The notes under the pieces: generated by a model
Told to the model about the DNA's origin: nothing
Databases searched by the model: none
Seen by the model: only the letters and a program-made list of their open reading frames with translations
In this document: positions 1 through 64,000 of the stretch, piece by piece
How the letters are laid out: each line of letters opens with the position of its first letter
Numbering within the stretch: position 1 is the first letter of the stretch
NCBI RefSeq assembly: GCF_003334385.1
Contig: NZ_QOWN01000008.1
DNA length: 64,000 bases
Strand: one strand, 5' to 3'
Source of the DNA: Escherichia coli
GTDB lineage: Bacteria; Pseudomonadota; Gammaproteobacteria; Enterobacterales; Enterobacteriaceae
Made by a program: the position numbers and the translations under genes

Positions 1-3000
1 AACCCAGCCGCGTCTGAATATCATCACCCTGCGATTGTGACACGCGCGCACGGTTAGCGGCGGTAAAATCATCCTGCTGCACGCCCTGATAAATCACCTG
101 CGCCTGCGGTTCAATCACCACACCACGCCCCGGTAACCACTGATACCCCGCCTCCAGCGAGGCGATAATCCCCGACGAGTGGTAATGATCTGTGCCATCT
201 TCTTGTTCGGAAACATCATTGCTAAACCACGCGTATTGCAGCCAGCTATCCAGCCAGGCCCCTTGCTTCTGATTACCGTGCTGAAACCAGCTTGATGTCA
301 GCCCAACGGCATAACCGTGGTTCTGGTTATCGGCGCGAGTTCCGGTCATATTCGAGCGGCTGTCGCCCTGGTTATCGCTGTAGCCACCAACAATCCCAAG
401 CATCCACTCGCCATCCGTGCCCCAGCGCCCGCTAAACAGATCGCCGCTAAGTTGCACCGTAGAAGTGTCTTCATGTTGAGCCAGTTGCCCCGCTGCTGTG
501 TAATGATAATCTCCGCCGATAACACGTAAATTCAGCGTCTGACCATCGCCACCTGCGTGATCGCGTCGCTCCATCATAAACGCCTGATTTGCCGCCCGCA
601 GGTTATTGAGATAACCGCCAACTTTGGCATTCAACACCGGCTGGTAAGCAGGCGTAGGTTCCGGGTCGGGTGTTGGATCAGGATCCGGCGTGGGATCAGG
701 ATCGGGAGTCGGGTCTGGATCAGGTGGCGATGGCGGCGTTACTTCTTGCGATCGCAGATACCAGTCGTTGTTATCTTCCACCAGCGTGTAGTCATACGCT
801 CCCATATTGACGTAGCCGCTGCCTGCCAGACTGAACTGCGCATTGTTTTGAAACTGCGTGGGATCAGCTGCGAAATCAACCACTTTAATGCCTGTCGATG
901 TCGGCTCACCAATCCCTGTAATGGAGTTAACCACCACAGTTGTGTTGCCAGCAGTATTACCGTTCATCACCAATTGATCGCTTACCGAGTCATCGCCGTT
1001 TAATTCGCTATCGAGCAGTAGCGTACCGCCGCCGGTATAATCACCGTTTACCGTCAGCGTATCGCCAGCGACGCCATTTTGCAGGCTAACCGCACCGGAC
1101 GTATTGGTCAGATTGCCATTAACCGTCACGTTGGAAAGATAAGTCAGGCTGTCAGTTTCAAGGTTGGTATTAAGCTCACCTGTCAACGTCACACCATCGG
1201 TGGCATTCACCAGCGTCCCATCGCCGTTAAATAGTGAGGCATTAAGGGCGACGGAAGTATCCTGCCCGGTCAGGCGCAAAACCGTACCATCGCTGATGTC
1301 GATAGTGCCGCTGGAAATAGCATCAATTGACTGAATATCCTGATCCGCGCCAGTAACGAACGTTGCCCCATCACCAACCCACAGTGACGAAGCATAAGGA
1401 AGGATATCAGCAACATCACCTTTCAGGGTGCCTTCTTCGACACGTACCGCCGACTGCGTTGTACCGCTGGCGGTCAGCTCCAGTGTACCAGCCCCCGTTT
1501 TAGTCAATGTGCTACCCTCATCCTGATGCTGCCCGCTGCTGTCAGCCATCAGTGCGCCCCACTGCGTGTCTACCCCCGCATCAACTGCCACTTCACCGTC
1601 GGCGCGCATTTCAATATCACGTCCGTGGCCTGCCGCATCTGAACGCGTGTCAACGTCGGAGGTAATCTCCATCACGCTTTCTTGTTGCTTATCGGTAAAG
1701 ATAACCTGGCGGTTATAGTGGGTATCTCCAAGCTGCGAGTTGTCGCTCACCATCAGCGTACCGGAGGCGATTTGTGTTGTGCCCAAATAACTATTATTGT
1801 TTGCCAGACTTACCTGCCCGTCGCTCGCATCGACCACCACGTAGACGCCATCTTTCCCGTCGCCGCCGATATGCAAATTGTCGCCACCTGCAAGATCTAC
1901 CACATCCTGACTGCCGATAACCGTTCCGCTGCTGCCACTGACTTCAAGGCCATCGTTGTATGATGTGCCGCTCTGCCAGGTGGAGAAATCAGAGAGATCG
2001 AGCACACCGCCGTTTAACACGATCGACTGCGGATCGTCCTGGAGAGCGGTAAGATCTGCCGCGTCGCCTTCCAGCGAAAGCACCGCACCATCATCAACGA
2101 CTATATCGCCGGTTAGCGCCATCGACTGCGCCCCTGCCAGCACGTAGCTGCCGTTTTGCGCAATGGTGAGCTGACCAGCACCTTCGATGATGCCAGCAAA
2201 ACTGCCCTGATTAACAGTAACGTTGCCACCAGCATCGATATTTAAAGTGCCATTCTGAAAGCCCGTCAATGCGTGCACAAAAGTTTGTTGGGTCGAGCCA
2301 ACGTTTAGCTCAGCCTGATTCTGATACTGATCAATACTCCCTATCGTCAGACCGTAGCAGTCTTGCGGATCGTCCTGGCAATGCGTATCGCCGACATTCA
2401 TCAGGGAGTTGCTGCGGCCCAGGGTAACTTCACCGTTTTCAATCTGCATCTCACCAGTAAAGTCATTGTTATCTGCATTAAGTACCAGATCGCCGGAACC
2501 TGTTTTGGTGATTAACCCGGTACCAGCAATAGAGTCAACAGCTCCGTCATTCTCTGTATTGCCAATAACCAGCGTTTTTCCGTCGGCAATATCAAAGGTA
2601 ACTTCACTTAAGCCGAGATACATAAAGCCACCCGCCGCAGAGGAAGGACCATCTCCATAGCCTGCTGCGCTATTGTTCTCATCGACTAACACGCCTCCGT
2701 TCTGGCTGTAGCTGTCATCAACAGAAATATCAATAAGATAGGGAGCCGTCACGCTATTGGTATATATCGCCCCGCCATAACCTTCGGCAGTGTTATTTGT
2801 AAAGGCAGTGTTATTTACTATCGTATAACCTGAAGGATGCTTGCTGTCGCTATTATTATCGGTAACATCGATTGCCCCGCCATCGCCATCACTGTAACTT
2901 GTTGATGTATATGCCTGGTTGTTATCAAAAATAACATCACTTAAATAAACGTCATTATTAATGGTATAAATTGCGCCACCTTTGCCATCATTAGCGATGT

Positions 3001-3493
3001 TATTGCGAAACATGGCGTTAGTGACACGTAAATCGACGGCACCAGTATCGTTAGTACCAGAAGAATAGATTGCGCCACCATAGCCGCCTGCGACGTTACC
3101 GGAAAAAATAACATCAGTAAGATTCAGCGTTGAGTTTTCTTTAGCAAATATGGCCCCGCCGTTATTATATTCTCCTGTAACGGTGTTATTGGCAAACAGA
3201 GTCATTCCAGTTTCATTTTCTGGTAATAGTGAAAATTCCGCTCCTTGTTGCAAAAATACGGCCCCACCGCTGGCGTTATTGGTCATATCCGAAAAAACCA
3301 GCCATTGCCCATCAGCGATACTCCAGTCCTGCGTAATGCCTGAAAGGCTTTGCCTGCTGGCCTGACAACTCGCTTTGACATCATATCCCTGGCATGAATC
3401 AGTGACCGCCGCGACACCGTTAGCAGAGAAAAGAGATGCAATCATTGACGGGAGTAAAGATAAATACTCCTTGCGTAGAAAGATAATCCGCAT
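1..3493 (-). CDS. yfaL: Autotransporter adhesin YfaL, partial (C-terminal beta-barrel end runs off the window start); start codon ATG at 3493
   Basis: Continuous minus-strand reading frame across 1..3493; translation begins MRIIFLRKEYLSLLPSMIASLFSANG (signal peptide) followed by Gly/Asn/Thr-rich beta-helix-like repeats and a Pro-Asp-Thr linker, matching recalled YfaL. Not listed in the ORF track because it is truncated by the window edge. Confidence 0.88.
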   Translation of the reverse strand, partial: MRIIFLRKEYLSLLPSMIASLFSANGVAAVTDSCQGYDVKASCQASRQSLSGITQDWSIADGQWLVFSDMTNNASGGAVFLQQGAEFSLLPENETGMTLFANNTVTGEYNNGGAIFAKENSTLNLTDVIFSGNVAGGYGGAIYSSGTNDTGAVDLRVTNAMFRNNIANDGKGGAIYTINNDVYLSDVIFDNNQAYTSTSYSDGDGGAIDVTDNNSDSKHPSGYTIVNNTAFTNNTAEGYGGAIYTNSVTAPYLIDISVDDSYSQNGGVLVDENNSAAGYGDGPSSAAGGFMYLGLSEVTFDIADGKTLVIGNTENDGAVDSIAGTGLITKTGSGDLVLNADNNDFTGEMQIENGEVTLGRSNSLMNVGDTHCQDDPQDCYGLTIGSIDQYQNQAELNVGSTQQTFVHALTGFQNGTLNIDAGGNVTVNQGSFAGIIEGAGQLTIAQNGSYVLAGAQSMALTGDIVVDDGAVLSLEGDAADLTALQDDPQSIVLNGGVLDLSDFSTWQSGTSYNDGLEVSGSSGTVIGSQDVVDLAGGDNLHIGGDGKDGVYVVVDASDGQVSLANNNSYLGTTQIASGTLMVSDNSQLGDTHYNRQVIFTDKQQESVMEITSDVDTRSDAAGHGRDIEMRADGEVAVDAGVDTQWGALMADSSGQHQDEGSTLTKTGAGTLELTASGTTQSAVRVEEGTLKGDVADILPYASSLWVGDGATFVTGADQDIQSIDAISSGTIDISDGTVLRLTGQDTSVALNASLFNGDGTLVNATDGVTLTGELNTNLETDSLTYLSNVTVNGNLTNTSGAVSLQNGVAGDTLTVNGDYTGGGTLLLDSELNGDDSVSDQLVMNGNTAGNTTVVVNSITGIGEPTSTGIKVVDFAADPTQFQNNAQFSLAGSGYVNMGAYDYTLVEDNNDWYLRSQEVTPPSPPDPDPTPDPDPTPDPDPTPDPEPTPAYQPVLNAKVGGYLNNLRAANQAFMMERRDHAGGDGQTLNLRVIGGDYHYTAAGQLAQHEDTSTVQLSGDLFSGRWGTDGEWMLGIVGGYSDNQGDSRSNMTGTRADNQNHGYAVGLTSSWFQHGNQKQGAWLDSWLQYAWFSNDVSEQEDGTDHYHSSGIIASLEAGYQWLPGRGVVIEPQAQVIYQGVQQDDFTAANRARVSQSQGDDIQTRLG
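655..735 (-). repeat. In-frame tandem short repeat encoding a (PDPDPT)n-like Pro/Asp/Thr linker inside yfaL
   Basis: Plus-strand text ggatcaggatccggcgtgggatcaggatcgggagtcgggtctggatcagg; minus-strand translation ...PPDPDPTPDPDPTPDPDPTPDPEPTP. Coordinates approximate. Confidence 0.6.
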
Positions 3494-4026
3494 ATTAATC
3501 TAACCATCATTTTCTATAAGACGGCGTATTTAATCGCATTATACGATATGGAATATCTTTCTTTTGTAAATTGTTCAACCCGGTGCAATGGCTATTTTGT
3601 TATTATTTGATGAATAATATCAGTGCGTCATAATTCAAGTTAATAACCTTCAGGGATATCAGTTATATTTAAACTAAATTAAAGTCATGAATAATTTTCT
3701 TATAATATAAGGTAAATTAACAAAATGGCTTAGCATTTAACAATAACCGAATAGAAAACAACCATTTCGCCATCAACAATCTCTTACATTCGCTTATATA
3801 TTGACCACAACTGATACATCAGATTATGTGATGACTCGTGCTTAGATCAATTTTTGCAATCATTAGCAAAAAGATTAATAAACCATCTATATCAATTTAT
3901 CTAACCTATTATGCCGTTCAAGAAATCGCCGAACAGTTATTTTTAACAAATTTTTCTCTTCCCATTGACTTTCCCGGACACCTTGTCTGACCTAAGGTGC
4001 GCGAAAGCCACTTTTTCCTTCCTGAG

Positions 4027-4047
4027 TTATCCACAAAGTTATGCACT
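4027..4047 (+). promoter_or_regulatory. Two DnaA-box-like sites in the nrdA promoter region (TTATCCACA at 4027-4035; TTATGCACT at 4039-4047)
   Basis: Exact match to DnaA box consensus TTATCCACA followed by a near-match, about 150 bp upstream of the nrdA ATG; nrdAB is known to be DnaA-regulated. Confidence 0.6.
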
Positions 4048-4064
4048 TGCAAGAGGGTCATTTT

Positions 4065-4112
4065 CACACTATCTTGCAGTGAATCCCAAACATACCCCCT
4101 ATATATAGTGTT
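4065..4112 (+). promoter_or_regulatory. Two putative NrdR boxes (cacactatcttgcagtg at 4065-4081; ccctatatatagtgtt at 4097-4112) spaced about 32 bp centre-to-centre
   Basis: Palindromic AT-core boxes resembling the NrdR consensus (acaCwAtATaTwGtgt) immediately upstream of nrdA; spacing of about three helical turns is typical. Matching done by eye. Confidence 0.45.
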
Positions 4113-4188
4113 CTAAGCAGCTTCCCGTACTACAGGTAGTCTGCATGAAACTATTGCGGAAAGAATTCCAAAAACAGGTACGACATAC

Positions 4189-6474
4189 ATGAATCAGAAT
4201 CTGCTGGTGACAAAGCGCGACGGTAGCACAGAGCGCATCAATCTCGACAAAATCCATCGCGTTCTGGATTGGGCGGCAGAAGGACTGCATAACGTTTCGA
4301 TTTCCCAGGTCGAGCTGCGCTCCCACATTCAGTTTTATGACGGTATCAAGACCTCTGACATCCACGAAACCATTATCAAGGCTGCCGCAGACCTGATCTC
4401 CCGTGATGCGCCGGATTATCAGTATCTCGCCGCGCGCCTGGCGATCTTCCACCTGCGTAAAAAAGCCTACGGCCAGTTTGAGCCGCCTGCGCTGTACGAC
4501 CACGTGGTGAAAATGGTCGAGATGGGCAAATACGATAATCATCTGCTGGAAGACTACACGGAAGAAGAGTTCAAGCAGATGGACACCTTTATCGATCACG
4601 ACCGTGATATGACCTTCTCTTATGCTGCCGTTAAGCAGCTGGAAGGCAAATATCTGGTACAGAACCGCGTGACCGGCGAAATCTATGAGAGCGCCCAGTT
4701 CCTTTATATTCTAGTTGCCGCGTGCTTGTTCTCGAACTACCCGCGTGAAACGCGCCTGCAATATGTGAAGCGTTTTTACGACGCGGTTTCCACATTTAAA
4801 ATTTCGCTGCCGACGCCAATCATGTCCGGCGTGCGTACCCCGACTCGTCAGTTCAGCTCCTGCGTACTGATCGAGTGCGGTGACAGCCTGGATTCCATCA
4901 ACGCCACCTCCAGCGCGATTGTTAAATACGTTTCCCAGCGTGCCGGGATCGGCATCAACGCCGGGCGTATTCGTGCGCTGGGTAGCCCGATTCGCGGTGG
5001 TGAAGCGTTCCATACCGGCTGCATTCCGTTCTACAAACATTTCCAGACAGCGGTGAAATCCTGCTCTCAGGGCGGTGTGCGCGGCGGTGCGGCAACGCTG
5101 TTCTACCCGATGTGGCATCTGGAAGTGGAAAGCCTGCTGGTGTTGAAAAACAACCGTGGTGTGGAAGGCAACCGCGTGCGTCATATGGACTACGGGGTAC
5201 AAATCAACAAACTGATGTATACCCGTCTGCTGAAAGGTGAAGATATCACCCTGTTCAGCCCGTCCGACGTACCGGGGCTGTACGACGCGTTCTTCGCCGA
5301 TCAGGAAGAGTTTGAACGTCTGTATACCAAATATGAGAAAGACGACAGCATCCGCAAGCAGCGTGTGAAAGCCGTTGAGCTGTTCTCGCTGATGATGCAG
5401 GAACGTGCGTCTACCGGTCGTATCTATATTCAGAACGTTGACCACTGCAATACCCATAGCCCGTTTGATCCGGCCATCGCGCCAGTGCGTCAGTCTAACC
5501 TGTGCCTGGAGATAGCCCTGCCGACCAAACCGCTGAACGACGTCAACGACGAGAACGGTGAAATCGCGCTGTGTACGCTGTCTGCTTTCAACCTGGGCGC
5601 AATTAATAACCTGGATGAACTGGAAGAGCTGGCAATTCTGGCGGTTCGTGCACTTGACGCGCTGCTGGATTATCAGGATTACCCGATCCCGGCCGCCAAA
5701 CGTGGAGCGATGGGTCGTCGTACGCTGGGTATTGGTGTGATCAACTTCGCTTACTACCTGGCGAAGCACGGTAAACGCTACTCCGACGGCAGCGCCAACA
5801 ACCTGACGCATAAAACCTTCGAAGCCATTCAGTATTACCTGCTGAAAGCCTCTAATGAGCTGGCGAAAGAGCAAGGCGCGTGCCCGTGGTTTAACGAAAC
5901 CACTTACGCGAAAGGGATCCTGCCGATCGATACCTATAAGAAAGATCTGGATACCATCGCTAATGAGCCGCTGCATTACGACTGGGAAGCTCTGCGTGAG
6001 TCAATCAAAACGCACGGTCTGCGTAACTCCACGCTTTCTGCTCTGATGCCGTCCGAGACTTCTTCGCAGATCTCTAACGCCACTAACGGTATTGAACCGC
6101 CGCGCGGTTACGTCAGCATCAAAGCGTCGAAAGACGGTATTTTGCGCCAGGTGGTGCCGGACTACGAGCACCTGCACGACGCCTATGAGCTGCTGTGGGA
6201 AATGCCGGGTAACGATGGTTATCTGCAACTGGTGGGTATCATGCAGAAATTTATCGATCAGTCGATCTCTGCCAACACCAACTACGATCCGTCACGCTTC
6301 CCGTCAGGAAAAGTGCCGATGCAGCAGTTGCTGAAAGACCTGCTCACCGCCTACAAATTCGGGGTCAAAACACTGTATTATCAGAACACCCGTGACGGCG
6401 CTGAAGACGCACAAGACGATCTGGTGCCGTCAATCCAGGACGATGGCTGCGAAAGCGGCGCATGTAAGATCTGA
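4189..6474 (+). CDS. nrdA: Class Ia ribonucleoside-diphosphate reductase alpha subunit (761 aa)
   Basis: ORF track 4189..6474; translation [32 protein letters not shown]... ending ...[11 protein letters not shown] matches recalled NrdA, including the C-terminal Cys pair. Confidence 0.97.
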
Positions 6475-6479
6475 TATTG

Positions 6480-6690
<211 letters not shown>

Positions 6691-6707
6691 CCCAACAGGA
6701 CACACTC

Positions 6708-7838
6708 ATGGCATATACCACCTTTTCACAGACGAAAAATGATCAGCTCAAAGAACCGATGTTCTTTGGTCAGCCGGTCAACGTGGCTCGCTACGATCAG
6801 CAAAAATATGACATCTTCGAAAAGCTGATCGAAAAGCAGCTCTCTTTCTTCTGGCGTCCGGAAGAAGTTGACGTCTCCCGCGACCGTATAGATTACCAGG
6901 CGCTGCCGGAGCACGAAAAACACATCTTTATCAGCAACCTGAAATATCAGACGCTGCTGGATTCCATTCAGGGTCGTAGCCCGAACGTGGCGCTATTGCC
7001 GCTTATTTCTATTCCGGAACTGGAAACCTGGGTCGAAACCTGGGCGTTCTCAGAAACGATTCATTCCCGTTCCTATACTCATATCATTCGTAATATCGTT
7101 AACGATCCGTCTGTTGTGTTTGACGATATCGTCACCAACGAGCAGATCCAGAAACGTGCGGAAGGGATCTCCAGCTATTACGATGAGCTGATCGAAATGA
7201 CCAGCTACTGGCATCTGCTGGGCGAAGGTACCCACACCGTTAACGGTAAAACTGTGACCGTTAGCCTGCGCGAGCTGAAGAAAAAACTGTATCTCTGCCT
7301 GATGAGCGTTAACGCGCTGGAAGCGATTCGTTTCTACGTCAGCTTTGCTTGTTCCTTCGCATTTGCAGAACGCGAATTGATGGAAGGCAACGCCAAAATT
7401 ATTCGCCTGATTGCCCGCGACGAAGCCCTGCACCTGACCGGCACCCAGCATATGCTGAATCTGCTGCGCAGCGGCGCGGACGATCCTGAGATGGCGGAAA
7501 TTGCCGAAGAGTGTAAGCAGGAGTGCTATGACCTGTTTGTTCAGGCAGCTCAACAGGAGAAAGACTGGGCGGATTATCTGTTCCGCGACGGTTCGATGAT
7601 TGGTCTGAATAAAGACATTCTCTGCCAGTACGTTGAATACATCACCAATATCCGTATGCAGGCAGTCGGTTTGGATCTGCCGTTCCAGACGCGCTCCAAC
7701 CCGATCCCGTGGATCAACACTTGGCTGGTGTCTGATAACGTGCAGGTTGCTCCGCAGGAAGTGGAAGTCAGTTCTTATCTGGTCGGGCAGATTGACTCGG
7801 AAGTGGACACCGACGATTTGAGTAACTTCCAGCTCTGA
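6708..7838 (+). CDS. nrdB: Class Ia ribonucleotide reductase beta subunit (376 aa)
   Basis: True start ATG at 6708 ([22 protein letters not shown]...); the ORF-track call 6477..7838 is an artefactual upstream extension through the REP cluster. The C-terminus ...[14 protein letters not shown] matches recalled NrdB. Confidence 0.96.
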
Positions 7839-8092
7839 TGGCCCGCGTTACCCTGCGCATCACTGGCACACAACTGCTGTGCCAGGATGAACACCCTTCC
7901 CTTCTGGCGGCGCTGGAATCCCACAATGTGGCGGTTGAGTACCAGTGTCGCGAAGGTTACTGCGGCTCCTGTCGCACACGCCTGGTTGCAGGTCAAGTTG
8001 ACTGGATTGCCGAACCGTTAGCCTTTATTCAGCCGGGGGAAATTTTGCCCTGTTGTTGCCGGGCAAAAGGCGATATTGAAATCGAGATGTGA
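7838..8092 (+). CDS. yfaE: 2Fe-2S ferredoxin YfaE (84 aa), involved in maintaining the NrdB diferric-tyrosyl cofactor
   Basis: ORF 7838..8092, ATGA overlap with the nrdB stop; Cys motif CREGYCGSC...CCC typical of plant-type ferredoxins. Confidence 0.92.
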   Translation: MARVTLRITGTQLLCQDEHPSLLAALESHNVAVEYQCREGYCGSCRTRLVAGQVDWIAEPLAFIQPGEILPCCCRAKGDIEIEM

Positions 8093-8103
8093 ATTGGTTG
8101 TAG

Positions 8104-8143
8104 TGCCAGATACAACGCTTATGCGTCTTATCTGGCCTACAAC
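8104..8143. repeat. Single REP-like palindromic element between convergent yfaE and inaA (probable bidirectional terminator)
   Basis: gccagatacaacgcttatgcgtcttatctggcctacaacg contains the REP-like core cttatctggcctaca and an inverted repeat gccagata/tatctggc. Confidence 0.55.
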
Positions 8144-8145
8144 GA

Positions 8146-8796
8146 TTACATGGCGTAGTAATACGCTTTCACCTGCTCCCAGTCCGCTTTGGGGATTGGC
8201 TCCAGATATTTTTCCAGCTGGCGGAAGTCATGATTAATCGCTTTATCGCGACGCAAGCGGCGACGACTTTTCTCCAGGTCAAGAAAACCAGCTTCTGCAT
8301 TACCTTCTGTTTTCACATAGATATGGCGAACATAACAACAGCCATGTTGACGATTAATGCTATGCATTTTCTTAAACGCCAGCGCCACTGCTTTCAACAT
8401 GGCTTGCCGTACTTCGTCAGAATAAGGCGATACTGCATGCTGGGCATACCAGTCAGCAATGCTGATGAACCCCGCCATATCTTCAGTCACCAGCAACGCT
8501 CGCCATTCACCCTCAATTTTCACCGCTTCACCAAAAACGATCTTCGGCACGATGACACCGGCCCGTTCCAGTTCTTTAATTACCGCAACCTCACGGACAA
8601 TCGTTGGTCGGCCGAACGGATAACGTACGGAATGAAACAGATGATGCGTCATGCGCTTTACATACAGCTTTTTGCCGTTGCGCTCGACGCATTGCACCCC
8701 GCTCATACCATTACGGCGATAGTTAGGCTCTTCAACCCAGTCGCCCTCTGTTGCCCACCAGTGATTAAATTCGTCGTACTTTGCTGAAACTGCCAT
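8146..8796 (-). CDS. inaA: Acid-inducible Kdo/WaaP-family kinase-like protein InaA (216 aa)
   Basis: ORF 8146..8796; translation MAVSAKYDEFNHWWATEGDWVEEPNYRRNGMSGVQ... matches recalled InaA. Confidence 0.92.
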   Translation of the reverse strand: MAVSAKYDEFNHWWATEGDWVEEPNYRRNGMSGVQCVERNGKKLYVKRMTHHLFHSVRYPFGRPTIVREVAVIKELERAGVIVPKIVFGEAVKIEGEWRALLVTEDMAGFISIADWYAQHAVSPYSDEVRQAMLKAVALAFKKMHSINRQHGCCYVRHIYVKTEGNAEAGFLDLEKSRRRLRRDKAINHDFRQLEKYLEPIPKADWEQVKAYYYAM

Positions 8797-9010
8797 ACCC
8801 TATCGCCTGTCATTTTTATTAACGACAATGACTATAGGTGGTTACCTGAGGAAAATCTTAATGAAACGTGTCGTATTAATGAATTTCTTTTGCCACTACT
8901 AGCTTGACACCGCTTTTACCCTTCATTTGCAGCGCATAGATTCCACCAGCCACTACCACTAATAGTGCGCCCAGCAGATAAAATGTGAATTTAATCAGGC
9001 GGATACAGCG

Positions 9011-9217
9011 ATGAATTTTATTCGACAGGGATTAGGCATCGCCTTACAACCAGAGTTAACGCTGAAAAGCATTGCAGGTGAATTGTGTTCCGTTCCTCTC
9101 GAACCAACTTTCTATCGACAGATTTCGTTGCTGGCTAAAGAAAAGCCGGTAGAAGGCAGTCCACTGTTTTTACTACAAATGTGCATGGAACAATTAGTGG
9201 CGATTGGAAAAATTTGA
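9011..9217 (+). pseudogene. yfaH: Remnant encoding only the C-terminal effector-domain fragment of a LysR-family regulator (68 codons)
   Basis: ORF 9011..9217 (MNFIRQGLGIALQPELTLKSIAGELCSVPLEP...) resembles the C-terminal substrate-binding region of LysR-type regulators; no N-terminal HTH domain is encoded upstream. Corresponds to the K-12 yfaH fragment as recalled. Confidence 0.6.
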
Positions 9218-9224
9218 TATGAGA

Positions 9225-9250
9225 CAGGATGGCGCATGAACGCCATCCTG
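9225..9250. terminator. GC-rich hairpin (caggatggcg-catgaa-cgccatcctg) between convergent yfaH remnant and glpQ; candidate glpTQ terminator
   Basis: Perfect 10-bp inverted repeat with a 6-nt loop directly downstream of the glpQ stop; no strong T-run, so assignment is tentative. Confidence 0.4.
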
Positions 9251-9258
9251 CAGTAACA

Positions 9259-10335
9259 TTACTCTTTATTAAGAAATTTTACTGCCTTATCAGGGAAATC
9301 AGTAAACAGCCCATTTACACCCGCTTTGTTATACAGAGCATCATATAACTGATTCACATCAGGAGTGTATTCAGGCAGTTTATCTGACCGCACGGTATAA
9401 GGATGCACTACCAGTTTATTCTGCTGAGCATCTTGCACCATGCCAGTGAGTTTGATATTACCCGGCTGCGATGTCTCCTCAATCAACATATGGTAATCCG
9501 GACCAATACCATCTGCATATTCCGCCACCTGTTTCATGGCACCCGGCTTAAACATCCAGTCGTAGTTGTAATTAACCCAGCTTCCATCCGGCTGTTTCTG
9601 CTGCGTTTCATTCCAGTCGGTATAGGCAATCAGCTGTACCAGATTGAGCTCCATGCCCATTTTGGGTTCCAGCTCATTCTTAATACGCTTCAGCTCATCA
9701 GCATCAAAACATTGCAAATAAACTTTATCGTCTTTACCGGTGTAACCATATTTCTTCAGCACTTCCAGCGTTTTTGCCGCAATATCCTTCCCTTCCTGAT
9801 GATGGAACCACGGCGCTTTGATTTCTGGATAAATACCGATATTTTTCCCGGTAGAGTGATTTAACCCCTGAACAAATTCAATCTCTTCTTCAAAGGTGTG
9901 CACCCGGAAGTCGGACTTACCCATTGGGAAACGCCCCGGATAAGTCTGCACTTTTTTACCGTTTTCAATATCGAAACCTTCGGTAAATTTCAACGACTTA
10001 ATTTCATCCAGCGTGAAATCTATCGCGTAGTAACGACCGTCTTTGCGCGCCCGATCCGGGAAACGATCGGCAACATCAGTAACACGATCGAGGTAATGGT
10101 CATGCAGAACAACCAGATTGTCGTCTTTGGTCATCACCAAATCCTGTTCCAGATAATCCGCTCCCTGCGCATACGCCATCGCTTTTGCTGGCAGCGTATG
10201 CTCCGGCAAATATCCACTGGCACCGCGATGGGCGATGACTATTTTTTCGTTGCTGTCCGCCGCCATTGCACTGCTTCCCATGACTATAGTGCTCATCATG
10301 ATCGCCATGCTAAGGTTTTTCAGCGTCAATTTCAT
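9259..10335 (-). CDS. glpQ: Periplasmic glycerophosphodiester phosphodiesterase (358 aa)
   Basis: Start taken at the ATG at 10335 (MKLTLKNLSMAIMMSTIVMGSSAMA, signal peptide), matching recalled GlpQ; the ORF-track start at 10392 is a 19-codon in-frame extension overlapping glpT. Confidence 0.94.
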   Translation of the reverse strand: MKLTLKNLSMAIMMSTIVMGSSAMAADSNEKIVIAHRGASGYLPEHTLPAKAMAYAQGADYLEQDLVMTKDDNLVVLHDHYLDRVTDVADRFPDRARKDGRYYAIDFTLDEIKSLKFTEGFDIENGKKVQTYPGRFPMGKSDFRVHTFEEEIEFVQGLNHSTGKNIGIYPEIKAPWFHHQEGKDIAAKTLEVLKKYGYTGKDDKVYLQCFDADELKRIKNELEPKMGMELNLVQLIAYTDWNETQQKQPDGSWVNYNYDWMFKPGAMKQVAEYADGIGPDYHMLIEETSQPGNIKLTGMVQDAQQNKLVVHPYTVRSDKLPEYTPDVNQLYDALYNKAGVNGLFTDFPDKAVKFLNKE

Positions 10336-10339
10336 GCCA

Positions 10340-11698
10340 TTAGCCTCCGTTGCGTTCTTGCAGTAATTGTTCATGGCGACGTTTTTCGCCAATCATCACA
10401 ACAATCAACAAGATAACCGCCAGAATGCTGCCGCCAATCATTACCATAAAGCCGCCATCCCAGCCGAAGAAGTCCACGGTGTAGCCAACAATCGCGCTCG
10501 CCGCCACCGAACCGCCCAGGTAACCAAACAGCCCGGTAAAGCCCGCTGCCGTACCTGCCGCTTTTTTCGGTGCCAGTTCCAGCGCATGCAGACCGATCAG
10601 CATCACAGGACCGTAGATCAGGAAGCCGATAACAATCATACAAATCATATCGACGGTTGGGTTACCTGCCGGGTTCATCCAGTAAACGATAGTCGCGATG
10701 GTCACCAGTGTCATAAAGAAAACGCCGGTTGCCCCACGGTTGCCACGGAAGACTTTATCCGACATCCAGCCGCACAGCAGAGTGCCCGGAATACCTGCAT
10801 ATTCATAAAGGAAGTAGGCCCAGGAGGATTTATCTAGCGCGAAATGCTTAACCTCTTTCAGATAAGTCGGTGACCAGTCGAGGATGCCGTAACGCAGCAG
10901 ATAAACGAACACGTTGGCGATGGCGATATACCACAGCAGTTTGTTCGGCAGTACGTACTGCATGAAGATTTGCTTCGCCGTCAGCTCCTGTTCCGCTTTT
11001 TCGTTATAGTCGTCCGGATAATCATTTTTGTACTCTTCGATCGGCGGTAAGCCACAGGATTGCGGGGTATCGCGCATCATCGCAAAGGCGAATAATGCCA
11101 CCAGAATGGCGCAGAAAGCAGGCATATAGAGCGCCGCATGCCAGTCATTGAACCAGGCCATCCCCAGCAGGAACAGCAGCGGCGGAATACCACCACCGAC
11201 GTTGTGCGCACAGTTCCACACTGACACAATGCCGCCACGTTCTTTCTGAGACCACCAGTGCACCATAGTACGACCACACGGCGGCCACCCCATCCCCTGG
11301 AACCAACCGCAGAGGAACAACAGTACAAACATCACCGCAATGCTCGACGTCGCCCATGGCACAAAGCCCATAAACAACATCACTGCCGCCGCCAGAATCA
11401 AACCTGCGGGCAGGAAAACGCGCGGATTCGAGCGATCCGATACCGAACCCATGATGAATTTCGAAAATCCATAAGCAATCGAGATCCCCGAAAGGGCAAA
11501 ACCTAAATCACCGCGTGAGAATCCCTGCTCAACCAGATAAGGCATAGCAAGCGCAAAGTTCTTACGAACCAAATAGTAAGCCGCATAGCCAAAGAATATC
11601 CCCAGGAAAATTTGCCAGCGCAATCGACGATAAGTCGGATCGATCTCCGCGGCAGGTAAGCGCGCTTTGTGTGGCGCTGGTTTAAAAATACTCAACAT
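10340..11698 (-). CDS. glpT: Glycerol-3-phosphate:phosphate antiporter, MFS (452 aa)
   Basis: ORF 10340..11698; translation [31 protein letters not shown]... matches recalled GlpT. Confidence 0.96.
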
Positions 11699-11970
11699 TG
11701 ATAGCCTCCGTGGCCCGTGGTCTTATTTATGATTAACAGCCTGATTCAGTGAGAGAACCTGCCGTTTCTTGAGTTGCCGCGATGTTAAGAAAACATTCAT
11801 AAATTAAATGTGAATTGCCGCACACATTATTAAATAAGATTTACAAAATGTTCAAAATGACGCATGAAATCACGTTTCACTTTCGAATTATGAGCGAATA
11901 TGCGCGAAATCAAACAATTCATGTTTTTACTATGGCTAAATGGTAAAAAACGAACTTCAGAGGGATAACA
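11699..11970. promoter_or_regulatory. Divergent glpTQ / glpACB control region with a CRP-like site TGTGA-attgcc-GCACA at 11809-11824
   Basis: 272-bp AT-rich intergenic region between divergent glpT and glpA; CRP-like half-sites seen by eye; GlpR operators are expected from established knowledge but were not individually mapped. Confidence 0.6.
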
Positions 11971-16035
<4,065 letters not shown>

Positions 16036-16044
16036 ACTCCTTTC

Positions 16045-16080
16045 TGATGCCCGGTAAGCATGTGGTTACCGGGCATTTTT
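16045..16080 (+). terminator. Rho-independent terminator of the glpACB operon
   Basis: Stem atgcccggtaa / ttaccgggcat with an 8-nt loop, followed by TTTTT (16076-16080), 10 bp after the glpC stop. Confidence 0.7.
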
Positions 16081-16227
16081 GCGTACACGATTCCGTGCCC
16101 AATGTATGCGTTGCAACGCAGTGAAAATTCCTCTGAAAACGTCTCGCAAAGGCTGAAACTGGCAGATGTCAAAGGCCTGGGATAACCGTAATGTCGCGTC
16201 ATCATAAATATCAGGTGACGGACAACC

Positions 16228-17127
16228 ATGACCGAATCAACAACCTCCTCCCCGCATGATGCGGTATTTAAAACCTTTATGTTCACACCCGAAACCGCAC
16301 GGGATTTTCTCGAAATACATTTACCAGAACCACTGCGCAAGCTTTGCAACCTGCAAACCTTACGCCTGGAACCCACTAGTTTTATTGAAAAAAGTTTACG
16401 CGCTTACTACTCGGATGTTTTGTGGTCCGTGGAAACCAGCGACGGTGACGGCTATATCTACTGCGTGATTGAACATCAAAGCTCTGCAGAAAAGAATATG
16501 GCTTTTCGGCTAATGCGCTATGCCACTGCCGCCATGGAGCGTCACCTGGACAAAGGCTATGACAGAGTCCCGCTGGTGGTGCCGTTGCTGTTTTATCATG
16601 GCGAAACCTCGCCTTACCCGTACTCACTCAACTGGCTGGATGAGTTTGACGATCCGCAACTTGCCCGGCAGTTGTACACCGAAGCTTTTCCGTTGGTGGA
16701 TATCACCATCGTACCTGACGATGAGATCATGCAACATCGGCGTATAGCTCTGCTGGAACTGATTCAAAAGCATATTCGCGACCGCGATTTAATCGGCATG
16801 GTCGACAGGATCACCACGCTTTTGGTTAGAGGCTTCACTAATGACAGCCAGCTACAAACACTGTTTAATTATCTGCTGCAATGCGGCGATACCTCCCGTT
16901 TCACCCGTTTTATTGAGGAGATTGCCGAACGTTCACCACTACAAAAGGAGAGATTAATGACTATTGCTGAACGGCTACGGCAGGAAGGGCATCAAATTGG
17001 CTGGCAGGAAGGTATGCATGAACAAGCCATTAAAATTGCTTTGCGCATGCTGGAGCAGGGCTTTGAACGTGAGATTGTGCTGGCGACAACCCAACTCACT
17101 GATGCTGATATTCCGAACTGTCATTAA
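16228..17127 (+). CDS. yfaD: Rpn-family (YhgA-like, PD-(D/E)xK) recombination-promoting nuclease RpnB/YfaD (299 aa)
   Basis: ORF 16228..17127; translation [36 protein letters not shown]... matches recalled YfaD. Confidence 0.9.
16957..17127 (+). CDS. Putative intragenic small protein (56 aa) translated in-frame from an internal SD+ATG within yfaD/rpnB (RpnS-like C-terminal module)
   Basis: Internal aaaaggagagattaATG at 16943-16959 gives a strong SD spaced 7 nt before an in-frame ATG; the same SD+ATG+coding block is duplicated downstream as ypaA. Reports of intragenic small proteins in Rpn genes are recalled from literature, not verified here. Confidence 0.5.
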
Positions 17128-17139
17128 AAGGAGAGATTA

Positions 17140-17325
17140 ATGACTATTGCTGAACGGCTGCGGCAGGAAGGACATCAAATTGGCTGGCAGGAAGGTAAAT
17201 TAGAAGGTTTGCATGAACAAGCCATTAAAATTGCTTTGCGCATGCTGGAACAGGGCTTTGATCGTGACCAGGTGCTCGCGGCCACCCAGCTAAGCGAAGC
17301 CGATCTGGCAGCGAATAACCACTAA
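17140..17325 (+). CDS. ypaA: YpaA (61 aa), stand-alone paralogue of the C-terminal domain of YfaD/RpnB
   Basis: ORF 17140..17325, [61 protein letters not shown]; retains the same SD (aaaaggagag) as the internal yfaD start. Confidence 0.7.
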   Translation: MTIAERLRQEGHQIGWQEGKLEGLHEQAIKIALRMLEQGFDRDQVLAATQLSEADLAANNH

Positions 17326-17333
17326 TTAACACA

Positions 17334-17361
17334 GGCCCACAGCCGATCCCCATGGGCCTTT
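17334..17361 (+). terminator. Hairpin (ggccca...tgggcc) followed by TTT, between convergent ypaA and rhmA
   Basis: Inverted repeat ggcccacagccgatccccatgggcc followed by tttgat, directly after the ypaA stop. Confidence 0.45.
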
Positions 17362-17365
17362 GATA

Positions 17366-18169
17366 TCAATAACTACCTTTTATGCGTGGCCCATTTTTGC
17401 CTGATTTAAACATCGCCAGTCGTTGATCCAGGGCATCGCTGTAGAGCATCGTGTCAACGCCAACAGCGACAAAGTTCGCTCCCCACGCCAGGCATTGCTG
17501 CGCCATATCAGGAGCCACAGCCAGAAAACCAGCCGCTTTACCCGCAGCACGGATCCGCCGAATACTGGTTTCAATAATTCGCTGCACTTCCGGGTGCCCG
17601 GCGTTATCCGGGTAGCCCAACGACGCAGAAAGATCCGCAGGTCCAATAAACACGCCATCAATCCCTTCGACGTCGAGGATTTCGTCCAGGTTATCCAGTG
17701 CCGTTTTACTTTCCACCTGCACCAACAGACAAAGCGAATCGTTAACTTGCGCCATGTAATTCTCAATGCGTCCCCAGCGCGCAGCCCGTGCCACACTGGC
17801 CCCGACACCACGCTCACCGTAGGGAGGATAGCGCGTGGCAGACACCACCTGACGTGCCTGTTCGGCAGTATCGACCATCGGGATCAGTAGAGTTTGCGCG
17901 CCAATATCCAGGACTTGTTTAATCAGCGGTTTACTGCCTTCCACCGGACGGATCACGGGTTGGCTGGCATAGGGCGCTACCGCCTGTAGCTGATGATAAA
18001 GATCCTGAATGGTGTTTGGCGCGTGCTCCCCGTCAATCAGCAACCAGTCATAACCAGAAGTGGCGGCAATTTCTGCCATATAGGCAGTCGTTGAGCTTAA
18101 CCACAGACCAATTTGCACTTCGCCCTTGCGTAAACGTTCTTTAAAGGGATTGCTTAATAATGCGTTCAT
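17366..18169 (-). CDS. rhmA: 2-keto-3-deoxy-L-rhamnonate aldolase (HpcH/HpaI family, 267 aa)
   Basis: Start ATG at 18169 ([24 protein letters not shown]...), matching recalled RhmA/YfaU; the ORF-track start at 18472 is an artefactual extension overlapping rhmT. Confidence 0.92.
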
Positions 18170-18186
18170 CGTGTTCCTTAACCTAT

Positions 18187-19476
18187 TTAATGATGTGCCA
18201 CGTCGGTCTGCGCAACAGTGCGATTTACACGCAGAGTGAAAATAATCAGCGAACCGATGACCGCCACCGCTGCCAGCGTCAGTAATCCCGCCGCATCGCT
18301 GGCAAATAACGTTTCTGCTTTCACGCGCAGGATCGGGGCAATAAACCCGCCCACTGCACCAAACAGGTTTACAAAACCAATTCCCGCAGCCAGCGCCGTA
18401 CCGGAAAGCAGTTGTGTCGGCATCGTCCAGAACACTGGCTGCACGGCAATAAACCCGATAGCTGCAACACACAGCGCTACGATCGCCATTACTGGAGAAA
18501 GCAGCCCGGACAGACCAATACCAATGCCCGCCGCCAGTAATGTCAGCGCTGCGACATTACGCCGTTCGCCGGTTTTATCGGAATAGCGCGGAATAAGCCA
18601 GGTCCCAAACAAGGCCGCAACCCACGGAATGGCGGTGACCACCGACGCTGTAAAGCCCACTTTTGTTCCCAGCAATGCCGCAACCTGGGTCGGCAGGAAG
18701 AAAATTAATCCGTAAACCGCCACCTGAATGGTCAGGTAGATAATCGCTAGTTGCCAGACTCGGCCATTACGCAGCGCATCGCTCAGCCGAGAAGTCACTT
18801 TCTGTTGTTCTTCACTTGCCAGTTGATTGATAAGCAACGTTTTTTCTTGTTTACTCAGAAAACGTGCCTGCTCCGGTGTGTCATCAAGCCAAAAGAATGT
18901 GAATACCCCAGCACCGACTGCCAACAATCCTTCAATCACAAACATCCAGAACCAGCCGGGATGCCCCATAAATCCATGCATCTCCAACAGCGCGCCGGAA
19001 AGCGGTGATCCCAGTGTTAACGCCAGCGGTGCGCCCATATAGAACAGCCCCATAATGCTGGCGCGATTACGCTGCGGAAACCATTGCGAGGTGAGATAAA
19101 TCATACCAGGGAAAAATCCGGCCTCCGCAGCACCAAGCAGAGTGCGAACTATCAGAAATTTCGCTTCAGTATCGGCCCATGCCATGGCTGCCGAAAGAAA
19201 TCCCCACAGCAGTGTTGTCGTACCAATCCAGGTTCTGGCCCCCAGTTTGCGCATCAAAAGATTCGCCGGAACACCCAGAAACGCATATACCACAAAGAAA
19301 ATGCCTGCTCCCAGCGCATAAGCTTCATTACTCAACCCGGTATCAATCTGGTAGGTCTGTTTGGCAAAACCGATATTCGAACGGTCGAGAAACGCCAGCA
19401 CATACAGCGCCAACATAAACGGAATTAAACGCACACGGTTTTTCTTCACCACGGCGTCAAGCAAAGCGGTGCTCAT
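18187..19476 (-). CDS. rhmT: MFS transporter, putative L-rhamnonate transporter (429 aa)
   Basis: Start ATG at 19476 ([26 protein letters not shown]...); the ORF-track start at 19515 is 13 codons longer. Multiple predicted transmembrane segments. Confidence 0.9.
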
Positions 19477-19532
19477 AAAAAGCTCCTTAGAATATGTGGG
19501 CGTTACCGTTGTCACAGCAACGCCCGGAGTGA

Positions 19533-20738
19533 TTAGTGGCTGTAGGGGCGTTTCAAATTGCAGTCACGATTGAGTTCGACGCCAAAACCGGGTTTATCAA
19601 GCACTGATTTATGAATACGACCATTCACCGGAACCGACTCATTGAGCAGAATCGGGTCAAACTGCGGACGCATCGTTGAACAATCCGGGCTGGTCATCAG
19701 GAATTCGCTGAATGGCGTATTGGTGAAGGTGATCACCGCATGGTGAGAGTAAACAGACGAACCGTGCGGCACCACCAGTTGCCCCCTGGATTTGGCGATT
19801 GCGGCAATTTCCACCAGCGTGGTTAAACCACCGCACCAGCCAACATCCGGCTGCATAATGTCGATACCGGTTTCTGAAAGCGTACGAAAAGATTGCAGTG
19901 TGCCGTGGTGCTCACCGCTGGTGACCATCATTCCGACTGGCGCGTTGCGTTTCAGTTCGCGATAACTTTCATACTGCTGTGGCGGCAGGCACTCTTCGAT
20001 CCATTTCAGGTTATAGGGCGCGCAAGCGTGGGCCAGTTTGGTCGCATAGTTCACGTCCTGACTCATCCAGCAGTCGAGCATTAACCAGAAATCCTCACCG
20101 CATTTTTCACGCATATCCGCGACCATAGCGGCATCTTTGCGGATCCCCGCATCGCCATCATGTGGCCCCCAGTGCGTCGGCATTTTGCCACCGATAAAGC
20201 CCATCTCTTTTGCCAGATCCGGACGCGCACCTGTGGCGTAGAACTGAATCTCATCACGAACAGCGCCGCCTAAAAGTTTATAAACCGGAAGCCCGACCAC
20301 TTTGCCGAACAGATCCCACAGAGCCAGATCGACACAAGAAATCGTATTCATCACCAGGCCACCAGAGCCGGAGTAATACAGGGTGGCACTGAGCATTTGA
20401 TCGTGGATCAGTTTGATATCACTGACACATTTACCCTCAATGAAACGGTTAAGATGTTTTTCGACAATAAAACAGCCCATTTCACCGGCTGTCGAAACGG
20501 CGAATCCGGTCTGGCCGTTTTCTGCTTCGACTTCAACAACCAACGTGCCAAGAACGTTAATGCCAAATGACTGGCGTGACTGCTCGTAATCGCGGTATTT
20601 ACTCATCGGGGTGGCAATATGATCGTCTATCCAGTGATTCGCCCCCTGGTCGTGATAATCACCGCCGCCAGCGCCTTTTTCTGCTGTCGCACCGCCAGTA
20701 AACCAGGCGCGAACCTGTTTAATTTTTGGTAGGGTCAT
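19533..20738 (-). CDS. rhmD: L-rhamnonate dehydratase (enolase superfamily, 401 aa)
   Basis: Start ATG at 20738 ([22 protein letters not shown]...); an alternative in-frame ATG at 20750 adds 4 codons (MENIMTLPK). Confidence 0.92.
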
Positions 20739-20752
20739 GATGTTCTCCATTG

Positions 20753-21535
20753 TTATGAGGCTTGTAAGTCAAAGGGACTTTTCCATCCCAACAGACGTGA
20801 AATATCCCTGGCGCAGGCAATGGCCTTGCCCGCCAGATAATCACGGTATTCTTCATTGATTTGTAAGCGGGTACCGACCACCGAGATCGCAGCGGTAAGC
20901 TCGTTATTGGCGTTAAACACCGGCGCAGCGACACAACGGACATCGGCGTAATCTTCGCCGTTGTCATAGCTCCAGCCCTGACGGCGAATACGCGCCAGTT
21001 CTTCGTGAAGTTGCTGTGGATGAGTAATCGTTGTGGGTGTCGCCTGCTCCCAGACCAGCCCTTCGATAATACTTTGCTGTACCGCTGCAGGTTGCCAGGC
21101 AAGCAGGCATTTACCTATTCCGGAGCGATAAAGCGAAAGGCTTTTTCCTTCATGGGAACGCACGCTGATAGTGGCTGATGACTCCACTTTCAAAATGTAA
21201 TAAGCGCTGCCGTTATCAATAATCCCCAGGTGACATAACAGCCCGGTGGTATCCATCAGTTGCGTCAAACGCGGTCGAGCCAGTTCCCGGAGATCCATCT
21301 TGCTTAACGCATGACCGGAAAGCTCCACCAGCCTGGTCCACAAACAAAAATTTTCCTGGTGATCAAGGCTAAGAAAACGCTGACGCCTGAGTTCATTAAG
21401 CAGCAAATAGGCCGTGCTTTTAGGGATTCCCAATGTGTCAATGATCGTCGCAGCACTACAGGGGCCAATGCGGGCAATCAAATTGAGAATATCAATAGCC
21501 CGTGTCAGGGCGGGAACTTTGCTTGATTCCAACAT
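20753..21535 (-). CDS. rhmR: IclR-family transcriptional regulator of the rhm cluster (260 aa)
   Basis: ORF 20753..21535; N-terminal HTH ([16 protein letters not shown]) and IclR-type effector domain. Confidence 0.92.
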
Positions 21536-21754
21536 ACTGGACTCCAGTCTTAGATACTGGAATCAGTCTCGTTGCTCAGGGGGAGTAAAATTGTGAAGCG
21601 CATCAAATCCCGCTCCTCGTCCAGCAGACTGGAGAAATTACGCACAAATTTGTGAATCAGCGCACGGATTTTTTCTTATTGAGTACAACAGGTTGGACAA
21701 ATTTTGCCGGAGGGGGAATGTGCCGGTGCAGTAAACCGGCACAGAGTGGCGGAA

Positions 21755-22957
21755 TCAGACAGATAAGGTCATGGACTCAACAACCTCAATCCAGCCATGC
21801 TCACTGGCGATATCCTGGCCGTTTAACCAACGGCGCAGCATATTCAGTGCCATCATTGCGCACACTTCCTGACGGATAGCCAGGCTGTAGCGCGTAGTGC
21901 TGAAACGCACACGCAGAGCGAAAGTGCCGTCTGGCGTGGCTAGCGCAAAGTTGAGATGCTCGTTCTCGAAACCCGAAACAGCCAGTGCCAGCCCGGCAAA
22001 ATGGTTGGCCCGCCGTTCTGTAATCCAGTGCGCAGTTTGCGCCAGGGTTTCCTCCTGTGAAGGAACCACTTCACACGCCAGCAATGGAGCACCTGCGCGA
22101 GAAAGTTGCAAAGCCAATAAACCACCGGTGAATTGCTCGCTCAACGTCAGGCTGAACTGGCGGTTTTGCAATTCGCGACTGATCTGCGCGGGCAGTCCTT
22201 CAGTGCCTTCGAAAATCACGCTCTGTCCGGCAACACGTTTAACATCCAGCCACAGTTTTTCCATCGCCTGTTGCTCGCTTGCCGGTCCGGTGAGTTTCAG
22301 TTCGATGATAGGCATTGAGGAGCGATAGCCCATTGTTACGCCCGGCGGCAGTTGTAGAGTGTCCAGGCTTTGTGCCAGATCGCTTTCCGAACGACCAAAA
22401 GTAGTCAAACGCAGACAAACCGGCGGCTGCGGTAAAGAAAAACGCTCGCGCAGGCGCGGCAGGATTTCGTGCTCGACCATCACCTTAAATTCTGACGGTA
22501 CGCCGGGAGTAAAGAACATCAGGCAACGATTAAGCTGCACGGCAAAACCACAGGCGGTGCCTACCGGGTTATTGATAAATTCAGCACTGGCAGGCAGCTC
22601 CGCTTGTTTACGGTTGCTCGGTGCCATTACTCGTCCACGTTCGTGGAAATAGCGTTCCATCTCTTTGAGCCAGGCTTCATGCAGCACCAGGCCTTCACCT
22701 TTTGCTGTCGCAGCGGCGAGTGCGCTTAAATCATCGCTGGTCGGTCCCAGCCCGCCGTTAACGATCAGCACATCGGCGTGCTGACTACGTTCGCGAAGAA
22801 TGGTGACTAAGTCATCAAGGTTATCCCCCACCGTATTGCGGCGAGATAATGGCAACCCCTGATGAAAGAAAAAATCGGCCAGCCAGGCAGCGTTAGTGTC
22901 AACGATTTGCCCGTGTAACACTTCATCCCCGGTGGATAACATTTCCACTTTTAACAT
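21755..22957 (-). CDS. yfaY: CinA-like protein YfaY (MoCF-biosynthesis-like N-terminal domain plus CinA C-terminal domain; 400 aa)
   Basis: ORF 21755..22957; translation MLKVEMLSTGDEVLHGQIVDTNAAWLADFF... matches recalled YfaY. Confidence 0.9.
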   Translation of the reverse strand: MLKVEMLSTGDEVLHGQIVDTNAAWLADFFFHQGLPLSRRNTVGDNLDDLVTILRERSQHADVLIVNGGLGPTSDDLSALAAATAKGEGLVLHEAWLKEMERYFHERGRVMAPSNRKQAELPASAEFINNPVGTACGFAVQLNRCLMFFTPGVPSEFKVMVEHEILPRLRERFSLPQPPVCLRLTTFGRSESDLAQSLDTLQLPPGVTMGYRSSMPIIELKLTGPASEQQAMEKLWLDVKRVAGQSVIFEGTEGLPAQISRELQNRQFSLTLSEQFTGGLLALQLSRAGAPLLACEVVPSQEETLAQTAHWITERRANHFAGLALAVSGFENEHLNFALATPDGTFALRVRFSTTRYSLAIRQEVCAMMALNMLRRWLNGQDIASEHGWIEVVESMTLSV

Positions 22958-23056
22958 GGTTATCTCCTGCTTTTGTTATCGAATCACTATAACGCAAAGG
23001 GAGATAAGGCGTAGTAAGAAACTGAATGGCGCGACAGAATGCCGCGCCGGAAGGGA

Positions 23057-23599
23057 TCAGAAACTGGCGTTAACCCCAACATACGGGCCGTCAGCCACGG
23101 CGTTGTCGCGGTTACCGTCTTTACCCGACAGATTCAGGTAGCGATAACCCGCCTCAATACTGACTGGACGCATAATGGTGTAACGCGCGCCAGCATTCGC
23201 TTCTTCATAACTTTGAATACCGCTGGAGAGCGAATCCGGAGAGTAGTAATACTCGCCAAACAAACGGAAGCTGTTGCCAATTTTCCACTGCAAACCACCT
23301 CCTACCGCTGCGGCATAACCTTCATCGCCGTAATTCGGGTTGGTGTAAACGCCTTTTCCGCCAACGGTCGCCATTAACGGCCCGAGAGGCAGATTCAACC
23401 CCAGCCCCACGCCAGCGACATCACCGTCGTCGTCGTTATGTGTCCAGTTACCGCTTAACGCCAGGCCCGTCGTTTCAGTCCCAAAACCGACACCAATATT
23501 GGTGTATTCTTTACCCGCCTGACCGCTGATGCTCATTGCATTGACCGATGCAGAAACCAACAGCATTCCGGCCAGACCTGCTAGCGCAATTTTTTTCAT
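23057..23599 (-). CDS. yfaZ: Outer-membrane beta-barrel protein YfaZ (180 aa)
   Basis: Start ATG at 23599 (MKKIALAGLAGMLLVSASVNA, signal peptide); the ORF-track start at 23620 is 7 codons longer; C-terminal ...GVNASF is typical of OM beta-barrels. Confidence 0.88.
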   Translation of the reverse strand: MKKIALAGLAGMLLVSASVNAMSISGQAGKEYTNIGVGFGTETTGLALSGNWTHNDDDGDVAGVGLGLNLPLGPLMATVGGKGVYTNPNYGDEGYAAAVGGGLQWKIGNSFRLFGEYYYSPDSLSSGIQSYEEANAGARYTIMRPVSIEAGYRYLNLSGKDGNRDNAVADGPYVGVNASF

Positions 23600-23877
23600 T
23601 ATCCCCTTTCCCACAAGCAATTAATCAAAATTCCCAAAGCTGCGGGATTGTACTGCCTGGCACAGAGGATTCAATGAGCGAAAAAAAGGATCTAGTCACT
23701 TATTGTAACTAAATACTTCTTAAATAATTAAATGCCGAAAAAATAAACACACTTTATCGATACACACAAAAATAATAATAAGTACAGTTATCATCGCAAA
23801 AGAGATTACTGTCACTTTCACATATTTGTGAGTTACCGTATTCTCATGGTTTCTTTTTATTTATAAGGAATATCCCT

Positions 23878-24303
23878 GTGCGACAACGGACTATTGTATG
23901 CCCTTTGATTCAAAATGATGGTGCTTATTTGCTGTGTAAAATGGCCGACGATCGCGGCGTTTTCCCCGGTCAATGGGCGATTTCGGGTGGCGGCGTGGAG
24001 CCTGGCGAACGAATTGAAGAGGCACTACGCCGCGAAATTCGCGAAGAACTGGGAGAACAGCTGCTTTTGACAGAAATCACGCCGTGGACCTTCAGCGATG
24101 ATATTCGCACCAAGACGTATGCAGATGGTCGCAAGGAAGAGATTTATATGATTTACCTGATTTTTGACTGCGTTTCTGCCAACCGAGAAGTGAAAATAAA
24201 CGAAGAGTTTCAGGACTACGCGTGGGTAAAACCTGAAGATCTGGTGCATTATGATTTGAATGTCGCCACCCGAAAAACGTTACGTTTGAAAGGTCTTCTG
24301 TAA
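23878..24303 (+). CDS. nudI: Nudix hydrolase NudI (nucleoside triphosphatase, 141 aa); GTG start
   Basis: ORF 23878..24303 starting with GTG; Nudix box [24 protein letters not shown]. Confidence 0.9.
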
Positions 24304-24341
24304 CAATGATGACAGCCATTACTGGCTGTCAGATTGAAAAT

Positions 24342-24944
24342 TTAGTGGTTAACGAATTCCCCATCCAGATAAACTTTGCCTTTTTCCACATGCATGACTA
24401 AACCATCCAGATAATCAGGTTTAAATGTCGCGTCACGCTTATCTTTAGCAATATATGTCAGGCAATGATTATGGGTGAAAATAACGATATTTTTATCAGG
24501 CGCTTTGCTTTGTAAGTCCTTAATTGCACTATAAATCTCATTACCGCACTGAAGAAGTCGTTTATCTACCGTCAATTTTTTACCCGCTGAAAACCAGGTA
24601 GCCGACTGAATGGTCCGGACGGTATTACTGGAATAAAGATCGAAATCAGGGATATCAGCACTAAAAGCGTTGCCCAGTTCACGGGCATCCTGGGTACCTT
24701 TAACCGTAATACCTGTTTTATCTGACAAGCATTGATTGGTTGAACGGTCGCAACGTTCAGCATGACGAAACAAAACGACAACCGGGTGCTGCTGTGCCAG
24801 TCTGGCCAGTGTTTTATTGTCGATACGTGGCAAACCATTGCTACTCCAGGCGGCATGAGTACCCAGTCCGGCAATTGCAGCGAGCGCCAGTAAAATGATG
24901 ATATATTTTTTTGACTTCAACGAAGAGCGGCAAAAAGCTAACAC
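24342..24944 (-). CDS. ais: Aluminium-inducible, PmrA-regulated lipopolysaccharide core heptose(II)-phosphate phosphatase Ais/PmrG (200 aa); GTG start
   Basis: Annotated-length product ([26 protein letters not shown]...) requires a GTG start at 24944; the ORF track extends in frame to 24971. Histidine-phosphatase motif RHAER present. Confidence 0.85.
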
Positions 24945-25136
24945 GTAAACTCCACCTATAGACAAGCGCAACCAGACAATTACCGTGAAATTGAGCTACA
25001 TTTCTGGCGATAATTCGCAGTTGGTGTAATATTAAAAATCCTACGATGTCGGCAAAATGCCTCAAAATTTTGCCAAATGCAAAGCCTAAATAAGAAAAAA
25101 TATAAAAATTTCAATATTTACGTCTAATATTAGTTT

Positions 25137-25153
25137 CTTAAGGTTAAGTTAAT
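25137..25153 (+). promoter_or_regulatory. PmrA (BasR) box-like direct repeat CTTAAG-gttaa-GTTAAT upstream of arnB
   Basis: Hexamer repeat with 5-bp spacer resembling the PmrA box (YTTAAK-N5-YTTAAK), about 80 bp upstream of arnB; arn is the canonical PmrA-activated operon. Confidence 0.55.
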
Positions 25154-25233
25154 ATTCTATCCTTAAAATTTCGCTCCAAATGGCAAAATATACACAACAC
25201 TCTTTATAGCAAATATAAGTGGACAGGTATTCA

Positions 25234-26391
25234 ATGGCGGAAGGAAAAGCAATGTCAGAATTTTTGCCTTTTTCGCGACCAGCAATGGGCGTGGAGGAAC
25301 TCGCTGCAGTTAAAGAGGTTCTCGAATCCGGTTGGATCACAACCGGTCCGAAGAATCAGGCGCTTGAGCAAGCTTTTTGCCAGTTGACGGGAAATCAGCA
25401 TGCCATCGCGGTCAGTTCAGCCACCGCCGGAATGCATATCACGCTAATGGCGTTGAAAATTGGCAAGGGCGATGAAGTGATTACGCCTTCCCTGACCTGG
25501 GTTTCAACCCTCAATATGATTTCCTTGTTGGGTGCAACGCCGGTAATGGTGGATGTCGACCGCGATACGCTGATGGTCACGCCTGAAGCTATCGAGTCAG
25601 CCATTACGCCACGCACTAAAGCCATCATTCCGGTGCATTATGCCGGTGCGCCAGCAGATATTGACGCCATTCGCGCCATTGGCGAACGTTACGGCATCGC
25701 AGTTATCGAAGATGCTGCCCATGCCGTCGGTACGTATTACAAAGGGCGACATATTGGCGCAAAAGGTACCGCTATTTTTTCATTTCATGCCATTAAAAAT
25801 ATTACCTGTGCTGAAGGTGGCCTGATTGTAACTGATAATGAAAACCTTGCCCGCCAGCTACGGATGCTGAAATTTCACGGTCTGGGTGTCGATGCCTATG
25901 ACAGACAAACCTGGGGCCGTGCACCGCAGGCTGAAGTCTTAACACCGGGCTATAAGTACAATCTGACCGATATTAACGCCGCGATTGCCCTGACACAGTT
26001 AGTCAAATTAGAGCACCTCAACACCCGTCGGCGCGAAATTGCCCAGCAATATCAGCAAGCACTGGCAGCTCTCCCCTTTCAGCCATTAAGCCTTCCCGCC
26101 TGGCCGCACGTTCACGCCTGGCATCTGTTTATTATTCGTGTCGATGAACAACGTTGTGGTATCAGTCGCGATGCGTTGATGGAAGCGTTAAAAGAAAGAG
26201 GCATTGGTACCGGGTTACATTTCCGCGCCGCTCACACACAAAAATATTATCGCGAGCGTTTTCCCACGCTGTCGTTACCGAATACCGAATGGAATAGCGA
26301 ACGCATCTGTTCTTTGCCGCTGTTCCCGGATATGACTACCGCCGATGCCGACCATGTCATCACAGCCCTTCAGCAACTCGCAGGACAATAA
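25234..26391 (+). CDS. arnB: UDP-4-amino-4-deoxy-L-arabinose--oxoglutarate aminotransferase (385 aa from this start)
   Basis: ATG at 25234 ([26 protein letters not shown]...); the ORF track uses a GTG at 25219; another in-frame ATG lies at 25252. DegT/ArnB-type PLP aminotransferase. Confidence 0.93.
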
Positions 26392-27362
<971 letters not shown>

Positions 27363-27363
<1 letters not shown>

Positions 27364-29345
27364 TGAAAACCGTCGTTTTTGCCTACCACGATATGGGATG
27401 CCTCGGTATTGAAGCCCTGCTGGCTGCCGGTTACGAAATTAGCGCCATTTTTACCCATACTGATAATCCCGGTGAAAAAGCCTTTTATGGTTCGGTGGCT
27501 CGTCTGGCGGCGGAAAGAGGCATTCCGGTTTATGCGCCGGATAACGTTAATCATCCGCTGTGGGTGGAACGCATTGCCCAACTGTCGCCAGATGTGATTT
27601 TCTCTTTTTATTATCGCCATCTTATTTACGACGAAATTTTGCAGCTCGCTCCCGCAGGTGCATTTAATCTGCATGGTTCGCTGTTACCAAAATATCGTGG
27701 TCGCGCGCCGCTGAACTGGGTGCTGGTCAACGGTGAAACGGAAACTGGCGTTACATTGCACCGAATGGTGAAACGTGCCGATGCCGGGGCCATTGTGGCG
27801 CAACTGCGCATTGCCATTGCGCCAGACGATATCGCTATTACGCTGCATCATAAATTGTGCCATGCCGCGCGCCAGCTACTGGAACAGACATTACCCGCCA
27901 TTAAACACGGTAATATTCTGGAAATCGCCCAGCGCGAAAACGAAGCCACCTGTTTTGGTCGCAGAACGCCGGATGACAGTTTCCTTGAATGGCATAAACC
28001 GGCATCCGTACTGCACAACATGGTACGTGCCGTTGCCGATCCGTGGCCGGGTGCCTTCAGCTATGTTGGCAATCAGAAATTCACCGTCTGGTCGTCGCGT
28101 GTTCATCCTCATGCCAGCAAAGCACAGCCGGGGAGCGTGATTTCTGTTGCGCCACTGCTGATTGCCTGTGGCGATGGCGCGCTGGAAATCGTCACCGGAC
28201 AGGCGGGCGACGGCATTACTATGCAGGGCTCGCAATTAGCGCAGACGCTGGGCCTGGTGCAAGGTTCACGCTTGAATAGCCAGCCTGCCTGCACCGCCCA
28301 ACGCCGTACCCGGGTACTCATCCTCGGGGTGAATGGCTTTATTGGCAACCATCTGACAGAACGCCTGCTGCGCGAAGATCATTATGAAGTTTACGGTCTG
28401 GATATTGGCAGCGATGCGATAAGCCGTTTTCTGAATCATCCGCATTTTCACTTTGTTGAAGGCGATATCAGTATTCATTCCGAATGGATTGAGTATCATG
28501 TCAAAAAATGTGATGTCGTCTTGCCGCTGGTGGCGATAGCCACGCCGATTGAATATACCCGCAACCCGCTGCGCGTATTTGAACTCGATTTTGAAGAGAA
28601 TCTGCGCATTATCCGCTACTGCGTGAAGTACCGTAAGCGAATCATCTTCCCGTCAACTTCAGAAGTTTATGGGATGTGTAGCGATAAATACTTCGATGAG
28701 GACCATTCTAATTTAATCGTCGGCCCGGTGAATAAACCACGCTGGATTTATTCGGTATCAAAACAATTACTTGATCGGGTGATCTGGGCCTATGGCGAAA
28801 AAGAGGGTTTACAGTTCACCCTCTTCCGCCCGTTTAACTGGATGGGACCACGACTGGATAACCTTAATGCAGCGCGAATTGGCAGCTCCCGCGCTATTAC
28901 GCAACTCATTCTCAATCTGGTAGAAGGTTCACCGATTAAGCTGATTGATGGCGGAAAACAAAAACGCTGCTTTACTGATATTCGCGATGGTATCGAGGCG
29001 TTATACCGCATTATCGAAAATGCGGGAAATCGCTGCGACGGTGAAATTATCAACATTGGCAATCCTGAGAACGAAGCGAGCATTGAGGAACTGGGCGAGA
29101 TGCTGCTGGCGAGCTTCGAAAAACATCCGCTGCGCCATCATTTCCCACCGTTTGCGGGCTTTCGCGTTGTCGAAAGTAGCAGCTACTACGGCAAAGGATA
29201 TCAGGACGTAGAGCATCGTAAACCGAGCATCCGCAATGCCCACCGCTGCCTGGACTGGGAGCCGAAAATTGATATGCAGGAAACCATCGACGAAACGCTG
29301 GATTTCTTCCTGCGCACCGTTGATCTTACGGATAAACCATCATGA
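27363..29345 (+). CDS. arnA: Bifunctional UDP-glucuronic acid decarboxylase / UDP-L-Ara4N formyltransferase (660 aa)
   Basis: ORF 27363..29345; N-terminal formyltransferase domain and C-terminal SDR decarboxylase domain ([10 protein letters not shown]); ATGA overlap with arnC. Confidence 0.97.
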
Positions 29346-30232
29346 CCAAAGTAGGCTTACGCATTGATGTCGATACCTTTCGTGGCACCCGTGAAGGCGT
29401 GCCGCGTCTGCTGGAAATCTTGAGTAAGCATAATATTCAGGCCAGCATTTTTTTCAGCGTCGGCCCGGACAATATGGGCCGCCATCTCTGGCGACTGGTG
29501 AAGCCACAGTTTTTGTGGAAGATGCTGCGCTCAAACGCGGCATCGCTTTATGGCTGGGATATTTTACTGGCAGGTACGGCCTGGCCAGGTAAAGAGATTG
29601 GTCATGCCAATGCCGATATCATTCGTGAAGCGGCTAAACATCACGAAGTCGGCCTGCACGCCTGGGATCACCATGCCTGGCAAGCCCGTAGCGGTAACTG
29701 GGATCGGCAAACAATGATCGACGATATTGCACGCGGTCTTCGCACTCTGGAAGAGATTATCGGTCAACCGGTAACCTGTTCTGCCGCTGCGGGCTGGCGT
29801 GCCGACCAGAAGGTGATCGAAGCAAAAGAAGCGTTCCATTTGCGCTACAACAGCGATTGTCGTGGGGCCATGCCGTTCCGTCCATTGCTCGAATCAGGAA
29901 ACCCTGGCACTGCGCAAATTCCGGTGACCTTACCCACCTGGGATGAAGTGATTGGTCGGGATGTGAAAGCAGAAGATTTTAACGGTTGGTTACTCAACCG
30001 CATCCTGCGAGATAAAGGCACGCCGGTTTATACCATTCATGCAGAAGTTGAAGGCTGCGCTTATCAGCATAATTTTGTGGATCTCCTCAAACGCGCAGCT
30101 CAGGAAGGCGTGACATTTTGCCCTTTAAGCGAACTGTTATCAGAGACGTTGCCGCTCGGACAAGTTGTTCGCGGAAATATTGCCGGACGTGAAGGCTGGC
30201 TGGGTTGCCAACAAATTGCGGGTAGTCGCTGA
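29342..30232 (+). CDS. arnD: 4-deoxy-4-formamido-L-arabinose-phosphoundecaprenol deformylase (296 aa)
   Basis: ORF 29342..30232; 4-nt overlap with arnA. Confidence 0.96.
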
Positions 30233-31884
30233 TGAAATCGGTACGTTACCTTATCGGCCTCTTCGCGTTTATTGCCTGCTATTACCTGTTACCGATCAGC
30301 ACGCGTCTGCTCTGGCAACCCGATGAAACGCGTTATGCGGAAATCAGTCGAGAAATGCTGGCATCCGGCGACTGGATTGTGCCCCATCTGTTAGGGCTAC
30401 GTTATTTCGAAAAACCCATTGCCGGATACTGGATTAACAGCATTGGGCAATGGCTATTTGGCGCGAATAACTTTGGTGTGCGGGCAGGCGTTATCTTTGC
30501 GACCCTGTTAACTGCCGCGCTGGTGACCTGGTTTACTCTGCGCTTATGGCGCGATAAACGTCTGGCTCTACTCGCCACAGTAATTTATCTCTCATTGTTT
30601 ATTGTCTATGCCATCGGCACTTATGCCGTGCTCGATCCGTTTATTGCATTCTGGCTGGTGGCGGGAATGTGCAGCTTCTGGCTGGCAATGCAGGCACAGA
30701 CGTGGAAAGGCAAAAGCGCAGGATTTTTACTGCTGGGAATCACCTGCGGCATGGGGGTGATGACCAAAGGTTTTCTCGCCCTTGCCGTGCCGGTATTAAG
30801 CGTGCTGCCATGGGTAGCGACGCAAAAACGCTGGAAAGATCTCTTTATTTACGGCTGGCTGGCGGTTATCAGTTGCGTACTGACGGTTCTCCCTTGGGGA
30901 CTGGCGATAGCGCAGCGGGAGCCTAACTTCTGGCACTATTTTTTCTGGGTTGAGCATATTCAACGCTTTGCACTGGATGATGCCCAACATAGAGCTCCGT
31001 TCTGGTACTACGTGCCGGTCATCATTGCCGGTAGCCTGCCGTGGCTGGGATTACTCCCCGGTGCACTGTACACAGGCTGGAAAAACCGCAAGCATTCCGC
31101 AACCGTCTATTTGTTGAGCTGGACGATAATGCCGCTGCTGTTTTTCTCCGTCGCTAAAGGTAAATTGCCCACCTATATTCTTTCCTGCTTTGCATCTCTG
31201 GCAATGCTGATGGCACATTACGCTTTGCTGGCAGCAAAAAATAATCCTCTGGCGCTGCGGATTAATGGCTGGATTAACATCGCTTTTGGCGTCACTGGCA
31301 TTATTGCCACATTTGTGGTCTCCCCGTGGGGACCAATGAACACGCCGGTGTGGCAAACCTTCGAGAGCTATAAAGTCTTTTGTGCCTGGTCGATTTTTTC
31401 GCTATGGGCATTTTTCGGCTGGTACACCTTAACAAACGTCGAAAAGACCTGGCCTTTTGCCGCGCTTTGCCCGCTGGGGCTGGCGTTGCTGGTAGGATTT
31501 TCAATTCCTGACAGAGTTATGGAAGGAAAACATCCGCAATTTTTTGTCGAGATGACACAAGAATCACTTCAGCCAAGCCGCTATATTCTTACTGATAGCG
31601 TCGGTGTTGCCGCAGGTCTGGCATGGAGCCTGCAACGCGATGACATCATCATGTATCGCCAGACAGGTGAGTTGAAATACGGCCTTAATTATCCGGATGC
31701 GAAAGGGAGATTTGTCAGCGGTGATGAGTTCGCAAACTGGCTTAATCAACATCGTCAGGAGGGGATTATTACTCTCGTGCTTTCGGTTGACCGCGATGAA
31801 GATATCAACAGTCTCGCCATTCCGCCCGCAGATGCCATCGATCGTCAGGAGCGTCTGGTGCTGATTCAGTATCGTCCCAAATGA
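30232..31884 (+). CDS. arnT: Undecaprenyl phosphate-alpha-L-Ara4N transferase (lipid A modification, 550 aa)
   Basis: ORF 30232..31884; polytopic membrane protein, matches recalled ArnT. Confidence 0.96.
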
Positions 31885-32216
31885 TCTGGCTAACATTAGT
31901 CTTTGCCAGCTTGCTTAGCGTTGCCGGGCAGTTGTGTCAGAAACAGGCAACCTGCTTTGTGGCGATAAACAAACGGCGCAAACATATCGTGCTGTGGCTG
32001 GGACTGGCGCTGGCTTGTCTTGGTCTTGCCATGGTGCTCTGGCTGCTGGTCTTGCAGAACGTACCGGTAGGCATTGCTTACCCGATGTTAAGTCTGAATT
32101 TTGTCTGGGTGACGCTGGCTGCAGTAAAACTGTGGCACGAACCGGTATCGCCGCGTCACTGGTGTGGGGTGGCGTTCATTATTGGCGGCATTGTGATCCT
32201 CGGGAGTACGGTGTAA
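31881..32216 (+). CDS. arnE: Undecaprenyl-phosphate-Ara4N flippase subunit ArnE (111 aa)
   Basis: ORF 31881..32216; small SMR/EamA-like membrane protein; 4-nt overlap with arnT. Confidence 0.92.
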
Positions 32217-32602
32217 TGGGCCTGATGTGGGGATTATTCAGCGTCATTATTGCCTCAGTTGCGCAATTAAGCCTGGGTTTTGCGGCGAGTCATCTGCCGC
32301 CGATGACGCACTTATGGGATTTTATCGCGGCTCTGTTAGCTTTTGGCCTGGATGCCCGGATACTGTTACTCGGGCTGCTGGGTTATCTGCTTTCCGTTTT
32401 TTGTTGGTATAAAACGCTTCATAAACTTGCGCTAAGCAAAGCCTATGCCTTGCTCAGTATGAGTTATGTGCTGGTATGGATTGCTTCAATGGTACTTCCC
32501 GGCTGGGAAGGGACTTTTTCGCTGAAAGCACTACTGGGAGTAGCCTGTATTATGAGCGGGTTGATGCTGATTTTCCTGCCCACGACAAAACAACGTTACT
32601 GA
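32216..32602 (+). CDS. arnF: Undecaprenyl-phosphate-Ara4N flippase subunit ArnF (128 aa)
   Basis: ATG at 32216 overlapping the arnE stop (taATGg); [30 protein letters not shown]...; the ORF track merges this into a longer out-of-context ORF 31934..32602. Confidence 0.9.
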
Positions 32603-32862
32603 GTTTTCCCTGCCACTTTACACTGCCGTTCCCACTCATCGGGGCTATAACTGCTTGCCGAGAGGACTTTCACCGTATGCAGCTTTTCACGATTAATACA
32701 ATAAAGCGCATTCTGCAAAGGCGAGAGTAAATCCCCCACTTTCACGGCGAAGTCACTCTTCACTTCGGCGATCATTTTTATCGCGCCGCCAGCATCGCAG
32801 AGCATAAGTACATGTCTGTTATCTTGTTTATTGCAGCACGATTTTTTGACCAGCCATTCCAT
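32596..32862 (-). CDS. pmrD: Signal-transduction connector protein PmrD (88 aa)
   Basis: Start ATG at 32862 ([26 protein letters not shown]...); the ORF-track start at 32892 adds 10 codons. The 3' end overlaps the arnF 3' end by 7 bp in convergent orientation. Confidence 0.88.
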
Positions 32863-32971
32863 TGCATTATCCTGTTTGCTAAGAGTTTTCACATCAATTT
32901 ACAGATTAACAGATAAACTCTTTATCAACGGCAATGGAATGGCAGAAATGAGAAGTGAAACGGAGGGTTAA

Positions 32972-34327
32972 TTATTGCTGACGTTGCACCCACTCTTTTA
33001 GCGCCTGACGTGAAATTTTAATACCGCCGTTTTTCAGCTCCGGCGGCAGAGTTAGCCAGCGCACCGGTTGTTGAAAACGGGCCAGCTTATCTTTCACCCA
33101 TTCACTAAGATCAACGCTCTCGTGGTCATACTCCATCACCGCCACCGGTCGATGACCAAACTCCTTGTCGGCAACGGGGACGATAAACACCTGCAAAACC
33201 GCAGGATGTGCAGCAATTACGCGCTCGACTTCTTCCGGCTGAATACCCTCTCCGCCACTGAAGAATAGATTGTCTAAACGTCCGACAATGGTCAGCTTGC
33301 CATTATGCATCTCACCGCGATCGCGCGTAGCGTACCAGCCTTCGTCATTAACCAGTGAAACCAGTTGCCCGTTACGCCAGTAACCTTCTGCCATACTGGC
33401 AGCCCGCAGCCACACTTCATTATTAACGATTTTCACTTCCCGACCCGGCAGCGGCGAACCAACGTCTGCCAGGCCGTCGGCTTCTTTCGCACACACCGTG
33501 GAGGCAAACTCGGTCAGACCATAGCCGCAAAAGCAACGAATCCCCTGCTCGCGCGCCTGTTCCGTCAACTCGACCGGGATAGCCGCGCCGCCAAGTAACA
33601 CCGCTTTCAGGGAAACGGAACTACGGTTAACCAGCAAACGCCAGAGTTGTGTTGGCACCAGTGAAGCGTGAGTACAGCCTGCCAGCATTTGCTCCAATGG
33701 CTGTTTATCACGTACCGTCATCCGCGCACCAGCGTATAACCAGCGCCACATAATTCCCTGACCGGAGACGTGAAACAGCGGTAAAGAGAGCAACCAATCA
33801 TCGTGATCGCCAAACGGAATCAGCGATAACACACCTTGCGCACTGGCAAGATGGGCCTGATAAGTATGGACAGCGGCTTTCGGCAAACCGGTAGAACCCG
33901 AGGTCAACGTCATTGAGCACAGACGCGTCGGCTGCCACGTAGCGGCATGTGCGCCTTCAACCAGCTGAATGTGCAGCGACGTTAATGCCGGAAACGTGTT
34001 TTCCCCATCCGGCACCAGAGCAAATTGCAGCGTCAGATTGGGCAGCAATTCTTCAAGCAACGGTTGCGGCAGCTGAGGGTTCACGGGCAACACCCGCGCC
34101 CCGCATTGCAGTAACGCCAGCCAGGCGAGCAGCGTTTGCGGCGTATTCCACGCCCGCAACATCACGCCGCTGCCCTCAACCACCCCCTGCACCGCAAATC
34201 CGGAGGCTAATTCATCGACGCGAGCACAAAGCTCGCGCCAGTTGAGTTGCTCGTCATTAAGACGTAAGGCGATGGTTTCTCCCCGCACTTGCCGCCAGTG
34301 ACGCCACGGCCAGTCAGAGAAGATCAT
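32972..34327 (-). CDS. menE: o-succinylbenzoate--CoA ligase (451 aa)
   Basis: ORF 32972..34327; AMP-binding motif TSGSTGLPK. Confidence 0.95.
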
Positions 34328-35286
34328 AACAACCGCTCCAGTGCATCAACTTCCACGACAGGCAGCGTGCTACCCGGCCAGCGACGTACCTGCTGCGCCT
34401 GCATCAGATCCAGCGTGTCCAGCCCTGGAATGGTGTCCGGCGTTAACCAGGCGGCAATCCGCGCCAGTTGCGTTAAGCCTAAGCTCGATTCAATGGAAGA
34501 ACTGATCACCGCCGTCAGCCCCAGCGCGTGCGCCGCCTGTACCTGCTCGCGTACTTTTTCCAGACTGCCCGTGAGCGTGGGTTTGATAACTACCGCGCGC
34601 ACGCCCTCTTCAGCCACAAAGGCAAAATCCGGCTCGCGCAGGCTTTCATCCCAGGCAATGGCAATGCCGGTTTCACGGGCAAACGCTCGCGAATCATCGC
34701 GGGTTTTGCACGGCTCTTCGAGAAACGCGATGCGGTCGCGATAATCCGGGTTAACGTATTTGGCAAACTGCTGACCTTTCAGCGGTGTCCAGGCGCGATT
34801 TGCGTCAAGACGCAAATGCAGATCCGGAATTGCCTCCAGCAACAGATTCACCACCATGCCGTCGCGCACCGCTTCGTACAATCCCACTTTGACCTTCGCC
34901 ACTTTCTCGCCTGGCATATCTGCAAGTTTGAGGATCAGATCGTCCGGATCGCCATTACACAGCGGTGCCGCACGGTAGTTGGCTGCTTGCGGCAACGTAT
35001 CTGTCAGTTCTGCCAATGCACAGCTTACGCCAAAGGCCACGGAAGGCATCTGCGGTAGCTCGCAATCGCCTGCCAGCCAGTTATTTACCCAGGCAAGCAG
35101 CACACTTTGCGCCTCTTCCCAGGTTTCCTGACTGAAGCCCGGCAGTGGGGAGATCTCCCCCCACCCTTCGCGCTCGCCTTCACGCAGGCAAACATACAGC
35201 CCGTCGCGGGTTTTTAACCGCCTGTCGCGCAGAACCACCCCCGCGTCCATGGGGATCTGCCAGCGGTATACCTGCGCGCTACGCAT
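34324..35286 (-). CDS. menC: o-succinylbenzoate synthase (enolase superfamily, 320 aa)
   Basis: ORF 34324..35286; 4-nt overlap with menE. Confidence 0.95.
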
Positions 35287-36143
35287 TACGGATTCCGTTT
35301 GAATTTGCTGAAGTCAGGCTGACGTTTCTGGTTGAAGGCGTTGCGACCTTCCTGACCTTCTTCCGTCATGTAGAACAGCATGGTGGCGTTGCCCGCCAGC
35401 TCCTGCAGCCCCGCCTGCCCGTCACAGTCGGCGTTCAGTGCAGCTTTCAGGCAGCGCAGCGCCATCGGGCTGTTTTGCAGCATTTCGCGGCACCAACGGA
35501 CGGTTTCTTTTTCCAGATCCGCCAGCGGTACCACGGTGTTCACAAGGCCCATATCCAGCGCCTGTTTTGCGTCGTACTGACGGCACAGGAACCAGATTTC
35601 ACGCGCTTTTTTCTGCCCGACGATGCGAGCCATGTAGGAAGCGCCCCAGCCGCCGTCGAAGGAACCGACTTTCGGGCCAGTCTGACCGAAGATGGCATTA
35701 TCTGCCGCGATAGTCAGGTCGCACATCATGTGCAGAACGTGACCGCCGCCGATGGAGTAGCCAGCCACCATCGCGACAACCGGTTTCGGACAGGTACGGA
35801 TCTGACGCTGGAAGTCCAGCACATTCAGGTGATGTACGCCGGAATCATCTTTATAGCCGCCGTAATCACCACGCACTTTCTGGTCACCACCGGAGCAGAA
35901 CGCTTTATCGCCTGCACCAGTCAGAATGATCACGCCGATGTTGTCGTCATAACGCGCATCTGCCAGCGCCTGGATCATCTCTTTTACCGTCAGAGGACGG
36001 AAGGCATTGCGCACCTGCGGACGATTAATGGTGATTTTTGCGATACCGTCGGTGGATTTTTCATAACGAATGTCCTCGAAACCTTCGGAGCAGTCGTGCC
36101 ATTCAACCGGTGCGTAAAGCATTGCTTCATCAGGATAAATCAT
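35286..36143 (-). CDS. menB: 1,4-dihydroxy-2-naphthoyl-CoA synthase (crotonase family, 285 aa)
   Basis: ORF 35286..36143; translation [48 protein letters not shown]... matches recalled MenB. Confidence 0.97.
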
Positions 36144-36157
36144 ATTGTGTCCTTTAG

Positions 36158-36916
36158 TCAGAAACGCAAGATCTGCGCCAGACTTGCGATTACGCCAGCG
36201 GGATTTTCCCGATGCGCGTTATGTCCGGCGCGAGGAATGACATGGCAGTCGGCAGCCAGTTCCGCCGCCAGGGCGCGGAATTTGCTGTCACGTTCACCAC
36301 ATAAATAATAAAACGCAAATGTGCGGGCGCTAAGGTTAGCACGTAAATCAGGCTGGACGGCGAGAGAAGTCGCCTCCAGCATGGCGGCAAGCGTTGCGCC
36401 ATTATTGTTGCTGCGCAGCGCCACCAGCTCCCGGCGTTGATCGTCATTGAGTGAGGCAAAAACAGGCTGTTGATACCAGTCGGCAAATACCGCCGTTAAC
36501 GGTTCTGTGAGAAAACGCTGCACCCATTGGCGATCGGAACGCTGACGTTCCGCACGTTGTTCAGCATTTTGCAGCCCCGGATGCCCGCCTTCGACAATAA
36601 CCCCACAAAGCCCCGCCAGCCCCTGGCAAGCCGCCATCATCGCCACCCGTCCACCAAGCGAGTACCCCACCAGCCAGAAGTCAAGGATGTTGTAACTAAC
36701 CAAGGTTTTACGCAGTAAGTCGGTGACATCATCAAATCCATCGACGCTAATCGCCGCCGAACCACCGTGACCTGGGAGATCAACATACAACCGTGAGTAG
36801 TCGGCAAACGCCTCGCCCACTTCTTGCCATTCGTGGCAATCGCCGGAAAAACCGTGCAAAAACACCAGCCAGGGTAAACCTGGTTTTCCGTGTTTTGCCT
36901 GCGCGTGCAGGATCAT
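36158..36916 (-). CDS. menH: SHCHC synthase (alpha/beta hydrolase, 252 aa)
   Basis: ORF 36158..36916; alpha/beta-hydrolase nucleophile motif GYSLGG. Confidence 0.93.
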
Positions 36917-38583
36917 AAATGGCTTACCTGCGCCAGAAGTTGCTGGAGCGTTTGCGCACCATCGGTGTCGTTAACCACCATTTCAATCACCGTGGTGGTT
37001 GGCGTGCGCCAGGCGTCGGCAAATGCCGTTTCAAGTTCCTGCCAGTTTTGCGGACGATGATATTTCAGCTCGAACATCGCGGCGGCGTGCTCAAAATGGA
37101 CGTTTTGCGGCATCAGATAGAAACGCTCACGCTCGCTTTGCGGCGTTGGCAACAGCGAGAAAATTTGCCCGCCGTTGTTGTTCACCACAATTAATACCAG
37201 CGGCGCAGAAACCTGACGCAATAACGCCAGCGCGTTGAGATCGTAAAGTGCGGAGAGATCGCCCACAATCGCCAGCGTCGGTTTGCCGCTTGCCCGCTGA
37301 ACGCCGGCGGCGGTCGAAAGCAGCCCGTCGATACCGCTGGCCCCACGGTTGCTGTACACCGGGTAACCTGCCGGAAGTTGCGAAAGCGCATCAATCAGAC
37401 GTACCACCAGGCTGTTACCAACAAACAATTGCCCCTGTTCAGGCAGATAGTCGCAGATGCGATGCGCCAGTTGCGCTTCGCCAAACGCATCACGGCGGGC
37501 AATAACCGCCTGCATTGCCTGTTCCGCCAGGCGCGGGATTTCAACGCACCAGGGCTGGCGTTTTTCTGCCGGATGCAGCTCCAGCCAGTCGGCAATATTG
37601 GCAATTAAGCGACGTCCGCGATGGTGTGCCGGATCAAGTCGCCCTTCAATGTCATCAACAATCCAGTACTCTTCTGGTTCACAGCTTGCCTGCCATTGCA
37701 GGAGCCGTTTCCCCGTCAGGCTGCTTCCCAGTTGCACCACAATTTGCGCCTGCTGCAGCTCGCTGGTCGCTTTGGCATTGCCTAACCAAAGATCGGCACA
37801 CGGCAGCGGCTGCCCGGTTTGTGACAGCACATCGCCAATCAGCGGCCAGCCAAGAGTTTGCGCCCACAGGGCAACTTTTTTGCCCTCTTCCGCACTCATG
37901 CGCCCGGCAACCACCACGCCGCGCTTTTGTCGCCAGAAGAACCAGTCGCGCTGTTTTTCACTTTCCAGACGAGGCGCTTCACGCAGCCACGGTTTGTCGT
38001 CCTGCCACCAGTCACCCAGACGCTGTTGCCAGCTAAGCCCGGTATCGTCCATTTCGCCATACAGCGGTTCAGCAAACGGGCAGTTGATATGGACTCCCCC
38101 CGCATGAAGCGTACCGAGAGCGTGGTCGATGGTAGAAACCAGCCAACGTGCGGGGATATCCTGGGTCGGGCGCGGCAATGAAATACTGTGCGTGGGGTGA
38201 GAGGCGAACATTCCCGGCTGGCGAATTGCCTGATTCGCGCCGCAGTCAATTAGCTCCGGCGGGCGATCGGCGGTTAAGAGAATCAGTTTTTCTCCGGTTA
38301 ACCCGGCTTCAATCAGTGCCGGATAGAGATTTGCCACCGCCGTGCCGGAGGTCACAATCACCGCCACCGGCTGCTTGCTGACTTTCGCCAGCCCCAGCGC
38401 CAGATGCCCCAACCCACGCTCATCGAAATGGGTGTGGTGAATGAATGCGGAATTCTCCGCCGCCGCTAACGTTAACGGTGTAGAACGCGAGCCTGGGGCG
38501 ATACAGATGTGTCTGACGCCGTGACGCGTTAATGCTTCCAGAATGACCGCCGCCCAGCGTCGGTTAAATGCGCTTACTGACAT
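36913..38583 (-). CDS. menD: SEPHCHC synthase, ThDP-dependent (556 aa)
   Basis: Start ATG at 38583 ([35 protein letters not shown]...); the ORF-track start at 38934 is an artefactual extension overlapping the menF 3' end. Confidence 0.95.
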
Positions 38584-38671
38584 GAGTTTGTCCGGTATCA
38601 ATATTGCGGCTAAGTATAAGGAGCTACAAAAATAGATTATTGATATGAATCGGTAATGATGCGACTCATTA

Positions 38672-39967
38672 CTATTCCATTTGTAATAAAGTACGCAGCC
38701 CTGCCGCTTTGTTGTCGATTTCCTGCCACTCTTGCTCGGGGTCGGAACCACGGACAATGCCCGCGCCAGCATATAATCGCACGACATTGCCGCTAATTTT
38801 TGCTGAGCGCAGGGAAACGCAGAATTCGCTTTGTTGTAATGAGAGATAGCCCGCAGAACCGGCGTACCATTCTCGGGTGAACGGTTCGTGACGGGCGATA
38901 AACTGTCGCGCCAGATCGCGCGGTAAGCCAGCAACTGCTGCCGTTGGCTGCAACTGATGTAAACAGATCACATCATCCGCTTTGTTGAGTGAAGTCCAGA
39001 TACAGCGGCGAAGATGCTGCACTTTACGCAGACGCAGTACCTGCGGCGGTAAAACATCCAGCGTCTGGGTATCGGCCTGTAATCGTTGACAGATATCTTC
39101 CACCACCAGCATGTTCTCGCGCTGGTTTTTATCATCCGCCATCAGCCACTCTCCTAACTGCTGCGCCTGCTTATCATCAGGATTATTTGCTACTGTTCCC
39201 GCCAGCGCTTCAGTACGCAGCGCTTTGTCACGCCGCCGCCATAACCGTTCCGGTGAAGAGCCAAGAAAAGCATTTTCGCCATCAAAGGCCATGTAAAAAT
39301 GGTAGCAATTCAGATTCAGTCGACGACTGGCAGCCATCATCGCCGCCGCGTTGACCGGACTTGCGAAATGCAGGTCAGTTGCCCGAGCGAGCACCACTTT
39401 GTCGAGCTCACCTTCGGCGATGGTTTTCGTTGCCAGTTCGATTAATTGCGTCCAGCCCGTTTTGTCCGGCCAGTGTTGTTCTCGCGTGGTGGTTAAATGT
39501 AACCCAGGCAAGGGCTTGATACTCACCAGTGTGGCGATAAATTCTTTTGCCTGAATCGCATCGTGCTGAAGGGAGCTTTCGCTGAATAGCGTCAGCCGCA
39601 GCGTGGCTTTACCGCCACAGCGTCGCCATTCCAGGCGGGGTAAAAGTAAATTGCCCTGCGACGGGTCAAAAGCATTCAGCCCCCAAATGCGTAAGTCGGC
39701 GTGTTCCGGGTGCTGGCGAAGAAAACGTTGTGCCTGGTCCAACGACGTAAAACGGGTAATCGCGCCCAGGACGACAGCTTCTTCATCACCATTACGTTGT
39801 TGCCAGTAGAATTGCGGGTATGTTTGCTGACTGGCCAGCCAGCTCAAGGCATCAAAAGCGTCTTTGAGAGGGAAAGGAATATCGATAACCCGAATGCCGG
39901 GTGTCGCCGGAATCTCTTGCGACAAATGGCGCAGTAGATTTTCCAGCGCCGTAGTAAGTGATTGCAC
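38672..39967 (-). CDS. menF: Isochorismate synthase of menaquinone biosynthesis (431 aa)
   Basis: ORF 38672..39967; chorismate-binding-enzyme C-terminal domain. Confidence 0.94.
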
Positions 39968-40045
39968 GCGGACCTCTCCCTGTTAAAAGCCTCACATTAT
40001 ACGGGGTACTACAAAAAAAATGCAGTACCCCGGTGTAGGGAGGTT

Positions 40046-40351
40046 TTAACGGCGTGCCAGCAACAGTCCTAGTACCAGCCCAACGGCCGCGCCCACACCA
40101 ATTCCTTGCCAGGGTTTTTCGTGGACGTAGTCATCAGCACGATAAACTGCCTGCTTCGCCCGATAGTAATAACTGTCTGAAGCCTGGCTAACCCGTTTTT
40201 TCACATCATCCAGCGCTTTTTCTGCACGCGCTTTCAGCTCAACATATTTCTGATCGGCGGGATCGCCAGAGGAGCGGAGCACCTCTTCCAGTGTTTCACT
40301 AAGCAGCGTCAGGTCGTCATCGATACGTGTATCACCAAACTGATTAGACAT
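40046..40351 (-). CDS. elaB: Ribosome/membrane-associated tail-anchored stress protein ElaB (DUF883 family, 101 aa)
   Basis: ORF 40046..40351; C-terminal transmembrane anchor GIGVGAAVGLVLGLLLARR. Confidence 0.9.
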   Translation of the reverse strand: MSNQFGDTRIDDDLTLLSETLEEVLRSSGDPADQKYVELKARAEKALDDVKKRVSQASDSYYYRAKQAVYRADDYVHEKPWQGIGVGAAVGLVLGLLLARR

Positions 40352-40405
40352 TCTCGTTCTCCATTTGCGTAAAACCTGTCACTAACTATAGACAAGGGTT
40401 GTTGA

Positions 40406-40867
40406 TTACGCCTGAATTACCTCGCGTGCCATCCCAATGTGTGGGATACCATCTTCTTCATAGACCTCCGTCACAGGGATAAAACCGAAACTCTGGTAGA
40501 AGTTTTGCAGATGCGCCTGCGCCCCGAGGTAAACAGGCTTATCAGGCCAGTGATGCGTACATGTTTCGAGTGTTTTACTCATCAGCTGCTGCCCCACTTT
40601 TTCGCCACGCAACGCTTCACTGACAATCACCCGACCTATAACGACCGGCTCAAGATCATCATCACTTTTCAGAATCCTCGCATACGCCACCAGTTCATCA
40701 TTTTTCCAACCGAGAATATGGCGATTATCCCCCGTCAAATCATCACCATCGATATCCTGATAAGGGCAATTCTGCTCGACAACAAACACCGCGCAACGCA
40801 GTTGTAATAAGGCATAAAGCTGGGAAACCGATAATTCAGAGTGATGCAGATCTTGCCATTCAATCAT
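40406..40867 (-). CDS. elaA: GNAT-family N-acetyltransferase ElaA (153 aa)
   Basis: ORF 40406..40867; translation matches recalled ElaA. Confidence 0.9.
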   Translation of the reverse strand: MIEWQDLHHSELSVSQLYALLQLRCAVFVVEQNCPYQDIDGDDLTGDNRHILGWKNDELVAYARILKSDDDLEPVVIGRVIVSEALRGEKVGQQLMSKTLETCTHHWPDKPVYLGAQAHLQNFYQSFGFIPVTEVYEEDGIPHIGMAREVIQA

Positions 40868-40931
40868 AATGCTCTCCTTTTAGATGTATGCCTTATACTA
40901 GCCGGAATATTTTTTGAAACGTGATGAACTC

Positions 40932-41849
40932 ATGGAATTAATTTTTTTAGGTACTTCAGCCGGTGTGCCAACCCGCACGCGCAATGTCACGGCAATATTG
41001 CTTAACCTGCAACATCCGACCCAGAGCGGACTTTGGTTGTTTGACTGCGGTGAAGGCACCCAGCATCAGCTACTGCATACCGCCTTTAACCCTGGAAAAC
41101 TGGACAAGATTTTTATCAGTCACCTTCATGGCGATCATCTTTTTGGTTTACCCGGCTTGCTGTGCAGTCGTTCTATGTCAGGCATTATCCAACCCTTAAC
41201 GATTTATGGTCCGCAAGGTATCCGTGAATTTGTGGAAACCGCGCTGCGGATTAGCGGCTCATGGACCGATTATCCGCTGGAAATTGTCGAAATTGGCGCT
41301 GGCGAAATTCTCGATGATGGCCTGCGCAAAGTAACCGCTTATCCGCTGGAACACCCACTGGAATGTTATGGCTATCGTATTGAAGAACATGATAAACCGG
41401 GTGCATTAAATGCCCAGGCATTAAAAGCTGCTGGCGTGCCGCCTGGCCCACTGTTTCAGGAATTAAAAGCGGGCAAAACAATCACGCTGGAAGATGGAAG
41501 GCAGATTAACGGCGCAGATTACTTAGCTGCTCCAGTGCCAGGTAAAGCGCTCGCTATTTTCGGCGATACCGGCCCCTGCGATGCCGCACTTGACCTGGCT
41601 AAAGGTGTCGATGTCATGGTGCACGAAGCGACGCTGGATATAACCATGGAAGCCAAAGCCAATAGTCGCGGCCATAGCTCTACACGCCAGGCTGCGACAC
41701 TAGCCCGTGAGGCTGGAGTCGGCAAGCTAATCATTACCCACGTCAGCTCGCGCTATGATGACAAAGGTTGTCAGCACCTGTTACGTGAATGCAGGTCAAT
41801 TTTCCCGGCGACTGAACTGGCGAATGATTTCACCGTGTTTAACGTTTAA
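40932..41849 (+). CDS. rbn: RNase BN / RNase Z (metallo-beta-lactamase fold tRNA 3'-processing nuclease, 305 aa)
   Basis: Start ATG at 40932 ([24 protein letters not shown]...); the ORF track starts 6 codons upstream at 40914. Zinc-binding motif HLHGDH. Confidence 0.92.
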
Positions 41850-41866
41850 CTCTGCTTATTATTAAA

Positions 41867-41889
41867 AACAGGGCGAAACTTGCCCTGTT
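41867..41889. terminator. Hairpin aacagggcgaaacttgccctgtt downstream of rbn, with the T-run (TTTTT) on the minus-strand side
   Basis: 9-bp perfect stem with 5-nt loop; the plus strand is followed only by ttat, whereas the reverse complement is followed by tttttaataataa. Confidence 0.45.
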
Positions 41890-42036
41890 ATCGCAACCCG
41901 CGCTACATATATCCACCCACACAGGCATATTGAGCGATTTTTGATATTTATTCATCTCCTTACGCACTATATTCAGAGCAATAAGTTGCCTCTTTTCATC
42001 TTGATTCAGCACAACCTTTGCAACTAAAAGGAGCCC

Positions 42037-43246
42037 ATGATGGTTACAGTTGTCAGCAATTATTGTCAATTATCTCAAACGCAACTCAGTCAGACATTTG
42101 CAGAAAAATTTACTGTGACCGAGGAATTACTGCAGTCTTTAAAAAAAACAGCGTTATCCGGAGATGAAGAAAGCATTGAGTTACTGCATAATATTGCGTT
42201 AGGTTATGATAAATTTGGGAAAGAAGCTGAAGATATTCTTTACCATATTGTTAGAACCCCAACAAATGAGACCCTATCGATTATCCGACTTATCAAAAAT
42301 GCTTGTTTAAAATTATATAATCTGGCACATATCGCAACCAACTCCCCCCTCAAATCACATGATTCAGATGATCTCCTGTTCAAAAAACTATTCTCCCCTT
42401 CGAAATTAATGACAATTATCGGTGATGAAATTCCTCTTATATCTGAAAAACAGTCGCTTTCAAAGGTGCTTTTAAATGATGAGAATAATGAACTGAGTGA
42501 TGGTACAAACTTCTGGGATAAAAATCGTCAATTAACCACAGATGAAATAGCTTGCTATCTTCAGAAGATCGCCGCTAATGCAAAAAATACTCAAGTCAAT
42601 TATCCTACTGGTCTCTACGTCCCCTACTCCACCAGAACTCACCTGGAAGACGCTCTCAATGAAAATATTAAGAGCGATCCATCATGGCCGAATGAAGTCC
42701 AGTTATTCCCCATAAATACTGGCGGACACTGGATATTAGTTTCGCTACAGAAAATAGTAAATAAAAAAATAATAAACTACAAATAAAATGCGTCATATTC
42801 AACTCATTGCGTGCACTAGGCTATGATAAAGAAAATTCACTTAAGCGTGTCATTAATAGTTTTAATTCTGAACTCATGGGAGAAATGTCGAATAATAATA
42901 TAAAAGTTCATTTAAATGAACCAGAGATAATATTTTTACATGCCGATCTTCAGCAATACTTAAGCCAAAGTTGCGGTGCATTTGTGTGCATGGCAGCCCA
43001 GGAAGTGATTGAACAAAGGGAAAGCAATTCTGACAGCGCCCCCTATACGTTATTAAAAACTATGCTGACAGATTTAAAAAATATTCAGCAGAAGAGCAGT
43101 ACGAAATTGATTTTCAACATCGACTGGCAAACAGAAATTGTTATTTAGATAAATATGGCGATGCAAATATCAATCATTATTATAGAAACTTAGAAATAAA
43201 ACACTCACAACCCAAAAATAGAGCATCCGGCAAAAGAGTGAGTTAA
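42037..43246 (+). pseudogene. elaD: elaD-like CE-clan (Ulp1/SseL-type) deubiquitinase gene, interrupted by two apparent -1 frameshifts in A-homopolymers
   Basis: Three consecutive open segments in frames 1, 0 and 2: 42037..42786 (ORF track, 249 aa), 42807..43148 (ORF track, 113 aa; frame open from 42765), and 43034..43246 (my own translation, ...[54 protein letters not shown]). Frame changes coincide with A7 (42763-42769) and A6 (43076-43081). Adding one A at each restores a single 1212-nt, 403-codon ORF, the length I recall for K-12 ElaD. Confidence 0.7.
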
Positions 43247-43316
43247 CATCATTGTTAATTAATTCGACCAGTCAGCAAATATGCTGACTGGTCGAACATA
43301 GTTTGCTAAACAGTCA

Positions 43317-45044
43317 TCACTGACTGATGTCAGTCACACCATCCGCCAGTTCAATCAGGCGAATAAATTCCGCCCTGTAACCCTGTGGATCTTCCCCTTT
43401 TGCCTGCTGAGCCCACTGTTTGATCTGCTGCCAGGAGGTATTGTTCAGGTATTCAGAACCGCGTAACTTTTGCCCATATGCAGCTACTGCTGCGCGAAAA
43501 CGCATATCTTCAGAGGGCGCGTTTATTGTTGGCCCCAGCGGGAATTCAACTAACTGACTTTCTTTTCCCTGCGGGTATTTCCAGCGAATTTTTAACCAGG
43601 CCAGTTCTTTCGTTTTGTCCGATTTCGCTAATTTGTTATCCGGGGCATAGCGTAACTTATCAATTGATGCTTTTTGCCCGTTCAGCGTTAATTCGAATAA
43701 CAACGTTATATGTTTGCCTGCGCCTATATCCCCTGCATCAACGTTGTCGTTATTAAAATGTTCCACCCGAAGTTGGCGCTTTTCATAACCAATCTGACGG
43801 TATTCCGTTACCCACGCGGGGTTAAACTCAATTTGCGCTTTGACATCTTTTGCTACGGTAATCAACATCTGCCGCATTTCACTATTCAATACTTTCTGCG
43901 CTTCAGAGAGGGTATCAATGTAGCTGTAGTTGCCGTTACCAACATCGGCAATTCGCACCATCATTGCCTCGTTGTAATTGCTATTCCCCACGCCAAACGT
44001 CGACAGAGTAACACCAGACTCCCGCTGTTTTTTGACCATTGATTCAATCGATTTTGGATCGTCAATGCCAACGTTAAAGTCACCGTCAGTGGCTAATAAA
44101 ATGCGATTGATGCCGCCCTTAATAAACCCCTTCGTCGCCTGCTGATAAGCCAGTTCCAGCCCGGCACCGCCATTGGTACTGCCTTCGGCATCCAGCGAAT
44201 CAATTGCGGCATTAATTTCCGCCTTATGACTCCCGGAGATAGAAGGCAATGCAATACGGGAGTCGCCAGCGTAGGTCACGATGGCAATGTTATCCTGCTC
44301 ACGAAGTTCTTTGACCAATAATTTCAACGAAGACTGGATAAGTGGCAAACGTTCATCAGAAATCATTGAACCAGAAGTGTCGATAAGAAAGACCAGATTA
44401 GAAGCTGGTAACTCTTCACTTTTGCGATCTTTCGCCAGGATATCAACTTTCAGCAATGTTCGCTGTTCATTCCATGGTGCAGGTGCCAATTCGTAGCGCA
44501 TAGCGAAAGGTATTGGCTTAGAGGCCGGAATAGATTGTTTGTCTTTGATATCCCAATCAGACGGGAAATAATTGACTATCTCCTCCACCCGCACAGCGTC
44601 TGGCGGAGGTAACAGCCCTTGATTGAGGAAACGCCTTACATTCGCATAACTGCCAGTGTCAACGTCAAGACTAAACGTCGCCAACGGATTTTGCGCTACC
44701 TGCTTAACCGGATTATCATCGAACTGCTGGTAGCGAGCGGTTCCTGGATTTGCGATATGTGTAGCTTTTGCTTTAGCCGCTCTTGCAAATGTTGGCGCTT
44801 CCTGCAATCGCCCCTGTAAAGCCTGTTTGTCTGAATATTGTTGCACTTCTTGCTGGGCCAAGGCTTTCGCGGCGGCGGCGCTTTGCTCAGCCTCTTTTAT
44901 TGCAGCTTGCTGCGCGGCAAGCACTTGCTGCTCTGTGGGAGTACTGGGTTGTTGTTGCTGACTTTCCTTATTCTCAGGTTGCGGCCCACATCCTGACAAA
45001 ATCAAACTACTCATAAGCAACATGATTATATTTTTATTTCGCAT
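43317..45044 (-). CDS. yfbK: Lipoprotein with von Willebrand factor type A (vWA) domain, YfbK (575 aa)
   Basis: ORF 43317..45044; lipobox LILSGC at the N-terminus; Gln/Ala-rich low-complexity linker; vWA MIDAS motif in ...NLVFLIDTSGSM... Confidence 0.9.
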   Translation of the reverse strand: MRNKNIIMLLMSSLILSGCGPQPENKESQQQQPSTPTEQQVLAAQQAAIKEAEQSAAAAKALAQQEVQQYSDKQALQGRLQEAPTFARAAKAKATHIANPGTARYQQFDDNPVKQVAQNPLATFSLDVDTGSYANVRRFLNQGLLPPPDAVRVEEIVNYFPSDWDIKDKQSIPASKPIPFAMRYELAPAPWNEQRTLLKVDILAKDRKSEELPASNLVFLIDTSGSMISDERLPLIQSSLKLLVKELREQDNIAIVTYAGDSRIALPSISGSHKAEINAAIDSLDAEGSTNGGAGLELAYQQATKGFIKGGINRILLATDGDFNVGIDDPKSIESMVKKQRESGVTLSTFGVGNSNYNEAMMVRIADVGNGNYSYIDTLSEAQKVLNSEMRQMLITVAKDVKAQIEFNPAWVTEYRQIGYEKRQLRVEHFNNDNVDAGDIGAGKHITLLFELTLNGQKASIDKLRYAPDNKLAKSDKTKELAWLKIRWKYPQGKESQLVEFPLGPTINAPSEDMRFRAAVAAYGQKLRGSEYLNNTSWQQIKQWAQQAKGEDPQGYRAEFIRLIELADGVTDISQ

Positions 45045-45181
45045 ATAAAATCCTTTTAAATAAACTCAGGCACCAGACATAAAATATACTCTTTGTATAA
45101 TCCTGCTAATCTTAATAAAATACAATATCGAAACCCATAGCAAATAATGATTCAACAACGCAACCCATTAATAATTTGCAT

Positions 45182-46153
45182 ATGAAAAAAATAATCTTTG
45201 CTTTTATTATATTATTTGTGTTTTTACTCCCTATGATTATTTTTTACCAACCCTGGGTCAATGCATTACCGTCAACGCCCCGACACGCAAGTCCTGAGCA
45301 ATTAGAAAAAACAGTTCGTTATCTTACACAAACTGTGCATCCACGTAGTGCCGACAATATTGATAATCTGAATAGGTCCGCAGAATATATAAAAGAGGTC
45401 TTTGTCAGTAGCGGTGCCAGAGTTACCTCGCAGGACGTCCCCATTACGGGTGGCCCCTACAAAAACATTGTTGCTGATTATGGTCCTGCCGATGGACCGC
45501 TGATTATTATTGGTGCGCATTATGACTCTGCCAGCAGTTATGAAAACGATCAATTGACCTATACGCCGGGCGCGGATGATAACGCCAGCGGTGTGGCAGG
45601 ATTACTCGAACTGGCACGTTTGTTACATCAGCAAGTACCGAAAACAGGCGTGCAGCTGGTCGCCTATGCGTCGGAAGAACCGCCCTTCTTTCGTAGCGAT
45701 GAAATGGGGAGCGCGGTGCATGCAGCTTCGCTTGAGCGTCCAGTGAAATTAATGATAGCACTGGAGATGATTGGCTATTACGACTCTGCGCCTGGAAGCC
45801 AGAATTACCCTTACCCGGCAATGTCCTGGCTTTATCCCGATCGGGGAGACTTTATTGCCGTGGTCGGCAGAATACAGGATATCAACGCCGTTCGTCAGGT
45901 AAAAGCGGCATTGTTGTCATCTCAGGATTTATCTGTTTATTCTATGAATACCCCAGGGTTTATTCCCGGTATTGATTTCTCTGACCACCTGAATTATTGG
46001 CAACACGATATTCCCGCCATAATGATTACTGACACCGCTTTTTATCGTAATAAACAATACCACTTGCCCGGTGATACCGCAGACAGATTGAATTATCAGA
46101 AAATGGCTCAGGTAGTGGATGGTGTTATAACTTTGTTATACAACAGTAAATAA
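45182..46153 (+). CDS. yfbL: M28-family (aminopeptidase-like) zinc peptidase YfbL (323 aa from this start)
   Basis: Start ATG at 45182 (MKKIIFAFIILFVFLLPMIIF...); the ORF track uses an ATG two codons upstream at 45176. M28-type motifs GAHYDS and DDNASG. Confidence 0.88.
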   Translation: MKKIIFAFIILFVFLLPMIIFYQPWVNALPSTPRHASPEQLEKTVRYLTQTVHPRSADNIDNLNRSAEYIKEVFVSSGARVTSQDVPITGGPYKNIVADYGPADGPLIIIGAHYDSASSYENDQLTYTPGADDNASGVAGLLELARLLHQQVPKTGVQLVAYASEEPPFFRSDEMGSAVHAASLERPVKLMIALEMIGYYDSAPGSQNYPYPAMSWLYPDRGDFIAVVGRIQDINAVRQVKAALLSSQDLSVYSMNTPGFIPGIDFSDHLNYWQHDIPAIMITDTAFYRNKQYHLPGDTADRLNYQKMAQVVDGVITLLYNSK

Positions 46154-46255
46154 TAAAAATTTCTCGAGGCGGGTCCAGAAAAAGCGACATGCACATTTTA
46201 TTTTCCCTCATCTGTTTTAAGATGCGAAACATGAAATTCAACGGAGGAAAAATAA

Positions 46256-46759
46256 ATGGGAATGATTGGCTATTTTGCAGAAATTGACTCAGAAAAGATT
46301 AACCAACTGCTTGAGTCTACTGAAAAACCTTTGATGGATAATATACATGACACGCTTTCAGGATTACGCCGGCTGGATATTGATAAACGCTGGGATTTTT
46401 TACACTTTGGGCTGACAGGCACCTCTGCTTTTGATCCCGCGAAGAATGATCCGCTGAGTCGTGCCGTGCTTGGTGAACACAGCCTCGAAGATGGCATAGA
46501 TGGCTTCCTTGGATTGACCTGGAATCAGGAGTTATCCGCGACAATCGACCGACTGGAATCACTGGATCGAAATGAACTGCGTAAACAGTTTTCCATTAAG
46601 CGACTCAATGAAATGGAGATTTATCCGGGAGTGACCTTTTCAGAAGAGTTAGAGGGGCAACTCTTTGCCTCGATCATGCTTGATATGGAAAAGCTGATTA
46701 GCGCGTATCGACGTATGCTGCGACAAGGGAATCATGCGCTGACGGTTATTGTTGGGTGA
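46256..46759 (+). CDS. yfbM: Uncharacterised protein YfbM (DUF1877-like, 167 aa)
   Basis: ORF 46256..46759; matches recalled YfbM; no signal peptide evident. Confidence 0.87.
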   Translation: MGMIGYFAEIDSEKINQLLESTEKPLMDNIHDTLSGLRRLDIDKRWDFLHFGLTGTSAFDPAKNDPLSRAVLGEHSLEDGIDGFLGLTWNQELSATIDRLESLDRNELRKQFSIKRLNEMEIYPGVTFSEELEGQLFASIMLDMEKLISAYRRMLRQGNHALTVIVG

Positions 46760-47031
46760 TATAGCTTGATGCCTGGGGGAGAAAGACCCATTAGTTAAGA
46801 TTTACGCCAGGATCATCTTGAAAAAATCTTTAACCATGGTCCGGTTTTTATCCCCTTGTATAAATATTACTAAATGCTTGCTTAGTCGCATTGTTAAATG
46901 CAATACCGTATATTCGGTATGTAACAGCGATATCCTCTGTGCTGGCAACGATCTGTCATGCTTGATGAAAACGGAATTGAACCTGTCATTACCAGGTAGA
47001 TAAAAAGCCTGTTCAATTTTGGGATTATTTT

Positions 47032-47748
47032 TTATAACTCGTGTCTGTTATGGCGACACGGGAAAACATCAATATTGTCCTTCACAAATTGCAGTAATAT
47101 AGAATCAACCTCTCTTGCAAGTTGGTCACAATGTATTATAAGCATTTTGAATATGTCATCCTCTGTAATCTCGTGAAAATTTTCGGCCTTGTCTTTTAGC
47201 TCATCATATCGGATTCTTGCAGTAACCATTTTTTGGGCGAGTTCTAATAACCCCAAAGCTTGCAATTGCTGGTGAGTATGATCACTTTCAAAAAATATCC
47301 CACACTCCATTCCTTCCCAACCAACATATTCATGCCATTCATAAACCAGCATAAATGTTTGTAAAACTGGCGGTAATAATTGGATATCTGCAAAACCAAA
47401 CCAAAACTTACGCTTGAGATCCCACTCATATTCAATCGCCAATGCTATATTGTTTAAGGCATCTCCGGCATCCTTATTTTTACGCAAAATCAATTCCGTC
47501 AGTGTATAGCGTTGTTCATCAATACGCCGAAGAGCTTCTGCAATATCATAGTTTGTAGCCAACAAAACATTCTCTGCTTCCTGATGAGTGACGTCTGCTT
47601 TTGCCGTCAATATATTGATTTGGTCAATATGAAACAACTTGATGGCTTCATCAACATCACCGCCAGTCCTCTCTAACAAACGTCTGGCAACCTGGATACC
47701 GACAGGTACGTTCTTCCGAAGTTTACGAATTTCACTTAACCATTCCAT
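47032..47748 (-). CDS. yfbN: Uncharacterised protein YfbN (238 aa) with two N-terminal UBA/TS-N-like helical motifs
   Basis: ORF 47032..47748; N-terminus VGIQVARRLLERTGGDVDEAIKLF resembles the EF-Ts N-terminal UBA-like (TS-N) motif; a second UBA-like stretch is THQEAENVLLATNYDIAEALRRI. Judged by eye. Confidence 0.85.
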   Translation of the reverse strand: MEWLSEIRKLRKNVPVGIQVARRLLERTGGDVDEAIKLFHIDQINILTAKADVTHQEAENVLLATNYDIAEALRRIDEQRYTLTELILRKNKDAGDALNNIALAIEYEWDLKRKFWFGFADIQLLPPVLQTFMLVYEWHEYVGWEGMECGIFFESDHTHQQLQALGLLELAQKMVTARIRYDELKDKAENFHEITEDDIFKMLIIHCDQLAREVDSILLQFVKDNIDVFPCRHNRHEL

Positions 47749-47902
47749 GTCAAACCCCTTTAAATATTTATGATATTAAATATAACAACGTCTGGATAAC
47801 GACCCGGCCTGACTGAATATCTCACGTTTTCCTGCTTAACATTCATGTTATGATGCTCTTGAAACTAATAATACGTATGGAATTGTCACTATTTATCTGC
47901 TA

Positions 47903-48379
47903 ATGAATTCAAACAATGTCATTCGTTTGATGAATATATTATTTCAGGGAATAATTATGACACCTTTAGAACGCATTACCCAACTTGTTAATATCAATGG
48001 TGATGTTAATAATCCTGATACTCCTCGTCCATTGTTATCTCTTGAGGATTTTTTTATTGACAATAATATCCATGGTTCAATATGTTGCAATGTGATTCCA
48101 GAACAATCTCCGCAAGCTATCTATCACCATTTTCTGAAAATACGTGAGCGTAACAATGTTAGTGATGTTTTGGTAGAAATTACGATGTTCGATGACCCAG
48201 ACTGGCCCTTTAGTGAAAGTATTTTAGTTATCACCACTGCTTCACCAGAAGAAGTTCAGAGCTGGTTTGTAGAAGAAATTGCCCCTGATGAGTGCTGGGA
48301 AGGATGGTCAGAAGATACGGAGCATGGATGGGTTGAAGTCCCTGTGGGTATGCATCCGGTTACTTGTTGGTGGGATTAA
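47903..48379 (+). CDS. yfbO: Uncharacterised protein YfbO (158 aa from 47903; 140 aa if started at the in-frame ATG at 47957)
   Basis: ORF 47903..48379; acidic, Trp-rich C-terminus (...ECWEGWSEDTEHGWVEVPVGMHPVTCWWD); start codon uncertain. Confidence 0.78.
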   Translation: MNSNNVIRLMNILFQGIIMTPLERITQLVNINGDVNNPDTPRPLLSLEDFFIDNNIHGSICCNVIPEQSPQAIYHHFLKIRERNNVSDVLVEITMFDDPDWPFSESILVITTASPEEVQSWFVEEIAPDECWEGWSEDTEHGWVEVPVGMHPVTCWWD

Positions 48380-48434
48380 AACATTTATATAAACAGATAA
48401 GCGGATGTTTACATAAATTTTTATGTGAAGGAAC

Positions 48435-49286
48435 ATGATGAAACTTATTCCTCGCAGTAGTGATATTTCACCTGGCATTGATGGAATTTGCCCGGGGCCT
48501 TTTCCTCCGAACGGATTTACCGTACTTACAGATGCAGCATATGGTAACGGAGACTGTTTCGGTTTGTACTGGCCTATTGGTCAGGAGCATAAACTACCTA
48601 TAGTGTGCGAAACGTACCATGACGAATGGCGAATCGTACCTGCCTTTTCCAGCATTAAGAAGTTCGAAGAATGGCTGGAAGTGAATGATGATGCTCCCCA
48701 TGAAAATGGCATCAGCATCGAAGATCAAGACTTTGCAGCAAATCTCTTCCGTGTTGCTCGGAAATGTCTTTCAACGGGAAGGCTTGATGACGCACTGCCA
48801 CTGTTACAGCGAGCAACAGAACAATTGCCTGAAGTCAGCGAATATTGGTTAGCACTGGCAATCCAGTATCGCCGATGTAAAAAAACAGAAGCTGCAGCAC
48901 AGGCTGCGCTTAATGCTTATCTTGGCAATTGGGCATTTGGTGTTCCTGACAATAAAGTCATTCATTTGCTGTCACAGGCCGCAGATGTCCCGAATTTCCA
49001 GGATGATCCTGTGATTCAGTGCATTAAAGAACAAGGATTAGATCTTAGCTTTGGAGGAACAAAGGAAAATAATAATTACCCCTTGATGCAGATGTGTGTT
49101 GATACTTATTTTGCGCAGAGAAAACCGCTTCAGGCATTAACCCTGTTACATAATTATGCCTGGATAATGTCCAGTGAAACGACTGCATTTCAGGAACGCT
49201 ATGATTTTAATATCGATGAATGGCGGGCAAAATTCAGGCAGTTATGTTTAGAGTATTTTGGCGATAGTCGTACACAGTTCACTTAA
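48435..49286 (+). CDS. yfbP: Uncharacterised protein YfbP (283 aa), possibly TPR-like helical
   Basis: ORF 48435..49286; a second in-frame ATG at 48438 is possible. Confidence 0.85.
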   Translation: MMKLIPRSSDISPGIDGICPGPFPPNGFTVLTDAAYGNGDCFGLYWPIGQEHKLPIVCETYHDEWRIVPAFSSIKKFEEWLEVNDDAPHENGISIEDQDFAANLFRVARKCLSTGRLDDALPLLQRATEQLPEVSEYWLALAIQYRRCKKTEAAAQAALNAYLGNWAFGVPDNKVIHLLSQAADVPNFQDDPVIQCIKEQGLDLSFGGTKENNNYPLMQMCVDTYFAQRKPLQALTLLHNYAWIMSSETTAFQERYDFNIDEWRAKFRQLCLEYFGDSRTQFT

Positions 49287-49324
49287 CGCTCTGCGTCTAT
49301 CTACTATCCCTTCTTTTTCAGAAA

Positions 49325-49350
49325 AACCGCCGAGCATGTCGGCGGCTTTC
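49325..49350 (-). terminator. Rho-independent terminator at the 3' end of the nuo operon (downstream of nuoN)
   Basis: Palindrome ccgccgagcatgtcggcgg (49327-49345); on the minus strand the stem is followed by TTTTTCTG; also lies downstream of convergent yfbP. Confidence 0.65.
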
Positions 49351-49369
49351 TGACTTACAAAGTAACAGA

Positions 49370-50827
49370 TTACATCAGCGGCATTGCCAAACGCACAATG
49401 CTAATCAGCGGTTGTGGCCATACACCCAGCACCAGTACCAACAGTGCAGAGATCAGCACAACGATACCGCCCGCGCTGTACTGCCAGTTTGATGGTGCAT
49501 CGCGACCCGGTTGTTCCGGGGCGTGAAGATACAGGCTCACCGCCACGCGCAGGTAGTAGTAGAGGCCGATTGCCGAACCGACAACCACGGCACCCACCAG
49601 CCACCACAAGTGTGCCTGGACACCGACCGCCAGCACGTAGAACTTACCGATAAAGCCCAGCGTCATCGGGATACCGGCCAGAGACAGCATCATCACCGTC
49701 ATCACTGCCGCGAGGATCGGACGATGCCAGAACAGACCGCGGTAAGAGAACAGGGAATCAGCATCCGGGCCACGATACGGGCTGGACATCAGGCTGACCA
49801 CGCCGAACGCGCCGAGGCTGCTGAACAGATAACCGGCCAGGTAAACCCCTACCGCTTCCATCGACATCTCGCCGGTTTGCAGCGCAATCAGCGCTACCAG
49901 CAGATAGCCGAGGTGAGAGATAGATGAGTAACCGAGCAGACGTTTGATATTGGTCTGGCTCAGCGCCATCAGGTTACCGAAGATGATGGAGGCAAAGGCG
50001 ATAATCGCCAGCACCACGCGAATCGCTTCGCTGTCACCCACCGGTGCGTAGAGGAACAGACGCATCACCACACCGAAGATAGCGATTTTGCTCGCCGTCG
50101 CCAGGAAAGTGGAAACCGGCGCAGGCGCGCCCTGGTATACGTCTGGCGTCCACAGGTGGAACGGCACCAGAGAGAGTTTGAAGCCGAGGCCAACAATCAT
50201 CAGGCCGAAACCTGCCAGCAACAGCGGCTCGTTGAGCATACCGTCGCCAAGGTTTTTACCCAACGCGACAAACGACAGGTCGCCAGACTGCGCATACACC
50301 AGCGCCATACCAAACAGCAGGAAAGAAGACGCTGCGGCAGAAAGGATGGTGTATTTGATACTGGCTTCCAGTGAACGTTTCTGGCGGAAAGCGTAACCGA
50401 CCAGGCCAAACAGCGGCAAAGAGATCAGTTCGATACCGAGGAACAGAGACGCCAGATGGTTGGCATTCGCCAGCAGGATCCCGCCCAGCGCGGCAATTAA
50501 CACCAACAGGTAGAACTCATCCTTGTTGTCGTTATAGCCTTCAAGCCACGGGTAGGCGAAAGTACAGGTGGCGAGGCTCGCCAACAATACCAGCCCGGTG
50601 TAAAGCATGGCGAAACCATCAACGCGCATCAGCGGCGTAACGTCCATAGCGCCCGCCTGGCCAACAAACCAGAGCGAAACCAGCGCCGCGTTAAGCCCAA
50701 TAACCGAGAGCGTAGCGTTGAGGAAATGATTGCGTCGCCACGCAATGGAGAGCATCACAACCACCACCGTCAAGCCGACGATCAGCAACGGTAGCAGTGC
50801 GATCAGGTTTTGTGGAGTTATTGTCAT
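49370..50827 (-). CDS. nuoN: NADH:quinone oxidoreductase (complex I) subunit N (485 aa)
   Basis: ORF 49370..50827; polytopic antiporter-like subunit. Confidence 0.95.
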
Positions 50828-50833
50828 GGCGAT

Positions 50834-52363
50834 TTACGGCCTTGTAGTAGTAACGGAATTAACAAACCACTGCTGGATATTGCCAATCGCGGAGTGCGAG
50901 GTATCCAGAATCGGCTGCGGATAGAAGCCCAGCAGTACCAGCAGCACCACCAGCAACAGGATCATAAACAGCTCACGCAGCGACATCCCTGGCAGTTCCT
51001 GGCTGGCAATCTGGCTTTTCGCTTTACCGAAGTAAGCGCGATGTAACATCGCCAGCGAATAAACAGATGCAAAGACCAGCCCAAAGGTAGAGATAACGGT
51101 AATCACCGGTACAACCTGGAAGCTGCCGAACAGAATCATAAATTCGCCGACGAAGTTACCGGTGCCAGGCATCCCAAGCGTTGCCACCGCAAAGAACAGC
51201 GACAGTGCTGGCAGCCATTTCATCTTGCTCCACAGACCGCCCATCATGCGCATGTCGCGGGTATGGATACGTTCATAAAGCTGACCACAAAGAATAAACA
51301 GACCCGCCGCCGACAAACCGTGCGCAATCATCTGGATTACCGCGCCCTGGTAGGCCAACTGGCTGCCGGTGTAGATAGCAATCAGCACGAAGCCCATGTG
51401 GGAAACCGAGGTGTAGGCGATCAGACGTTTGATATCGGTCTGGGCGAAGGCCATCCACGCACCGTAGAAGATGCCGATAACACCCAGCCACATAGCAATT
51501 GGCGCGAACTCTGCCGACGCGTTCGGGAACAGCGGCAGGGAGAAACGCAGCAAACCGTAAGCGGCAGTTTTCAGCAAGATCCCCGCGAGGTCAACGGAAC
51601 CGGCGGTCGGAGCCTGGGAGTGCGCATCCGGCAGCCAGCCATGCAGCGGAACCACCGGCATTTTGACTGCGAAGGCGATGAAGAAGCCCAGCATTAACAG
51701 GTATTCCACACCACTGGACATTGGCGTATTCAGCAGCTCTTCATAGTTGAAGGTCCAGACGCCGGTCGCATTGTAGTGAACAAAAACCAGCGCCAGGATG
51801 GCAATCAACATCACCAGGCCACTCGCCTGGGTGTAAATGAAGAACTTGGTTGCCGCCGTGATACGCGTTTTACCGTCAGAGGCTTTATGCCCCCACAGTG
51901 CGATCAGGAAGTACATCGGCACCAGCATCATTTCCCAGAAGAAGAAGAACAGGAACATGTCGATGGCAAGGAACACGCCGATAACGCCGCCCAGGATCCA
52001 CATCAGGTTGAGGTGGAAGAAGCCCTGATATTTTTCGATCTCTTTCCACGAACATAGTACCGCCAGCACACCGAGCAGACCGGTCAGCACGACCATCAGC
52101 AGCGACAGCCCGTCAATGGCGAGATGAATAGAGATACCAAAACGCGGGATCCACGGCATGTCGAATTCAGACTGCCACTGCGGAATTCCGGCGGATTGCG
52201 TCAGTGAATAACCGCCCTGCAACCACAGTTGCAGCGACAGCGCCAGCGTCAATCCCATGGTGATCAGCGCGATCCAGCGTGGCACCTTGACGCCAAAGCG
52301 TTCGGTCTGCCAGCACAGGAAGCCGCCAATAAAGGGAATTAATATTAGCCAGGGTAGTAACAT
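50834..52363 (-). CDS. nuoM: NADH:quinone oxidoreductase subunit M (509 aa)
   Basis: ORF 50834..52363. Confidence 0.96.
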   Translation of the reverse strand: MLLPWLILIPFIGGFLCWQTERFGVKVPRWIALITMGLTLALSLQLWLQGGYSLTQSAGIPQWQSEFDMPWIPRFGISIHLAIDGLSLLMVVLTGLLGVLAVLCSWKEIEKYQGFFHLNLMWILGGVIGVFLAIDMFLFFFFWEMMLVPMYFLIALWGHKASDGKTRITAATKFFIYTQASGLVMLIAILALVFVHYNATGVWTFNYEELLNTPMSSGVEYLLMLGFFIAFAVKMPVVPLHGWLPDAHSQAPTAGSVDLAGILLKTAAYGLLRFSLPLFPNASAEFAPIAMWLGVIGIFYGAWMAFAQTDIKRLIAYTSVSHMGFVLIAIYTGSQLAYQGAVIQMIAHGLSAAGLFILCGQLYERIHTRDMRMMGGLWSKMKWLPALSLFFAVATLGMPGTGNFVGEFMILFGSFQVVPVITVISTFGLVFASVYSLAMLHRAYFGKAKSQIASQELPGMSLRELFMILLLVVLLVLLGFYPQPILDTSHSAIGNIQQWFVNSVTTTRP

Positions 52364-52452
52364 GGCGATCTTTATTCCTTGTAAAAGTCCCGTCAGGACC
52401 GGATTTTCAACGAATTCTCACGACAGAAAATTCTCTTCGGACTGGGGGTAGT

Positions 52453-52489
52453 GTCGGATGCACCGCGAAGGCGGCTTATCCGACCTACG
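52453..52489. repeat. REP element in the nuoL-nuoM intergenic region
   Basis: gtcggatgcaccgcgaaggcggcttatccgacctacg matches REP architecture (GCCGGATGCGGCG...CTTATCCGGCCTACG-like). Confidence 0.6.
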
Positions 52490-52526
52490 TTCTTATATGC
52501 CCAGGGGCAATCCCACAATCCTTAAC

Positions 52527-54368
52527 TCAACGCAGTACCATCAACAGTGCCAGCACCACGACCGCACCGATGCTCATGGATGCCACATACCAGCGCAGAT
52601 AGCCGTTCTCACTTAACAGCAGACCTTTACCTGCAAAGCGGGAAAGGACAGCCGGGATGTTCATCATTGAGTTCAGCGGATCGCGTTTCAGCAACCAGGC
52701 AATACCCAGGAACGGCTTGACGAACACTTTGTCATACAGCCAGTCAAATCCCCAGGCGTTGTACCACCAGGTGCCCAGCAGACGGCCCGGCGCACTGTTG
52801 GCGATGGAGGTCACCAGAGTACGTTTACCCAGCCACAGCCAGGCTGCCAGCAGAATGCCGACCACCGCGACCACGCCAGAGGTAATTTCCAGGGTCAACA
52901 TGCTGCCGTGCGCCAGTTCCGTCGTTTGCGGAAGCACGCCCTGCAGCGGCGGTACAATCAGTGCGCCAACGAAGGTGGAAAGGATCAGCAGCACAATCAG
53001 CGGCAGGCTGTGAGTTACCCCTTTCACGGCGTGAGCGTGAATTTGTTCTTTTCCGTGGAAGACGATGAAAATCATACGGAAGGTGTAGAGCGAGGTCATA
53101 AACGCACCGACCAGACCTGCCACCATCAGATTGATATGACCATTCGCCATCGCACCCGCGAGGATCTCATCCTTACTGAAGAAGCCCGCAGTGACCAGCG
53201 GTAGTGCCGACAGTGCTGCGCCGCCCACCAGGAAGCAGAGATAAACCAGCGGAATAGATTTACGCAGACCGCCCATCTTGAAGATGTTCTGTTCGTGATG
53301 GCAGGCCAGAATGACGGAACCGGATGCCAGGAACAGCAGCGCTTTAAAGAACGCGTGGGTCATCAAGTGGAAAATCGCCGCATCCCATGCCTGCACGCCA
53401 AGCGCGAGGAACATGTAGCCAATCTGGCTCATGGTAGAGTAAGCGAGAACACGTTTGATGTCGGTCTGTACCAGCGCGGCAAAACCGGCCAGCAGCAGCG
53501 TAACCGCCCCGACAATACCCACCAGATGCAGAACTTCCGGCGTCATCAGGAACAGGCCGTGGGTACGGGCGATCAGGTAGACACCCGCGGTTACCATGGT
53601 TGCGGCGTGGATCAGCGCGGAGACAGGCGTCGGACCCGCCATCGCGTCGGCAAGCCATGTCTGCAACGGCAACTGCGCAGATTTACCGACCGCACCGCCC
53701 AGCAGCATCAGCGTCGCCCACATCAGCATGTTATTGCCGTCAGCAAAGTGCGCTGGTGCCAGTTCCACCATTTCGCGGAAGTTCAGGGTGCCCAGTTCGT
53801 TGTAAAGAATGAACAGTGCGAAAGCGAGGAACACGTCACCCACACGGGTCACGACGAACGCTTTCATTGCCGCTGCGCCATTCTTCGGATCGGTGTAATA
53901 GAACCCGATCAGCAGATAGGAGCACAGGCCCACGCCTTCCCAGCCGAGGTACATCAGCAGCAGGTTGTCGGCAAGCACCAGAACCACCATGCTGGCGATG
54001 AACAGGTTGGTGTAAGCGAAGAAGCGAGAGTAGCCCTCTTCACCGCGCATATACCAGGAGGCGTACATGTGAATAAGGAAACCCACACCAGTGACCACCG
54101 AGAGCATGGTCAGCGACAGGCCGTCCAGCACCAGGTTAAAACCGATGTTAAAGTCGCCTACCGACATCCACGTCCACAGCGGCTGGCTGTATGTCTGCTC
54201 GCCGTTAGCGAAGAAATCAACGCCGATAAAGGCGGTTACCAGCGCCGCCAGGCCCACAGAGCCTACGCCGACGATCGCCGAGACGTTTTCAGACCAGCGC
54301 CCACGGGAGAATGCCAGCAGGACGAAGCCAATCAATGGCAAAATAATGGTTAAGGCAAGCATGTTCAT
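52527..54368 (-). CDS. nuoL: NADH:quinone oxidoreductase subunit L (613 aa)
   Basis: ORF 52527..54368. Confidence 0.96.
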
Positions 54369-54667
54369 CCGCGCATCTCACTTACTGAATCGATGTTCAG
54401 GTTCTGGCGACGACGGTGAAGTTGCAGCAGCAGCGCAAGGCCGATACTCGCTTCTGCCGCCGCGAGGCTGATGGCGAGAATGTACATCACCTGACCGTCG
54501 GTCTGGCCCCAGTAGCTTCCGGCGACCACGAAGGCCAGCGCGGAGGCGTTAATCATGATTTCCAGACCAATCAACATAAACAGCAGATTGCGACGGATAA
54601 CCAGACCGGTTAAGCCAAGAACGAATAAGATTGCCGCGAGGATCAGTCCATGTTGTAAGGGGATCAT
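54365..54667 (-). CDS. nuoK: NADH:quinone oxidoreductase subunit K (100 aa)
   Basis: ORF 54365..54667; 4-nt overlap with nuoL. Confidence 0.95.
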
Positions 54668-55218
54668 GCGTGCTCCTCCGTTTTTCTTTTCGCGCTGTCG
54701 TCTTTACGATTGCTCAGCACTTCACCCGCACGCTCTTCACGACCGACGTGGAAGGCCACAACCAGACCTGCGAGCAGCAGCATAGAAGCCAGTTCCACCG
54801 CCAGTACGTAAGGCCCGAACAGCGTAATACCCACTGCTTTAGCACTGATTGGCGTACCGTCGATACCCTGATCGTTAACACCGAGGATGGCGTAAACAAT
54901 CACCACCAGCATGATGGCCGACAAAATTGCCGGACCAATCCACACCTGCGGTTTCAGCCACTGGCGTTCCTGTTCGATTTCTGAACCGCCCAGGTTGAGC
55001 ATCATCACCACGAACACGAACAGCACCATAATGGCACCCGCGTAGACGATAATTTCCAGCGCACCGGCGAAGTAAGCGCCCAGTGAGAAGAACACCCCGG
55101 AAATCGCCAGCAGCGAAATAATCAGGTACAGCAGTGCGTGTACCGGATTGGTATGGGTGATCACTCGCAAGGTCGCAAGTATGGCTATCAGGCCACAGAT
55201 ATAAAAAGCGAACTCCAT
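54664..55218 (-). CDS. nuoJ: NADH:quinone oxidoreductase subunit J (184 aa)
   Basis: ORF 54664..55218. Confidence 0.95.
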
Positions 55219-55229
55219 TGCCCCTCTCC

Positions 55230-55772
55230 TTACGGTAACAGGCTCTTGACGTCGATAGGCTTGGCTTCGTTCTCTGCTTCGCCCTTATCTTTGCCGTCGA
55301 TTGCCATACCTGCCATCCGGTAGAAGTTATATTCCGGGTATTTGCCCGGACCGGAGATCAGCAGATCCTCTTTCTCGTAAACCAGATCCTGGCGCTTGTA
55401 TTCCCCCATTTCGAAATCCGGGGTTAACTGAATCGCCGTGGTCGGACAGGCTTCTTCGCACAGACCACAGAAAATGCAGCGTGAGAAGTTGATGCGGAAA
55501 AATTCCGGGTACCAGCGACCGTCTTTGGTTTCTGCTTTTTGCAGCGAGATACAGCCGACCGGGCAGGCTACCGCGCAGAGGTTACAGGCTACGCAACGCT
55601 CTTCGCCGTCCGGGTCGCGGGTCAGAACGATACGACCACGATAACGGGGCGGCAGATAGACCGGCTCTTCCGGGTACATTCGCGTTTCGCGTTTGGCGAA
55701 CGCGTGCAGGCCGATCATCCAGATACTACGAACCTGGGTGCCGAAACCTACTAACAATTCTTTTAAGGTCAT
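55230..55772 (-). CDS. nuoI: NADH:quinone oxidoreductase subunit I (2x[4Fe-4S] ferredoxin-like, 180 aa)
   Basis: ORF 55230..55772; motifs CIACKLCEAVCP / [16 protein letters not shown]. Confidence 0.96.
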
Positions 55773-55786
55773 GGTCTTATTGCCCC

Positions 55787-56764
55787 TTATTGCGCCTGCC
55801 AGAGAATGACAGCCGCCGTTACCAGCAAGTTGATCAGCGTCAGCGGCAGGCAGATTTTCCAGCCGAAGGACATTACCTGGTCATAACGCGGACGCGGTAA
55901 CGACGCACGAATCAAAATGAACATCATCATAAAGAACGCGGTTTTCAGCGCGAACCAGATGAATGGCGGTAACAACGGGCCTTGCCAGCCACCGAAGAAC
56001 AGCGTCACCATCAATGCAGAGATGGTCACAATCCCGATGTACTCACCCACGAAGAACAGACCGAACTTCATACCGGAATATTCAATGTGGTAACCATCCG
56101 CCAGTTCCTGCTCGGCTTCCGGCTGGTCAAACGGGTGACGGTGACATACCGCCACGCCCGCGATGGCAAAGGTAATAAAACCAAAGAATTGCGGGATAAC
56201 GTTCCACACATGCGCCTGGCTGTTGACGATGTCGGTCATGTTGAATGAACCGGCCTGCGCCACCACGCCCATCAAGGAAAGCCCGAGGAACACTTCGTAG
56301 CTCAGGGTCTGCGCAGAAGCACGCATCGCACCCAGCAACGAGTATTTGTTGTTACTTGACCAGCCCGCAAACAGCACCGCGTAAACCGCCAGACCTGCCA
56401 TCATCAGGAAGAACAAAATCCCGATGTTCAGGTCGGCAACCACCCAACCCGGACTGACTGGCACAATCGCAAAGGCCAGCAGCAGCGAGGTAAAGGCAAT
56501 CATCGGTGCCAGGGTAAAGATGACGCGATCCGAGAATTTCGGGATCCAGTCTTCTTTAAAGAACATTTTGATCATGTCCGCAACCAGCTGGAGCGAACCG
56601 CCCCAGCCAACACGGTTAGGTCCGTAACGGTTCTGGAACAGACCCAGCAGGCGACGTTCGCCAAAGCTCATGAATGCCCCGCAGGTGACAACCACCAGCA
56701 GGATCACCACCGCTTTGAGGATGGTCAGCAGGATCTCAATCAGTTCCGGTGATATCCAACTCAT
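55787..56764 (-). CDS. nuoH: NADH:quinone oxidoreductase subunit H (325 aa)
   Basis: ORF 55787..56764. Confidence 0.96.
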
Positions 56765-59487
56765 TGTTGTGCCTCCTTGAGATCCTCAAGATGCGCGCCA
56801 GCCAGCACCGGAGCAATGCCGGACATACCCATCGGCAAGCCCACCTGCCCTGCCGTCAGTCCTTCGGCGATTTCAACCGGCAGCGTGACCGTGTTGCCAT
56901 CGTAACTAAAGGAGACGCGTGTACCTGCGTTCACACCCAACTTCGCGGCATCCGCTGGGTTGAGTTTGATGTACGGCTGCGGCATACGGCTCTGGAAGAC
57001 CGGAGCACGCTGTGACAATTCATCGCTGCCAAACAGGTGGTAATACGGCGCGATACGCCATTTCCCGTCCTGCGGCTGGAAGCGTGCCGGTACGCTGGTG
57101 AAGTAATCCAGACCATTTTCGCTGGTTTCAAACAGACGCACGCCCGGATCGCCAAAGCGCAGTTTGCCGCCCACTTCGTCCTGGAATTTGTTCCACGCCT
57201 GCGGGGAGTTCCAGCCCGGCGCCCAGGCAAACGGCACTTGCGAACGGTGCGCAGTCGGCTGGTTGTTACCTTCCATCGAGAAGGTGAACATGGTGTCAAT
57301 ATCCTGCGGCTGACGCGGCTCATGAACGCTGATATTGGCGCGCATGGCGGTACGACCGCTGTAACGGTGCGGTTCACGGGCCAGTTTCTGCCCACGAATA
57401 CGGAATGTCGCATCCGGCGCAGCATCTTTGATACCTGCCAGTTCCGGGATTTTCGCCACAACAGCGTCAATCACATGGTCGAGCTGCGTCCAGTCCACTT
57501 CACGGCTCAGCAGGGTGCTGTGCAGCGAGTGTAACCAGCGCCAGCTTTCCAGCATGACAGTTTTGCTGTCGTAATAAGCAGGATCGTAAACCTGGAAGAA
57601 ACGTTGGGCGCGGCCTTCGTTGTTGATCACCGTACCGTCGCTTTCAGCAAAGCTGGCAGCAGAAAGTACCAGATGGGCGTTTTCCATAATCGCTGTGCGT
57701 TGATGATCAACCACCATCACCAGCGGTGCTTTAGCCAGCGCAGCATTCACGCGGATAGCAGAAGCGTGACGATGCAGATCGTTTTCCAACACCACCACCG
57801 CGTCGGCGCGTCCGGTTTCCAGTTCGGTTAACGCTTCTTCAAGCGAACCGCCACCCATAATGCCCAGCCCCATGCTGTTGACGGAACGGGCAATCATGGT
57901 GATACCGACGTCAGCGCCGCGACCTTTCAGGGCTTTCGCGACGTTAGCCGCCGCCTGAATCACCTCTAAGCTACCGGCGTTCGTCCCGGAGATAATCAAC
58001 GGTTTCTTCGCACCTGCCAGTGCCTGCACGATGACGTCGATTTTGCTTTGCAGCTCAGGTTCGATACCGTCAACCGCTGGTGCAGAGTTATCCAGCGCAT
58101 GGGCGATGGCAAAACCTAAACGCGCCTGATCTTCAACCGGTGCGCGGTAAGTCCACGCCGCGATATCATCCAGACGGGTGTCATCAACGTTGGTAACAAA
58201 CAGCGGATGCTTCGCACGTTGACCGATGTTGAGGATTGCCGCAATCTGCCAGTCAGCCACTTTCTGTGCTGCCGCCATTTCGCGCGCTTTACCTTTCACA
58301 GCCTGACGCACTGCCAGCGCGACGCGCGCGCCGGTCTGGGTAACGTCTTCGCCCAGCACCAGTACCGCATCGTAAGATTCGATTTCGCGCAGAGCCGGAG
58401 TATAAATGCCGCCTTCACGCAGCACTTTCAGCGCCAGTTGCAGACGTTCCTGCTCACCGTGAGCGATACCGGTGTAGAAGTTTTCTTCGCCCACCAGTTC
58501 ACGCAGCGCAAAGTTGCTTTCCACGCTGGCACGCGGAGAACCAATACCGATCACTTTCTTCGACTGACGCAGAATATCTGCCGCGCCCTGCATTGCCTGT
58601 TCGGCGTTGAGGGTAATGAAATCATCGCCACGACGCTGTACTGGCTGACGCGGACGATCCTTCAGGTTGACGTAACCGTAACCGAAACGACCACGGTCGC
58701 AGAGGAAGTAGTGGTTTACCGTACCGTTGTAACGGTTTTCGATACGACGCAGTTCGCCGTAACGTTCACCGGGGCTGATATTACAGCCGATGGAACATTG
58801 CTGGCAGATGCTCGGCGCAAACTGCATATCCCATTTACGGTTGTAACGCTCGGAGTGCGTTTTGTCGGTAAATACGCCGGTCGGGCAAATTTCGACCAGG
58901 TTACCGGAAAATTCGCTTTCCAGCGTGCCGTCTTCCGGGCGACCGAAGTAGACGTTGTCGTGCGCACCGTAAACGCCCAGATCTGTACCGTCAGCGTAAT
59001 CTTTGTAGTAACGCACACAGCGGTAGCAGGCGATGCAGCGGTTCATTTCGTGAGAGATGAATGGCCCCAAATCCTGATTACGGTGGGTACGTTTGGTGAA
59101 ACGGTAGCGACGGAAGCTGTGTCCGGTCATCACAGTCATATCCTGAAGATGGCAGTTACCGCCCTCTTCACATACCGGACAGTCGTGCGGGTGGTTGGTC
59201 ATCAACCACTCGACCACGCTTTCACGGAACTGTTTCGCTTCTTCGTCGTCAATGGAAATAAAGGTGCCATCGGAAGCCGGTGTCATACAGGACATCACCA
59301 GGCGACCACGCGTGTCTTCCGCGTTTTGGTATTGCTTCACCGCACACTGGCGGCAAGCACCGACACTTCCCAGCGCCGGATGCCAGCAAAAGTAAGGAAT
59401 ATCAAGGCCCAGAGACAGACAAGCTTCCAGCAGGTTGTCCGCTCCGTTGACCTCGTATTCTTTGCCGTCTACATGAATTGTAGCCAT
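56761..59487 (-). CDS. nuoG: NADH:quinone oxidoreductase subunit G (908 aa from the ATG at 59487; 910 aa from the ATG at 59493)
   Basis: ORF 56761..59493; N-terminal 2Fe-2S and 4Fe-4S cysteine motifs and molybdopterin-oxidoreductase-like domain. Confidence 0.95.
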
Positions 59488-59539
59488 TAGCATGCTTCCA
59501 GTTTTCTCAGTCAGAGACTGAGCGTTAATCGAAATTCGG

Positions 59540-60877
59540 TTACCAGCGCTCTTTCAGCAGGTTCGGCTGAATCCCATTAATCAAATGAGTATTGCTGAAC
59601 GGCTGTTTGATTCCCGCCTCAAATTCTTCGCGGAAATATTTGATGGCGCTCTGTAACGGCTCCACTGCACCAGGTGCGTGGGCACAGAAAGTTTTACCCG
59701 GGCCTAAGAATCGACACAGTTGCTCAAGTGTTTCGATATCGCCCGGCTGACCTTCACCACGCTCCAGCGCACGCAGAATTTTCACGCTCCACGGCAGACC
59801 GTCGCGGCACGGCGTACACCAGCCGCAGGACTCACGGGCGAAAAACTCTTCCAGGTTACGCACCAGCGACACCATGTTGATCTCATGGTCAACCGCCATC
59901 GCCAGCGCCGTACCCAGACGGCTGCCCGCTTTACCGATACTTTCGAATTCCATCGGCAGATCAAGGTGCGCTTCGGTCAGGAAGTCAGTCCCCGCGCCGC
60001 CTGGCTGCCAGGCTTTAAATTTCAGACCATCACGCATACCACCGGCGTAATCTTCGAGGATCTCGCGTGCGGTGGTGCCGAACGGCAGTTCCCACAGTCC
60101 CGGATTTTTCACCCGACCGGAGAAGCCCATCAGCTTGGTGCCAGCATCTTTACTTTTCGAGATGTTCTGATACCACTCCACGCCGTTAGCGAGGATCGCC
60201 GGAACGTTACACAGGGTTTCGACGTTGTTGACACAGGTCGGTTTACCCCATGCGCCGGAGGTTGCCGGGAAGGGTGGCTTCGAGCGTGGGTTAGCACGAC
60301 GTCCTTCCAGGGAGTTGATTAACGCTGTTTCTTCCCCGCAGATGTAGCGCCCTGCCCCGGTATGGACGAACAGTTCGAAATCGAAACCTGTTCCCATAAT
60401 GTTTTTGCCAAGCAGACCCGCTTCGGTGGCTTCGGCAATGGCACGGCGCAGATTAACTGCCGCTTCGATATATTCGCCACGCAGGAAGATGTAGCCACGG
60501 TAAGCTTTCAGCGCAAACGCGGAGATGAGCATACCTTCCACCAGCAGGTGCGGCAGTTGCTCCATCAACAGGCGGTCTTTATAGGTGCCCGGCTCCATTT
60601 CATCGGCATTACACAGCAGGTAACGGATGTTCATGGATTCGTCTTTCGGCATCAGGCTCCATTTCAGGCCAGTCGAGAAGCCCGCGCCGCCGCGCCCTTT
60701 CAGACCAGCGTCTTTTACCTGATTAACGATTTCGTCCGGAGACAGCCCGGTCAGCGCCTTACGCGCGCCTTCGTAACCGTTTTTGCTGCGGTATTCGTCC
60801 AGCCACACTGGCTGTTTGTCATCGCGCAGACGCCAGGTCAGCGGATGCGTTTCGGGAGTACGGATAATGTTTTTCAT
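59540..60877 (-). CDS. nuoF: NADH:quinone oxidoreductase subunit F (FMN/NADH-binding, 445 aa)
   Basis: ORF 59540..60877. Confidence 0.97.
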
Positions 60878-61374
60878 TTATACCGCTCCAGCAGTTCAGG
60901 GATCGCTTCCGGGGTCAGATGCGCGTGAGTGTCCTCATCGATCATCATGTTTGGCCCTTTATCACAGTTCCCCAGGCAGCAAGTTGGCAGCAGCGTAAAG
61001 CGGCCATCAAATGTCGTTTGCCCTGGTTTGATGTTCAGCTTTTTCTCGAGCGCCGCCTGAATACCCTGATAACCGTTGATATGACAGACCACGCTGTCAC
61101 AATAACGGATCACATGGCGACCAACCGGCTGGCGGAAGATCTGACTGTAGAACGTTGCCACACCTTCGACGTCGCTTGCCGGAATACCCAGCACATCGGC
61201 GATCGCGTGGATCGCACCATCCGGCACCCAGCCACGCTGCTTCTGAACGATTTTCAGCGCTTCAATGGACGCCGCACGCGGGTCTTCGTAGTGGTGCATC
61301 TCGTGCTCGATCGCTTCACGCTCTGCCGCACTCAGCTCAAAAGCCTCGGTTTGTGGTTGTTGATTCTCGTGCAT
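60874..61374 (-). CDS. nuoE: NADH:quinone oxidoreductase subunit E (2Fe-2S, 166 aa)
   Basis: ORF 60874..61374. Confidence 0.96.
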
Positions 61375-61376
61375 AA

Positions 61377-63167
61377 TTAGCGGTCCACATCTGACATAAC
61401 AAAATCGATACTGCCCAGATAAACAATCAGGTCAGACACCAGGCTGCCGCGGATCGCCGCCGGAATTTGCTGCAAATGCGCAAAGCTCGGGGTACGAACA
61501 CGGGTGCGGTAACTCATGGTGCTGCCGTCGCTGGTCAGGTAGTAACTGTTGATCCCTTTGGTCGCCTCAATCATCTGGAAAGATTCATTGGCAGGCATCA
61601 CCGGACCCCACGACACTTGCAGGAAGTGGGTGATCAGGGTTTCGATATGTTGCAGCGTGCGCTCTTTCGGCGGCGGCGTGGTCAGCGGGTGATCCGCTTT
61701 GAACGGGCCTTCCGGCATGTTGTTGAGGCACTGCTCAAGAATGCGCAGACTCTGGCGCAGCTCTTCCACTTTAAGCATTACGCGGGTGTAGCAGTCAGAA
61801 ACGCCACCACCCACCGGGATTTCAAAGTCGAAGTTTTCATAGCCAGAATAAGGACGCGCCTTACGCACGTCGAAGTCGATCCCGGTAGCACGCAGGCCCG
61901 CGCCAGTGGTGCCCCACTCCAGCGCCTCTTTCGCGCCATAGGCGGCAACGCCCTGGGAACGACCTTTCAGAATGGTGTTTTGCAGCGCCGCTTTCTCGTA
62001 AGACGCCAGACGTTTCGGCATCCAGTCGAGGAACTCACGCAGCAGGCGATCCCAGCCGCGCGGCAGGTCGTGCGCTACGCCGCCAATACGGAACCACGCC
62101 GGGTGCATACGGAAACCAGTGATTGCTTCCACCAGATCGTAAATTTTCTGACGATCGGTAAAGGCGAAGAACACTGGCGTCATTGCGCCGACGTCCTGAA
62201 TAAAGGTCGAGATATACAGCAGGTGACTGTTGATGCGGAACAGTTCGGAGAGCATAACGCGAATGACGTTAACGCGATCCGGCACGGTGATCCCGGCCAG
62301 TTTCTCTACCGCCAGCACGTAAGGCATTTCGTTAACGCAGCCGCCGAGGTATTCGATACGGTCAGTATACGGAATGTAGCTGTGCCAGGACTGGCGTTCG
62401 CCCATTTTCTCCGCACCACGGTGGTGGTAACCGATGTCTGGTACGCAGTCGACAATCTCTTCGCCATCGAGTTGCAAAACGATACGGAAAGCCCCGTGCG
62501 CCGACGGGTGGTTCGGACCGAGGTTGAGGAACATGAAGTCCTCGTTTTCGGTGCCGCGCTTCATCCCCCACTCTTCCGGTTTGAAGGTCAGGGCTTCCAT
62601 CTCCAGATCCTGTTTGGCTTTGGTCAGCTCAAACGGCGAGAATTCGGTAGCGCGCGCCGGATAATCTTTACGCAGCGGGTGACCTTTCCAGGTTTGCGGC
62701 ATCATGATGCGTCGCAGGTTCGGGTGACCGTCGAAAGTAATGCCAAACAGATCCCAGGTTTCACGCTCATACCAGTTAGCGTTCGGGAACAGTTTGGTGA
62801 AGGTCGGTACGTGCAGGTCGTTTTCTGCCAGCGCCACCTTCAGCATGATGTCGCGGTTACGATCGATAGAAATCAGATGGTAGAAAACGGAAAAATCCGC
62901 GGCAGGTAACCCTTCGCGGTGTGTGCGCAGACGTTCGTCCATGCCGTGTAAGTCAAACAGCATGACGTAAGGTTTCGGCAGTTTCTTTAAGAAATCGCCA
63001 ACTTCCAGTAATTGTTCACGCTTGATCCACACAACGGGAACCCCGGTGCGAGTCGCCTGAACAGTAAAGGCATCCGGCCCAAAACGGTTGCGCAGTTCGC
63101 CAATCACCGGATCATCAAGATGATCGCGGGTCTGCCAGGCGGGTTCTTGCGCGGTTAAGTCGGTCAT
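61377..63167 (-). CDS. nuoC: Fused NADH:quinone oxidoreductase subunit C/D (596 aa from 63167; 600 aa from the in-frame ATG at 63179)
   Basis: ORF 61377..63179; fused 30-kDa and 49-kDa subunit homologues as in E. coli. Confidence 0.95.
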
Positions 63168-63272
63168 ATTGTTCACCATTGCAAATGGTCCGTGGTGACT
63201 GTCGGCGCAGTAAGCTTCGCGAAATAGATTTAGGAATAAGCGAAGAAAAATCCCTTTGCCGACAGGCGCAAA

Positions 63273-63935
63273 TTAAATCTCGTCAGGTGTACGCAGGTTA
63301 GTTACGGCAATGCGTTCACCGCGCTTGCGTTCGCGCTCTGATTGCATATTGGCGCGATAAACGCCCTGATCGCCAACCACCCAGGAGAGCGGACGACGTT
63401 CTTTGCCGATAGATTCCTGCAACAGCATCAGTGCCTGCATGTACGCTTCAGGACGCGGCGGGCAGCCCGGGATATACACATCAACCGGGATGAATTTATC
63501 GACGCCCTGCACAACGGAATAAATATCGTACATACCACCAGAGTTGGCACAGGCACCCATTGAGATAACCCATTTTGGTTCCAGCATCTGGTCATACAGA
63601 CGCTGAATAACCGGTGCCATTTTGGTAAAGCAGGTTCCTGCAACCACCATCAGGTCAGCCTGACGCGGCGAAGCACGCAATACTTCTGCGCCAAAACGCG
63701 CCACGTCATGCACCGCGGTAAACGAAGTCACCATCTCAACGTAACAGCAGGAAAGACCGAAGTTATACGGCCAAATTGAGTTTTTACGACCCCAGTTAAC
63801 CATGTCATTGAGCTTGCCCATAAACACGTTTTTGTTAACTTCTTGCTCCAGAGGGTCGGTTACGATCTCCTGCTTTTGCAGGGGGTAACGGTCGTTCTCA
63901 CCGTTGGGATCTATGCGGGTGAGCGTATAATCCAT
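63273..63935 (-). CDS. nuoB: NADH:quinone oxidoreductase subunit B (N2 4Fe-4S cluster, 220 aa)
   Basis: ORF 63273..63935; contains the CCxxE and GxCxxxGG...CPP cluster-binding motifs. Confidence 0.96.
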
Positions 63936-63950
63936 CTTAATGCCTCGCGG

Positions 63951-64000
63951 TTAGCGTTGACGATTAGCGATACTGTTCGTTTCCGGGTTCATACGCTCGC
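63951..64000 (-). CDS. nuoA: NADH:quinone oxidoreductase subunit A, 3' end only (truncated by the window edge)
   Basis: Minus-strand frame ending at stop TAA (complement of 63951-63953) translates to ...ERMNPETNSIANRQR*; position immediately upstream of nuoB fits operon order. Confidence 0.75.
   Translation of the reverse strand, partial: ERMNPETNSIANRQR

What the first reader, a model, noticed from the sequence alone, without database searches (positions are those of the whole stretch)
655..735. Tandem (PDPDPT)n-encoding repeat inside yfaL
A run of near-identical 18-bp units encodes a Pro/Asp/Thr linker between the passenger and translocator regions of the YfaL autotransporter. Such repeats are prone to slipped-strand expansion or contraction and could vary linker length between strains.
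Basis: seen in the sequence. Interest (0 to 1): 0.25.

Follow-up and report, generated by a model that had tools for sequence, protein, structure and literature searches.

The report
Variable-length proline linker in YfaL
The repeat is real: it encodes a proline-rich spacer in the E. coli surface adhesin YfaL, and its length differs between strains through small in-frame gains and losses of repeat units, which is a familiar kind of variation in surface proteins.

Summary
On the minus strand, window 653-724 is four 18-bp units encoding (PDPDPT)3-PDPEPT. They lie inside a 30-residue Pro/Asp/Thr tract (650-739; YfaL residues 919-948).

The tract sits between the autochaperone/Pertactin domain and the helix that plugs the beta-barrel. 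"Near-identical" is overstated: the units are identical as protein but only 67-83% identical as DNA, and every difference is at a third codon position.

Among 5,420 complete E. coli genomes carrying the region, I found 11 length classes, from -36 to +24 nt. About one third of genomes differ in length from the window.

Every indel seen is in frame, and all but one 3-nt codon loss are multiples of 6 nt. Each of the six simple events I could reconstruct is bounded by a 5-11-nt direct repeat containing GATCC. Rare variants sit on flanks identical to their parent allele, and gains and losses recur on separate haplotypes. That pattern fits replication slippage.

This is not an on/off switch, and recent variants are uncommon (about 0.5-2% of genomes per allele family). 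Proline-rich, often repetitive linkers at this junction are usual in this autotransporter family. Verdict: an ordinary coding repeat-number polymorphism, apparently undescribed for yfaL. Low to moderate interest.

The parts
2..3493 (-). yfaL coding sequence. The ATG is at 3493-3491. The last 86 codons lie beyond the window start.
   Evidence: Open frame of 1,164 codons from the ATG. Joined to the 3' end from a record that is 100% identical over the 321-bp test region, it gives a 1,250-aa protein. RefSeq annotation is yfaL.
650..739 (-). Pro/Asp/Thr-rich spacer, residues 919-948: TPPSPPDPDPTPDPDPTPDPDPTPDPEPTP
   Evidence: Translation: 16 Pro, 8 Asp/Glu and 5 Thr in 30 aa. Coil in the AlphaFold2 model, pLDDT 75-81.
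707..724 (-). Unit 1, CCTGATCCAGACCCGACT (PDPDPT)
689..706 (-). Unit 2, CCCGATCCTGATCCCACG (PDPDPT)
671..688 (-). Unit 3, CCGGATCCTGATCCAACA (PDPDPT)
653..670 (-). Unit 4, CCCGACCCGGAACCTACG (PDPEPT). The Glu codon is the most variable residue between alleles (E, D, G, or A-P-D).
675..703 (.). Pair of 11-nt exact direct repeats (GGATCAGGATC at 675-685 and 693-703), 18 nt apart. This is the substrate for the natural +18 duplication (strain CFS3246). The same repeat pair in allele L001 bounds the 18-nt deletion that gives allele L010.
752..1114 (-). C-terminal end of the passenger: autochaperone domain AC_1 (residues 794-904) and Pertactin domain (811-914), ending in the conserved W-Y-L motif (W911 at 761-763)
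   Evidence: Pfam E-values 1.9e-18 and 1.1e-08. The W is conserved in 147 of 149 aligned family representatives.
584..628 (-). Alpha-helix (residues 956-970) predicted to occupy the barrel pore
   Evidence: AlphaFold2 model, helix at 170-184 of the 464-aa query
2..529 (-). Autotransporter beta-barrel domain (Pfam PF03797, residues 989-1228), cut off by the window start
   Evidence: Pfam E-value 2.1e-34. Beta-strands run from model residue 200 onward.
856..867 (.). Second copy of a 12-nt direct repeat, GCGTGGGATCAG. The first copy is at 688-699, inside the linker. One genome has a 168-bp in-frame deletion between the two copies.

Best explanation
Window 653-724 is an in-frame coding tandem repeat with variable copy number between strains (a VNTR). 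It encodes an acidic, proline-rich spacer that tethers the folded YfaL passenger (beta-helix plus autochaperone cap) to the alpha-helix sitting in its outer-membrane beta-barrel.

Shown here: the position of the tract, its coil prediction, and the polymorphism. E. coli strains carry between 27 and 47 residues between the W-Y-L motif and the A-Y-Q-P motif.

Strongly indicated: the changes arise by misalignment between short direct repeats during replication (slipped-strand mispairing). This adds or removes 6, 12 or 18 nt, that is 2, 4 or 6 residues. Each major allele family has its own slippery unit, set by where its longest exact repeat lies:
- Window/K-12 type: an 11-nt repeat at an 18-nt offset, plus GATCC repeats at a 6-nt offset.
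- The family I call B1-type: a perfect 2 x 18-bp tandem, which varies from 1 to 3 copies.
- The family I call B2-type: a 12-bp CCCGACCCAACC unit, which varies from 0 to 3 copies.

Inferred from the physical chemistry of Pro-X repeats and from known proline-rich spacers: the tract is an extended, fairly stiff stalk, so each unit changes how far the adhesin projects from the membrane. On that reading the observed range would span several nanometres.

Whether length differences affect adhesion, shielding by O-antigen or capsule, or antibody recognition is not shown.

The repeat cannot switch the gene on and off, because every change seen keeps the reading frame.
For: Position: Pfam domains flank the tract, and the AlphaFold2 model shows coil at residues 919-949 between the beta-helix and the pore helix.

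Major length classes. Matched lengths of 321, 327, 303 and 296-297 nt appear in evenly spaced samples of 5,420 genomes. The -18 class has 1,197 genomes. The -24 class has 169-212. The -12 class has 26 identical copies, including strain 042.

Recent events on flanks identical to the window over about 400 nt:
- +18 in CFS3246, an exact match to a duplication I predicted and built synthetically.
- -18 in UTME-3.
- -6 in UMNF18 and five porcine ETEC strains.
- +6 in WP2-S18-ESBL-08.

Perfect-tandem allele family: the 1-unit form occurs in at least 17 genomes and the 3-unit form in at least 10. They occur on two haplotypes whose flanks are each internally identical but differ from one another by 8 nt.

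B2-type family: +12 in 8 genomes, +24 in 1, -12 in 1 and -15 in 9.

Each of six simple events is one contiguous indel bounded by a 5-11-nt direct repeat. No indel occurs in the roughly 400 nt of flank in any of the 27 loci compared.

One-unit changes affect about 2.2% of genomes in the perfect-tandem family, against about 0.13% on the window-type background. That is the direction slippage predicts.
Against: The major length classes sit on diverged flanks, and some flank and linker combinations are mosaic. For example, L001 and L006 differ at only 4 flank sites but by 30 nt in the linker. Homologous recombination between alleles therefore contributes to the distribution alongside new slippage events.

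Counts are genomes, not independent events, because no phylogeny was built.

A few variants are singletons (UTME-3, WP2-S18-ESBL-08, strain 1105) and could in principle be assembly errors.

No functional consequence of linker length was tested. The extended-stalk picture rests on a coil prediction and on general knowledge, not on measurement.
Confidence: 0.85

Rival explanations
1. The length differences between strains come mainly from homologous recombination that shuffles old, diverged yfaL alleles. The repeat itself is not unusually mutable.
For: The common classes (0, -18, +6, -24) sit on flanks that differ at 12-37 of about 404 sites. Linker type and flank similarity are not fully congruent. 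The same -6 linker occurs on two backgrounds that differ at 14 flank sites, which could reflect transfer rather than recurrence.
Against: At least nine variant alleles have flanks identical to a parent allele of a different length. Their junctions fall exactly at short direct repeats. All indels fall in the linker segment of about 100 nt and none in about 400 nt of flank. Both gain and loss are seen on each of two B1-type haplotypes.
Confidence: 0.1
2. The rare length variants are sequencing or assembly artefacts in a repetitive stretch.
For: Some variants are single genomes. The two +18 records have the same chromosome length and are probably one strain.
Against: The array is only 72-141 nt, shorter than a sequencing read. 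All but one of the changes are clean multiples of 6 nt (the exception is an in-frame 3-nt codon loss), not the homopolymer errors typical of long reads. Several variants recur in many independent genomes: 14 or more near-identical 1-unit alleles, 9 of the -15 allele, 8 of the +12 allele and 6 of the -6 allele. RefSeq annotates the genes as intact.
Confidence: 0.03
3. The repeat is a contingency locus: a hypermutable simple repeat that switches YfaL expression on and off, or drives rapid antigenic variation.
For: YfaL is a surface adhesin, and other surface proteins use repeats in this way. The tract is the densest cluster of GATC (Dam) sites in the window.
Against: Units are 6, 12 or 18 nt, and every observed change keeps the frame, so no on/off switching is possible. 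There are only 1 to 5 units. Recent variants are found in only about 0.5-2% of genomes within an allele family. 2,033 genomes are at least 99% identical to the window over 321 nt, which allows no indel of 6 nt or more.
Confidence: 0.02

Closest known systems
Bordetella pertactin repeat regions, (GGXXP)n and (PQP)n
   Same: These are in-frame, proline-containing tandem repeats in a classical (type Va) autotransporter. Their copy number differs between isolates and is used for typing (PMC12243275). YfaL also carries a Pertactin-family domain just upstream of its tract.
   Different: The repeat sequences differ. From my own knowledge, the GGXXP region is a loop within the beta-helix, and pertactin variation is linked to vaccine-driven selection. 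No selective agent is known for YfaL.
TibA proline-rich domain (E. coli self-associating autotransporter)
   Same: [quoted passage not shown]
   Different: It is about 50 aa long with a different sequence. Strain-to-strain length variation was not examined here. My recollection that deleting it abolishes adhesion could not be checked in the paper library.
Proline-rich linkers across AIDA-I/pertactin-type autotransporters
   Same: In 147 family representatives (one per 50%-identity cluster), the segment between the conserved W-Y-L motif and the pore helix is 15-91 aa long (median 31). It is at least 25% Pro in 118 of them. 30 have tandem P-[D/E]-P-x motifs, and several have their own longer repeats, for example (PPDVT)x10.
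   Different: Those are comparisons between proteins. The YfaL result adds within-species copy-number variation at one orthologous locus.
Generic E. coli MLVA typing loci (CVN001 to CVN017; CVN002 and CVN007 have 18-bp units)
   Same: They are chromosomal E. coli tandem repeats whose copy number varies between strains. Two of them have the same 18-bp unit length (PMC8143711).
   Different: None of the 20 published primers maps anywhere in the 64-kb window with up to 3 mismatches, so the yfaL repeat is not one of these loci. It also has fewer alleles per lineage than the most variable typing loci.
Phase-variable simple-sequence contingency loci
   Same: Both change by slipped-strand mispairing in a surface-protein gene.
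   Different: There is no frame shifting, the copy number is low and the apparent rate is low. The locus tunes length and does not act as a switch.

Membership tests
Classical (type Va) AIDA-I-type autotransporter, YfaL/EhaC | C-terminal 12-stranded beta-barrel translocator (Pfam PF03797) | tested here: met
   PF03797 E-value 2.1e-34 at residues 989-1228. The barrel strands are modelled with high confidence.
Classical (type Va) AIDA-I-type autotransporter, YfaL/EhaC | Passenger with beta-helix repeats and a C-terminal autochaperone/junction domain | tested here: met
   Three PATR repeats, AC_1 (1.9e-18) and Pertactin (1.1e-08).
Classical (type Va) AIDA-I-type autotransporter, YfaL/EhaC | Alpha-helical segment linking the passenger to the barrel | tested here: met
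   Helix at residues 956-970, directly after the Pro-rich tract. This is a prediction only.
Classical (type Va) AIDA-I-type autotransporter, YfaL/EhaC | Orthology to E. coli yfaL (sequence and gene neighbourhood) | tested here: met
   100% identity over the 321-bp test region to RefSeq loci annotated yfaL, lying between ubiG and ypaB-nrdA. nrdA is at window 4189-6474.
Coding variable-number tandem repeat changing by slipped-strand mispairing | Head-to-tail repeated units | tested here: met
   Tandem Repeats Finder period 18. Four in-register units.
Coding variable-number tandem repeat changing by slipped-strand mispairing | Copy number or length differs between strains of the species | tested here: met
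   11 length classes (81 to 141 nt between the W-Y-L and A-Y-Q motifs) in 5,420 genomes.
Coding variable-number tandem repeat changing by slipped-strand mispairing | Indel junctions fall at direct repeats, in register with the units | tested here: met
   Six events are bounded by 5-11-nt repeats. The 1-, 2- and 3-copy and the 0- to 3-copy allele series are consistent with this.
Coding variable-number tandem repeat changing by slipped-strand mispairing | Changes recur independently (same event on different backgrounds, or gain and loss on one background) | tested here: met
   Flanks of L005, L022 and L023 are identical, and flanks of L024 and L025 are identical, with 8 differences between the two groups. 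No genome phylogeny was built, so events were not counted formally.
Coding variable-number tandem repeat changing by slipped-strand mispairing | Measured elevated mutation rate at the locus | not testable with these tools
   This needs fluctuation or mutation-accumulation experiments.
Phase-variable contingency locus | Repeat changes shift the reading frame or alter promoter spacing to switch expression | tested here: not met
   All observed changes are multiples of 3 nt, and all but one are multiples of 6. The frame stays open in all 27 linker loci.
Proline-rich extracellular spacer of autotransporters (TibA-like) | Located between the junction/autochaperone region and the membrane-embedded domain | tested here: met
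   Definition taken from PMC3835316.
Proline-rich extracellular spacer of autotransporters (TibA-like) | High proline content and no regular secondary structure | tested here: met
   16 of 30 residues are Pro. Coil in the model.
Proline-rich extracellular spacer of autotransporters (TibA-like) | Required for, or modulates, adhesin function | not testable with these tools

The most novel reading that the evidence does not exclude
Linker length could be a selected, tunable trait. Each E. coli lineage would set how far YfaL projects so that it clears that lineage's own O-antigen or capsule layer, or so that it escapes antibodies.

On this reading, alleles differ in evolvability by design. The window/K-12 type has synonymously scrambled units that resist slippage: third-position matches are 7 of 36 against 12.8 expected, P about 0.03. 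The B1-type allele keeps a perfect tandem that changes readily.
Probability: 0.1. Interest if true: 0.5.

Novelty: new member of a known kind. Interest (0 to 1): 0.25.

Why it matters
Three modest points follow.

First, it gives a clean natural example of how repeat perfection sets indel rate within one gene. One-unit changes are found in about 2% of genomes with the perfect 18-bp tandem, against about 0.1% of genomes with the codon-scrambled version.

Second, YfaL is used as a scaffold for surface display. From my own knowledge, display scaffolds depend on the spacer, and nature has already sampled linkers of 18 to 38 residues that are annotated as intact. That gives a ready-made series to test.

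Third, the locus is a small extra marker that separates major E. coli lineages and some clones. It does not change how autotransporters are understood.

Tried and rejected
- **Chance or low complexity.** Rejected: none of 20,000 shuffles reached the observed identity at an 18-nt offset.
- **Recent DNA-level duplication in the window allele.** Rejected: third codon positions are no more alike than random synonymous choice.
- **Selection for codon scrambling.** The deficit of third-position matches is only marginal (P about 0.03). I do not claim it.
- **The exact unit-2/unit-3 fusion deletion on the window background.** No hit reached 99% identity. The natural -18 on that background (UTME-3) uses a different register with 5 nt of homology. 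The fusion does occur on another background (L001 to L010).
- **Word-indexed protein search.** It returned mostly fragments and added little beyond a shorter allele and a few distant linkers. The exhaustive representative search was more useful.
- **Weak Pfam match to the trypanosome procyclin repeat family** (E = 0.75). Treated as shared composition only.
- **Literature.** No paper in the library holds both yfaL and VNTR. The three papers with both YfaL and EhaC are gene-content surveys. A search for TibA proline-rich-region function found nothing relevant.
- **MLVA loci.** None of the 20 primers maps in the window, so this is not a known typing locus.
- **Phase variation.** Rejected on reading frame.

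Full report
**What is in the sequence**

The window begins inside a long minus-strand open frame. It starts at the ATG at 3493 and runs off the window at base 2. nrdA follows on the plus strand at 4189-6474.

RefSeq annotates the matching DNA in thousands of genomes as "yfaL: AIDA-I family autotransporter adhesin YfaL/EhaC", lying between ubiG and ypaB-nrdA. I joined the window's 1,164 codons to the 3' end of a record that is 100% identical over the 321-bp test region. This gives the 1,250-residue protein.

Read codon by codon on the minus strand, 724-653 is four 18-bp units encoding PDPDPT, PDPDPT, PDPDPT and PDPEPT. They lie inside a 30-residue tract, TPPSPP(DPDPTP)3DPEPTP, at 739-650, which is residues 919-948. 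Tandem Repeats Finder detects the array at periods 18 and 36. It is the only coding tandem repeat in the 64-kb window that scores 50 or more. None of 20,000 shuffles reached the observed identity at an 18-nt offset.

The units are identical as protein but only 67-83% identical as DNA, and every mismatch is at a third codon position. Third positions match in 7 of 36 comparisons, against 12.8 +/- 3.1 expected from random synonymous choice with the gene's own codon usage. This allele therefore shows no sign of recent DNA duplication. Its longest exact direct repeat is 11 nt, at 675-685 and 693-703.

**Where it sits in the protein**

| Feature | Residues | Source |
|---|---|---|
| Autochaperone domain AC_1 | 794-904 | Pfam, |
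| Pertactin domain | 811-914 | Pfam, |
| Pro-rich tract (coil, pLDDT 75-81) | 919-949 | AlphaFold2, |
| Helix before the barrel | 956-970 | AlphaFold2, |
| Autotransporter beta-domain | 989-1228 | Pfam, |

Pfam coordinates have 239 added because a truncated query was used. The AlphaFold2 model covers the last 464 residues. It was built on an alignment of 51 homologues and has mean pLDDT 92.9.

**Does it vary between strains?**

Yes. A 321-bp query spanning the tract matched 5,420 of 5,426 complete E. coli genomes, once each. Evenly spaced samples of the ranking showed matched lengths of 321, 327, 303 and 296-297 nt.

I fetched representatives and then used allele-specific and synthetic queries. 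These are the length classes, relative to the window:

| Change (nt) | Genomes | Notes |
|---|---|---|
| 0 | about two thirds (118 of 177 informative sampled rows) | includes K-12, O157:H7 and B2-type strains |
| -18 | 1,197 | PPDPDPDPTPDPDPTPDPIP, e.g. O111:H8; SE11 falls in this length class |
| +6 | about 7% (12 of 177 rows) | ...PDPAPDPTP |
| -24 | 169-212 | |
| -12 | 26 identical copies, plus 1 on a B2-type background | includes strain 042 |
| -36 | at least 17 | |
| -15 | 9 | |
| +12 | 8 | |
| -6 | at least 7 | |
| +18 | 2 records | probably one strain |
| +24 | 1 | |

The segment between W-Y-L and A-Y-Q-P thus ranges from 27 to 47 residues. Phylogroup labels (B1, B2 and so on) are my inference from well-known strain names, not a computed result.

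**How the changes arise**

Several variants sit on flanks that are identical to a parent allele over about 400 nt.

On the window's own background:
- +18 in CFS3246. This is an exact match to a duplication I had predicted from the 11-nt repeat and built as a synthetic query.
- -18 in UTME-3.
- -6 in UMNF18 and five porcine ETEC strains.
- +6 in WP2-S18-ESBL-08.

Each of six simple events is one contiguous indel bounded by a direct repeat of 5-11 nt containing GATCC. GATCC is the Asp-Pro codon junction.

The -18 (B1-type) allele family carries a perfect 2 x 18-bp tandem. Synthetic 1-unit and 3-unit versions both found natural matches. Both forms occur on two haplotypes whose flanks are internally identical but differ from each other at 8 sites. 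So gain and loss have recurred.

In B2-type alleles the slippery unit is a 12-bp CCCGACCCAACC, present in 0, 1, 2 or 3 copies. One allele has also lost a CCG codon.

No indel was seen in the flanks of any of the 27 loci compared. All this fits slipped-strand mispairing.

The rate also tracks repeat perfection:
- Perfect-tandem family: about 27 of roughly 1,224 genomes (2.2%) carry a one-unit change.
- Window-type background: 3 of about 2,396 genomes (0.13%) carry a ±18-nt change, and about 8 carry a ±6-nt change.
- B2-type background: about 19 of roughly 1,300 genomes (1.4%) carry a variant.

These are counts of genomes, not of events.

**What it is not**

It is not a phase-variation switch, because every change keeps the frame. 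It is not highly unstable. 2,033 genomes are at least 99% identical to the window over 321 nt, which excludes any indel of 6 nt or more.

The common classes sit on diverged flanks with some mosaicism. Recombination between old alleles therefore also shapes the distribution.

Assembly error is unlikely for the variants that recur, and cannot be fully excluded for the singletons.

**How it probably works**

The following is inference. A tract with Pro at every second position and many acidic residues is expected to be extended and fairly stiff. That would hold the folded passenger away from the barrel mouth. Adding or removing units would change the adhesin's reach by several nanometres over the observed range. 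Whether this matters for adhesion, for shielding by O-antigen or capsule, or for antibody recognition was not tested and cannot be tested here.

**Comparison with what is known**

Proline-rich linkers at this junction are the rule in the family. I aligned 147 representatives of the 3,562 homologues found in a 1.84-billion-protein library. The linker is 15-91 aa long (median 31). It is at least 25% Pro in 118 of the 147, and several have their own tandem repeats.

TibA has "an additional proline-rich domain" at the same place (PMC3835316). Pertactin's GGXXP and PQP repeats vary in number between isolates and are used for typing (PMC12243275).

I found no paper linking yfaL to a variable repeat. 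None of the ten generic E. coli MLVA primer pairs maps in the window (PMC8143711). The yfaL polymorphism therefore appears to be undescribed. It is a new member of a familiar kind.

**Verdict**

It is now quantified: a real, slowly changing, in-frame repeat-number polymorphism in an autotransporter spacer. Interest is low to moderate (0.25).

Noticed in passing
window 688-699 and 856-867; locus L021 (NZ_CP178670.1, strain VTB97022v): One genome has a 168-bp in-frame deletion between two copies of a 12-nt direct repeat, GCGTGGGATCAG. One copy is inside the linker and the other is in the autochaperone domain. The deletion removes the end of that domain plus half the linker (…FAADPT|PDPDPTPDPEPTP…). 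RefSeq still annotates the gene as intact.
   Followed up: partly
window 676-721: The linker is the densest cluster of GATC (Dam methylation) sites in the 64-kb window: 5 sites in 43 nt, and 6 in 80 nt. This is a by-product of GAT-CCN (Asp-Pro) codon pairs. Whether it has any consequence, such as SeqA binding, is unknown.
   Followed up: partly
locus L009 (NZ_CP025859.1, strain 504239) and L001 (strain ST2747): yfaL is annotated as a frameshifted pseudogene in these strains. In strain 504239 the linker region is 100% identical to the window, and the frame is lost near nucleotide 390 of the gene. In ST2747 (a +6 linker allele) the 526-bp linker segment is open, so the frameshift lies elsewhere. 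The window's own copy is open throughout the part visible here.
   Followed up: partly
window 6483-6651: A 1.9-copy, 87-bp tandem of REP-like sequence lies just downstream of nrdA. It has an Rfam match to naRNA4 (nucleoid-associated noncoding RNA 4) at 6531-6601 on the minus strand, 76 bits.
   Followed up: no
window 59495-59537 (minus strand): Rfam match to the nuoG RNA motif, at 50.3 bits against a gathering score of 33.
   Followed up: no
NZ_CP051662.1 (strain 1162T7, 148-kb record labelled as a plasmid), hit H33: The only non-chromosomal record carrying yfaL. It may be a chromosomal fragment mislabelled as a plasmid, or a chromosomal segment captured on a plasmid.
   Followed up: no
protein P0003 (ENA metagenome): A YfaL C-terminal fragment lacks the whole linker and the last 13 residues of the passenger (…GAYDYT|PAYQPVLNAK…). 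It is a single sequence and could be a real deletion or an assembly artefact.
   Followed up: no
loci L011, L003 and L007 (annotated yfaL lengths 3714, 3765 and 3759 nt): The total gene length differs from what the linker alone explains: -39 nt in L011, and +6 nt in each of L003 and L007. So yfaL has other in-frame indels outside the region examined.
   Followed up: no
E. coli genome collection: 6 of 5,426 complete genomes gave no match to the 321-bp yfaL segment. The gene, or this part of it, is presumably deleted in them.
   Followed up: no

What the first reader, a model, noticed from the sequence alone, without database searches (positions are those of the whole stretch)
3494..4188. Long (about 700 bp) AT-rich divergent control region between yfaL and nrdA with DnaA and NrdR box-like sites
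The yfaL-nrdA intergenic region is unusually long and AT-rich. It contains an exact DnaA box (TTATCCACA, 4027-4035), a second near-box, and two palindromic NrdR-box-like sites spaced about three helical turns apart just upstream of nrdA. This is consistent with the known complex regulation of nrdAB. The distal 500 bp has no assigned function from what I can see and could host additional sites or a small transcript.
Basis: partly seen in the sequence, partly recalled or inferred. Interest (0 to 1): 0.25.

Follow-up and report, generated by a model that had tools for sequence, protein, structure and literature searches.

The report
E. coli yfaL–nrdA control region
This is the well-studied control region in front of the E. 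coli ribonucleotide reductase genes (nrdAB), joined to an AT-rich stretch bound by the silencing protein H-NS that belongs to the neighbouring adhesin gene yfaL, so it is ordinary and already described.

Summary
Window 3494-4188 is the 695-bp yfaL/nrdA spacer of E. coli, identical to strain B and one base different from K-12. It is the longest and most AT-rich spacer in this part of the window.

The region has two parts.

- **Proximal part (about 3918-4188):** the nrdAB control region. It holds a conserved upstream block, HusR sites, tandem DnaA boxes against the -35, a weak promoter and NrdR boxes in the leader. A 2025 study shows NrdR binds box 1 plus a newly recognised downstream box 2, not the classical box 0 plus box 1 pair.
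- **Distal part (about 3494-3917, 29% GC):** it does have an assigned role. It is a catalogued "promoter island", bound by H-NS in all ChIP-chip studies compiled in the promoter-island catalogue, and contains the predicted yfaL promoter. It lies next to yfaL only in Escherichia and one close relative. Its sequence evolves fast, while its length and AT content are kept.

I found no support for a conserved small RNA or small protein. The annotated ypaB ORF is broken in relatives.

Side observations: Escherichia's DnaA/NrdR box layout differs from all other sampled Enterobacteriaceae, and phages P1 and P7 carry a 94%-identical copy of the promoter-upstream segment.

Verdict: already known, low interest.

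The parts
3494..3917 (.). Distal AT-rich segment (about 29% GC). It is linked to yfaL, contains the yfaL promoter and long leader, and is an H-NS platform.
   Evidence: GC. Absent from the ubiG-nrdA spacer of other genera. Only 36-70% identical between Escherichia species, while length and GC are kept.
3445..3978 (.). Catalogued 'promoter island' 2342143_534 (yfaL/ypaB), given in U00096.2 coordinates and mapped to the window with offset 2338698.
   Evidence: PMC3661553 Table 1 and Methods: H-NS-bound in all the ChIP-chip studies it compiled and associated with foreign genes. All 9 sigma-70-like sites of my scan lie within 3543-3850, against 3.6 +/- 1.9 in shuffles. The offset uses the U00096.2 position of nrdA recalled from memory; it is cross-checked by the HusR peak and.
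3823..3850 (-). Predicted yfaL sigma-70 promoter TTGATC-16-CATAAT. It would give a yfaL leader of about 320 nt.
   Evidence: Found by the scan. The same hexamers are listed for yfaL in RpoD genomic SELEX, with an H-NS flag (PMC3946193). The only GATC in the spacer (3845) lies in its -35. The transcription start has not been mapped experimentally here.
3842..3904 (.). Imperfect inverted repeat TTAGATCAATT / AATTTATCTAA. Between the arms is a smaller palindrome around TTTTTGCAATCATTAGCAAAAA, which I read off the sequence at about 3851-3872.
   Evidence: Inverted-repeat pairs I4 and I8. Both I4 arms are the only matches in the spacer with 2 or fewer mismatches to the H-NS motif TCGATAAATT. It may correspond to the published AT-rich inverted repeat needed for cell-cycle control, but those papers could not be read.
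3918..3962 (+). Conserved upstream block GTTCAAGAAATCGCCGAACAGTTATTTTTAAC..., about -161 to -117 from the nrdA start. It is the probable upstream activating region (Fis and AT-rich sites).
   Evidence: It aligns with CGTTTAATAAA.CGGCAAACGATCA of Yersiniaceae and related families, and with GAAGAAATCAGCACTCGATCA of other Enterobacteriaceae. The assignment to Fis rests on memory of Augustin et al. 1994, not on a tool result.
3918..4061 (-). Annotated ORF ypaB (47 aa). It overlaps the nrdA upstream sites and is probably not a conserved protein gene.
   Evidence: RefSeq annotation. The start codon is CTG in the divergent E. coli allele, there is an in-frame stop in E. albertii, and there is a stop in a plasmid copy. 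CRISPRi effects on ypaB are explained by blocking the nrdA promoter.
3974..3989 (+). HusR (YnfL) motif CCGGACACCTTGTCTG.
   Evidence: PMC12844172 Table 1. Exact match located.
4009..4024 (+). Second HusR motif CACTTTTTCCTTCCTG.
   Evidence: The genomic SELEX peak at 2,342,734 maps to window 4036.
4027..4035 (+). High-affinity DnaA box TTATCCACA, about -52 to -44.
   Evidence: The exact 9-mer is present in nearly all of the roughly 100 Enterobacterales leaders classified.
4039..4047 (+). Second DnaA box TTATGCACT. It abuts and overlaps the -35 hexamer.
   Evidence: direct repeat D2, 12-bp spacing.
4047..4075 (+). nrdAB core promoter: -35 TTGCAA (4047-4052), 17-bp spacer, -10 TATCTT (4070-4075). 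The transcription start is near 4079.
   Evidence: The hexamers are conserved across families with the E. coli-type layout. Box 0 is said to cover the -10 and the transcription start. The 110-nt leader is from memory of Tuggle and Fuchs 1986. The promoter matches only 8 of 12 consensus positions, so the scan does not list it.
4064..4079 (+). NrdR 'box 0', the classical upstream box, which NrdR does not bind.
   Evidence: PMC12176259: box 0 plus box 1 has KD above 6000 nM.
4096..4111 (+). NrdR box 1, CCCCTATATATAGTGT.
4127..4142 (+). NrdR box 2, GTACTACAGGTAGTCT. [quoted passage not shown]
   Evidence: PMC12176259: box 1 plus box 2 has KD about 113 nM. Located.
4079..4188 (+). nrdA 5' leader, about 110 nt.
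   Evidence: No Rfam family matches. The divergent E. coli allele has a 13-bp deletion at 4157-4169.
3940..4065 (+). Segment shared at 94.4% identity with phages P7, P1 and SJ46, and present on P1-like plasmids.

Best explanation
The spacer is a composite of two regulatory regions that became neighbours when yfaL came to lie between ubiG and nrdA in the Escherichia lineage.

**Proximal part, about 270 bp (3918-4188): the nrdAB control region.**
- A weak sigma-70 promoter, TTGCAA-17-TATCTT, depends on upstream activating DNA (the conserved block at 3918-3962).
- It is modulated by DnaA at two tandem boxes that touch the -35. Published work indicates that high DnaA-ATP represses.
- HusR acts at about -105 to -55.
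- dATP/ATP-loaded NrdR binds box 1 plus box 2 in the transcribed leader.

**Distal part, about 425 bp (3494-3917): yfaL's own upstream region.**
- It holds a predicted promoter at 3850->3823 and a leader of about 320 nt.
- This lies inside a 29%-GC 'promoter island' that attracts RNA polymerase and H-NS and is kept largely silent.
- Function here depends on base composition and length, not on a specific sequence.

**Shown here:** the coordinates, composition, motif positions, lineage distribution, conservation pattern and lack of coding constraint.

**Taken from the literature:** protein binding by H-NS, RpoD, HusR, NrdR and DnaA.

**Inferred:** that the island silences yfaL, and that it arrived together with yfaL.
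For: Identity and annotation.

Motif coordinates.

NrdR biochemistry: (PMC12176259).

HusR genomic SELEX, gel shift and RT-qPCR.

Promoter-island catalogue with H-NS occupancy.

RpoD genomic SELEX with H-NS flag and the yfaL promoter hexamers. These match my scan, which found 9 promoter-like sites, all in 3543-3850, against 3.6 +/- 1.9 expected.

Lineage distribution:
- Nearly all sampled Enterobacterales have ubiG followed directly by nrdA, 335-610 bp apart.
- yfaL lies between them only in Escherichia, plus a distant homologue in one Rahnella species.
- The E. coli ubiG flank is REP elements followed by yfaL. Other genera go straight from the ubiG terminator to the conserved block.

Conservation:
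- Proximal 3935-4184 is 82-98% identical among Escherichia species. Distal 3494-3934 is 36-70% identical.
- GC of about 29% and a length of about 700 bp are kept in E. coli, E. albertii, Escherichia sp. SCPM and metagenome-assembled genome (MAG) L060.
- The core promoter, DnaA box and NrdR box 1 are conserved across five families.
Against: - I could not read the original footprinting papers (Tuggle and Fuchs 1986; Augustin 1994; Sun 1994; Jacobson and Fuchs 1998; Cendra 2013). The exact positions of the Fis and IciA sites, the AT-rich or 45-bp inverted-repeat element and the H-NS sites at nrdA rest on memory or secondary citation.
- No TSS or RNA-seq data were available, so the yfaL promoter and the silence of the island at this particular locus are not directly shown.
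- RT-qPCR detected HusR-dependent 'ypaB' RNA upstream of the nrdA start. Some transcription therefore crosses 3918-4061.
- yfaL itself has near-average GC (51%), so its foreign origin is inferred from distribution, not from composition.
Confidence: 0.85

Rival explanations
1. The distal AT-rich part is functionally part of nrdAB regulation. It would be an extended upstream element, such as an H-NS nucleation site, curved DNA or a cell-cycle element, that sets nrdAB expression rather than only serving yfaL. This overlaps with the best explanation and does not exclude it.
For: Reviews list H-NS as a repressor of E. coli nrdAB, and Fis, IciA and DnaA as activators. [quoted passage not shown] An AT-rich inverted repeat lies at 3842-3904. 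The H-NS flag applies to the whole spacer.
Against: Other Enterobacterales run nrdA with only a 335-610 bp spacer from ubiG and no such island. Cross-family conservation stops at about 3888-3918. One natural strain carries an IS1 insertion at about 3525.
Confidence: 0.25
2. The distal region encodes a stable small RNA or a small protein. ypaB would be a real gene under this reading.
For: ypaB is annotated in RefSeq. 'ypaB' RNA is detected and depends on HusR in stationary phase. The region has many promoter-like sites. Promoter islands are reported to make 9-14-nt oligonucleotides.
Against: No Rfam match down to E = 1 and no terminator-like site. The distal sequence is barely alignable between Escherichia species. 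All ORFs in 3494-3917 are 24 aa or shorter. ypaB loses its ATG in the divergent allele examined (strain AR_0104); none of the four listed records in the roughly 1100-record 80-90% identity class carries a ypaB annotation. It has an in-frame stop in E. albertii, and its conserved part simply translates the DnaA boxes and promoter. CRISPRi phenotypes are explained by the nrdA promoter.
Confidence: 0.06
3. The distal part is functionless spacer left over from the insertion that brought yfaL.
For: It evolves fast and tolerates an IS1 insertion.
Against: Length of about 700 bp and GC of about 29% are kept in four diverged lineages although the sequence has turned over. RNA polymerase and H-NS occupancy are reported. 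It is present in 5424 of 5426 complete E. coli genomes.
Confidence: 0.08

Closest known systems
E. coli nrdAB promoter region (DnaA boxes, Fis/IciA/AT-rich upstream sites, NrdR boxes, H-NS, HusR)
   Same: It is this region. The window differs from K-12 MG1655 by one base across 3440-4200. The published NrdR oligonucleotide sequences and HusR motifs match exactly.
   Different: Nothing differs. The only update is that the functional NrdR pair is box 1 plus box 2 rather than the classical box 0 plus box 1.
Promoter islands of E. coli (Shavkunov/Panyukov/Ozoline), 78 AT-rich H-NS-bound regions next to horizontally acquired genes
   Same: The distal part is listed as island 2342143_534 yfaL/ypaB. 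It has dense promoter-like sites, H-NS occupancy and a lineage-restricted neighbouring gene.
   Different: Unusually, this island abuts the promoter of an essential, highly regulated housekeeping operon.
H-NS-silenced upstream regions of cryptic autotransporter and fimbrial adhesin genes (for example ycgV, another listed island; flu/Ag43)
   Same: An AT-rich long leader upstream of an AIDA-I-type adhesin that is cryptic in K-12.
   Different: Direct evidence that H-NS represses yfaL was not found in the papers I could read.
nrdAB leaders of Salmonella, Citrobacter, Enterobacter and Erwiniaceae ('type B' layout)
   Same: They share the upstream block, two NrdR boxes and the high-affinity DnaA box TTATCCACA.
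   Different: In those genera the DnaA boxes form an inverted pair in the leader, 13 bp downstream of the second NrdR box. In Escherichia they are tandem and lie upstream of the -35, as in Yersiniaceae, Morganellaceae and Budviciaceae.
Phage P1/P7 upfN-upfO-hot region
   Same: 125 bp at 94.4% identity to window 3940-4065, including both DnaA boxes and the -35. The similarity is already annotated in the P1 GenBank record.
   Different: The phage copy lacks the NrdR boxes and nrdA. A -10-like TATTGT replaces TATCTT. Its function there is unknown.

Membership tests
DnaA-box-regulated promoter | 9-mer matching TTATNCACA near the core promoter | tested here: met
   TTATCCACA at 4027-4035. A second box, TTATGCACT (one mismatch), is at 4039-4047 and abuts the -35.
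DnaA-box-regulated promoter | Box conserved in orthologous promoters | tested here: met
   The exact 9-mer lies at a fixed distance from the NrdR box in nearly all leaders classified.
DnaA-box-regulated promoter | DnaA binds and changes transcription | not testable with these tools
   Literature only: Augustin 1994, Gon 2006 and Olliver 2010, as cited.
NrdR operator | Two 16-bp partially palindromic boxes with conserved C4 and G13 | tested here: met
   Box 1 is CCCCTATATATAGTGT and box 2 is GTACTACAGGTAGTCT.
NrdR operator | Linker of 15-16 bp between the boxes | tested here: met
NrdR operator | High-affinity binding of dATP/ATP-loaded NrdR | not testable with these tools
   Published: KD about 113 nM for box 1 plus box 2, and above 6000 nM for box 0 plus box 1.
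Promoter island | Region of 300 bp or more with an excess of promoter-like start points | tested here: met
   9 sites within 3543-3850 against 3.6 +/- 1.9 in shuffles. Listed as island 2342143_534.
Promoter island | H-NS and RNA polymerase occupancy with low productive transcription | not testable with these tools
   Published ChIP-chip compilation and genomic SELEX. No locus-specific RNA data were available.
Promoter island | Association with a horizontally acquired gene | tested here: met
   yfaL lies between ubiG and nrdA only in Escherichia, plus one Rahnella homologue.
Known RNA family (sRNA, riboswitch, leader) | Match to an Rfam covariance model | tested here: not met
   No match with E up to 1 in 3000-4700 on either strand.
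Protein-coding gene (ypaB) | Intact ORF maintained in close relatives | tested here: not met
   ATG changed to CTG in allele AR_0104, an in-frame stop in E. albertii, and a stop in plasmid pEC19.

The most novel reading that the evidence does not exclude
In the Escherichia lineage the whole nrdA upstream region may have been rebuilt by horizontal exchange.

- A block carrying yfaL, its H-NS-bound AT-rich island and a 'type A' core promoter (tandem DnaA boxes upstream of the -35, as in Yersiniaceae and Morganellaceae) would have replaced the 'type B' leader found in every other sampled member of Enterobacteriaceae.
- A mobile element such as a P1-like phage-plasmid, which still carries a 94%-identical copy, might have been involved.
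- As a result, DnaA control of dNTP synthesis in E. coli, the model for this regulation, would work through a different geometry from that of its closest relatives. H-NS bound next door would add a lineage-specific input.
Probability: 0.25. Interest if true: 0.4.

Novelty: already known. Interest (0 to 1): 0.13.

Why it matters
The region matters biologically because it couples dNTP synthesis to replication initiation through DnaA, NrdR, Fis, H-NS and HusR. All of that is already in the literature.

This check adds four things:
- A clean two-part map in window coordinates.
- A correction of the NrdR box pair to box 1 plus box 2.
- The point that the "unassigned" distal half is the upstream region of yfaL, H-NS-bound and specific to the Escherichia lineage, rather than unexplored nrdA control DNA.
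- The side observation that E. coli's DnaA/NrdR box geometry is atypical for its family. This is a caution for extrapolating E. coli nrdAB regulation to Salmonella or Klebsiella-like organisms.

Tried and rejected
- **Rfam at E up to 1 on 3000-4700:** nothing found.
- **Terminator scan:** none found.
- **DnaA-box enrichment in the window:** none. 5 matches observed against 5.8 expected, so the motif alone proves nothing.
- **H-NS motif TCGATAAATT:** 2 hits in the spacer against 0.7 expected if uniform. This is too weak to use alone.
- **Small ORFs in the distal part:** all 24 aa or shorter and in unconserved sequence, so rejected.
- **ypaB as a real gene:** rejected on the broken ORFs.
- **Original Fuchs-lab and other papers:** PMC205367, PMC205060, Cendra 2013, Babu 2017 and the Thomason 2015 TSS map are not held.
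- **blastn of E. coli upstream DNA against other Enterobacteriaceae:** initially appeared to fail. Direct reading showed that this reflects a truly different leader architecture, not a technical problem.
- **A first layout classifier:** it mis-scored Shine-Dalgarno-proximal ACAGGTA as an NrdR core and was corrected.
- **Recent transfer of the nrdA coding region:** considered and rejected. The CDS is closest to Salmonella and Citrobacter from its first 300 nt onward.
Full report
**1. What is there**

Window 3494-4188 lies between the start codon of yfaL (minus strand, ending at 3493) and the ATG of nrdA (4189).
- The 695 bp are 100% identical to E. coli strain B and many other isolates. They occur in all 5426 complete E. 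coli genomes searched; 5424 of these hold at least 80% of the query.
- K-12 MG1655 has the same 695-bp spacer and differs by one base across 3440-4200.
- Coordinates convert as follows: window = NC_000913.3 minus 2340676 = U00096.2 minus 2338698. The second offset uses the U00096.2 position of nrdA from memory. It is consistent with the HusR peak and motif positions.

**2. Check of the observation**

- Composition: the spacer is 33.7% GC and its distal 457 bp are 28.7% GC, against 51.4% for the window. Only 0.14% of equally long windows are as AT-rich.
- Length: it is the longest of about 45 spacers in the first 50 kb.
- DnaA boxes: TTATCCACA is at 4027-4035 and TTATGCACT at 4039-4047, forming a 12-bp direct repeat.
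- Chance: a lone DnaA 9-mer is expected by chance in 64 kb (5 found, 5.8 expected). The evidence that this one is real is comparative and from the literature.
- NrdR boxes: three NrdR-like boxes sit at 4064-4079, 4096-4111 and 4127-4142, which are 32 and 31 bp apart. Box 1 is the only good consensus match in the window.

**3. The proximal part (about 3918-4188)**

This is the nrdAB control region.

*Core promoter*
- The core promoter is TTGCAA (4047-4052), a 17-bp spacer, and TATCTT (4070-4075).
- It matches the sigma-70 consensus poorly (8 of 12 positions), so the scan does not list it. That fits its published dependence on activators.
- The transcription start is near 4079. This rests on a 110-nt leader recalled from Tuggle and Fuchs 1986, and on the statement that box 0 covers the -10 and the start.

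*Positions relative to that start*
- DnaA boxes: about -52 to -32, touching the -35.
- HusR/YnfL motifs: 3974-3989 and 4009-4024, about -105 to -55. The genomic SELEX peak at 2,342,734 maps to window 4036.
- NrdR box 1: about +18 to +33. NrdR box 2: about +49 to +64.

*NrdR binding*
- Rozman Grinberg et al. 2025 showed that dATP/ATP-loaded NrdR binds box 1 plus box 2 with KD about 113 nM. The classical pair, box 0 plus box 1, binds with KD above 6000 nM.
- A 2026 preprint confirms that box 0 is not recognised.

*Conservation*
- The order DnaA box, -35, -10, NrdR box 1 is conserved from Escherichia to Yersiniaceae, Hafniaceae, Budviciaceae, Morganellaceae and part of Pectobacteriaceae.
- A further upstream block (3918-3962) is conserved as well. 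It is also recognisable in Salmonella-type leaders.
- This block is where, from memory, the Fis and AT-rich activating sites were mapped. I could not read those papers.

**4. ypaB**

RefSeq annotates a 47-codon ORF on the minus strand at 3918-4061.
- Its conserved residues are simply the translation of the DnaA boxes and promoter.
- The ATG is CTG in the divergent E. coli allele I examined (strain AR_0104). That strain stands for the roughly 1100 records at 80-90% identity. None of the four listed records of that class has ypaB annotated.
- E. albertii has an in-frame stop, and a plasmid copy has another.
- The fitness effects of dCas9 on ypaB were attributed by their authors to blocking the nrdA promoter.

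I conclude there is no protein-coding constraint. HusR-dependent RNA over this segment was reported by RT-qPCR, so some transcription crosses it.

**5. The distal part (3494-3917)**

It does have an assigned role.
- Window 3445-3978 is promoter island 2342143_534 (yfaL/ypaB) in the catalogue of 78 such regions (coordinates in U00096.2).
- The catalogue scores it as overlapping a GIST genomic island, as associated with foreign genes by two methods, and as H-NS-bound in all the ChIP-chip studies it compiled.
- As a class, these islands bind RNA polymerase and form open complexes but give little productive RNA, mostly 9-14-nt oligonucleotides.
- All nine sigma-70-like sites in my own scan fall within 3543-3850, against 3.6 +/- 1.9 in shuffles.
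- One of them, TTGATC-16-CATAAT on the minus strand (3850->3823), is the promoter assigned to yfaL by RpoD genomic SELEX, where the spacer is flagged as an H-NS site. That would give yfaL a leader of about 320 nt.
- GadX and GadE are also reported to regulate yfaL.
- The only GATC in the spacer (3845) lies in that -35. GATC sites at yfaL were reported as differentially methylated in evolved clones.

**6. Where the distal part comes from**

I scanned one genome per species for the nrdA N-terminus and retrieved 120 Enterobacterales loci.
- In nearly all of them, gyrA (minus strand) and ubiG (plus strand) are followed directly by nrdA, 335-610 bp after ubiG.
- yfaL lies in between only in Escherichia: E. 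albertii and a second Escherichia species representative.
- A metagenome-assembled genome (MAG), L060, has an E. coli-like leader, a 28.7%-GC distal stretch and an autotransporter-like start codon about 700 bp upstream of nrdA.
- A 52%-identical yfaL homologue lies about 700 bp upstream of nrdA in Rahnella bonaserana, but not in two other Rahnella species.
- In E. coli the ubiG 3' flank consists of REP elements and then the end of yfaL. In other genera the ubiG terminator is followed within about 60-90 bp by the conserved upstream block.

The extra DNA in Escherichia is therefore yfaL plus window 3494 to about 3917.

Among Escherichia species the proximal 3935-4184 is 82-98% identical. The distal 3494-3934 is only 36-70% identical, which is close to unalignable. 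Even so, its length (about 700 bp in total) and GC (about 29%) are kept. This points to selection on composition and length rather than on sequence. That is what an H-NS platform would predict, and it argues against a conserved small RNA, small protein or specific distal operator. One natural isolate carries an IS1 about 30 bp upstream of the yfaL ATG, together with a yfaL pseudogene.

**7. Mechanism**

Most likely (confidence 0.85), two control regions sit back to back.
- **nrdAB.** Upstream activation recruits RNA polymerase to a weak promoter. DnaA at the two boxes adjoining the -35 tunes it to the replication cycle; published work has high DnaA-ATP repressing. HusR activates in stationary phase. 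[quoted passage not shown]
- **yfaL.** The AT-rich island binds H-NS and traps RNA polymerase unproductively, which keeps the adhesin cryptic.

The anatomy, distribution and conservation are shown here. The protein binding comes from the cited papers. The silencing of yfaL by this island, and its co-arrival with yfaL, are inferred.

A non-exclusive rival (confidence 0.25) is that H-NS nucleated on the island also contributes to the reported H-NS repression of nrdAB.

**8. Side observations**

*(a) Escherichia has an atypical DnaA/NrdR box layout for its family.* I classified leaders by the position of the exact DnaA box relative to the NrdR box core.

| Group | Type A: DnaA box 72-82 bp upstream of the NrdR core, before the -35 | Type B: DnaA box 13 bp downstream of the second NrdR box |
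|---|---|---|
| Escherichia plus L060 | 4 of 4 | 0 |
| Other Enterobacteriaceae | 0 | 31 of 33 |
| Erwiniaceae | 0 | 21 of 22 |
| Yersiniaceae | 18 of 19 | 0 |
| Morganellaceae | 9 of 10 | 0 |
| Budviciaceae | 3 of 3 | 0 |
| Hafniaceae | 2 of 3 | 0 |
| Pectobacteriaceae | 6 of 11 | 1 of 11 (a Pectobacterium) |

- The type B leaders examined also carry a second, inverted DnaA box about 30 bp further into the leader.
- The Escherichia version has one helical turn (10 bp) less between the two DnaA boxes than other type A leaders.
- The E. coli nrdA coding sequence is vertical. It is closest to Salmonella and Citrobacter (96.5% amino-acid identity, 85-91% nucleotide identity) from its first 300 nt onward.
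- So only the upstream region disagrees with the species tree. Either it was exchanged horizontally, or the type B layout spread independently.
- The Salmonella layout has been drawn before. I did not find the contrast discussed, but my literature access was limited.

*(b) Phages carry a copy of the promoter-upstream segment.*
- Phages P7, some P1 isolates and SJ46 carry window 3940-4065 at 94.4% identity, and 129 PLSDB plasmids have related copies.
- The P1 GenBank record already notes the similarity to the E. coli DNA region containing two predicted DnaA boxes.
- The copies keep the -35 and a -10-like TATTGT or TACTGT, but lack the NrdR boxes.

**9. Verdict**

The finding is real but describes one of the best-studied promoter regions of E. 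coli together with a catalogued H-NS-bound promoter island. Novelty: already known. Interest: low (0.13). The family-atypical promoter architecture and the phage copy are the only mildly unexpected items, and they lie outside the claim as written.

Noticed in passing
window 4027-4142, compared with loci L005-L124: Escherichia (and MAG L060) places tandem DnaA boxes upstream of the nrdA -35, as Yersiniaceae, Morganellaceae and Budviciaceae do. 31 of 33 other Enterobacteriaceae and 21 of 22 Erwiniaceae instead have the DnaA box 13 bp downstream of the second NrdR box; those examined pair it with an inverted DnaA box further into the leader. The nrdA coding sequence itself follows the species tree.
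   Followed up: partly
window 3940-4065; L127 (phage P1) 2001-2115; L128 (phage P7) 1501-1625; L002 4001-4115: Phages P7, P1 and SJ46 and about 129 P1-like plasmids carry a copy of the nrdA upstream segment (both DnaA boxes, the -35 and a -10-like hexamer, but no NrdR boxes), up to 94.4% identical. It lies next to hot/upfO/upfN. The P1 GenBank record already annotates the similarity. Its function there is unknown.
   Followed up: partly
window 3918-4061 (minus strand): The annotated gene ypaB has CTG instead of ATG in the divergent E. coli allele examined (strain AR_0104; none of the four listed records of that class has ypaB annotated). It has an in-frame stop in E. albertii. It looks like an ORF riding on conserved regulatory DNA.
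   Followed up: yes
window 4157-4169: The divergent E. coli allele examined (strain AR_0104, from the class of about 1100 records at 80-90% identity) lacks 13 bp (CGGAAAGAATTCC) of the nrdA 5' leader. The listed matches of that class cover only query positions 1-663.
   Followed up: no
L130 about 330-1105 (about window 3525): E. coli strain 23CRST009 has an IS1A inserted about 30 bp upstream of the yfaL start codon, and its yfaL is a pseudogene with an internal stop.
   Followed up: no
L074 (Rahnella bonaserana), about 700 bp upstream of nrdA: A 52%-identical yfaL-like autotransporter gene sits divergently about 700 bp upstream of nrdA, at the same spacing as in E. coli. Two other Rahnella species have ubiG there instead. 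Other genera (Mixta, Lonsdalea, Erwinia sp. S63, some Pantoea) have unrelated insertions of 1.8 to more than 6 kb at this junction, so the ubiG-nrdA spacer appears to be a recurrent insertion site.
   Followed up: no
window about 24928-25242 (ais/arnB spacer): By coordinate conversion this spacer is another catalogued promoter island (2363626_315 ais/arnB) within the same window.
   Followed up: no
window about 47820-48320 (inside nuoM): This is the only other stretch of the window where 457-bp windows fall below 36% GC. It lies inside a coding region.
   Followed up: no
window 3845-3848: The single GATC of the whole 695-bp spacer (the window average is 4.2 per kb) lies in the predicted yfaL -35 hexamer and in one arm of an inverted repeat. 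Conserved GATC sites occur at the equivalent upstream block in other Enterobacterales.
   Followed up: no

What the first reader, a model, noticed from the sequence alone, without database searches (positions are those of the whole stretch)
9011..9217. yfaH: orphan C-terminal fragment of a LysR-type regulator
Only the effector-domain tail of a LysR-family protein is encoded, and no DNA-binding N-terminus is present upstream. This looks like a decayed regulator lying between inaA and glpQ. It may mark an ancient deletion or rearrangement junction.
Basis: partly seen in the sequence, partly recalled or inferred. Interest (0 to 1): 0.2.

Follow-up and report, generated by a model that had tools for sequence, protein, structure and literature searches.

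The report
Deletion scar: LysR and transporter remnants
yfaH is the dead tail of a LysR-type regulator, left when a single 1,879-base deletion removed most of a regulator-transporter gene pair between inaA and glpQ in the E. coli K-12 lineage; it is an ordinary pseudogene that public annotation already flags.

Summary
Window 9011-9217 (+) is a 68-codon ORF in E. coli K-12 between inaA and glpQ, and it is the C-terminal tail of a LysR-type regulator.

E. coli O157:H7, strain MB22, E. whittamii, cryptic Escherichia clades, Kluyvera and Pseudocitrobacter have an intact divergent pair at this site: a 396-aa MFS transporter and a 292-aa LysR regulator.

K-12 lost 1,879 bp between two 8-bp direct repeats (CAGATAAA, window 8975-8982). 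The deletion removed:
- 361 of the 396 transporter codons;
- the shared promoter region;
- LysR residues 1-212, including the helix-turn-helix.

Two remnants meet at the junction. One is the LysR tail (8975-9217, +).

The same junction is in 3,116 of 5,426 complete E. coli genomes.

The remnant evolves neutrally:
- pN/pS is about 1, against 0.08-0.2 for the same codons of intact genes.
- Its ATG is a derived substitution; intact genes have ATC or ATA (Ile) there.
- 189 genomes carry a frameshift and 2 carry a stop codon.

RefSeq already marks both fragments as pseudogenes. This is ordinary and of low interest.

The parts
8975..9217 (+). LysR-family regulator pseudogene remnant: residues about 212-292 of a 292-aa parent, i.e. 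the end of the effector-binding domain plus the C-terminal tail. The HTH and most of the effector domain are deleted.
   Evidence: PGAP marks it as a pseudogene, 'missing N-terminus'. It is collinear with intact LysR genes in L002 and L003. The intact parent has HTH_1 at residues 3-63 and LysR_substrate at 88-267.
9011..9217 (+). The 'yfaH' ORF as historically annotated (68 aa). It is an ATG-delimited subset of the remnant. The ATG comes from a substitution in the Ile225 codon of the parent (ATC in L002/L003, ATA in L006/L007).
   Evidence: NCBIfam NF007272 (a 68-aa model) also matches residues 226-292 of the intact LysR at 145 bits.
8975..8982 (.). Deletion junction: the single surviving copy of the 8-bp direct repeat CAGATAAA. 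In intact alleles this repeat flanks the 1,879 bp that are missing here.
   Evidence: The repeat copies start at L002 4126 and 6005, and at L003 1680 and 3559, both 1,879 bp apart. BLAST homology blocks overlap at window 8970-8982.
8876..8980 (-). MFS transporter pseudogene remnant: the last 34 codons plus the stop of a 396-aa transporter. It has no start codon and no promoter.
   Evidence: PGAP marks it as a pseudogene, 'missing N-terminus'. The K-12 translation YLLGALLVVVAGGIYALQMKGKSGVKLVVAKEIH* compares with YLLGALLVVVAGGVYALQMKGKSGVALVVAKEIH* in the intact gene.
8797..8875 (.). Spacer between the inaA start codon and the end of the former MFS gene. It is kept in every structural variant, and the inaA promoter presumably lies here (inference).
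   Evidence: It is homologous in K-12, O157:H7, MB22, EcN-type and cryptic-clade loci. The consensus scan found no sigma-70-like site.
9224..9251 (.). Hairpin with a 12-bp stem between the LysR stop (9215-9217) and the glpQ stop (9259-9261). It is probably the glpQ and former LysR terminator stem. It lacks a canonical U-run.
   Evidence: Folding gives dG -23.7 kcal/mol, z = -5.5. The simple terminator scan did not flag it. It is conserved in L002, L003 and L010.

Best explanation
The inaA-glpQ spacer of E. coli K-12 (window 8797-9258) is the scar of one deletion. The ancestral locus held a divergently transcribed pair: a 396-aa MFS transporter on the minus strand and a 292-aa LysR-type regulator on the plus strand, separated by a roughly 150-bp shared promoter region. 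A 1,879-bp deletion between two 8-bp direct repeats (CAGATAAA), one near the 3' end of each gene, removed three things. These were the first 361 codons of the transporter, the whole intergenic control region, and LysR codons 1-212 (the wHTH, the linker helix and most of the effector domain). The likely mechanism is RecA-independent slipped-strand or illegitimate recombination; this step is inferred. What remains is 35 codons of the transporter (8876-8980, -) abutting 80 codons of the regulator (8975-9217, +). 'yfaH' is the longest ATG-started ORF inside the LysR remnant. It has no DNA-binding domain, no complete effector pocket, no native start codon and no native promoter. It drifts neutrally, so it is a non-functional pseudogene. 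The deletion happened once, in an O157/MB22-like allele, and is now in 57% of complete E. coli genomes.
For: Shown by tool results:
(1) K-12 identity and pseudogene flags on both fragments.
(2) An intact MFS plus LysR pair at the same site in O157:H7, MB22 and EC1515. The same pair, with nrdB-yfaE-(inaA)-MFS-LysR(-glpQ) synteny, occurs in E. whittamii, two cryptic Escherichia species, Kluyvera and Pseudocitrobacter.
(3) Base-exact boundaries: the left homology ends at window 8982, the right homology begins at 8970-8978, and the CAGATAAA repeats are 1,879 bp apart in two intact alleles.
(4) A junction-spanning 70-mer is covered at 80% or more in 3,116 of 5,426 genomes.
(5) All 7 sequenced carriers analysed share the same junction and the same derived substitutions: Y>C at 8985, H>Q at 8998, I>M at 9013, S>N at 9015 and D>G at 9078. 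This indicates a single origin.
(6) Selection is relaxed. pN/pS for K-12 against the nearest intact alleles is 0.97-1.22. Intact-versus-intact comparisons over the same 79 codons give 0.08-0.20 in nearly all pairs. Derived changes in carriers are 20 nonsynonymous to 4 synonymous, against 7:28 between intact genes (Fisher p = 2.6e-6).
(7) Further decay: a 1-bp frameshift allele is matched exactly in 189 genomes, and a Gln6>stop allele in 2.
(8) The ATG at 9011 is ATC or ATA (Ile) in the four intact E. coli alleles read at nucleotide level, and Ile in all eight intact proteins.
(9) There is no sigma-70-like site and no Rfam family above threshold in the region.
(10) yfaH has been replaced by a marker as a neutral linked site for strain construction (PMC2714960).
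Against: Most carriers still have the 68-codon frame open: the frameshift and stop alleles tested account for only about 6% of carriers. An open frame of 204 nt is expected to survive a few percent of neutral divergence, so this is weak evidence. One qRT-PCR screen detected a yfaH transcript that rose 7.7-fold in a cpxR deletion strain overexpressing NlpE (PMC9600279), so the DNA is not transcriptionally silent. The pN/pS estimates rest on few substitutions (about 14 for K-12 against the nearest allele). The slippage mechanism is inferred only from the junction microhomology. By my own approximate estimate, not a tool result, 8 bp or more of junction identity would arise by chance in roughly 1 in 10,000 random deletions.
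Confidence: 0.94

Rival explanations
1. yfaH has become a functional 68-aa small protein. For example, it could be a stand-alone LysR C-terminal piece that interferes with the oligomerisation of other LysR regulators, expressed from a new promoter with the newly created ATG.
For: The ATG is fixed in all 10 carriers inspected. The frame is open in most carriers. A transcript is detectable and responds to the CpxR background. NCBIfam holds a 68-aa 'equivalog' model for it.
Against: pN/pS is about 1, and derived changes are 20 nonsynonymous to 4 synonymous. A frameshift allele at codon 27 is matched exactly in 189 genomes, and a stop at codon 6 in 2. No promoter-like site was found. The NCBIfam model is simply the tail of the full-length LysR, whose residues 226-292 match it at 145 bits. 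The fragment lacks most of both effector subdomains. No paper in the searched library reports a YfaH protein or a phenotype.
Confidence: 0.03
2. The short K-12 arrangement is ancestral, and the full-length MFS-LysR pair in O157:H7 and others was built by an insertion.
For: About 57% of E. coli genomes have the short form. Another 1,057 genomes have no cassette at all.
Against: Both K-12 fragments are in frame and collinear with the 3' ends of complete genes. An insertion would have to complete two truncated genes at once. The intact pair sits at the same syntenic position in other Escherichia species, Kluyvera and Pseudocitrobacter. Intact genes are under purifying selection and the fragment is not.
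Confidence: 0.01
3. The same deletion arose repeatedly, because the 8-bp repeat acts as a slippage hotspot, rather than once followed by inheritance and recombination.
For: The deletion occurs on two backgrounds: without the downstream 1.7-kb insert (K-12) and with it (SCU-102).
Against: All carriers examined, SCU-102 included, share five derived substitutions next to the junction that no intact allele has. That points to one origin, with later recombination shuffling the flanks.
Confidence: 0.03

Closest known systems
LysR-type transcriptional regulators (LTTR: Pfam HTH_1 PF00126 plus LysR_substrate PF03466)
   Same: The fragment descends from a typical 292-aa LTTR. It is 93-96% identical at nucleotide level to the last 80 codons of intact orthologues at the same locus. 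The parent has the classic divergent arrangement with a target gene, here an MFS transporter.
   Different: It has no wHTH, no linker helix and only the last quarter or so of the effector domain. It cannot bind DNA or form a complete ligand pocket. It is not under selection.
Truncation pseudogenes of E. coli K-12 annotated by NCBI PGAP as 'incomplete; partial in the middle of a contig; missing N-terminus'
   Same: RefSeq annotates both fragments in exactly this category. The features match: a deletion junction, loss of start and promoter, neutral drift, and secondary frameshifts and stops in the population.
   Different: Nothing essential differs. The only notable detail is that one deletion truncated two divergent genes at once, so two 3' remnants abut tail-to-tail on opposite strands.
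Microhomology-mediated (short direct repeat) deletions in bacteria
   Same: The deleted segment is flanked by an exact 8-bp direct repeat and one copy is retained. No IS element or scar sequence lies at the junction.
   Different: The mechanism is inferred from the junction only. The event itself cannot be observed.

Membership tests
LysR-type transcriptional regulator (functional member) | N-terminal winged helix-turn-helix (Pfam HTH_1, PF00126) | tested here: not met
   The 68-aa peptide gives no HTH_1 match. Sequence upstream of 8975 belongs to the MFS remnant on the other strand. The intact parent has HTH_1 at residues 3-63.
LysR-type transcriptional regulator (functional member) | Complete effector-binding domain (Pfam LysR_substrate, PF03466, about 209 positions) | tested here: not met
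   Only model positions 144-189 are matched, at E = 0.0075. The parent covers positions 2-188 at E = 5.7e-36.
LysR-type transcriptional regulator (by descent) | Orthology to an intact LTTR gene at the same chromosomal position | tested here: met
   92.7-96.1% nucleotide identity to the 3' end of intact LysR genes between inaA and glpQ. NCBIfam NF007272 hits both the fragment and residues 226-292 of the intact protein.
Pseudogene (truncated remnant) | Loss of essential parts relative to intact orthologues, with defined deletion boundaries | tested here: met
   A 1,879-bp deletion between CAGATAAA repeats removes LysR codons 1-212, the promoter region and MFS codons 1-361.
Pseudogene (truncated remnant) | Relaxed selective constraint | tested here: met
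   pN/pS is 0.97-1.22, against 0.08-0.20 for the same codons of intact genes. Derived changes are 20 nonsynonymous to 4 synonymous (Fisher p = 2.6e-6).
Pseudogene (truncated remnant) | Additional disabling lesions segregating in the population | tested here: met
   A frameshift allele is matched exactly in 189 genomes and a stop allele in 2.
Pseudogene (truncated remnant) | No expression of a protein product | not testable with these tools
   A transcript has been reported by qRT-PCR (PMC9600279). The searchable papers hold no translation data. The consensus scan found no promoter-like site.
MFS transporter | Twelve-helix transporter core | tested here: not met
   Only the last 34 codons remain. 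The intact 396-aa gene matches MFS models.
Independent conserved small protein | Conserved native start codon and purifying selection on the short ORF | tested here: not met
   The ATG is ATC or ATA (Ile) in the intact alleles read. Substitutions follow a neutral pattern and disrupted alleles exist.

The most novel reading that the evidence does not exclude
After the deletion, an Ile>Met substitution created a start codon. The 68-aa LysR tail might then have become a new small protein, transcribed from a CpxR-sensitive promoter in the scar, that modulates other LysR-type regulators through its C-terminal contacts. That would be a case of gene birth from a pseudogene.
Probability: 0.03. Interest if true: 0.45.

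Novelty: already known. Interest (0 to 1): 0.08.

Why it matters
It matters little beyond correct annotation. yfaH should not be counted as a protein-coding gene or as an "uncharacterized protein" in K-12 omics lists, as two recent papers do. The 68-aa NCBIfam "equivalog" model NF007272 is only the tail of a full-length LysR regulator.

The locus is a clean, base-resolved example of a microhomology-mediated deletion that truncated two divergent genes at once. At least four structural states segregate in E. coli:
- the intact pair;
- the 1,879-bp deletion;
- IS-disrupted forms;
- a cassette-free spacer.

These states could serve as a simple lineage marker. The function of the lost MFS-LysR pair, which is intact in O157:H7, remains uncharacterised.

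Tried and rejected
- **Pfam and NCBIfam on the 68-aa peptide alone.** Pfam is only marginal (E = 0.0075). NCBIfam returns a self-referential 68-aa model. Neither settles the matter alone; the DNA comparison with intact loci does.
- **Promoter/terminator consensus scan and Rfam scan of 8600-9450.** No sigma-70-like site, no canonical terminator and no RNA family above threshold. I therefore dropped the idea that the scar hides an sRNA or riboswitch.
- **IS-mediated deletion.** Rejected. The junction holds no IS remnant, only the 8-bp repeat. IS4 and IS1 insertions occur at this locus in other strains, but they are separate events.
- **FRT or engineering scar in the EcN_Sk record.** Rejected. 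Its 201-bp spacer is natural sequence shared at 95-99% identity by 1,056 other genomes.
- **Literature search for 'b2238'.** It returned only irrelevant papers. The search for 'yfaH' gave no functional study.
- **Large protein-database searches and structure prediction.** Not run. The population DNA evidence already answered the question.

Full report
**1. What is there**

The window is E. coli K-12. The segment 8797-9258 is 100% identical to MG1655 and lies in the order nrdB, yfaE, inaA (-), [yfaH], glpQ (-), glpT (-).

Taken alone, the peptide matches the Pfam LysR substrate-binding domain only marginally (model positions 144-189 of 209, E = 0.0075). It also matches a 68-aa NCBIfam model named only "hypothetical protein" (NF007272).

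RefSeq/PGAP annotates two pseudogene fragments in this spacer, not one:
- a LysR family regulator "missing N-terminus" on the plus strand (window 8975-9217);
- a "hypothetical protein, missing N-terminus" on the minus strand (window 8876-8980).

**2. The intact form**

O157:H7 strain FRIK804 has three genes between inaA and glpQ (L002):
- a 396-aa MFS transporter on the minus strand;
- a divergently transcribed 292-aa LysR regulator, 151 bp away;
- a further 356-aa ORF.

Strain MB22 (L003) has the MFS-LysR pair without the third ORF. Its sequence downstream of LysR is collinear with K-12.

The intact LysR has HTH_1 at residues 3-63 and LysR_substrate at 88-267. The transporter matches MFS models. 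The NCBIfam 68-aa model matches residues 226-292 of the intact LysR at 145 bits, so that "family" is just the tail of the regulator.

**3. The deletion, to the base**

BLAST of the K-12 region against intact loci shows the left homology ending at window 8982. The right homology resumes at 8970-8978.

Reading the junctions gives the following:
- intact left flank: ...GCGCCCAGCAGATAAATCATTCGG...
- intact right flank: ...ACCCCACAGATAAAATATGAATTT...
- K-12: ...GCGCCCAGCAGATAAAATGTGAATTT...

The 8-bp direct repeat CAGATAAA starts at L002 4126 and 6005, and at L003 1680 and 3559. Both pairs are 1,879 bp apart. K-12 keeps one copy, at window 8975-8982.

The deletion therefore removed MFS codons 1-361, the whole divergent intergenic region and LysR codons 1-212. 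The surviving MFS piece translates as YLLGALLVVVAGGIYALQMKGKSGVKLVVAKEIH*. The intact gene has YLLGALLVVVAGGVYALQMKGKSGVALVVAKEIH*.

No IS sequence lies at the junction. By my own approximate estimate, not a tool result, 8 bp or more of junction identity would arise by chance in roughly 1 in 10,000 random deletions. Slipped-strand or illegitimate recombination between short repeats is thus the most likely mechanism. This is inferred, not shown.

**4. Direction of the change**

A scan of one genome per species found the LysR gene next to the MFS gene in several other taxa, in the same nrdB-yfaE-(inaA)-MFS-LysR(-glpQ-glpT) context. These are E. whittamii, two unnamed Escherichia species, Kluyvera georgiana, Kluyvera genomosp. 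3 and a Pseudocitrobacter MAG. The pair is therefore ancestral at this locus and the K-12 form is derived.

**5. Frequency and origin**

- A 70-nt probe centred on the junction is covered at 80% or more in 3,116 of 5,426 complete E. coli genomes, i.e. 57%.
- A cassette-free 201-bp spacer of the EcN type is found in 1,057 genomes.
- The rest have the intact pair, with or without the 356-aa ORF. 711 genomes have the full O157-type region.
- Some have other disruptions: IS4 inside the MFS gene (L006) or IS1 (H42, H43).

Ten carriers from across the identity range all show the same junction. Seven of them were analysed codon by codon. All seven share five derived substitutions that no intact allele has: Y>C at 8985, H>Q at 8998, I>M at 9013, S>N at 9015 and D>G at 9078. 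Among the seven is SCU-102, which combines the deletion with the downstream insert.

This argues for one deletion event, in an O157/MB22-like allele. The more divergent EC1515-type allele does not have the right-hand repeat. The deletion then spread by descent and recombination.

**6. Is the 68-aa ORF a gene?**

- **Start codon.** Position 9011-9013 is ATC in L002 and L003, ATA in L006 and L007, and Ile in all eight intact proteins. The ATG arose by substitution.
- **Selection, pairwise.** Over the 79 shared codons, K-12 against its nearest intact alleles gives pN/pS = 0.97-1.22. Nearly all comparisons among intact genes over the same codons give 0.08-0.20, and 0.06-0.25 over the full length.
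- **Selection, derived changes.** Carriers show 20 nonsynonymous to 4 synonymous changes. That is close to the neutral site ratio of about 3.4:1. It differs from the 7:28 seen between intact genes (Fisher p = 2.6e-6). That count treats multi-site codons one site at a time, so it is approximate.
- **Secondary lesions.** A 1-bp deletion at about 9088 shifts the frame after codon 26 in L018, L019 and L022, and is matched exactly in 189 genomes. A Gln6>stop change occurs in L017 and is matched exactly in 2 genomes.
- **Signals.** No sigma-70-like site and no Rfam family above threshold lie in the region.

Two points weigh against a completely inert locus. Most carriers still have the frame open, which is expected for 204 nt at a few percent divergence. 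One qRT-PCR screen detected a yfaH transcript that was higher in a cpxR deletion strain overexpressing NlpE (PMC9600279).

yfaH has also been replaced by a resistance cassette as a neutral linked marker for gyrA transductions (PMC2714960). No paper in the searchable library reports a YfaH protein or a phenotype.

**7. Verdict**

- The remnant starts at the junction (8975-8978), not at the ATG.
- A second remnant, the MFS 3' end, lies on the opposite strand and abuts it.
- The scar comes from a single 1,879-bp microhomology-flanked deletion now carried by most E. coli.

It descends from the LysR family but is not a functional member, because it has neither the HTH nor a complete effector domain. 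Public annotation already treats it as a pseudogene. Nothing here is surprising to a specialist, so interest is low.

Noticed in passing
L002 6260-7968 (inserted between window 9226 and 9227 equivalents): O157:H7-type strains carry a 1.7-kb AT-rich insert (33.6% GC against 43-50% for neighbouring genes), placed just 5' of the glpQ terminator hairpin. It encodes a 356-aa ORF with no Pfam, NCBIfam or PADLOC match. The full O157-type region is in 711 genomes. In SCU-102 the insert occurs together with the 1,879-bp deletion, and the ORF is frameshifted there.
   Followed up: partly
L006 7873-10040 and L007 3936-6103: Some E. coli strains (EC1515, FDAARGOS_944) carry a very divergent LysR allele. 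Its synonymous divergence from the O157 allele is about 0.7, and its nucleotide identity to K-12 across LysR and glpQ is 92.6%. Yet the adjacent MFS protein of EC1515 is identical to that of O157. This looks like an imported segment with a breakpoint in the MFS-LysR intergenic region.
   Followed up: partly
L005 6001-6201 (equivalent to window 8797-9258): 1,057 E. coli genomes have no cassette at all, only a 201-bp inaA-glpQ spacer. Its left 98 nt still align as far as window 8894, about 19 nt into the 3' end of the former MFS gene but diverged there. This suggests a second, older and larger deletion rather than a never-occupied site.
   Followed up: partly
L005 (NZ_CP172017.1, strain EcN_Sk): This record has InaA, GlpQ and GlpT proteins identical to those of K-12 but the cassette-free spacer. 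Only 2 genomes match that spacer at 99% or more, while 1,056 match at 95-99%. This may be a recombinant or otherwise unusual background.
   Followed up: no
L008 (JAIJJM010000334.1, 'MAG: Collinsella sp.'): A 3.5-kb contig binned as Collinsella (Actinomycetota) is 99% identical at protein level to the E. coli MFS-LysR-356-aa ORF-glpQ region. It is almost certainly a mis-binned E. coli contig.
   Followed up: no
L006 6147-7492; H42/H43: There are independent IS hits on the same cassette. IS4 is inserted in the MFS gene of FDAARGOS_944, and IS1A/IS1B lies in the region in strains 1283 and N1024. The pair seems to be dispensable and has been lost repeatedly in E. coli.
   Followed up: no
window 9224-9251: A strong hairpin with a 12-bp stem (dG -23.7 kcal/mol, z = -5.5) lies between the convergent LysR remnant and glpQ. 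It has no U-run, so the simple terminator scan missed it. It is conserved in cryptic Escherichia clades with compensated loop changes.
   Followed up: partly
window 6477-6700: The long TTG-started ORF listed upstream of nrdB begins with a translation rich in repeated Arg/Ile/Arg-Pro motifs (…[10 protein letters not shown]… twice). This is typical of REP/BIME palindromic repeats in the nrdA-nrdB spacer and is not coding sequence.
   Followed up: no

Follow-up and report, generated by a model that had tools for sequence, protein, structure and literature searches.

Antitoxins nested within the gene of their own toxin have their founding example in the Rpn genes. For RpnA, RpnB, RpnC and RpnP2, a small protein (RpnS) has been found to block the toxicity or growth inhibition, the SOS induction and the DNA cleavage caused by its own long protein (RpnL), with neutralisation running via an L2S2 complex (Zhong et al. 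2023; PMC10400941). RpnS proteins act on their own RpnL only, and partner specificity is decided by how many four-residue repeats helix 1 contains, a number that differs among strains; in the case of RpnC, neutralisation is lost when RpnC-S or RpnC-L alone has one extra unit, but not when both do (PMC10400941). The TAEL repeats of EcoR124I/EcoR124II HsdS (cited in PMC10400941) likewise change specificity through the number of four-residue repeats in a helix, although these repeats space DNA half-sites, whereas those of Rpn proteins set the pairing of toxin and antitoxin proteins. An internal transcription start has been noted for all rpn genes, and anti-phage defence has been demonstrated solely for the plasmid-borne RpnP2 (PMC10400941).

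RpnA (YhgA), with its products RpnA-L and RpnA-S (PMC10400941; crystal structure 7TH0), resembles RpnE in its PF04754 domain, in identically numbered catalytic residues, in an internal start at Met244, and in the opening and three-helix fold of the small protein. Among the differences, RpnA-S lacks extra four-residue units and rpnA lacks a downstream free-standing copy of the small-protein module. Moreover, toxicity, neutralisation, complex formation and cleavage have been measured for RpnA (PMC10400941), whereas RpnE was inactive on overexpression (Kingston et al. 2017). The architecture of rpnE-ypaA recurs in some E. coli strains as rpnC with a downstream rpnC-Ss (PMC10400941, Fig. 2I), which arose independently, from RpnC, according to the phylogeny in that paper. 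Free-standing RpnS-like genes with DUF4351 (PF14261) in other species (PMC10400941) also encode a small S-type protein as a gene of its own, as ypaA does, although YpaA has no PF14261 match and is covered by PF27070 (HTH_Rpn_C). Such downstream copies of the S module can vanish by deletion or by N-terminal-domain fusion (PMC10400941).

The rpnE-ypaA pair is itself a published case in which the inner gene has also been copied out. Meydan et al. (2019; bioRxiv 10.1101/520783) found Ribo-RET peaks at internal starts lying in frame within each of the five rpn genes, together with raised synonymous-site conservation around the internal start of yfaD, and already pointed out the likeness of the internal RpnE product to the independent gene ypaA. 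Zhong et al. (2023; PMC10400941) reported Onc112/retapamulin signal for rpnE-ypaA in MG1655, detected SPA-tagged RpnE-S and YpaA in that strain and renamed YpaA RpnE-Ss. The arrangement and its reading as an internal start are therefore already known from these two papers. The main text of Zhong et al. describes no mutant making RpnE-L only, no rescue by RpnE-S or YpaA and no phage phenotype of RpnE. What we add is a count of the two-copy form across complete E. coli genomes, the polarity of the two tails, the mosaic divergence between the copies, and the repeat numbers of ten haplotypes.

Identity of the locus and its nuclease domain

The window analysed here is a 64-kb stretch of E. coli DNA (64,000 nucleotides) in which a long and a short open reading frame lie in tandem, flanked on one side by glpC and on the other by the convergent yfaU. 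In RefSeq records the long gene is named rpnE, and its short neighbour appears as a hypothetical protein or as an Rpn/YhgA-type helix-turn-helix domain-containing protein. The long protein scored 697 bits against the NCBIfam equivalog NF007418 (cut-off 583 bits) and 173 bits against TIGR01784. All six residues that Kingston et al. (2017) mutated in RpnA (D11, D63, E82, Q84, R94 and D165, the last of them in the PDDE motif) are kept in RpnE at RpnA numbering. The neighbouring glpC, yfaU and yfaV are metabolic and not defence genes, and no PADLOC v2 model matched either RpnE or YpaA.

An earlier note on this DNA, made from its sequence alone, had called yfaD rpnB. By RefSeq and by the naming of Kingston et al. 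(2017), yfaD is rpnE and rpnB is yfcI, so that we discarded this label. The correction has practical weight: since each RpnS acts solely on its own RpnL, tests conducted with RpnB would address the wrong protein. The note had also referred to a proposal that Rpn nucleases are toxic and are restrained by small proteins from within their own genes. This stands for RpnA, RpnB, RpnC and RpnP2 (PMC10400941) but not for RpnE as it behaved on overexpression, being the only K-12 Rpn protein without toxicity, SOS induction or a recombination phenotype (Kingston et al. 2017).

The overexpression construct used for RpnE by Kingston et al. (2017) still had the internal start and so encoded RpnE-S.

Tandem duplication of the internal module

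A gapless repeat finder aligned positions 16943-17014 with 17126-17197 at 97% identity over 72 nt (spacing 183), and positions 17008-17109 with 17203-17304 at 84% identity over 102 nt (spacing 195). The rise in spacing from 183 to 195 is due to an extra 12 nt in copy 2, AAATTAGAAGGT, encoding KLEG. Both copies start with AAAAGGAGAGATTAATG, which places AAGGAG 6 nt upstream of each ATG. The 64 kb contain exactly two occurrences of their 34-nt opening, AAAAGGAGAGATTAATGACTATTGCTGAACGGCT, one at 16943 and the other at 17126, and this opening matched nowhere in 100 dinucleotide-preserving shuffles even with three mismatches allowed. Tandem Repeats Finder did not report a two-copy array in the window, and the evidence for the repeat therefore rests on the gapless repeat finder, on MAFFT, which also showed the array, and on the shuffle test of the opening sequence. 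The coordinates of all features are collected in Table 1.

Table 1. Features of the rpnE-ypaA locus, in window coordinates (aa, residues of RpnE-L)
Feature	Position	Strand	Basis or remark
RpnE-L, 299-aa ORF = rpnE (yfaD)	16228..17127	+	ORF list; RefSeq gene name rpnE; NF007418; PF04754
Nuclease domain, PD-(D/E)XK / Transposase_31	aa 8-209		PF04754, E=1.2e-87
C-terminal three-helix module of RpnE-L	aa 244-299		
Copy 1 of the 183-nt tandem unit	16943..17125	+	
Copy 2 of the tandem unit, 198 nt	17126..17323	+	183 nt + 12-nt tetrad + one extra codon
Shine-Dalgarno AAGGAG, internal start of rpnE	16945..16950	+	6 nt 5' of ATG 16957
rpnE-S, internal ORF, in frame from Met244, 56 aa	16957..17127	+	Antitoxin/dimerisation module by homology
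Four-residue repeat region of RpnE-S	16978..17013	+	Zero extra units in this strain
Shine-Dalgarno AAGGAG of ypaA	17128..17133	+	Overlaps rpnE stop region (TAAAAGGAG)
ypaA = RpnE-Ss of Zhong et al., 61 aa	17140..17325	+	Free-standing S-module copy
Extra unit KLEG (AAATTAGAAGGT) of ypaA relative to rpnE-S	17197..17208	+	Inside predicted helix 1, residues 3-37
In-gene tail of rpnE	17063..17124	+	35% nucleotide difference from ypaA tail; two-copy E. coli loci only
ypaA tail (DRDQVLAATQLSEADLAANNH)	17258..17322	+	Type common to single-copy E. coli alleles and other Escherichia species
G+C-rich hairpin between convergent ypaA and yfaU	17333..17359	.	Scored on minus strand; likely shared terminator

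The ATG at 16957 lies in the frame of rpnE, at an offset of 729 nt or 243 codons. Copy 2 starts within the rpnE stop codon, and the ATG of ypaA shares the rpnE frame, being separated from it by TAA and four codons. The short gene is thus a separate ORF with its own Shine-Dalgarno sequence and ATG, lies immediately 3' of rpnE and is closest to RpnE's own S module, which is how free-standing RpnSs genes are recognised. Positions 16930-17340 of the window are 100% identical to an MG1655 derivative, and the published MG1655 data therefore apply to exactly this sequence.

The earlier note had described most of this arrangement correctly. The direct repeat of some 183 bp from the end of yfaD, the strong ribosome-binding site and ATG that open each copy, the in-frame internal ATG predicting a 56-aa C-terminal product, and the four-codon KLEG insertion in copy 2 were all recovered at exact coordinates. 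Its suggestion that the C-terminal module might be made as a separate protein agrees with the Ribo-RET, Onc112/retapamulin and SPA-tag data for MG1655 (10.1101/520783; PMC10400941), and its view of ypaA as a free-standing extra copy of the module is borne out by the repeat alignment and by the published designation RpnE-Ss (PMC10400941).

The small proteins RpnE-S and YpaA

RpnE-S and YpaA align with 46 of 56 residues identical (82%, where Meydan et al. (10.1101/520783) give 98%), with one four-residue and one single-residue insertion. The copies show nine synonymous and ten non-synonymous codon differences, almost all of them in the last 20 codons, and nine of the last 20 residues of YpaA differ from those of RpnE-S.

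Against NF007418, YpaA scored 108 bits over model positions 244-308, as compared with 28.6 bits against the RpnA model. Precomputed annotation assigns PF27070 (HTH_Rpn_C) both to the RpnE C-terminus and to YpaA. Our own Pfam-A scan of YpaA, in a profile set that did not include PF27070, gave only noise, and PF14261 did not match at E up to 10. By sequence, YpaA matches the RpnA-S crystal structure 7TH0 (E=3.4e-4), with a 12-residue gap in the alignment right at the position of the four-residue units. In an AlphaFold model of YpaA (12-sequence alignment, pLDDT 79), one long helix (residues 3-37) precedes two short ones (42-49 and 53-58). The best PDB match of this model in Foldseek was again 7TH0 (probability 1.00, TM 0.74 on the target), with an E-value of just 0.015 for these very short chains.

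Distribution and repeat-number variation in E. coli

The locus was found in 5421 of 5426 complete E. coli genomes. A query spanning the junction of the rpnE stop and the ypaA start matched 3132 of the 5426 (58%), at one place each; the remaining ~42% have a single-copy or disrupted locus. We rejected chance or an assembly artefact as the source of the duplication on the strength of these counts.

Among the fetched E. coli loci, RpnE-S ranges from 56 to 88 aa and YpaA from 57 to 81 aa, in whole 12-nt steps after WQEG, which corresponds to 0-8 extra four-residue units at the helix-1 site in rpnE and 0-6 in ypaA. The units at the RpnE-S repeat site of other E. coli genomes are of the types KLEG/KIEG/WQEG/LQKG..., and one locus (L006) has a period-24 array. 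Both ORFs are open in all intact loci despite these frequent 12-nt changes; rpnE is frameshifted in one locus (L002) and broken by IS2 in another (L016). Moreover, AAAAGGAGAGATT(A/G)ATG is kept in both copies in all the loci examined from E. coli and other Escherichia species.

Ten haplotypes, written as extra units in RpnE-S and in YpaA, were (0,1), which is that of the window and of K-12, and (8,1), (1,4), (8,4), (5,1), (3,1), (5,0), (6,2), (5,2) and (8,6). The two numbers are unequal in all ten, which is not statistically significant, as random pairing of the observed values gives a chance of a match of ~0.06 per haplotype and P ~0.5 of finding none in ten. A systematic mismatch in repeat number between the copies is accordingly not claimed, since random pairing yields zero matches about half the time.

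Mosaic divergence and the polarity of the two tails

The copies are mosaic: identity is ~96% over the 5' two-thirds and falls to 65% over the final third. They differ at 2 of 57 nt in the first 19 codons and at 2 of 48 nt in the 16 codons after the repeats, as against 22 of 63 nt (35%) in the last 21-22 codons.

The earlier note had taken the C-terminus of copy 2 to be the diverged one, a polarity that comparison with other loci reverses. The comparison with strains lacking the duplication that it had called for showed every single-copy E. coli allele among the fetched loci to end in a tail of the ypaA type. One of these (L005) is a collapsed K-12 haplotype, in which the head and the first tail codon of copy 1 are joined to the tail of copy 2; a further single-copy allele (L018) has a hybrid tail, and the single-copy allele of O157:H7 type resembles the allele of another Escherichia species. 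A degenerate DNA pattern for a 13-residue protein motif matched at a single site in each of E. albertii, E. whittamii, two other Escherichia species, one E. coli representative and two Citrobacter species. The locus is single-copy in the four other Escherichia species, with an ..ADLAANNH-like end and, after it, the hairpin that is also present in the window; in single-copy species (L017-L022) this hairpin stands directly 3' of the rpnE stop. The ypaA tail differs from that of E. albertii at 13 of 66 nt and from that of E. whittamii at 12 of 66, both below its distance to the in-gene tail. On these sequence comparisons, the ypaA tail is the genus-wide type, adjoining a conserved likely terminator, and the in-gene tail is the odd one.

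No second place resembling the in-gene tail was found in E. coli genomes by megablast and blastn, which returned one place per genome, and tblastn found no plasmid donor, its matches lying only in records of 0.37 to 4.9 Mb that are evidently chromosomal. The in-gene tail may derive from an imported old allele, from an ancient duplication followed by gene conversion of the 5' part, or from rapid selection on helix 3. We had considered the single copy as the proven ancestral state, a view that we softened in light of the fact that collapse of a two-copy locus always leaves a ypaA-type tail. Because recombinational collapse always keeps the downstream tail, the single-copy outgroups are compatible with either history.

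Proposed mechanism

The anatomy and homology of the locus, the translation of both small proteins and their repeat variation have been observed here or in the literature. We consider it highly probable that the locus is the E. coli rpnE (yfaD)-ypaA member of the Rpn gene-within-a-gene toxin-antitoxin family, with the module, duplication and pairing that this entails. On this account, RpnE-L would be a PD-(D/E)XK nuclease of 299 aa whose last 56 residues are predicted to form a three-helix module, and the internal Shine-Dalgarno sequence and ATG at Met244 also yield the same module as a separate protein, RpnE-S. By homology with RpnA, RpnB, RpnC and RpnP2, RpnE-S would use its long first helix to pair with its identical counterpart in RpnE-L and would hold the nuclease inactive; which partner fits would depend, again by homology, on how many four-residue repeats the helix has.

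The ypaA gene is a head-to-tail duplicate of the 183-nt module, Shine-Dalgarno sequence and ATG included. It is presumably co-transcribed with rpnE or rpnE-S and translated from its own Shine-Dalgarno sequence, possibly by re-initiation at the overlapping stop of rpnE. Since the duplicated segment starts just 14 nt before the ATG, it brings no promoter of its own to ypaA, nor did a consensus scan detect a sigma-70 promoter within rpnE. By analogy with the other family members, we infer that RpnE-L may be toxic and neutralised by RpnE-S or YpaA. Cross-neutralisation of RpnE by YpaA is doubtful, because YpaA exceeds RpnE-S by one unit and the two proteins differ in helix 3.

Possible roles of YpaA

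YpaA could serve the RpnE-L of the same strain as a cognate but redundant second dose of antitoxin. It has the first 19 residues of RpnE-S and its helix 2, within the 46 of 56 identical residues, and an identical Shine-Dalgarno sequence and ATG; moreover, the protein has been detected in MG1655 (PMC10400941) and 3132 of 5426 genomes retain both copies. We hold this role to be possible but somewhat doubtful, in that the YpaA of the window is one unit longer than RpnE-S, a difference which in RpnC abolished neutralisation in both directions (PMC10400941), unit numbers differ between the copies in ten of ten sampled haplotypes, and 35% of nucleotides are different across helix 3 and the C-terminus. 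Alternatively, YpaA would be a deliberately mismatched S module and not a brake on the adjacent RpnE-L, acting as a spare specificity cassette that could be recombined into rpnE, or directed as antitoxin or decoy at another Rpn variant or at a phage factor. This is the sole reading with some novelty, and it seems to us unlikely. It would be in keeping with equal unit numbers in none of the ten haplotypes, with the recombinant single-copy alleles (the copy 1 head and copy 2 tail of L005, and the hybrid tail of L018), and with the contrast between ~96% identity in the 5' two-thirds and 65% in the 3' third, as expected with frequent gene conversion. Against this, the lack of equal pairs is not significant (P ~0.5 under random pairing), collapse to a single copy is a loss and not a switch, and no allele with the two tails in swapped positions was seen among the fetched loci. 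From the sequence comparisons, we hypothesize with equally little confidence that YpaA keeps a genus-type tail and always differs in repeat number from RpnE-S, while gene conversion and unequal crossing-over between the copies would make new RpnE pairing specificities, or YpaA would guard against another Rpn variant or a phage mimic.

A quite improbable alternative to any role in restraint is that the locus is functionally inert in this lineage, with RpnE needing no restraint and the duplicate being a neutral, translated by-product of repeat-driven instability. The lack of a phenotype from RpnE overexpression (Kingston et al. 2017) would fit such a state, as would the rpnE frameshift and the IS2 insertion in single loci and the absence of the second copy from ~42% of genomes. 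This sits poorly, however, with the intact catalytic residues of RpnE, with the perfect conservation of the Shine-Dalgarno sequence and ATG in both copies and across Escherichia species, and with the enhanced synonymous-site conservation at the yfaD internal start (Meydan et al., 10.1101/520783). Moreover, no intact locus has lost either open frame, frequent though the 12-nt changes are.

Junction and similarity of the two modules

At the junction between rpnE and ypaA (window 17125-17142), the two genes lie in a single reading frame and are separated only by the TAA stop codon and four sense codons (KERL). One change in the rpnE stop codon, or read-through of it, would yield an RpnE protein carrying two tandem S modules. 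The internal product of RpnE has been described as 98% identical to YpaA (Meydan et al., bioRxiv 10.1101/520783). In the window, where the relevant stretch (16957-17325) is identical to MG1655, we find that RpnE-S and YpaA share 46 of 56 aligned residues (82%), in addition to one insertion of four residues and another of a single residue.

Database annotation

Calls of ypaA by PGAP are inconsistent across RefSeq records (rpnE loci L003, L004, L006, L012-L015, and L059-L071 from other genomes; window 17128-17325). The gene is annotated in some genomes as an intact CDS of 61 or 73 aa, and in many others as a pseudogene ('incomplete; missing N-terminus') whose start is drawn at the first base past the rpnE stop, because ypaA shares the frame of rpnE. 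The product name given to rpnE itself in RefSeq records is 'ISNCY family transposase', although Rpn proteins have been argued not to be conventional transposases (Zhong et al., PMC10400941). Rfam matches across the whole window are limited to two RNA families, both of which are unrelated to the rpnE-ypaA finding.

Rfam matches in the window
Feature	Position	Strand	Score (bits)
naRNA4	6531-6601	-	76
nuoG RNA motif	59495-59537	-	50

Variant and disrupted loci

The single-copy rpnE of E. coli SCPM-O-B-8794 (L018), the GTDB representative, has a hybrid tail (22 residues) in which helix 3 is of the in-gene type and the C-terminus of the ypaA type. Either it arose by recombination inside the divergent third, or it represents an intermediate stage in evolution. 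In L016 (NZ_CP157104.1, 2230-4468), rpnE is split downstream of the nuclease domain by an IS2 element, leaving an orphan 57-aa S module with its SD and ATG intact. Strain BS-01 (L002; NZ_CP172816.1, 829-1742) carries a frameshift in rpnE, despite which its two S modules are both intact and the same as those of the window. One further locus, in GCA_016586755.1, occurs at both ends of a single 5.19-Mb contig (L057 and L058) with differently broken rpnE calls, which probably reflects an untrimmed circular overlap together with sequencing errors.

Beside rpnE, a set of single-copy strains (L007, L016, and search matches H18-H22 and H26-H27) has a yfaU lacking its N-terminus, annotated as 'aldolase/citrate lyase family protein', and directly followed by yfaY. 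A deletion therefore took out part of the adjacent rhamnonate cluster in these strains.

Follow-up and report, generated by a model that had tools for sequence, protein, structure and literature searches.

The convergent genes arnF and pmrD of Escherichia coli overlap at their stop codons and lack a canonical terminator

In the window, i.e., the whole stretch of 64,000 nucleotides of an Escherichia coli contig (NZ_QOWN01000008.1) that was analysed, the genes arnF and pmrD run tail to tail and share their last base pairs. Both stop codons lie within the same 7 bp and no canonical terminator was found there, and therefore the two mRNAs have to be partly complementary, each ending inside the partner gene. 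It is probable that this is an ordinary convergent junction that lacks a terminator, and that the overlap is a generic by-product. The layout itself is already known: it is annotated, it is contained in a published survey, and it is typical of E. coli.

Results

arnF and pmrD share their stop codons

A first-pass annotation had described a convergent 7-bp overlap of the two 3′-ends at positions 32596-32602, and direct reading of the sequence together with the listing of open reading frames verified it (Table 1). The bases common to both gene ends, TTACTGA, contain the arnF stop codon TGA (32600-32602, plus strand) and, on the minus strand, the pmrD stop codon TAA, which is the complement of TTA at 32596-32598. 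On the ArnF side they comprise the third codon position of R127, Y128 and the stop, and on the PmrD side the third codon position of T87, Q88 and the stop. The overlap is a deterministic annotation fact and not a statistical signal.

Both gene products scored above the curated equivalog cutoffs of their NCBIfam families (ArnF, NF002816, 140 bits with a cutoff of 99; PmrD, NF011994, 175 bits with a cutoff of 96). Because both scores are well above the cutoffs and the PmrD of 88 amino acids is identical to the solved PDB chains 2JSO and 4HN7, the overlap is not an artefact of ORF calling. PF11183 is recorded for PmrD homologues. The profiles stop at residue 122 of the 128 of ArnF and at residue 85 of the 88 of PmrD, and both ORFs close at the first in-frame stop. 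The identical 7-bp overlap was present in the RefSeq annotation of all four E. coli strains checked, namely a K-12 derivative, two divergent strains and the most divergent junction variant found, and when 5426 complete E. coli genomes were examined, 5237 had the 61-bp junction without any gap. In some E. coli strains PmrD variants of 103 amino acids were observed (P0016, P0017), the C-terminus of which diverges from that of the 88-residue form past residue ~74-77, as would be expected for a frameshift. Their ORF extends 15 more codons into the antisense strand of arnF and yields a much longer overlap of the coding regions.

Table 1. Features of the arnF-pmrD region and of other convergent junctions, with positions in the window
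Feature	Position	Strand	Basis or comment
PmrA/BasR box CTTAAGGTTAAGTTAAT upstream of arnB, input driving transcription toward pmrD	25137-25153	+	1 mismatch to YTTAAK-N5-YTTAAK
arnT	30232-31884	+	
arnE	31881-32216	+	
arnF CDS, 128 amino acids, last gene of arnBCADTEF	32216-32602	+	ORF listing, NCBIfam
Weak non-canonical terminator-like site	~32415-32453	-	terminator scans
11-bp stem-loop CUGAGCAAGGC-AUAG-GCUUUGCUUAG	32432-32457	-	candidate pmrD 3′ structure
Shared TTACTGA with both stop codons	32596-32602	both	sequence, RefSeq
pmrD CDS, 88 amino acids, ATG at 32862	32596-32862	-	ORF listing, NCBIfam, PDB
Predicted forced arn 3′ extension, antisense to pmrD, untranslated, C-rich (C/G 1.1-1.6, 78-nt windows)	32603-32862	+	inference
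Weak terminator-like hairpin, -7.6 kcal/mol, then TTTTCACG	32651-32683, with tract to 32691	+	hairpin scan
Top terminator-like site of the arn strand, CGGCGAAGT-loop-ACTTCGGCGA, -10.4 kcal/mol, then TCATTTTT	32745-32771, with tract to 32779	+	hairpin scan
Putative pmrD promoter region, menE stop to pmrD start	32863-32971	-	inference
menE, on the strand of pmrD and upstream of it	32972-34327	-	
Strong palindromic hairpins at five other convergent junctions	9225-9250, 17333-17358, 24307-24332, 43267-43292, 49324-49349		

No canonical terminator separates the two genes

Terminators were searched on both strands with a consensus scan and with a scan for hairpins followed by a T-tract. It had been claimed that the overlap leaves no room for separate terminators, and the searches agreed with this: there is no spacer, and neither scan found a canonical terminator at or downstream of the arnF and pmrD stops, where only weak non-canonical sites were detected. 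A bidirectional intrinsic terminator, i.e., a G+C-rich hairpin flanked by an A-tract and a T-tract, was not found between the stops. The junction did not fold better than shuffled sequence (z = 0.44 and -0.12), and no Rfam match was obtained for positions 31800-33200. The hairpin at 32651-32691 lies about 50-90 nt beyond the arnF stop and is not above the shuffled background (z = 0.44). The top site of the arn strand at 32745-32779 is not canonical, its segment has a z of -1.0, and it is antisense to the PmrD codons for a stretch of 11 residues.

The junction was compared with the other convergent junctions in the first 50 kb of the window, the coordinates of which coincide with those of a K-12-derived RefSeq record; the arn-pmrD-men segment is 100% identical to K-12-derived genomes. 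This part contains eight convergent pairs, and arnF-pmrD is the only one with overlapping coding regions, while the gaps of the seven others range from 38 to 272 nt. In five of these seven, the spacer of 38-83 nt contains a palindromic hairpin with an energy between -15.5 and -20 kcal/mol (Table 1). These five spacer hairpins look like typical bidirectional terminators, in contrast to the arnF-pmrD junction.

Two observations concern the surroundings of the junction. A strong hairpin (-16.7 kcal/mol) followed by TCATTATT was flagged by the terminator scan within the 3′-terminal part of arnE, ~40 nt ahead of the start of arnF (32149-32175, plus strand). Judged from its sequence, it could cause attenuation before arnF, and less read-through would then reach pmrD. 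On the minus strand, no terminator-like site was found between the menE stop and the pmrD start (32863-32971). Because no such site separates the two genes, read-through from the men operon could feed pmrD, which could result in PhoP-independent pmrD expression. A PhoPQ-independent component of pmrD expression has been mentioned (PMC13215669).

The arn and pmrD transcripts overlap

That the arn and pmrD mRNAs have overlapping 3′-ends, as had also been proposed, follows from the layout by logic, and the pair is contained in a listing based on RNA-seq data. With ExcludonFinder (NAR 2025, PMC12288877), arnF-pmrD was found among 165 convergent excludons of strain MG1655, for which the transcript boundaries had to overlap in at least 50% of 58 MG1655 RNA-seq data sets. 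The same study names arnF-pmrD as an example of partners that belong to the same pathway. Complementary 3′-ends had earlier been reported for 276 of 370 convergent operons of E. coli (75%), with a mean overlap of 286 nt (Conway et al., mBio 2014, PMC4161252), and in a recent preprint the number of convergent pairs in E. coli is given as 704. Given these numbers of operons, excludons and pairs, overlapping 3′-ends are the rule in this species, and the complementarity of arn and pmrD would represent the normal state of convergent E. coli operons.

It likewise follows that every full-length arn mRNA contains a part antisense to the pmrD 3′-end, and vice versa. Efficient translation termination probably requires some RNA past the stop codon as well, in which case the obligatory overlap would be in the range of a few tens of nucleotides rather than 7. 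The end of each transcript is predicted to lie within the partner gene, at a depth of tens to a few hundred nucleotides. In 78-nt windows of the first ~200 nt past each stop, the C/G ratio was 1.1-1.7, mostly 1.4-1.7, on both strands, and most of these windows contained 9-16 YC dimers. The downstream C/G ratio was at about the 75th-95th percentile of the whole 64,000 nt. On both strands, therefore, the ~80 nt past the stop have the composition that Rho favours, i.e., they are untranslated, C-rich and G-poor, and heterogeneous Rho-dependent ends are expected. The 3′-ends would probably be generated by Rho acting on the untranslated C-rich extension and by head-on collisions of RNA polymerases, which have been described to halt read-through at convergent E. 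coli pairs (bioRxiv 10.1101/2022.10.23.513370).

Published data sets of transcript ends and RNA duplexes were also inspected. The supplementary files inspected of a Term-seq study (PMC7815308) contain no entry for pmrD or arnF, and the strings pmrD, arnF and yfbJ are absent from ten supplementary files of a p19 dsRNA study (PMC7373196). Both are weak negatives, arn being poorly expressed in standard media and the files being possibly truncated. Another weak negative is that the supplementary files inspected of a SMRT-Cappable-seq study (PMC6131387) have no entry for pmrD or arnF.

The junction drifts among relatives

In related bacteria, the spacing between the two coding regions ranged from +23 to -9, with positive values denoting an overlap and negative values a gap. 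It is +7 in E. coli, E. albertii (with TAG as pmrD stop codon), E. fergusonii and one more Escherichia species, and +6 in Salmonella enterica and S. diarizonae, in which the two stops abut in TCATGA. A gap of 3 nt was found in C. freundii and at three loci of the C. amalonaticus group, and a fourth locus of this group has a gap of 9 nt. On the evidence of these sequences, it is the spacer-less tail-to-tail junction that is conserved, and not the overlap itself. The conserved cores of the proteins end at "...IFLP" in ArnF and at "...EW.R" in PmrD, and the tails past the cores vary in length and sequence between genera (TTKQRY, APKQRY, AAQKTR and ARS in ArnF). Because the tails are variable and lie outside of the family profiles, the overlap looks like two unconstrained tails that reach the next stop codon. 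The poorly conserved C-terminal tails of ArnF and PmrD meet where no intergenic spacer exists.

A Pseudescherichia-type contig (SRR5240613; L024, 2501-4265) has no pmrD between arnF and menE. Its arnF (2501-2887, plus strand) and menE (2895-4265, minus strand) face each other tail to tail with a gap of 7 nt, and therefore the terminator-less end of the arn operon is independent of pmrD. This layout would fit either an insertion of pmrD at the junction or its loss there. Distant PmrD homologues were not convergent with arnF. One is located between a hydrolase gene and amn, and another (P0076, 77 amino acids) is encoded on the same strand as arnB, ~1 kb upstream of it (L019/L020, 2501-2734; L021, 10001-18567), in a taxon in which ~1.4 kb devoid of called genes follow arnF. 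Judging from gene order, PmrD is again linked to arn in this taxon, head to tail and not convergent.

Two unusual loci were noticed. In E. coli SCPM-O-B-8794 (NZ_JAATUR010000019.1; L006, 3001-4303) the arn operon is deleted; pmrD is followed by an arnF 3′ remnant of ~22 codons, immediately next to which ais/pmrG, nudI and a yfaZ-like gene are located, and the pmrD ORF overlaps the arnF remnant by 23 bp. In Salmonella enterica subsp. arizonae CCUG 6322T (L012, ~3282-3330), arnF carries a 7-bp tandem duplication (ATTGTGC ATTGTGC) that other Salmonella do not have. It shifts the frame, the ORF ends early, and the gene would be either a pseudogene or the result of an assembly error.

Taken together, several points argue for a by-product. 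The spacing drifts among relatives; arnF adjoins menE in the pmrD-less Pseudescherichia; more distant PmrD homologues are located elsewhere or upstream of arnB; three quarters of the convergent E. coli operons overlap at their 3′-ends anyway (PMC4161252); and, as a weak negative, neither gene has an entry in the inspected files of the dsRNA and Term-seq studies. A mutual dampening of arn and pmrD, if there is any, would then be modest, as a side effect of the layout that has not evolved as a switch.

A possible feedback of arn transcription on pmrD

Upstream of arnB, a PmrA/BasR box was identified (Table 1). In the pmrD promoter region of E. coli (32863-32971), no PmrA box of the form YTTAAK-N5-YTTAAK was found at up to two mismatches. 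When the region was read against the Salmonella sequence TGTTTATCCGTTGATGT, a putative PhoP box, AGTTTATCTGTTAATCT, was recognised (32919-32903, minus strand). In Salmonella, the PmrA-box-like sequence ATTAATGTTAGGTTAAT is present ~100 nt upstream of pmrD (L014, 2899-2915). The feedback in Salmonella has been attributed to repression of pmrD transcription by PmrA (Kato, Latifi and Groisman 2003, as cited in PMC2565834 and PMC3140997), and this repression loop is stated to be absent in E. coli (PMC2565834, PMC3140997). The pmrD of K. pneumoniae is not repressed by PmrA (PMC2565834). K. pneumoniae was dropped as a natural control, as the distant PmrD loci that were recovered are not convergent with arnF.

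Three points can be held against a mere by-product. The spacer-less layout has been kept across Escherichia, Salmonella and Citrobacter, with two genes that act in one circuit, and the layout may therefore have a selected function. As the E. coli pmrD promoter is devoid of a PmrA box, convergent transcription is the only visible route from PmrA to pmrD. The third point is a stable stem-loop on the pmrD strand, which is described below. Viewed from the arrangement of genes and sites, a feedback of arn read-through on pmrD is plausible, and its effect would probably be modest.

In its full form, this idea would make the pair a functional excludon that provides negative feedback. Phospho-PmrA is stabilised by PmrD, and the arnB promoter is in turn activated by PmrA; arn polymerases that pass the arnF stop and cross pmrD would lower pmrD expression, be it by head-on collision, by occlusion of the promoter or by cleavage of the arn/pmrD duplex by RNase III, and would thereby limit PmrA output. 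We regard this as rather unlikely. The overlap forces the transcripts to be complementary and no terminator lies on the arn strand ahead of the pmrD promoter, but the C-rich untranslated extension should be shortened by Rho, and neither gene has a dsRNA entry in the supplementary p19 files inspected. The pair is among the listed excludons, where its functional relationship has been pointed out; however, low Mg2+ is described to induce both partners in Salmonella (PMC2565834), with PhoP acting on pmrD and with PmrD and PmrA jointly acting on pbgP/arn, which is no mutual exclusion and argues against a strict one. A PmrA box is found at arnB and at the Salmonella pmrD promoter and is missing from that of E. 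coli, yet the feedback known from Salmonella has been attributed to transcriptional repression of pmrD by PmrA. Finally, the tail-to-tail synteny is kept in three genera, but the terminator-less arn end also exists beside menE where pmrD is absent, and other PmrD homologues are not convergent with arnF.

A stem-loop on the pmrD strand inside arnF

A stable stem-loop was found 139-164 nt beyond the pmrD stop, within the arnF codons for LSKAYALLS (Table 1). Its calculated stability is -14.8 kcal/mol on the minus strand versus -6.1 kcal/mol on the plus strand, and the asymmetry arises because two of its pairs are G-U. None of 5694 antisense 26-mers drawn from 14 genes was as strong, the stem-loop exceeded a synonymous-codon null (p = 0.007), and just 24 hairpin clusters in the 128 kb of strand sequence were as stable. 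It was discovered post hoc, and the chance of finding one such structure within 200 nt is ~0.03-0.04. The unusual stability and the strand asymmetry hint at a selected RNA structure. The covariation in the stem was not significant (65 of 500 shuffles reached the observed score). The stem-loop is not followed by a U-tract, it sits on an invariant ArnF motif, LSKAYALLS, and the same hairpin exists at -10.3 kcal/mol in the pmrD-less Pseudescherichia. As the covariation was not significant and the hairpin also occurs in a relative that lacks pmrD, it was not accepted as a conserved pmrD 3′ element. In E. coli, pmrD transcripts may nevertheless end near to it.

Interference could also run in the opposite direction. 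PhoP-induced pmrD transcripts, together with read-through from the men operon, would enter arnF and arnE in antisense orientation; the arn mRNA would be trimmed or destabilised at its 3′-end, and the flippase subunits would be tuned in this way, with the stem-loop marking or protecting the pmrD 3′-end. This is very improbable. There is indeed no terminator-like site from the pmrD stop to ~140 nt into arnF or between menE and pmrD, and the strand difference, the synonymous-codon test and the rank among the strongest 24 clusters in 128 kb are in its favour. These properties, however, belong to a hairpin that was found post hoc with the chance given above, that is devoid of a U-tract and of significant covariation, and that lies on an invariant protein motif and recurs in a genome that does not contain pmrD.

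It is tempting to speculate that the two ideas could be combined for Escherichia. PmrA-driven arn read-through, as a cis-antisense or collision loop, would have replaced the lost feedback at the pmrD promoter, and the stem-loop inside arnF would determine where pmrD transcripts end and, with this, how long the duplex is. We consider this combination clearly improbable.

That the true end of either protein differs from its annotated stop codon, and that a real overlap would consequently not exist, is hardly conceivable: both protein tails lie outside of the family profiles and frameshifted PmrD variants of 103 amino acids occur in some strains, but the PmrD of 88 amino acids has been solved as chains 2JSO and 4HN7, neither ORF passes an in-frame stop before its annotated end, identical ends are annotated in every E. 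coli strain checked, and E. albertii has kept the overlap in spite of a different pmrD stop, TAG.

Discussion

The arnF-pmrD overlap has a practical side, and its main value is one of caution: tags, deletions or resistance cassettes at the 3′-end of arnF or pmrD alter the partner gene and its transcript. If it were true that arn read-through measurably lowers PmrD, a feedback branch would be added to the PhoPQ-PmrD-PmrAB circuit of polymyxin resistance. It could then also help to explain why low Mg2+ is coupled more weakly to lipid A modification in E. coli than in Salmonella.

With known excludons, arnF-pmrD has in common that two convergent neighbours possess complementary 3′-ends, and this very pair is one of the 165 in the published list (PMC12288877). 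The two genes are adjacent, on opposite strands and tail to tail, and their transcripts overlap and are complementary, as in other excludons. Most of the listed pairs, however, have an intergenic spacer, with a mean of 95 nt, whereas the coding regions of arnF and pmrD overlap, and the overlap of the transcripts is therefore obligatory and independent of leaky termination. The functional hallmark of excludons is inverse expression, while arnF-pmrD has been placed among them by its layout and its transcript boundaries; in the articles examined, no functional test of an antisense interaction between the two genes was found.

A second known system is the repression of pmrD via the PmrA box in Salmonella, as far as it is described in the articles that cite the original work. 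It follows the same logic as an antisense effect of arn on pmrD would, in that active PmrA lowers pmrD. The two differ in the site of action: the repression in Salmonella is attributed to PmrA at the pmrD promoter, whereas arn read-through would act from the 3′-end of the gene.

The third comparison is with the bidirectional terminators of Ju et al. (2019), as they are summarised in bioRxiv 10.1101/2022.10.23.513370. In both cases RNA polymerases meet head-on at the ends of two genes, and collisions could set the 3′-ends. The sites of Ju et al., as summarised there, have a defined hairpin in a spacer, whereas arnF-pmrD has neither a spacer nor a strong hairpin at the junction. Scattered collision sites are therefore expected at arnF-pmrD, similar to those of the template with a deleted terminator in the same preprint.

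Follow-up and report, generated by a model that had tools for sequence, protein, structure and literature searches.

Introduction

In Escherichia coli, accessory genes reportedly accumulate at hot spots located between conserved core genes. These variable junctions are characterised by conserved flanks, AT-rich strain-specific content, multiple alleles and frequent hits by insertion sequences (IS), and the junction between rbn and nuoN described here shares all of these features. It differs from them in its small size (0.07-7.5 kb between the flanks, depending on the allele), in having no prophage or integrative element, and in that part of its content (yfbN, yfbK) predates the genus. As a small accessory patch, rich in AT and made up of named K-12 y-genes, the junction belongs to the routine features of E. 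coli genomes, and the variable presence of elaD has been published: the gene is patchily distributed and absent from phylogroup B2 and ExPEC strains (PMC1847702; PMC12575377).

Another point of comparison is offered by polyimmunity loci with their orphan immunity genes (Zhang et al. 2012, PMC3482391). At rbn-nuoN, as in these loci, small acidic and probably non-enzymatic cytoplasmic proteins of unrelated families stand side by side, the content varies between strains of one species and the cluster carries no toxin gene; furthermore, an array of LHH toxin and SUKH genes contains one YfbO homologue, and sister lineages have a SMI1/KNR4-type gene in the corresponding place. The survey describes such loci as polycistronic arrays whose immunity genes are closely spaced and all point the same way. 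At rbn-nuoN, by contrast, the genes have mixed orientations and their own spacers (yfbM, yfbN, yfbO and yfbP are oriented +, -, + and +, with spacers of 272, 208 and 58 bp) and hence do not form an array of this kind; moreover, only three or four candidates are present, with neither an adjacent recombinase nor a known cognate toxin.

Results and discussion

Composition of the rbn-nuoN junction

The analysed window comprises 64,000 nucleotides of E. coli DNA, within which the junction spans positions 41850-49369; it is of the K-12 type and matches MG1655 at 99.9%. The GC content of this stretch was 41.6%, against 52.6% in the rest of the window, GC3 and codon adaptation of every gene in it were lower than those of any flanking gene, and homopolymer runs were approximately three times commoner. 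The initial annotation had described the stretch as compositionally distinct and AT-rich, had noted its homopolymer richness by eye and had called it the part of the window about which least is known; the measurements confirmed the first two points, and the third was borne out. Searches of the stretch against Rfam gave no RNA gene matches, and promoter- and terminator-like sites were not in excess over shuffle expectation. None of the seven proteins matched a defence system with PADLOC-DB v2 component HMMs at E ≤ 0.01, and identity of the locus with a known anti-phage defence system was rejected on this search. Unknown neighbouring genes at four of the loci analysed had no NCBIfam match.

Distribution, breakpoints and modular structure

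Across 5,426 complete E. coli genomes, prevalence differed strongly from gene to gene: yfbM was present in 5,356 (98.7%), elaD in 77%, yfbL in 3,293 (61%) and yfbK in 2,514 (46%), followed by yfbN with approximately 18% and the yfbN-O-P set with 17%. At least 80% of the 41500-49700 region was carried by 931 of these genomes, i.e. the block is not universally conserved. Parts were dropped at discrete breakpoints reused between alleles, and all sub-combinations of parts exist (seven arrangements were read). The right-hand breakpoint common to every allele without yfbP or yfbNOP was placed by junction alignment and breakpoint mapping in the nuoN terminator hairpin region AAAAACCGCCGAGCATGTCGGCGGCTTT (49322..49369), and no target duplication was found at the aligned indel junctions. 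IS insertions were seen in this stretch in several strains.

E. fergusonii and enterobacteria further removed carry homologues of yfbN, yfbK and yfbL at this junction, which indicates that a large share of the patch is old and evolves rapidly. Comparison of deeply diverged alleles yielded dN/dS values of 0.07-0.31 for yfbK, yfbL, yfbM, yfbN and yfbO, pointing at purifying selection, and of approximately 0.5 for elaD.

The best explanation, held with moderate confidence, is a mosaic junction in which yfbN, yfbO and yfbP may be genes of inhibitor type. Flanked by rbn on one side and by the end of the nuo operon on the other, both of them core transcription units, the site is long-lived and strain-variable, and the unrelated accessory modules in it are lost, replaced and exchanged independently. 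At least four modules were distinguished, namely elaD, the divergent envelope pair yfbK/yfbL, yfbM, and yfbN with a variable neighbour. All of them are poor in GC, weakly codon-adapted and highly divergent, and the intact genes compared are still under purifying selection. The earlier caution that the genes might not constitute a single coherent system held true, as they do not co-vary as one unit. The patch should thus not be handled as a single system when its genes are deleted or co-expressed; the sub-unit that does cohere and merits experiments is yfbN with its variable neighbour.

The yfbK/yfbL pair and yfbM

The gene yfbK (43317..45044, minus strand; dN/dS 0.20) encodes a lipoprotein with an N-terminal ...LILSGC lipobox in its translation and with vWF_A, VWA and YfbK_C domains, its orthologues carrying the precomputed Pfam assignments PF12450, PF00092 and PF12034. 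Across a spacer of 137 bp with 28% GC, the divergent yfbL (45182..46153, plus strand) encodes a membrane-anchored M28-family metallopeptidase, as judged from the RefSeq annotation and from Peptidase_M28 on orthologues; in O157:H7 the gene is a frameshifted remnant. More conserved than any other gene of the patch, yfbM (46256..46759, plus strand; dN/dS 0.07) encodes a protein that matched DUF1877 (PF08974) over its full length (residues 1-163, E 7.3e-35) as well as the solved structure of E. coli YfbM, PDB 1RYL (full-length, E 2e-108), to which no function has been assigned. A literature search for DUF1877, DUF4253, DUF4304 and DUF4375 returned no functional information.

It may be asked whether these genes serve ordinary physiology, with YfbK, YfbL and YfbO processing envelope or exopolysaccharide components needed for adsorption of phage N4, and with the AT-richness reflecting weakly expressed, H-NS-silenced accessory genes. 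Deletion of either yfbL or yfbO led to N4-specific resistance that was complemented in trans (bioRxiv 10.1101/2025.09.29.679331), and the lipoprotein nature of YfbK, the membrane anchor of YfbL and the near-universal presence and strong constraint of yfbM in E. coli would agree with such a role. However, the N4 result comes from a single preprint without a mechanism, and YfbO is a small acidic cytoplasmic protein with no signal peptide. Moreover, yfbO is missing from 83% and yfbL from 39% of E. coli genomes, so that any such physiological role must be dispensable. We consider this explanation unlikely.

yfbN, yfbO and yfbP as candidate inhibitor genes

The least-known genes of the patch are yfbN, yfbO and yfbP. 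The gene yfbN (47032..47748, minus strand) encodes two N-terminal UBA-like domains followed by an acidic all-helical C-terminal domain, and belongs to a near-orphan family located beside nuoN in several enterobacterial lineages. The three-helix UBA fold is present within residues ~1-80. The C-terminal domain probably has a fold like that of DMP19, a DNA-mimic protein of Neisseria meningitidis (PDB 3WUR; PMC3384305, PMC5722371). Identity with it is 12%, without kinship at the sequence level: the Pfam search at E ≤ 10 gave no DMP19-type family match and the PDB profile search did not retrieve 3WUR, so that YfbN was not placed in the DMP19 sequence family. In contrast to DMP19, YfbN possesses the two additional UBA-like domains and has no known DNA-binding partner.

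Overexpression of yfbN is reported to suppress the retron toxin RcaT, and yfbN with the linked yfbO was picked as an RcaT blocker next to several prophage genes (bioRxiv 10.1101/2020.06.22.160242). It scored there together with toxin "blockers" such as RacC and T4 Dmd, all of them being small and of unknown fold; however, the latter are encoded by phages or prophages, whereas yfbN lies on the chromosome, keeps its synteny across genera and had no homologue in the phage collections searched.

The product of yfbO (47957..48379, plus strand) is a protein of 140 aa with a pI of 4.1, assigned to Pfam PF27222 and characterised by family search, alignment and model. The true start lies at 47957, since the family N-terminus MTPLERIT is conserved, unlike the stretch by which the 158-aa ORF reaches further upstream. 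The precomputed PF27222 tag was carried by its own cluster and by 84 of the 85 clusters listed. The family motifs GSIxCN, FDDPxWPFS and C-terminal CWWD are present in the window protein, full-length identity across phyla is 46-60%, and the predicted model reached a pLDDT of 94. The survey of the genomic neighbourhoods of its relatives is anecdotal, as a scan of a genome collection gave eight loci with one peptide pattern, one of them being E. coli contamination in a MAG, and as ORF calling was unreliable in high-GC genomes. In one case an LHH toxin and two SUKH genes precede the homologue; other relatives were situated beside RadC, on Priestia plasmids or beside a prophage repressor/antirepressor module, and these remaining contexts either gave no information or resembled mobile-element cargo.

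On the same strand and 58 bp downstream, yfbP (48438..49286, plus strand) encodes 282 aa, with a conserved N-terminal domain carrying the motif GNGDxFGLYWPxGxE...HDE and then a TPR-containing helical region (Pfam TPR_16, E 2.7e-5). The family comprises 203 clusters, and partial relatives were found near the replication gene of 26 conjugative plasmids of Providencia, Proteus and Morganella. Its other contexts were uninformative: various small genes in a patch of low GC, a pair of short contigs, and copies on plasmids by RepB and ars. A motif recognised by eye (GNGD...HDE...FSS..FL) had suggested a SUKH domain at the N-terminus, which was rejected: one of 40 members matched SUKH_6 (E 1.1e-3), the N-terminal profile had no PDB match, and hhalign against SUKH-type sequences gave a probability of 0.4%. 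Kinship of this N-terminus with YfbO, prompted by a TPR fusion among the fold relatives of the latter, was likewise rejected (hhalign probability 0.06%).

The gene beside yfbN varies: yfbO with yfbP in K-12-type alleles, yfbO alone in the EC28-type and a SMI1/KNR4-type gene in the E. fergusonii-type, where the match of the 191-aa protein to SMI1_KNR4 is weak (E 0.0013). We propose, with moderate to low confidence, that YfbN, YfbO and YfbP, as acidic proteins of the cytoplasm without enzymatic activity, bind harmful proteins and inhibit them stoichiometrically. Much as with orphan immunity proteins, their targets would be proteins that enter the cell or are activated in it, such as contact-delivered or abortive-infection toxins; the DMP19-like domain of YfbN and the negative charge of YfbO may imitate nucleic acid or occlude the active surface of the target. 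Such an inhibitor-type role is plausible.

A more far-reaching version is speculative and unlikely. According to it, yfbN would mark a nuoN-side "slot" kept across Escherichia and related genera, where small acidic inhibitor genes (YfbO/PF27222, SMI1/KNR4-type and others) take one another's place from lineage to lineage. Toxins that act on nucleic acids or are controlled by them, e.g. retron RcaT, would be neutralised through direct action of YfbN and YfbO, and the junction would be a mixed-orientation, anchored orphan-immunity depot whose protein families have so far not been classed with immunity proteins. DUF1877, PF27222, YfbN and YfbP do not occur in the available part of the polyimmunity survey (PMC3482391), and YfbM, YfbN and YfbP had no toxin-linked context among the loci examined. 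Be that as it may, the phenotypes from the two preprints (yfbN as a blocker of RcaT; resistance to N4 upon deletion of yfbO or yfbL) gain a structural and comparative frame, consisting of the UBA-like and DMP19-like parts of YfbN and of the widespread, very acidic YfbO found once in a toxin/immunity array, and they thereby become direct binding experiments. Should the inhibitor idea be true, YfbN, PF27222 and possibly YfbP would join the immunity and anti-toxin repertoire.

DNA-mimic anti-restriction proteins are typically very acidic. Together with the company of prophage genes among the RcaT blockers, the plasmid-borne partial relatives of YfbP and the mobile-element surroundings of some YfbO relatives, high acidity would fit yfbN-O-P being stranded cargo of a mobile element, directed as counter-defence at abortive-infection toxins or restriction. 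This appears unlikely, as no YfbN or YfbO homologue was found in 50,697 phage genomes (tblastn) or in PHROGs, and 2.9 million viral contigs yielded one weak YfbO match; a phage origin of the two proteins was rejected on the same results. Furthermore, yfbNOP was off plasmids in E. coli, save for one record resembling a mis-assigned chromosome, and yfbN keeps a fixed chromosomal position across genera.

Origin of the junction and the state of elaD

A single horizontally acquired genomic island, on which the seven genes would have arrived together as one functional unit, is very improbable. Low GC and poor codon adaptation do run uniformly along the stretch, but prevalence ranges from 17% to 98.7% by gene with every sub-combination present, parts are syntenic in other genera, and the modules differ in GC (0.36-0.39 for elaD, yfbN and yfbO; 0.45-0.47 for yfbK, yfbL and yfbM). 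Moreover, the annotation of the stretch contains no integrase, tRNA or IS element, and flanking repeats did not exceed chance level. The initial designation as an islet between core genes, suggestive of one acquired block, needs correcting, given the near-universal presence of yfbM in E. coli and the yfbN, yfbK and yfbL homologues at this junction elsewhere.

The gene elaD (42037..43247, plus strand; ORF fragments 42037-42786 and 42807-43148) lacks, compared with K-12, one A of an A-run at 42762 and another at 43054, shifting the frame at codon 242, upstream of the catalytic Cys313 (PMC1847702), and at codon ~340. Because of these two deletions the patch holds six intact genes and not the seven initially claimed; elaD is either a frameshifted pseudogene or affected by sequencing slippage. 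By descent it belongs to the ElaD/SseL family of CE-clan deubiquitinases, its K-12 allele being ElaD itself (455 bits on NCBIfam NF008812, cut-off 250), and as sequenced it has no intact product. ElaD further differs from SseL in having no demonstrated secretion route or host target.

A ubiquitin theme, implied earlier by the presence of ElaD and the UBA-like YfbN and requiring that the two cooperate, is hardly credible. ElaD does show deubiquitinase activity in vitro (PMC1847702) and YfbN has two UBA-fold domains; nevertheless, co-occurrence gives no support (elaD 77%, yfbN ~18%), since each gene occurs without the other, O157:H7 having elaD without yfbN and EC28 the reverse. The genes are 3.8 kb apart with three others between them, elaD is broken in the window itself, and the N-terminal domains of EF-Ts and NAC share the UBA fold, which is unrelated to ubiquitin there. 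Decay of the whole patch into relics with no selected function, to which the frameshifts of elaD here and of yfbL in O157:H7, the IS insertions and the elaD dN/dS would point, is scarcely tenable for the intact genes in view of the low dN/dS of yfbK, yfbL, yfbM, yfbN and yfbO, the identity of YfbO across phyla, the conserved family motifs, the high-confidence fold predictions and the reported phenotypes.

The first of the elaD frameshifts is also present in strain CFS3292, where the gene is annotated as "frameshifted". Between the convergent elaD and yfbK, a hairpin with a 13-bp stem, CGACCAGTCAGCA-AATA-TGCTGACTGGTCG (43265..43294), was read from the sequence and is probably a bidirectional terminator.

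Identity and composition of the rbn-nuoN junction

By its sequence, the window is chromosome of a K-12-type E. coli: between 41500 and 49700 the match to MG1655-derived strains is 99.9%, with strain CFS3292 as the top match. In the RefSeq annotation of the matching records the gene order is elaB, elaA, rbn, elaD, yfbK, yfbL, yfbM, yfbN, yfbO, yfbP, nuoN and nuoM, with which the open reading frames in the window and the gene list of the initial annotation agree.

GC content of the islet between rbn and nuoN (41850-49369) was 0.416, against 0.526 in the rest of the window, and it forms the lowest-GC 7.5-kb frame of the 64 kb, the lowest non-overlapping frame having 0.482. All seven ORFs, with GC of 0.36-0.47, GC3 of 0.31-0.47 and local codon adaptation of 0.52-0.61, fall in each measure below the genes on either side, so that the proposed comparison of GC and codon usage does distinguish the islet from its flanks. 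Homopolymer runs of at least 6 nt occurred at 2.26 per kb, versus 0.69 per kb elsewhere in the window and 1.03 ± 0.34 in shuffled versions of the islet sequence. The stretch had been called AT-rich and homopolymer-rich by eye; this is correct and the distinction is strong, being supported by GC, GC3, codon adaptation and run frequency alike.

Other low-GC patches of the window, all shorter than the islet, lie at 3001-4000 (0.38), 9001-10000 (0.435) and 24001-26000 (0.44-0.46). It should also be mentioned that AT skew across the nuo membrane-subunit genes (50001-57000) was strongly positive (0.16-0.28), which fits minus-strand genes for hydrophobic proteins, whose coding strands are T-rich.

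Distribution and arrangements among E. coli genomes

Ancient and variable, the junction is a mosaic in which at least four modules are independent of one another. In a set of 5,426 complete E. coli genomes, yfbM was present in 5,356 (98.7%), elaD in 4,187 (77%), yfbL in 3,293 (61%) and yfbK in 2,514 (46%), while the yfbN-O-P block was found in 946 (17%). The islet is therefore not one island, its parts differing so widely in prevalence (17% to 98.7%), and the earlier caution that it forms no single coherent system was well placed; the reading as a single island is largely excluded. That phylogroup B2 lacks elaD has been published previously (PMC12575377).

Presence and absence of the genes, suggested earlier as a check, showed that the block is not universal, and seven arrangements were read: the full K-12 set; elaD-K-L-M; K-L-M; elaD, a yfbL remnant and M in O157:H7; a 111-bp elaD stub followed by L-M in a urinary isolate; K-L-M-N'-O', without yfbP or elaD, in strain EC28; and elaD-L-M with an SMI1/KNR4-type gene and N'' in strain 2013C-4282 (primes marking variant forms of yfbN and yfbO). 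Breakpoints were discrete and used repeatedly. The alleles without yfbP or yfbNOP all share one right breakpoint, position 49322 at the nuoN terminator hairpin. On the left, the NOP indel begins 2-3 nt past the yfbM stop (46760), and in elaD-less strains the interval from 41852 to 43344 is occupied by 144 nt of unrelated sequence. Annotation of the junction contained no integrase, tRNA or IS element, flanking repeats did not exceed chance, Rfam elements gave no matches in the islet, and promoter- or terminator-like sites showed no excess at the junction.

A 365-kb E. coli record listed as a plasmid in PLSDB (CP137936.1) carries yfbO at 100% and yfbP at 99.6% identity, and the E. coli genome searches also gave one single plasmid place; CP137936.1 looks to be a piece of chromosome that was submitted or assembled as a plasmid.

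Age and synteny of the junction genes

With 19 clusters among 5.8 billion, the YfbN family is very small, and its members nevertheless occupy the same chromosomal position. E. fergusonii has the order nuoN, yfbN, a gene for 191 aa, yfbM, yfbK, a cheV-like gene and rbn, and in one more distant enterobacterium (NuoN 93%, YfbN 46% identical) the yfbN homologue is the sole gene between nuoN and rbn. Another enterobacterium has nuoN, a yfbN-like gene, two unknown genes, yfbL, yfbK, a cheV-like gene and rbn, and a further species rbn, yfbK, yfbL and yfbO.

The K-12 and EC28 alleles of YfbN share 79% protein identity with a dS of 0.44, and for the adjacent nuoN the two figures are 100% and 0.09. Values of dN/dS were 0.25 for yfbN, 0.31 for yfbO, 0.20 for yfbK, 0.23 for yfbL, 0.07 for yfbM and about 0.5 for elaD. 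Taken together, these ratios, the divergence of alleles and the synteny indicate functional genes, present as old divergent alleles at a recombining junction; they are neither debris nor one recent import, and the notion of junk is largely excluded.

The cheV-like gene (CheW and response-regulator domains) lies between rbn and yfbK at 11984-12967 of the E. fergusonii locus (L007) and at 12772-13773 of the locus of another enterobacterium (L012); it is absent from the E. coli window and adds a further independent module to the junction. On the rbn side, elaA and rbn (window 40406-41849) had dS of 0.94 and 0.16 against another E. coli locus (L031), and rbn a dS of 2.2 against E. fergusonii; for nuoN and nuoM dS was 0.09-0.16. 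Core genes on the rbn side are unusually divergent, and old alleles seem to extend past the islet on one side only. It should be added that RNase BN, the product of the rbn orthologues in L007, L010, L012 and L017, bears the Pfam tags PF23023 (Anti-Pycsar_Apyc1) and Lactamase_B in precomputed annotation, the former probably reflecting a shared metallo-beta-lactamase fold, not an anti-defence role.

Poorly known proteins and the contexts of their relatives

YfbM belongs to DUF1877, with a solved structure (1RYL) to which no function is attached. The predicted model of YfbN is confident (pLDDT 91), and its putative link to DMP19, the DNA-mimic protein of Neisseria meningitidis, was not detectable by sequence in Pfam and PDB profile searches. 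YfbO, of 140 aa, pI 4.1 and net charge -21, is a member of PF27222, with full-length relatives at 46-60% identity in Planctomycetota, Woeseiaceae, Tahibacter, Cellvibrionaceae and others. In the AlphaFold database its fold recurs in many unannotated proteins of about 140 aa, a few being labelled DUF4253 or DUF1963, along with one SMI1/KNR4 fusion and one TPR-repeat fusion. YfbP (203 clusters) comprises a conserved N-terminal domain and a TPR-containing helical region; a SUKH-like nature of the former was suspected, tested in three ways and rejected.

In a textbook polymorphic-toxin locus of a 7.8-Mb genome, one YfbO homologue comes immediately after genes for an LHH-nuclease toxin and two SUKH immunity proteins, and a Tox-REase-5 gene lies upstream. 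Further homologues were seen in other settings: one belongs to a set of small co-directional genes (DUF6678 and two DUF4304) on a Priestia plasmid, one is flanked by RadC and GFA in Tahibacter, close to a VapB antitoxin, and one adjoins a prophage repressor/ImmA/antirepressor module; two further Pfam-annotated contexts were uninformative. The neighbour of yfbN in E. fergusonii and 14 E. coli genomes is named SMI1/KNR4 by NCBI and matches that Pfam family only marginally (E 0.0013). Partial relatives of YfbP are carried by 26 conjugative plasmids from Morganellaceae.

The last gene of a same-strand array on a 33%-GC contig encodes the most distant YfbN relative; the genes of the array are small, unannotated and mostly acidic. 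This array (logan contig DRR532630_631, 878-8103) has eleven genes, mostly Pfam-less, with several acidic products (pI 4.2-4.9) and one NUDIX and one alpha/beta-hydrolase gene among them; no toxin gene was seen on the contig, and the array may consist of orphan immunity-type genes. Furthermore, a 2.8-kb contig of a 'MAG: Bacillota bacterium' (JAEWTL010000023.1) in the GTDB representative set encodes YfbN and YfbO 100%, and YfbP 99.6%, identical to those of E. coli, and almost certainly represents E. coli DNA contaminating the bin.

Possible roles of YfbN, YfbO and YfbP

For YfbN, YfbO and YfbP the favoured mechanism is an inferred one: they would be small acidic binding proteins of the cytoplasm that inhibit harmful proteins stoichiometrically, much as orphan immunity proteins or toxin blockers do. 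An overexpression screen in a preprint on retron-Sen2 picked out yfbN as a blocker of the RcaT toxin; yfbO fell below the cut-off itself and was added through linkage (bioRxiv 10.1101/2020.06.22.160242). In a 2025 preprint, Keio strains deleted for yfbO or yfbL resisted phage N4, were complemented in trans and kept their sensitivity to seven other phages (bioRxiv 10.1101/2025.09.29.679331). Our confidence in the inhibitor mechanism is moderate to low: a single context is clearly toxin-linked, the putative YfbN-DMP19 link is confined to structure, RcaT blocking was scored on overexpression and the phage N4 result points in another direction.

Ordinary envelope physiology is an unlikely explanation, and slightly more doubtful still is that yfbN-O-P represent counter-defence cargo derived from a mobile element. 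PADLOC defence models matched none of the seven islet proteins, and YfbN and YfbO had no homologues in phage genomes or PHROGs. A ubiquitin-themed gene set is largely excluded. As for the inhibitor reading, one of the defining features of a polyimmunity locus is that genes share an orientation and are tightly spaced (Zhang et al. 2012, PMC3482391). The islet lacks this feature, and we therefore do not classify it as such a locus; at most, it may function in a similar way. The islet is an ordinary AT-rich, variable accessory patch of already named genes, of which the position anchored by yfbN and the PF27222 family remain of interest, both being now testable.

Disruption of elaD and other window-specific changes

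Although the seven-gene list holds, elaD is disrupted in the window by two single-A deletions. Relative to K-12, one A is missing from an A8 run at 42762 (codon 242) and one from an A6 run at 43054, followed by C>T at 43061; the reading frame is broken upstream of the position of the catalytic Cys313 (PMC1847702). The first deletion is shared with CFS3292, where elaD is annotated as 'frameshifted'. Since Catic et al. (PMC1847702) considered an apparent elaD pseudogene in strain 53638 to resemble sequencing slippage in an A-rich region, the frameshifts in the window may likewise be sequencing or assembly errors instead of biology.

The remaining differences were one synonymous change and A94S in yfbM, and D86A in yfbP. 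Within the 11.2 kb compared (40000-51200), rbn, elaA, elaB, nuoN and nuoM had zero differences from K-12 and all six lay inside the islet (42762-48694), a clustering that may be due to chance, given so few.
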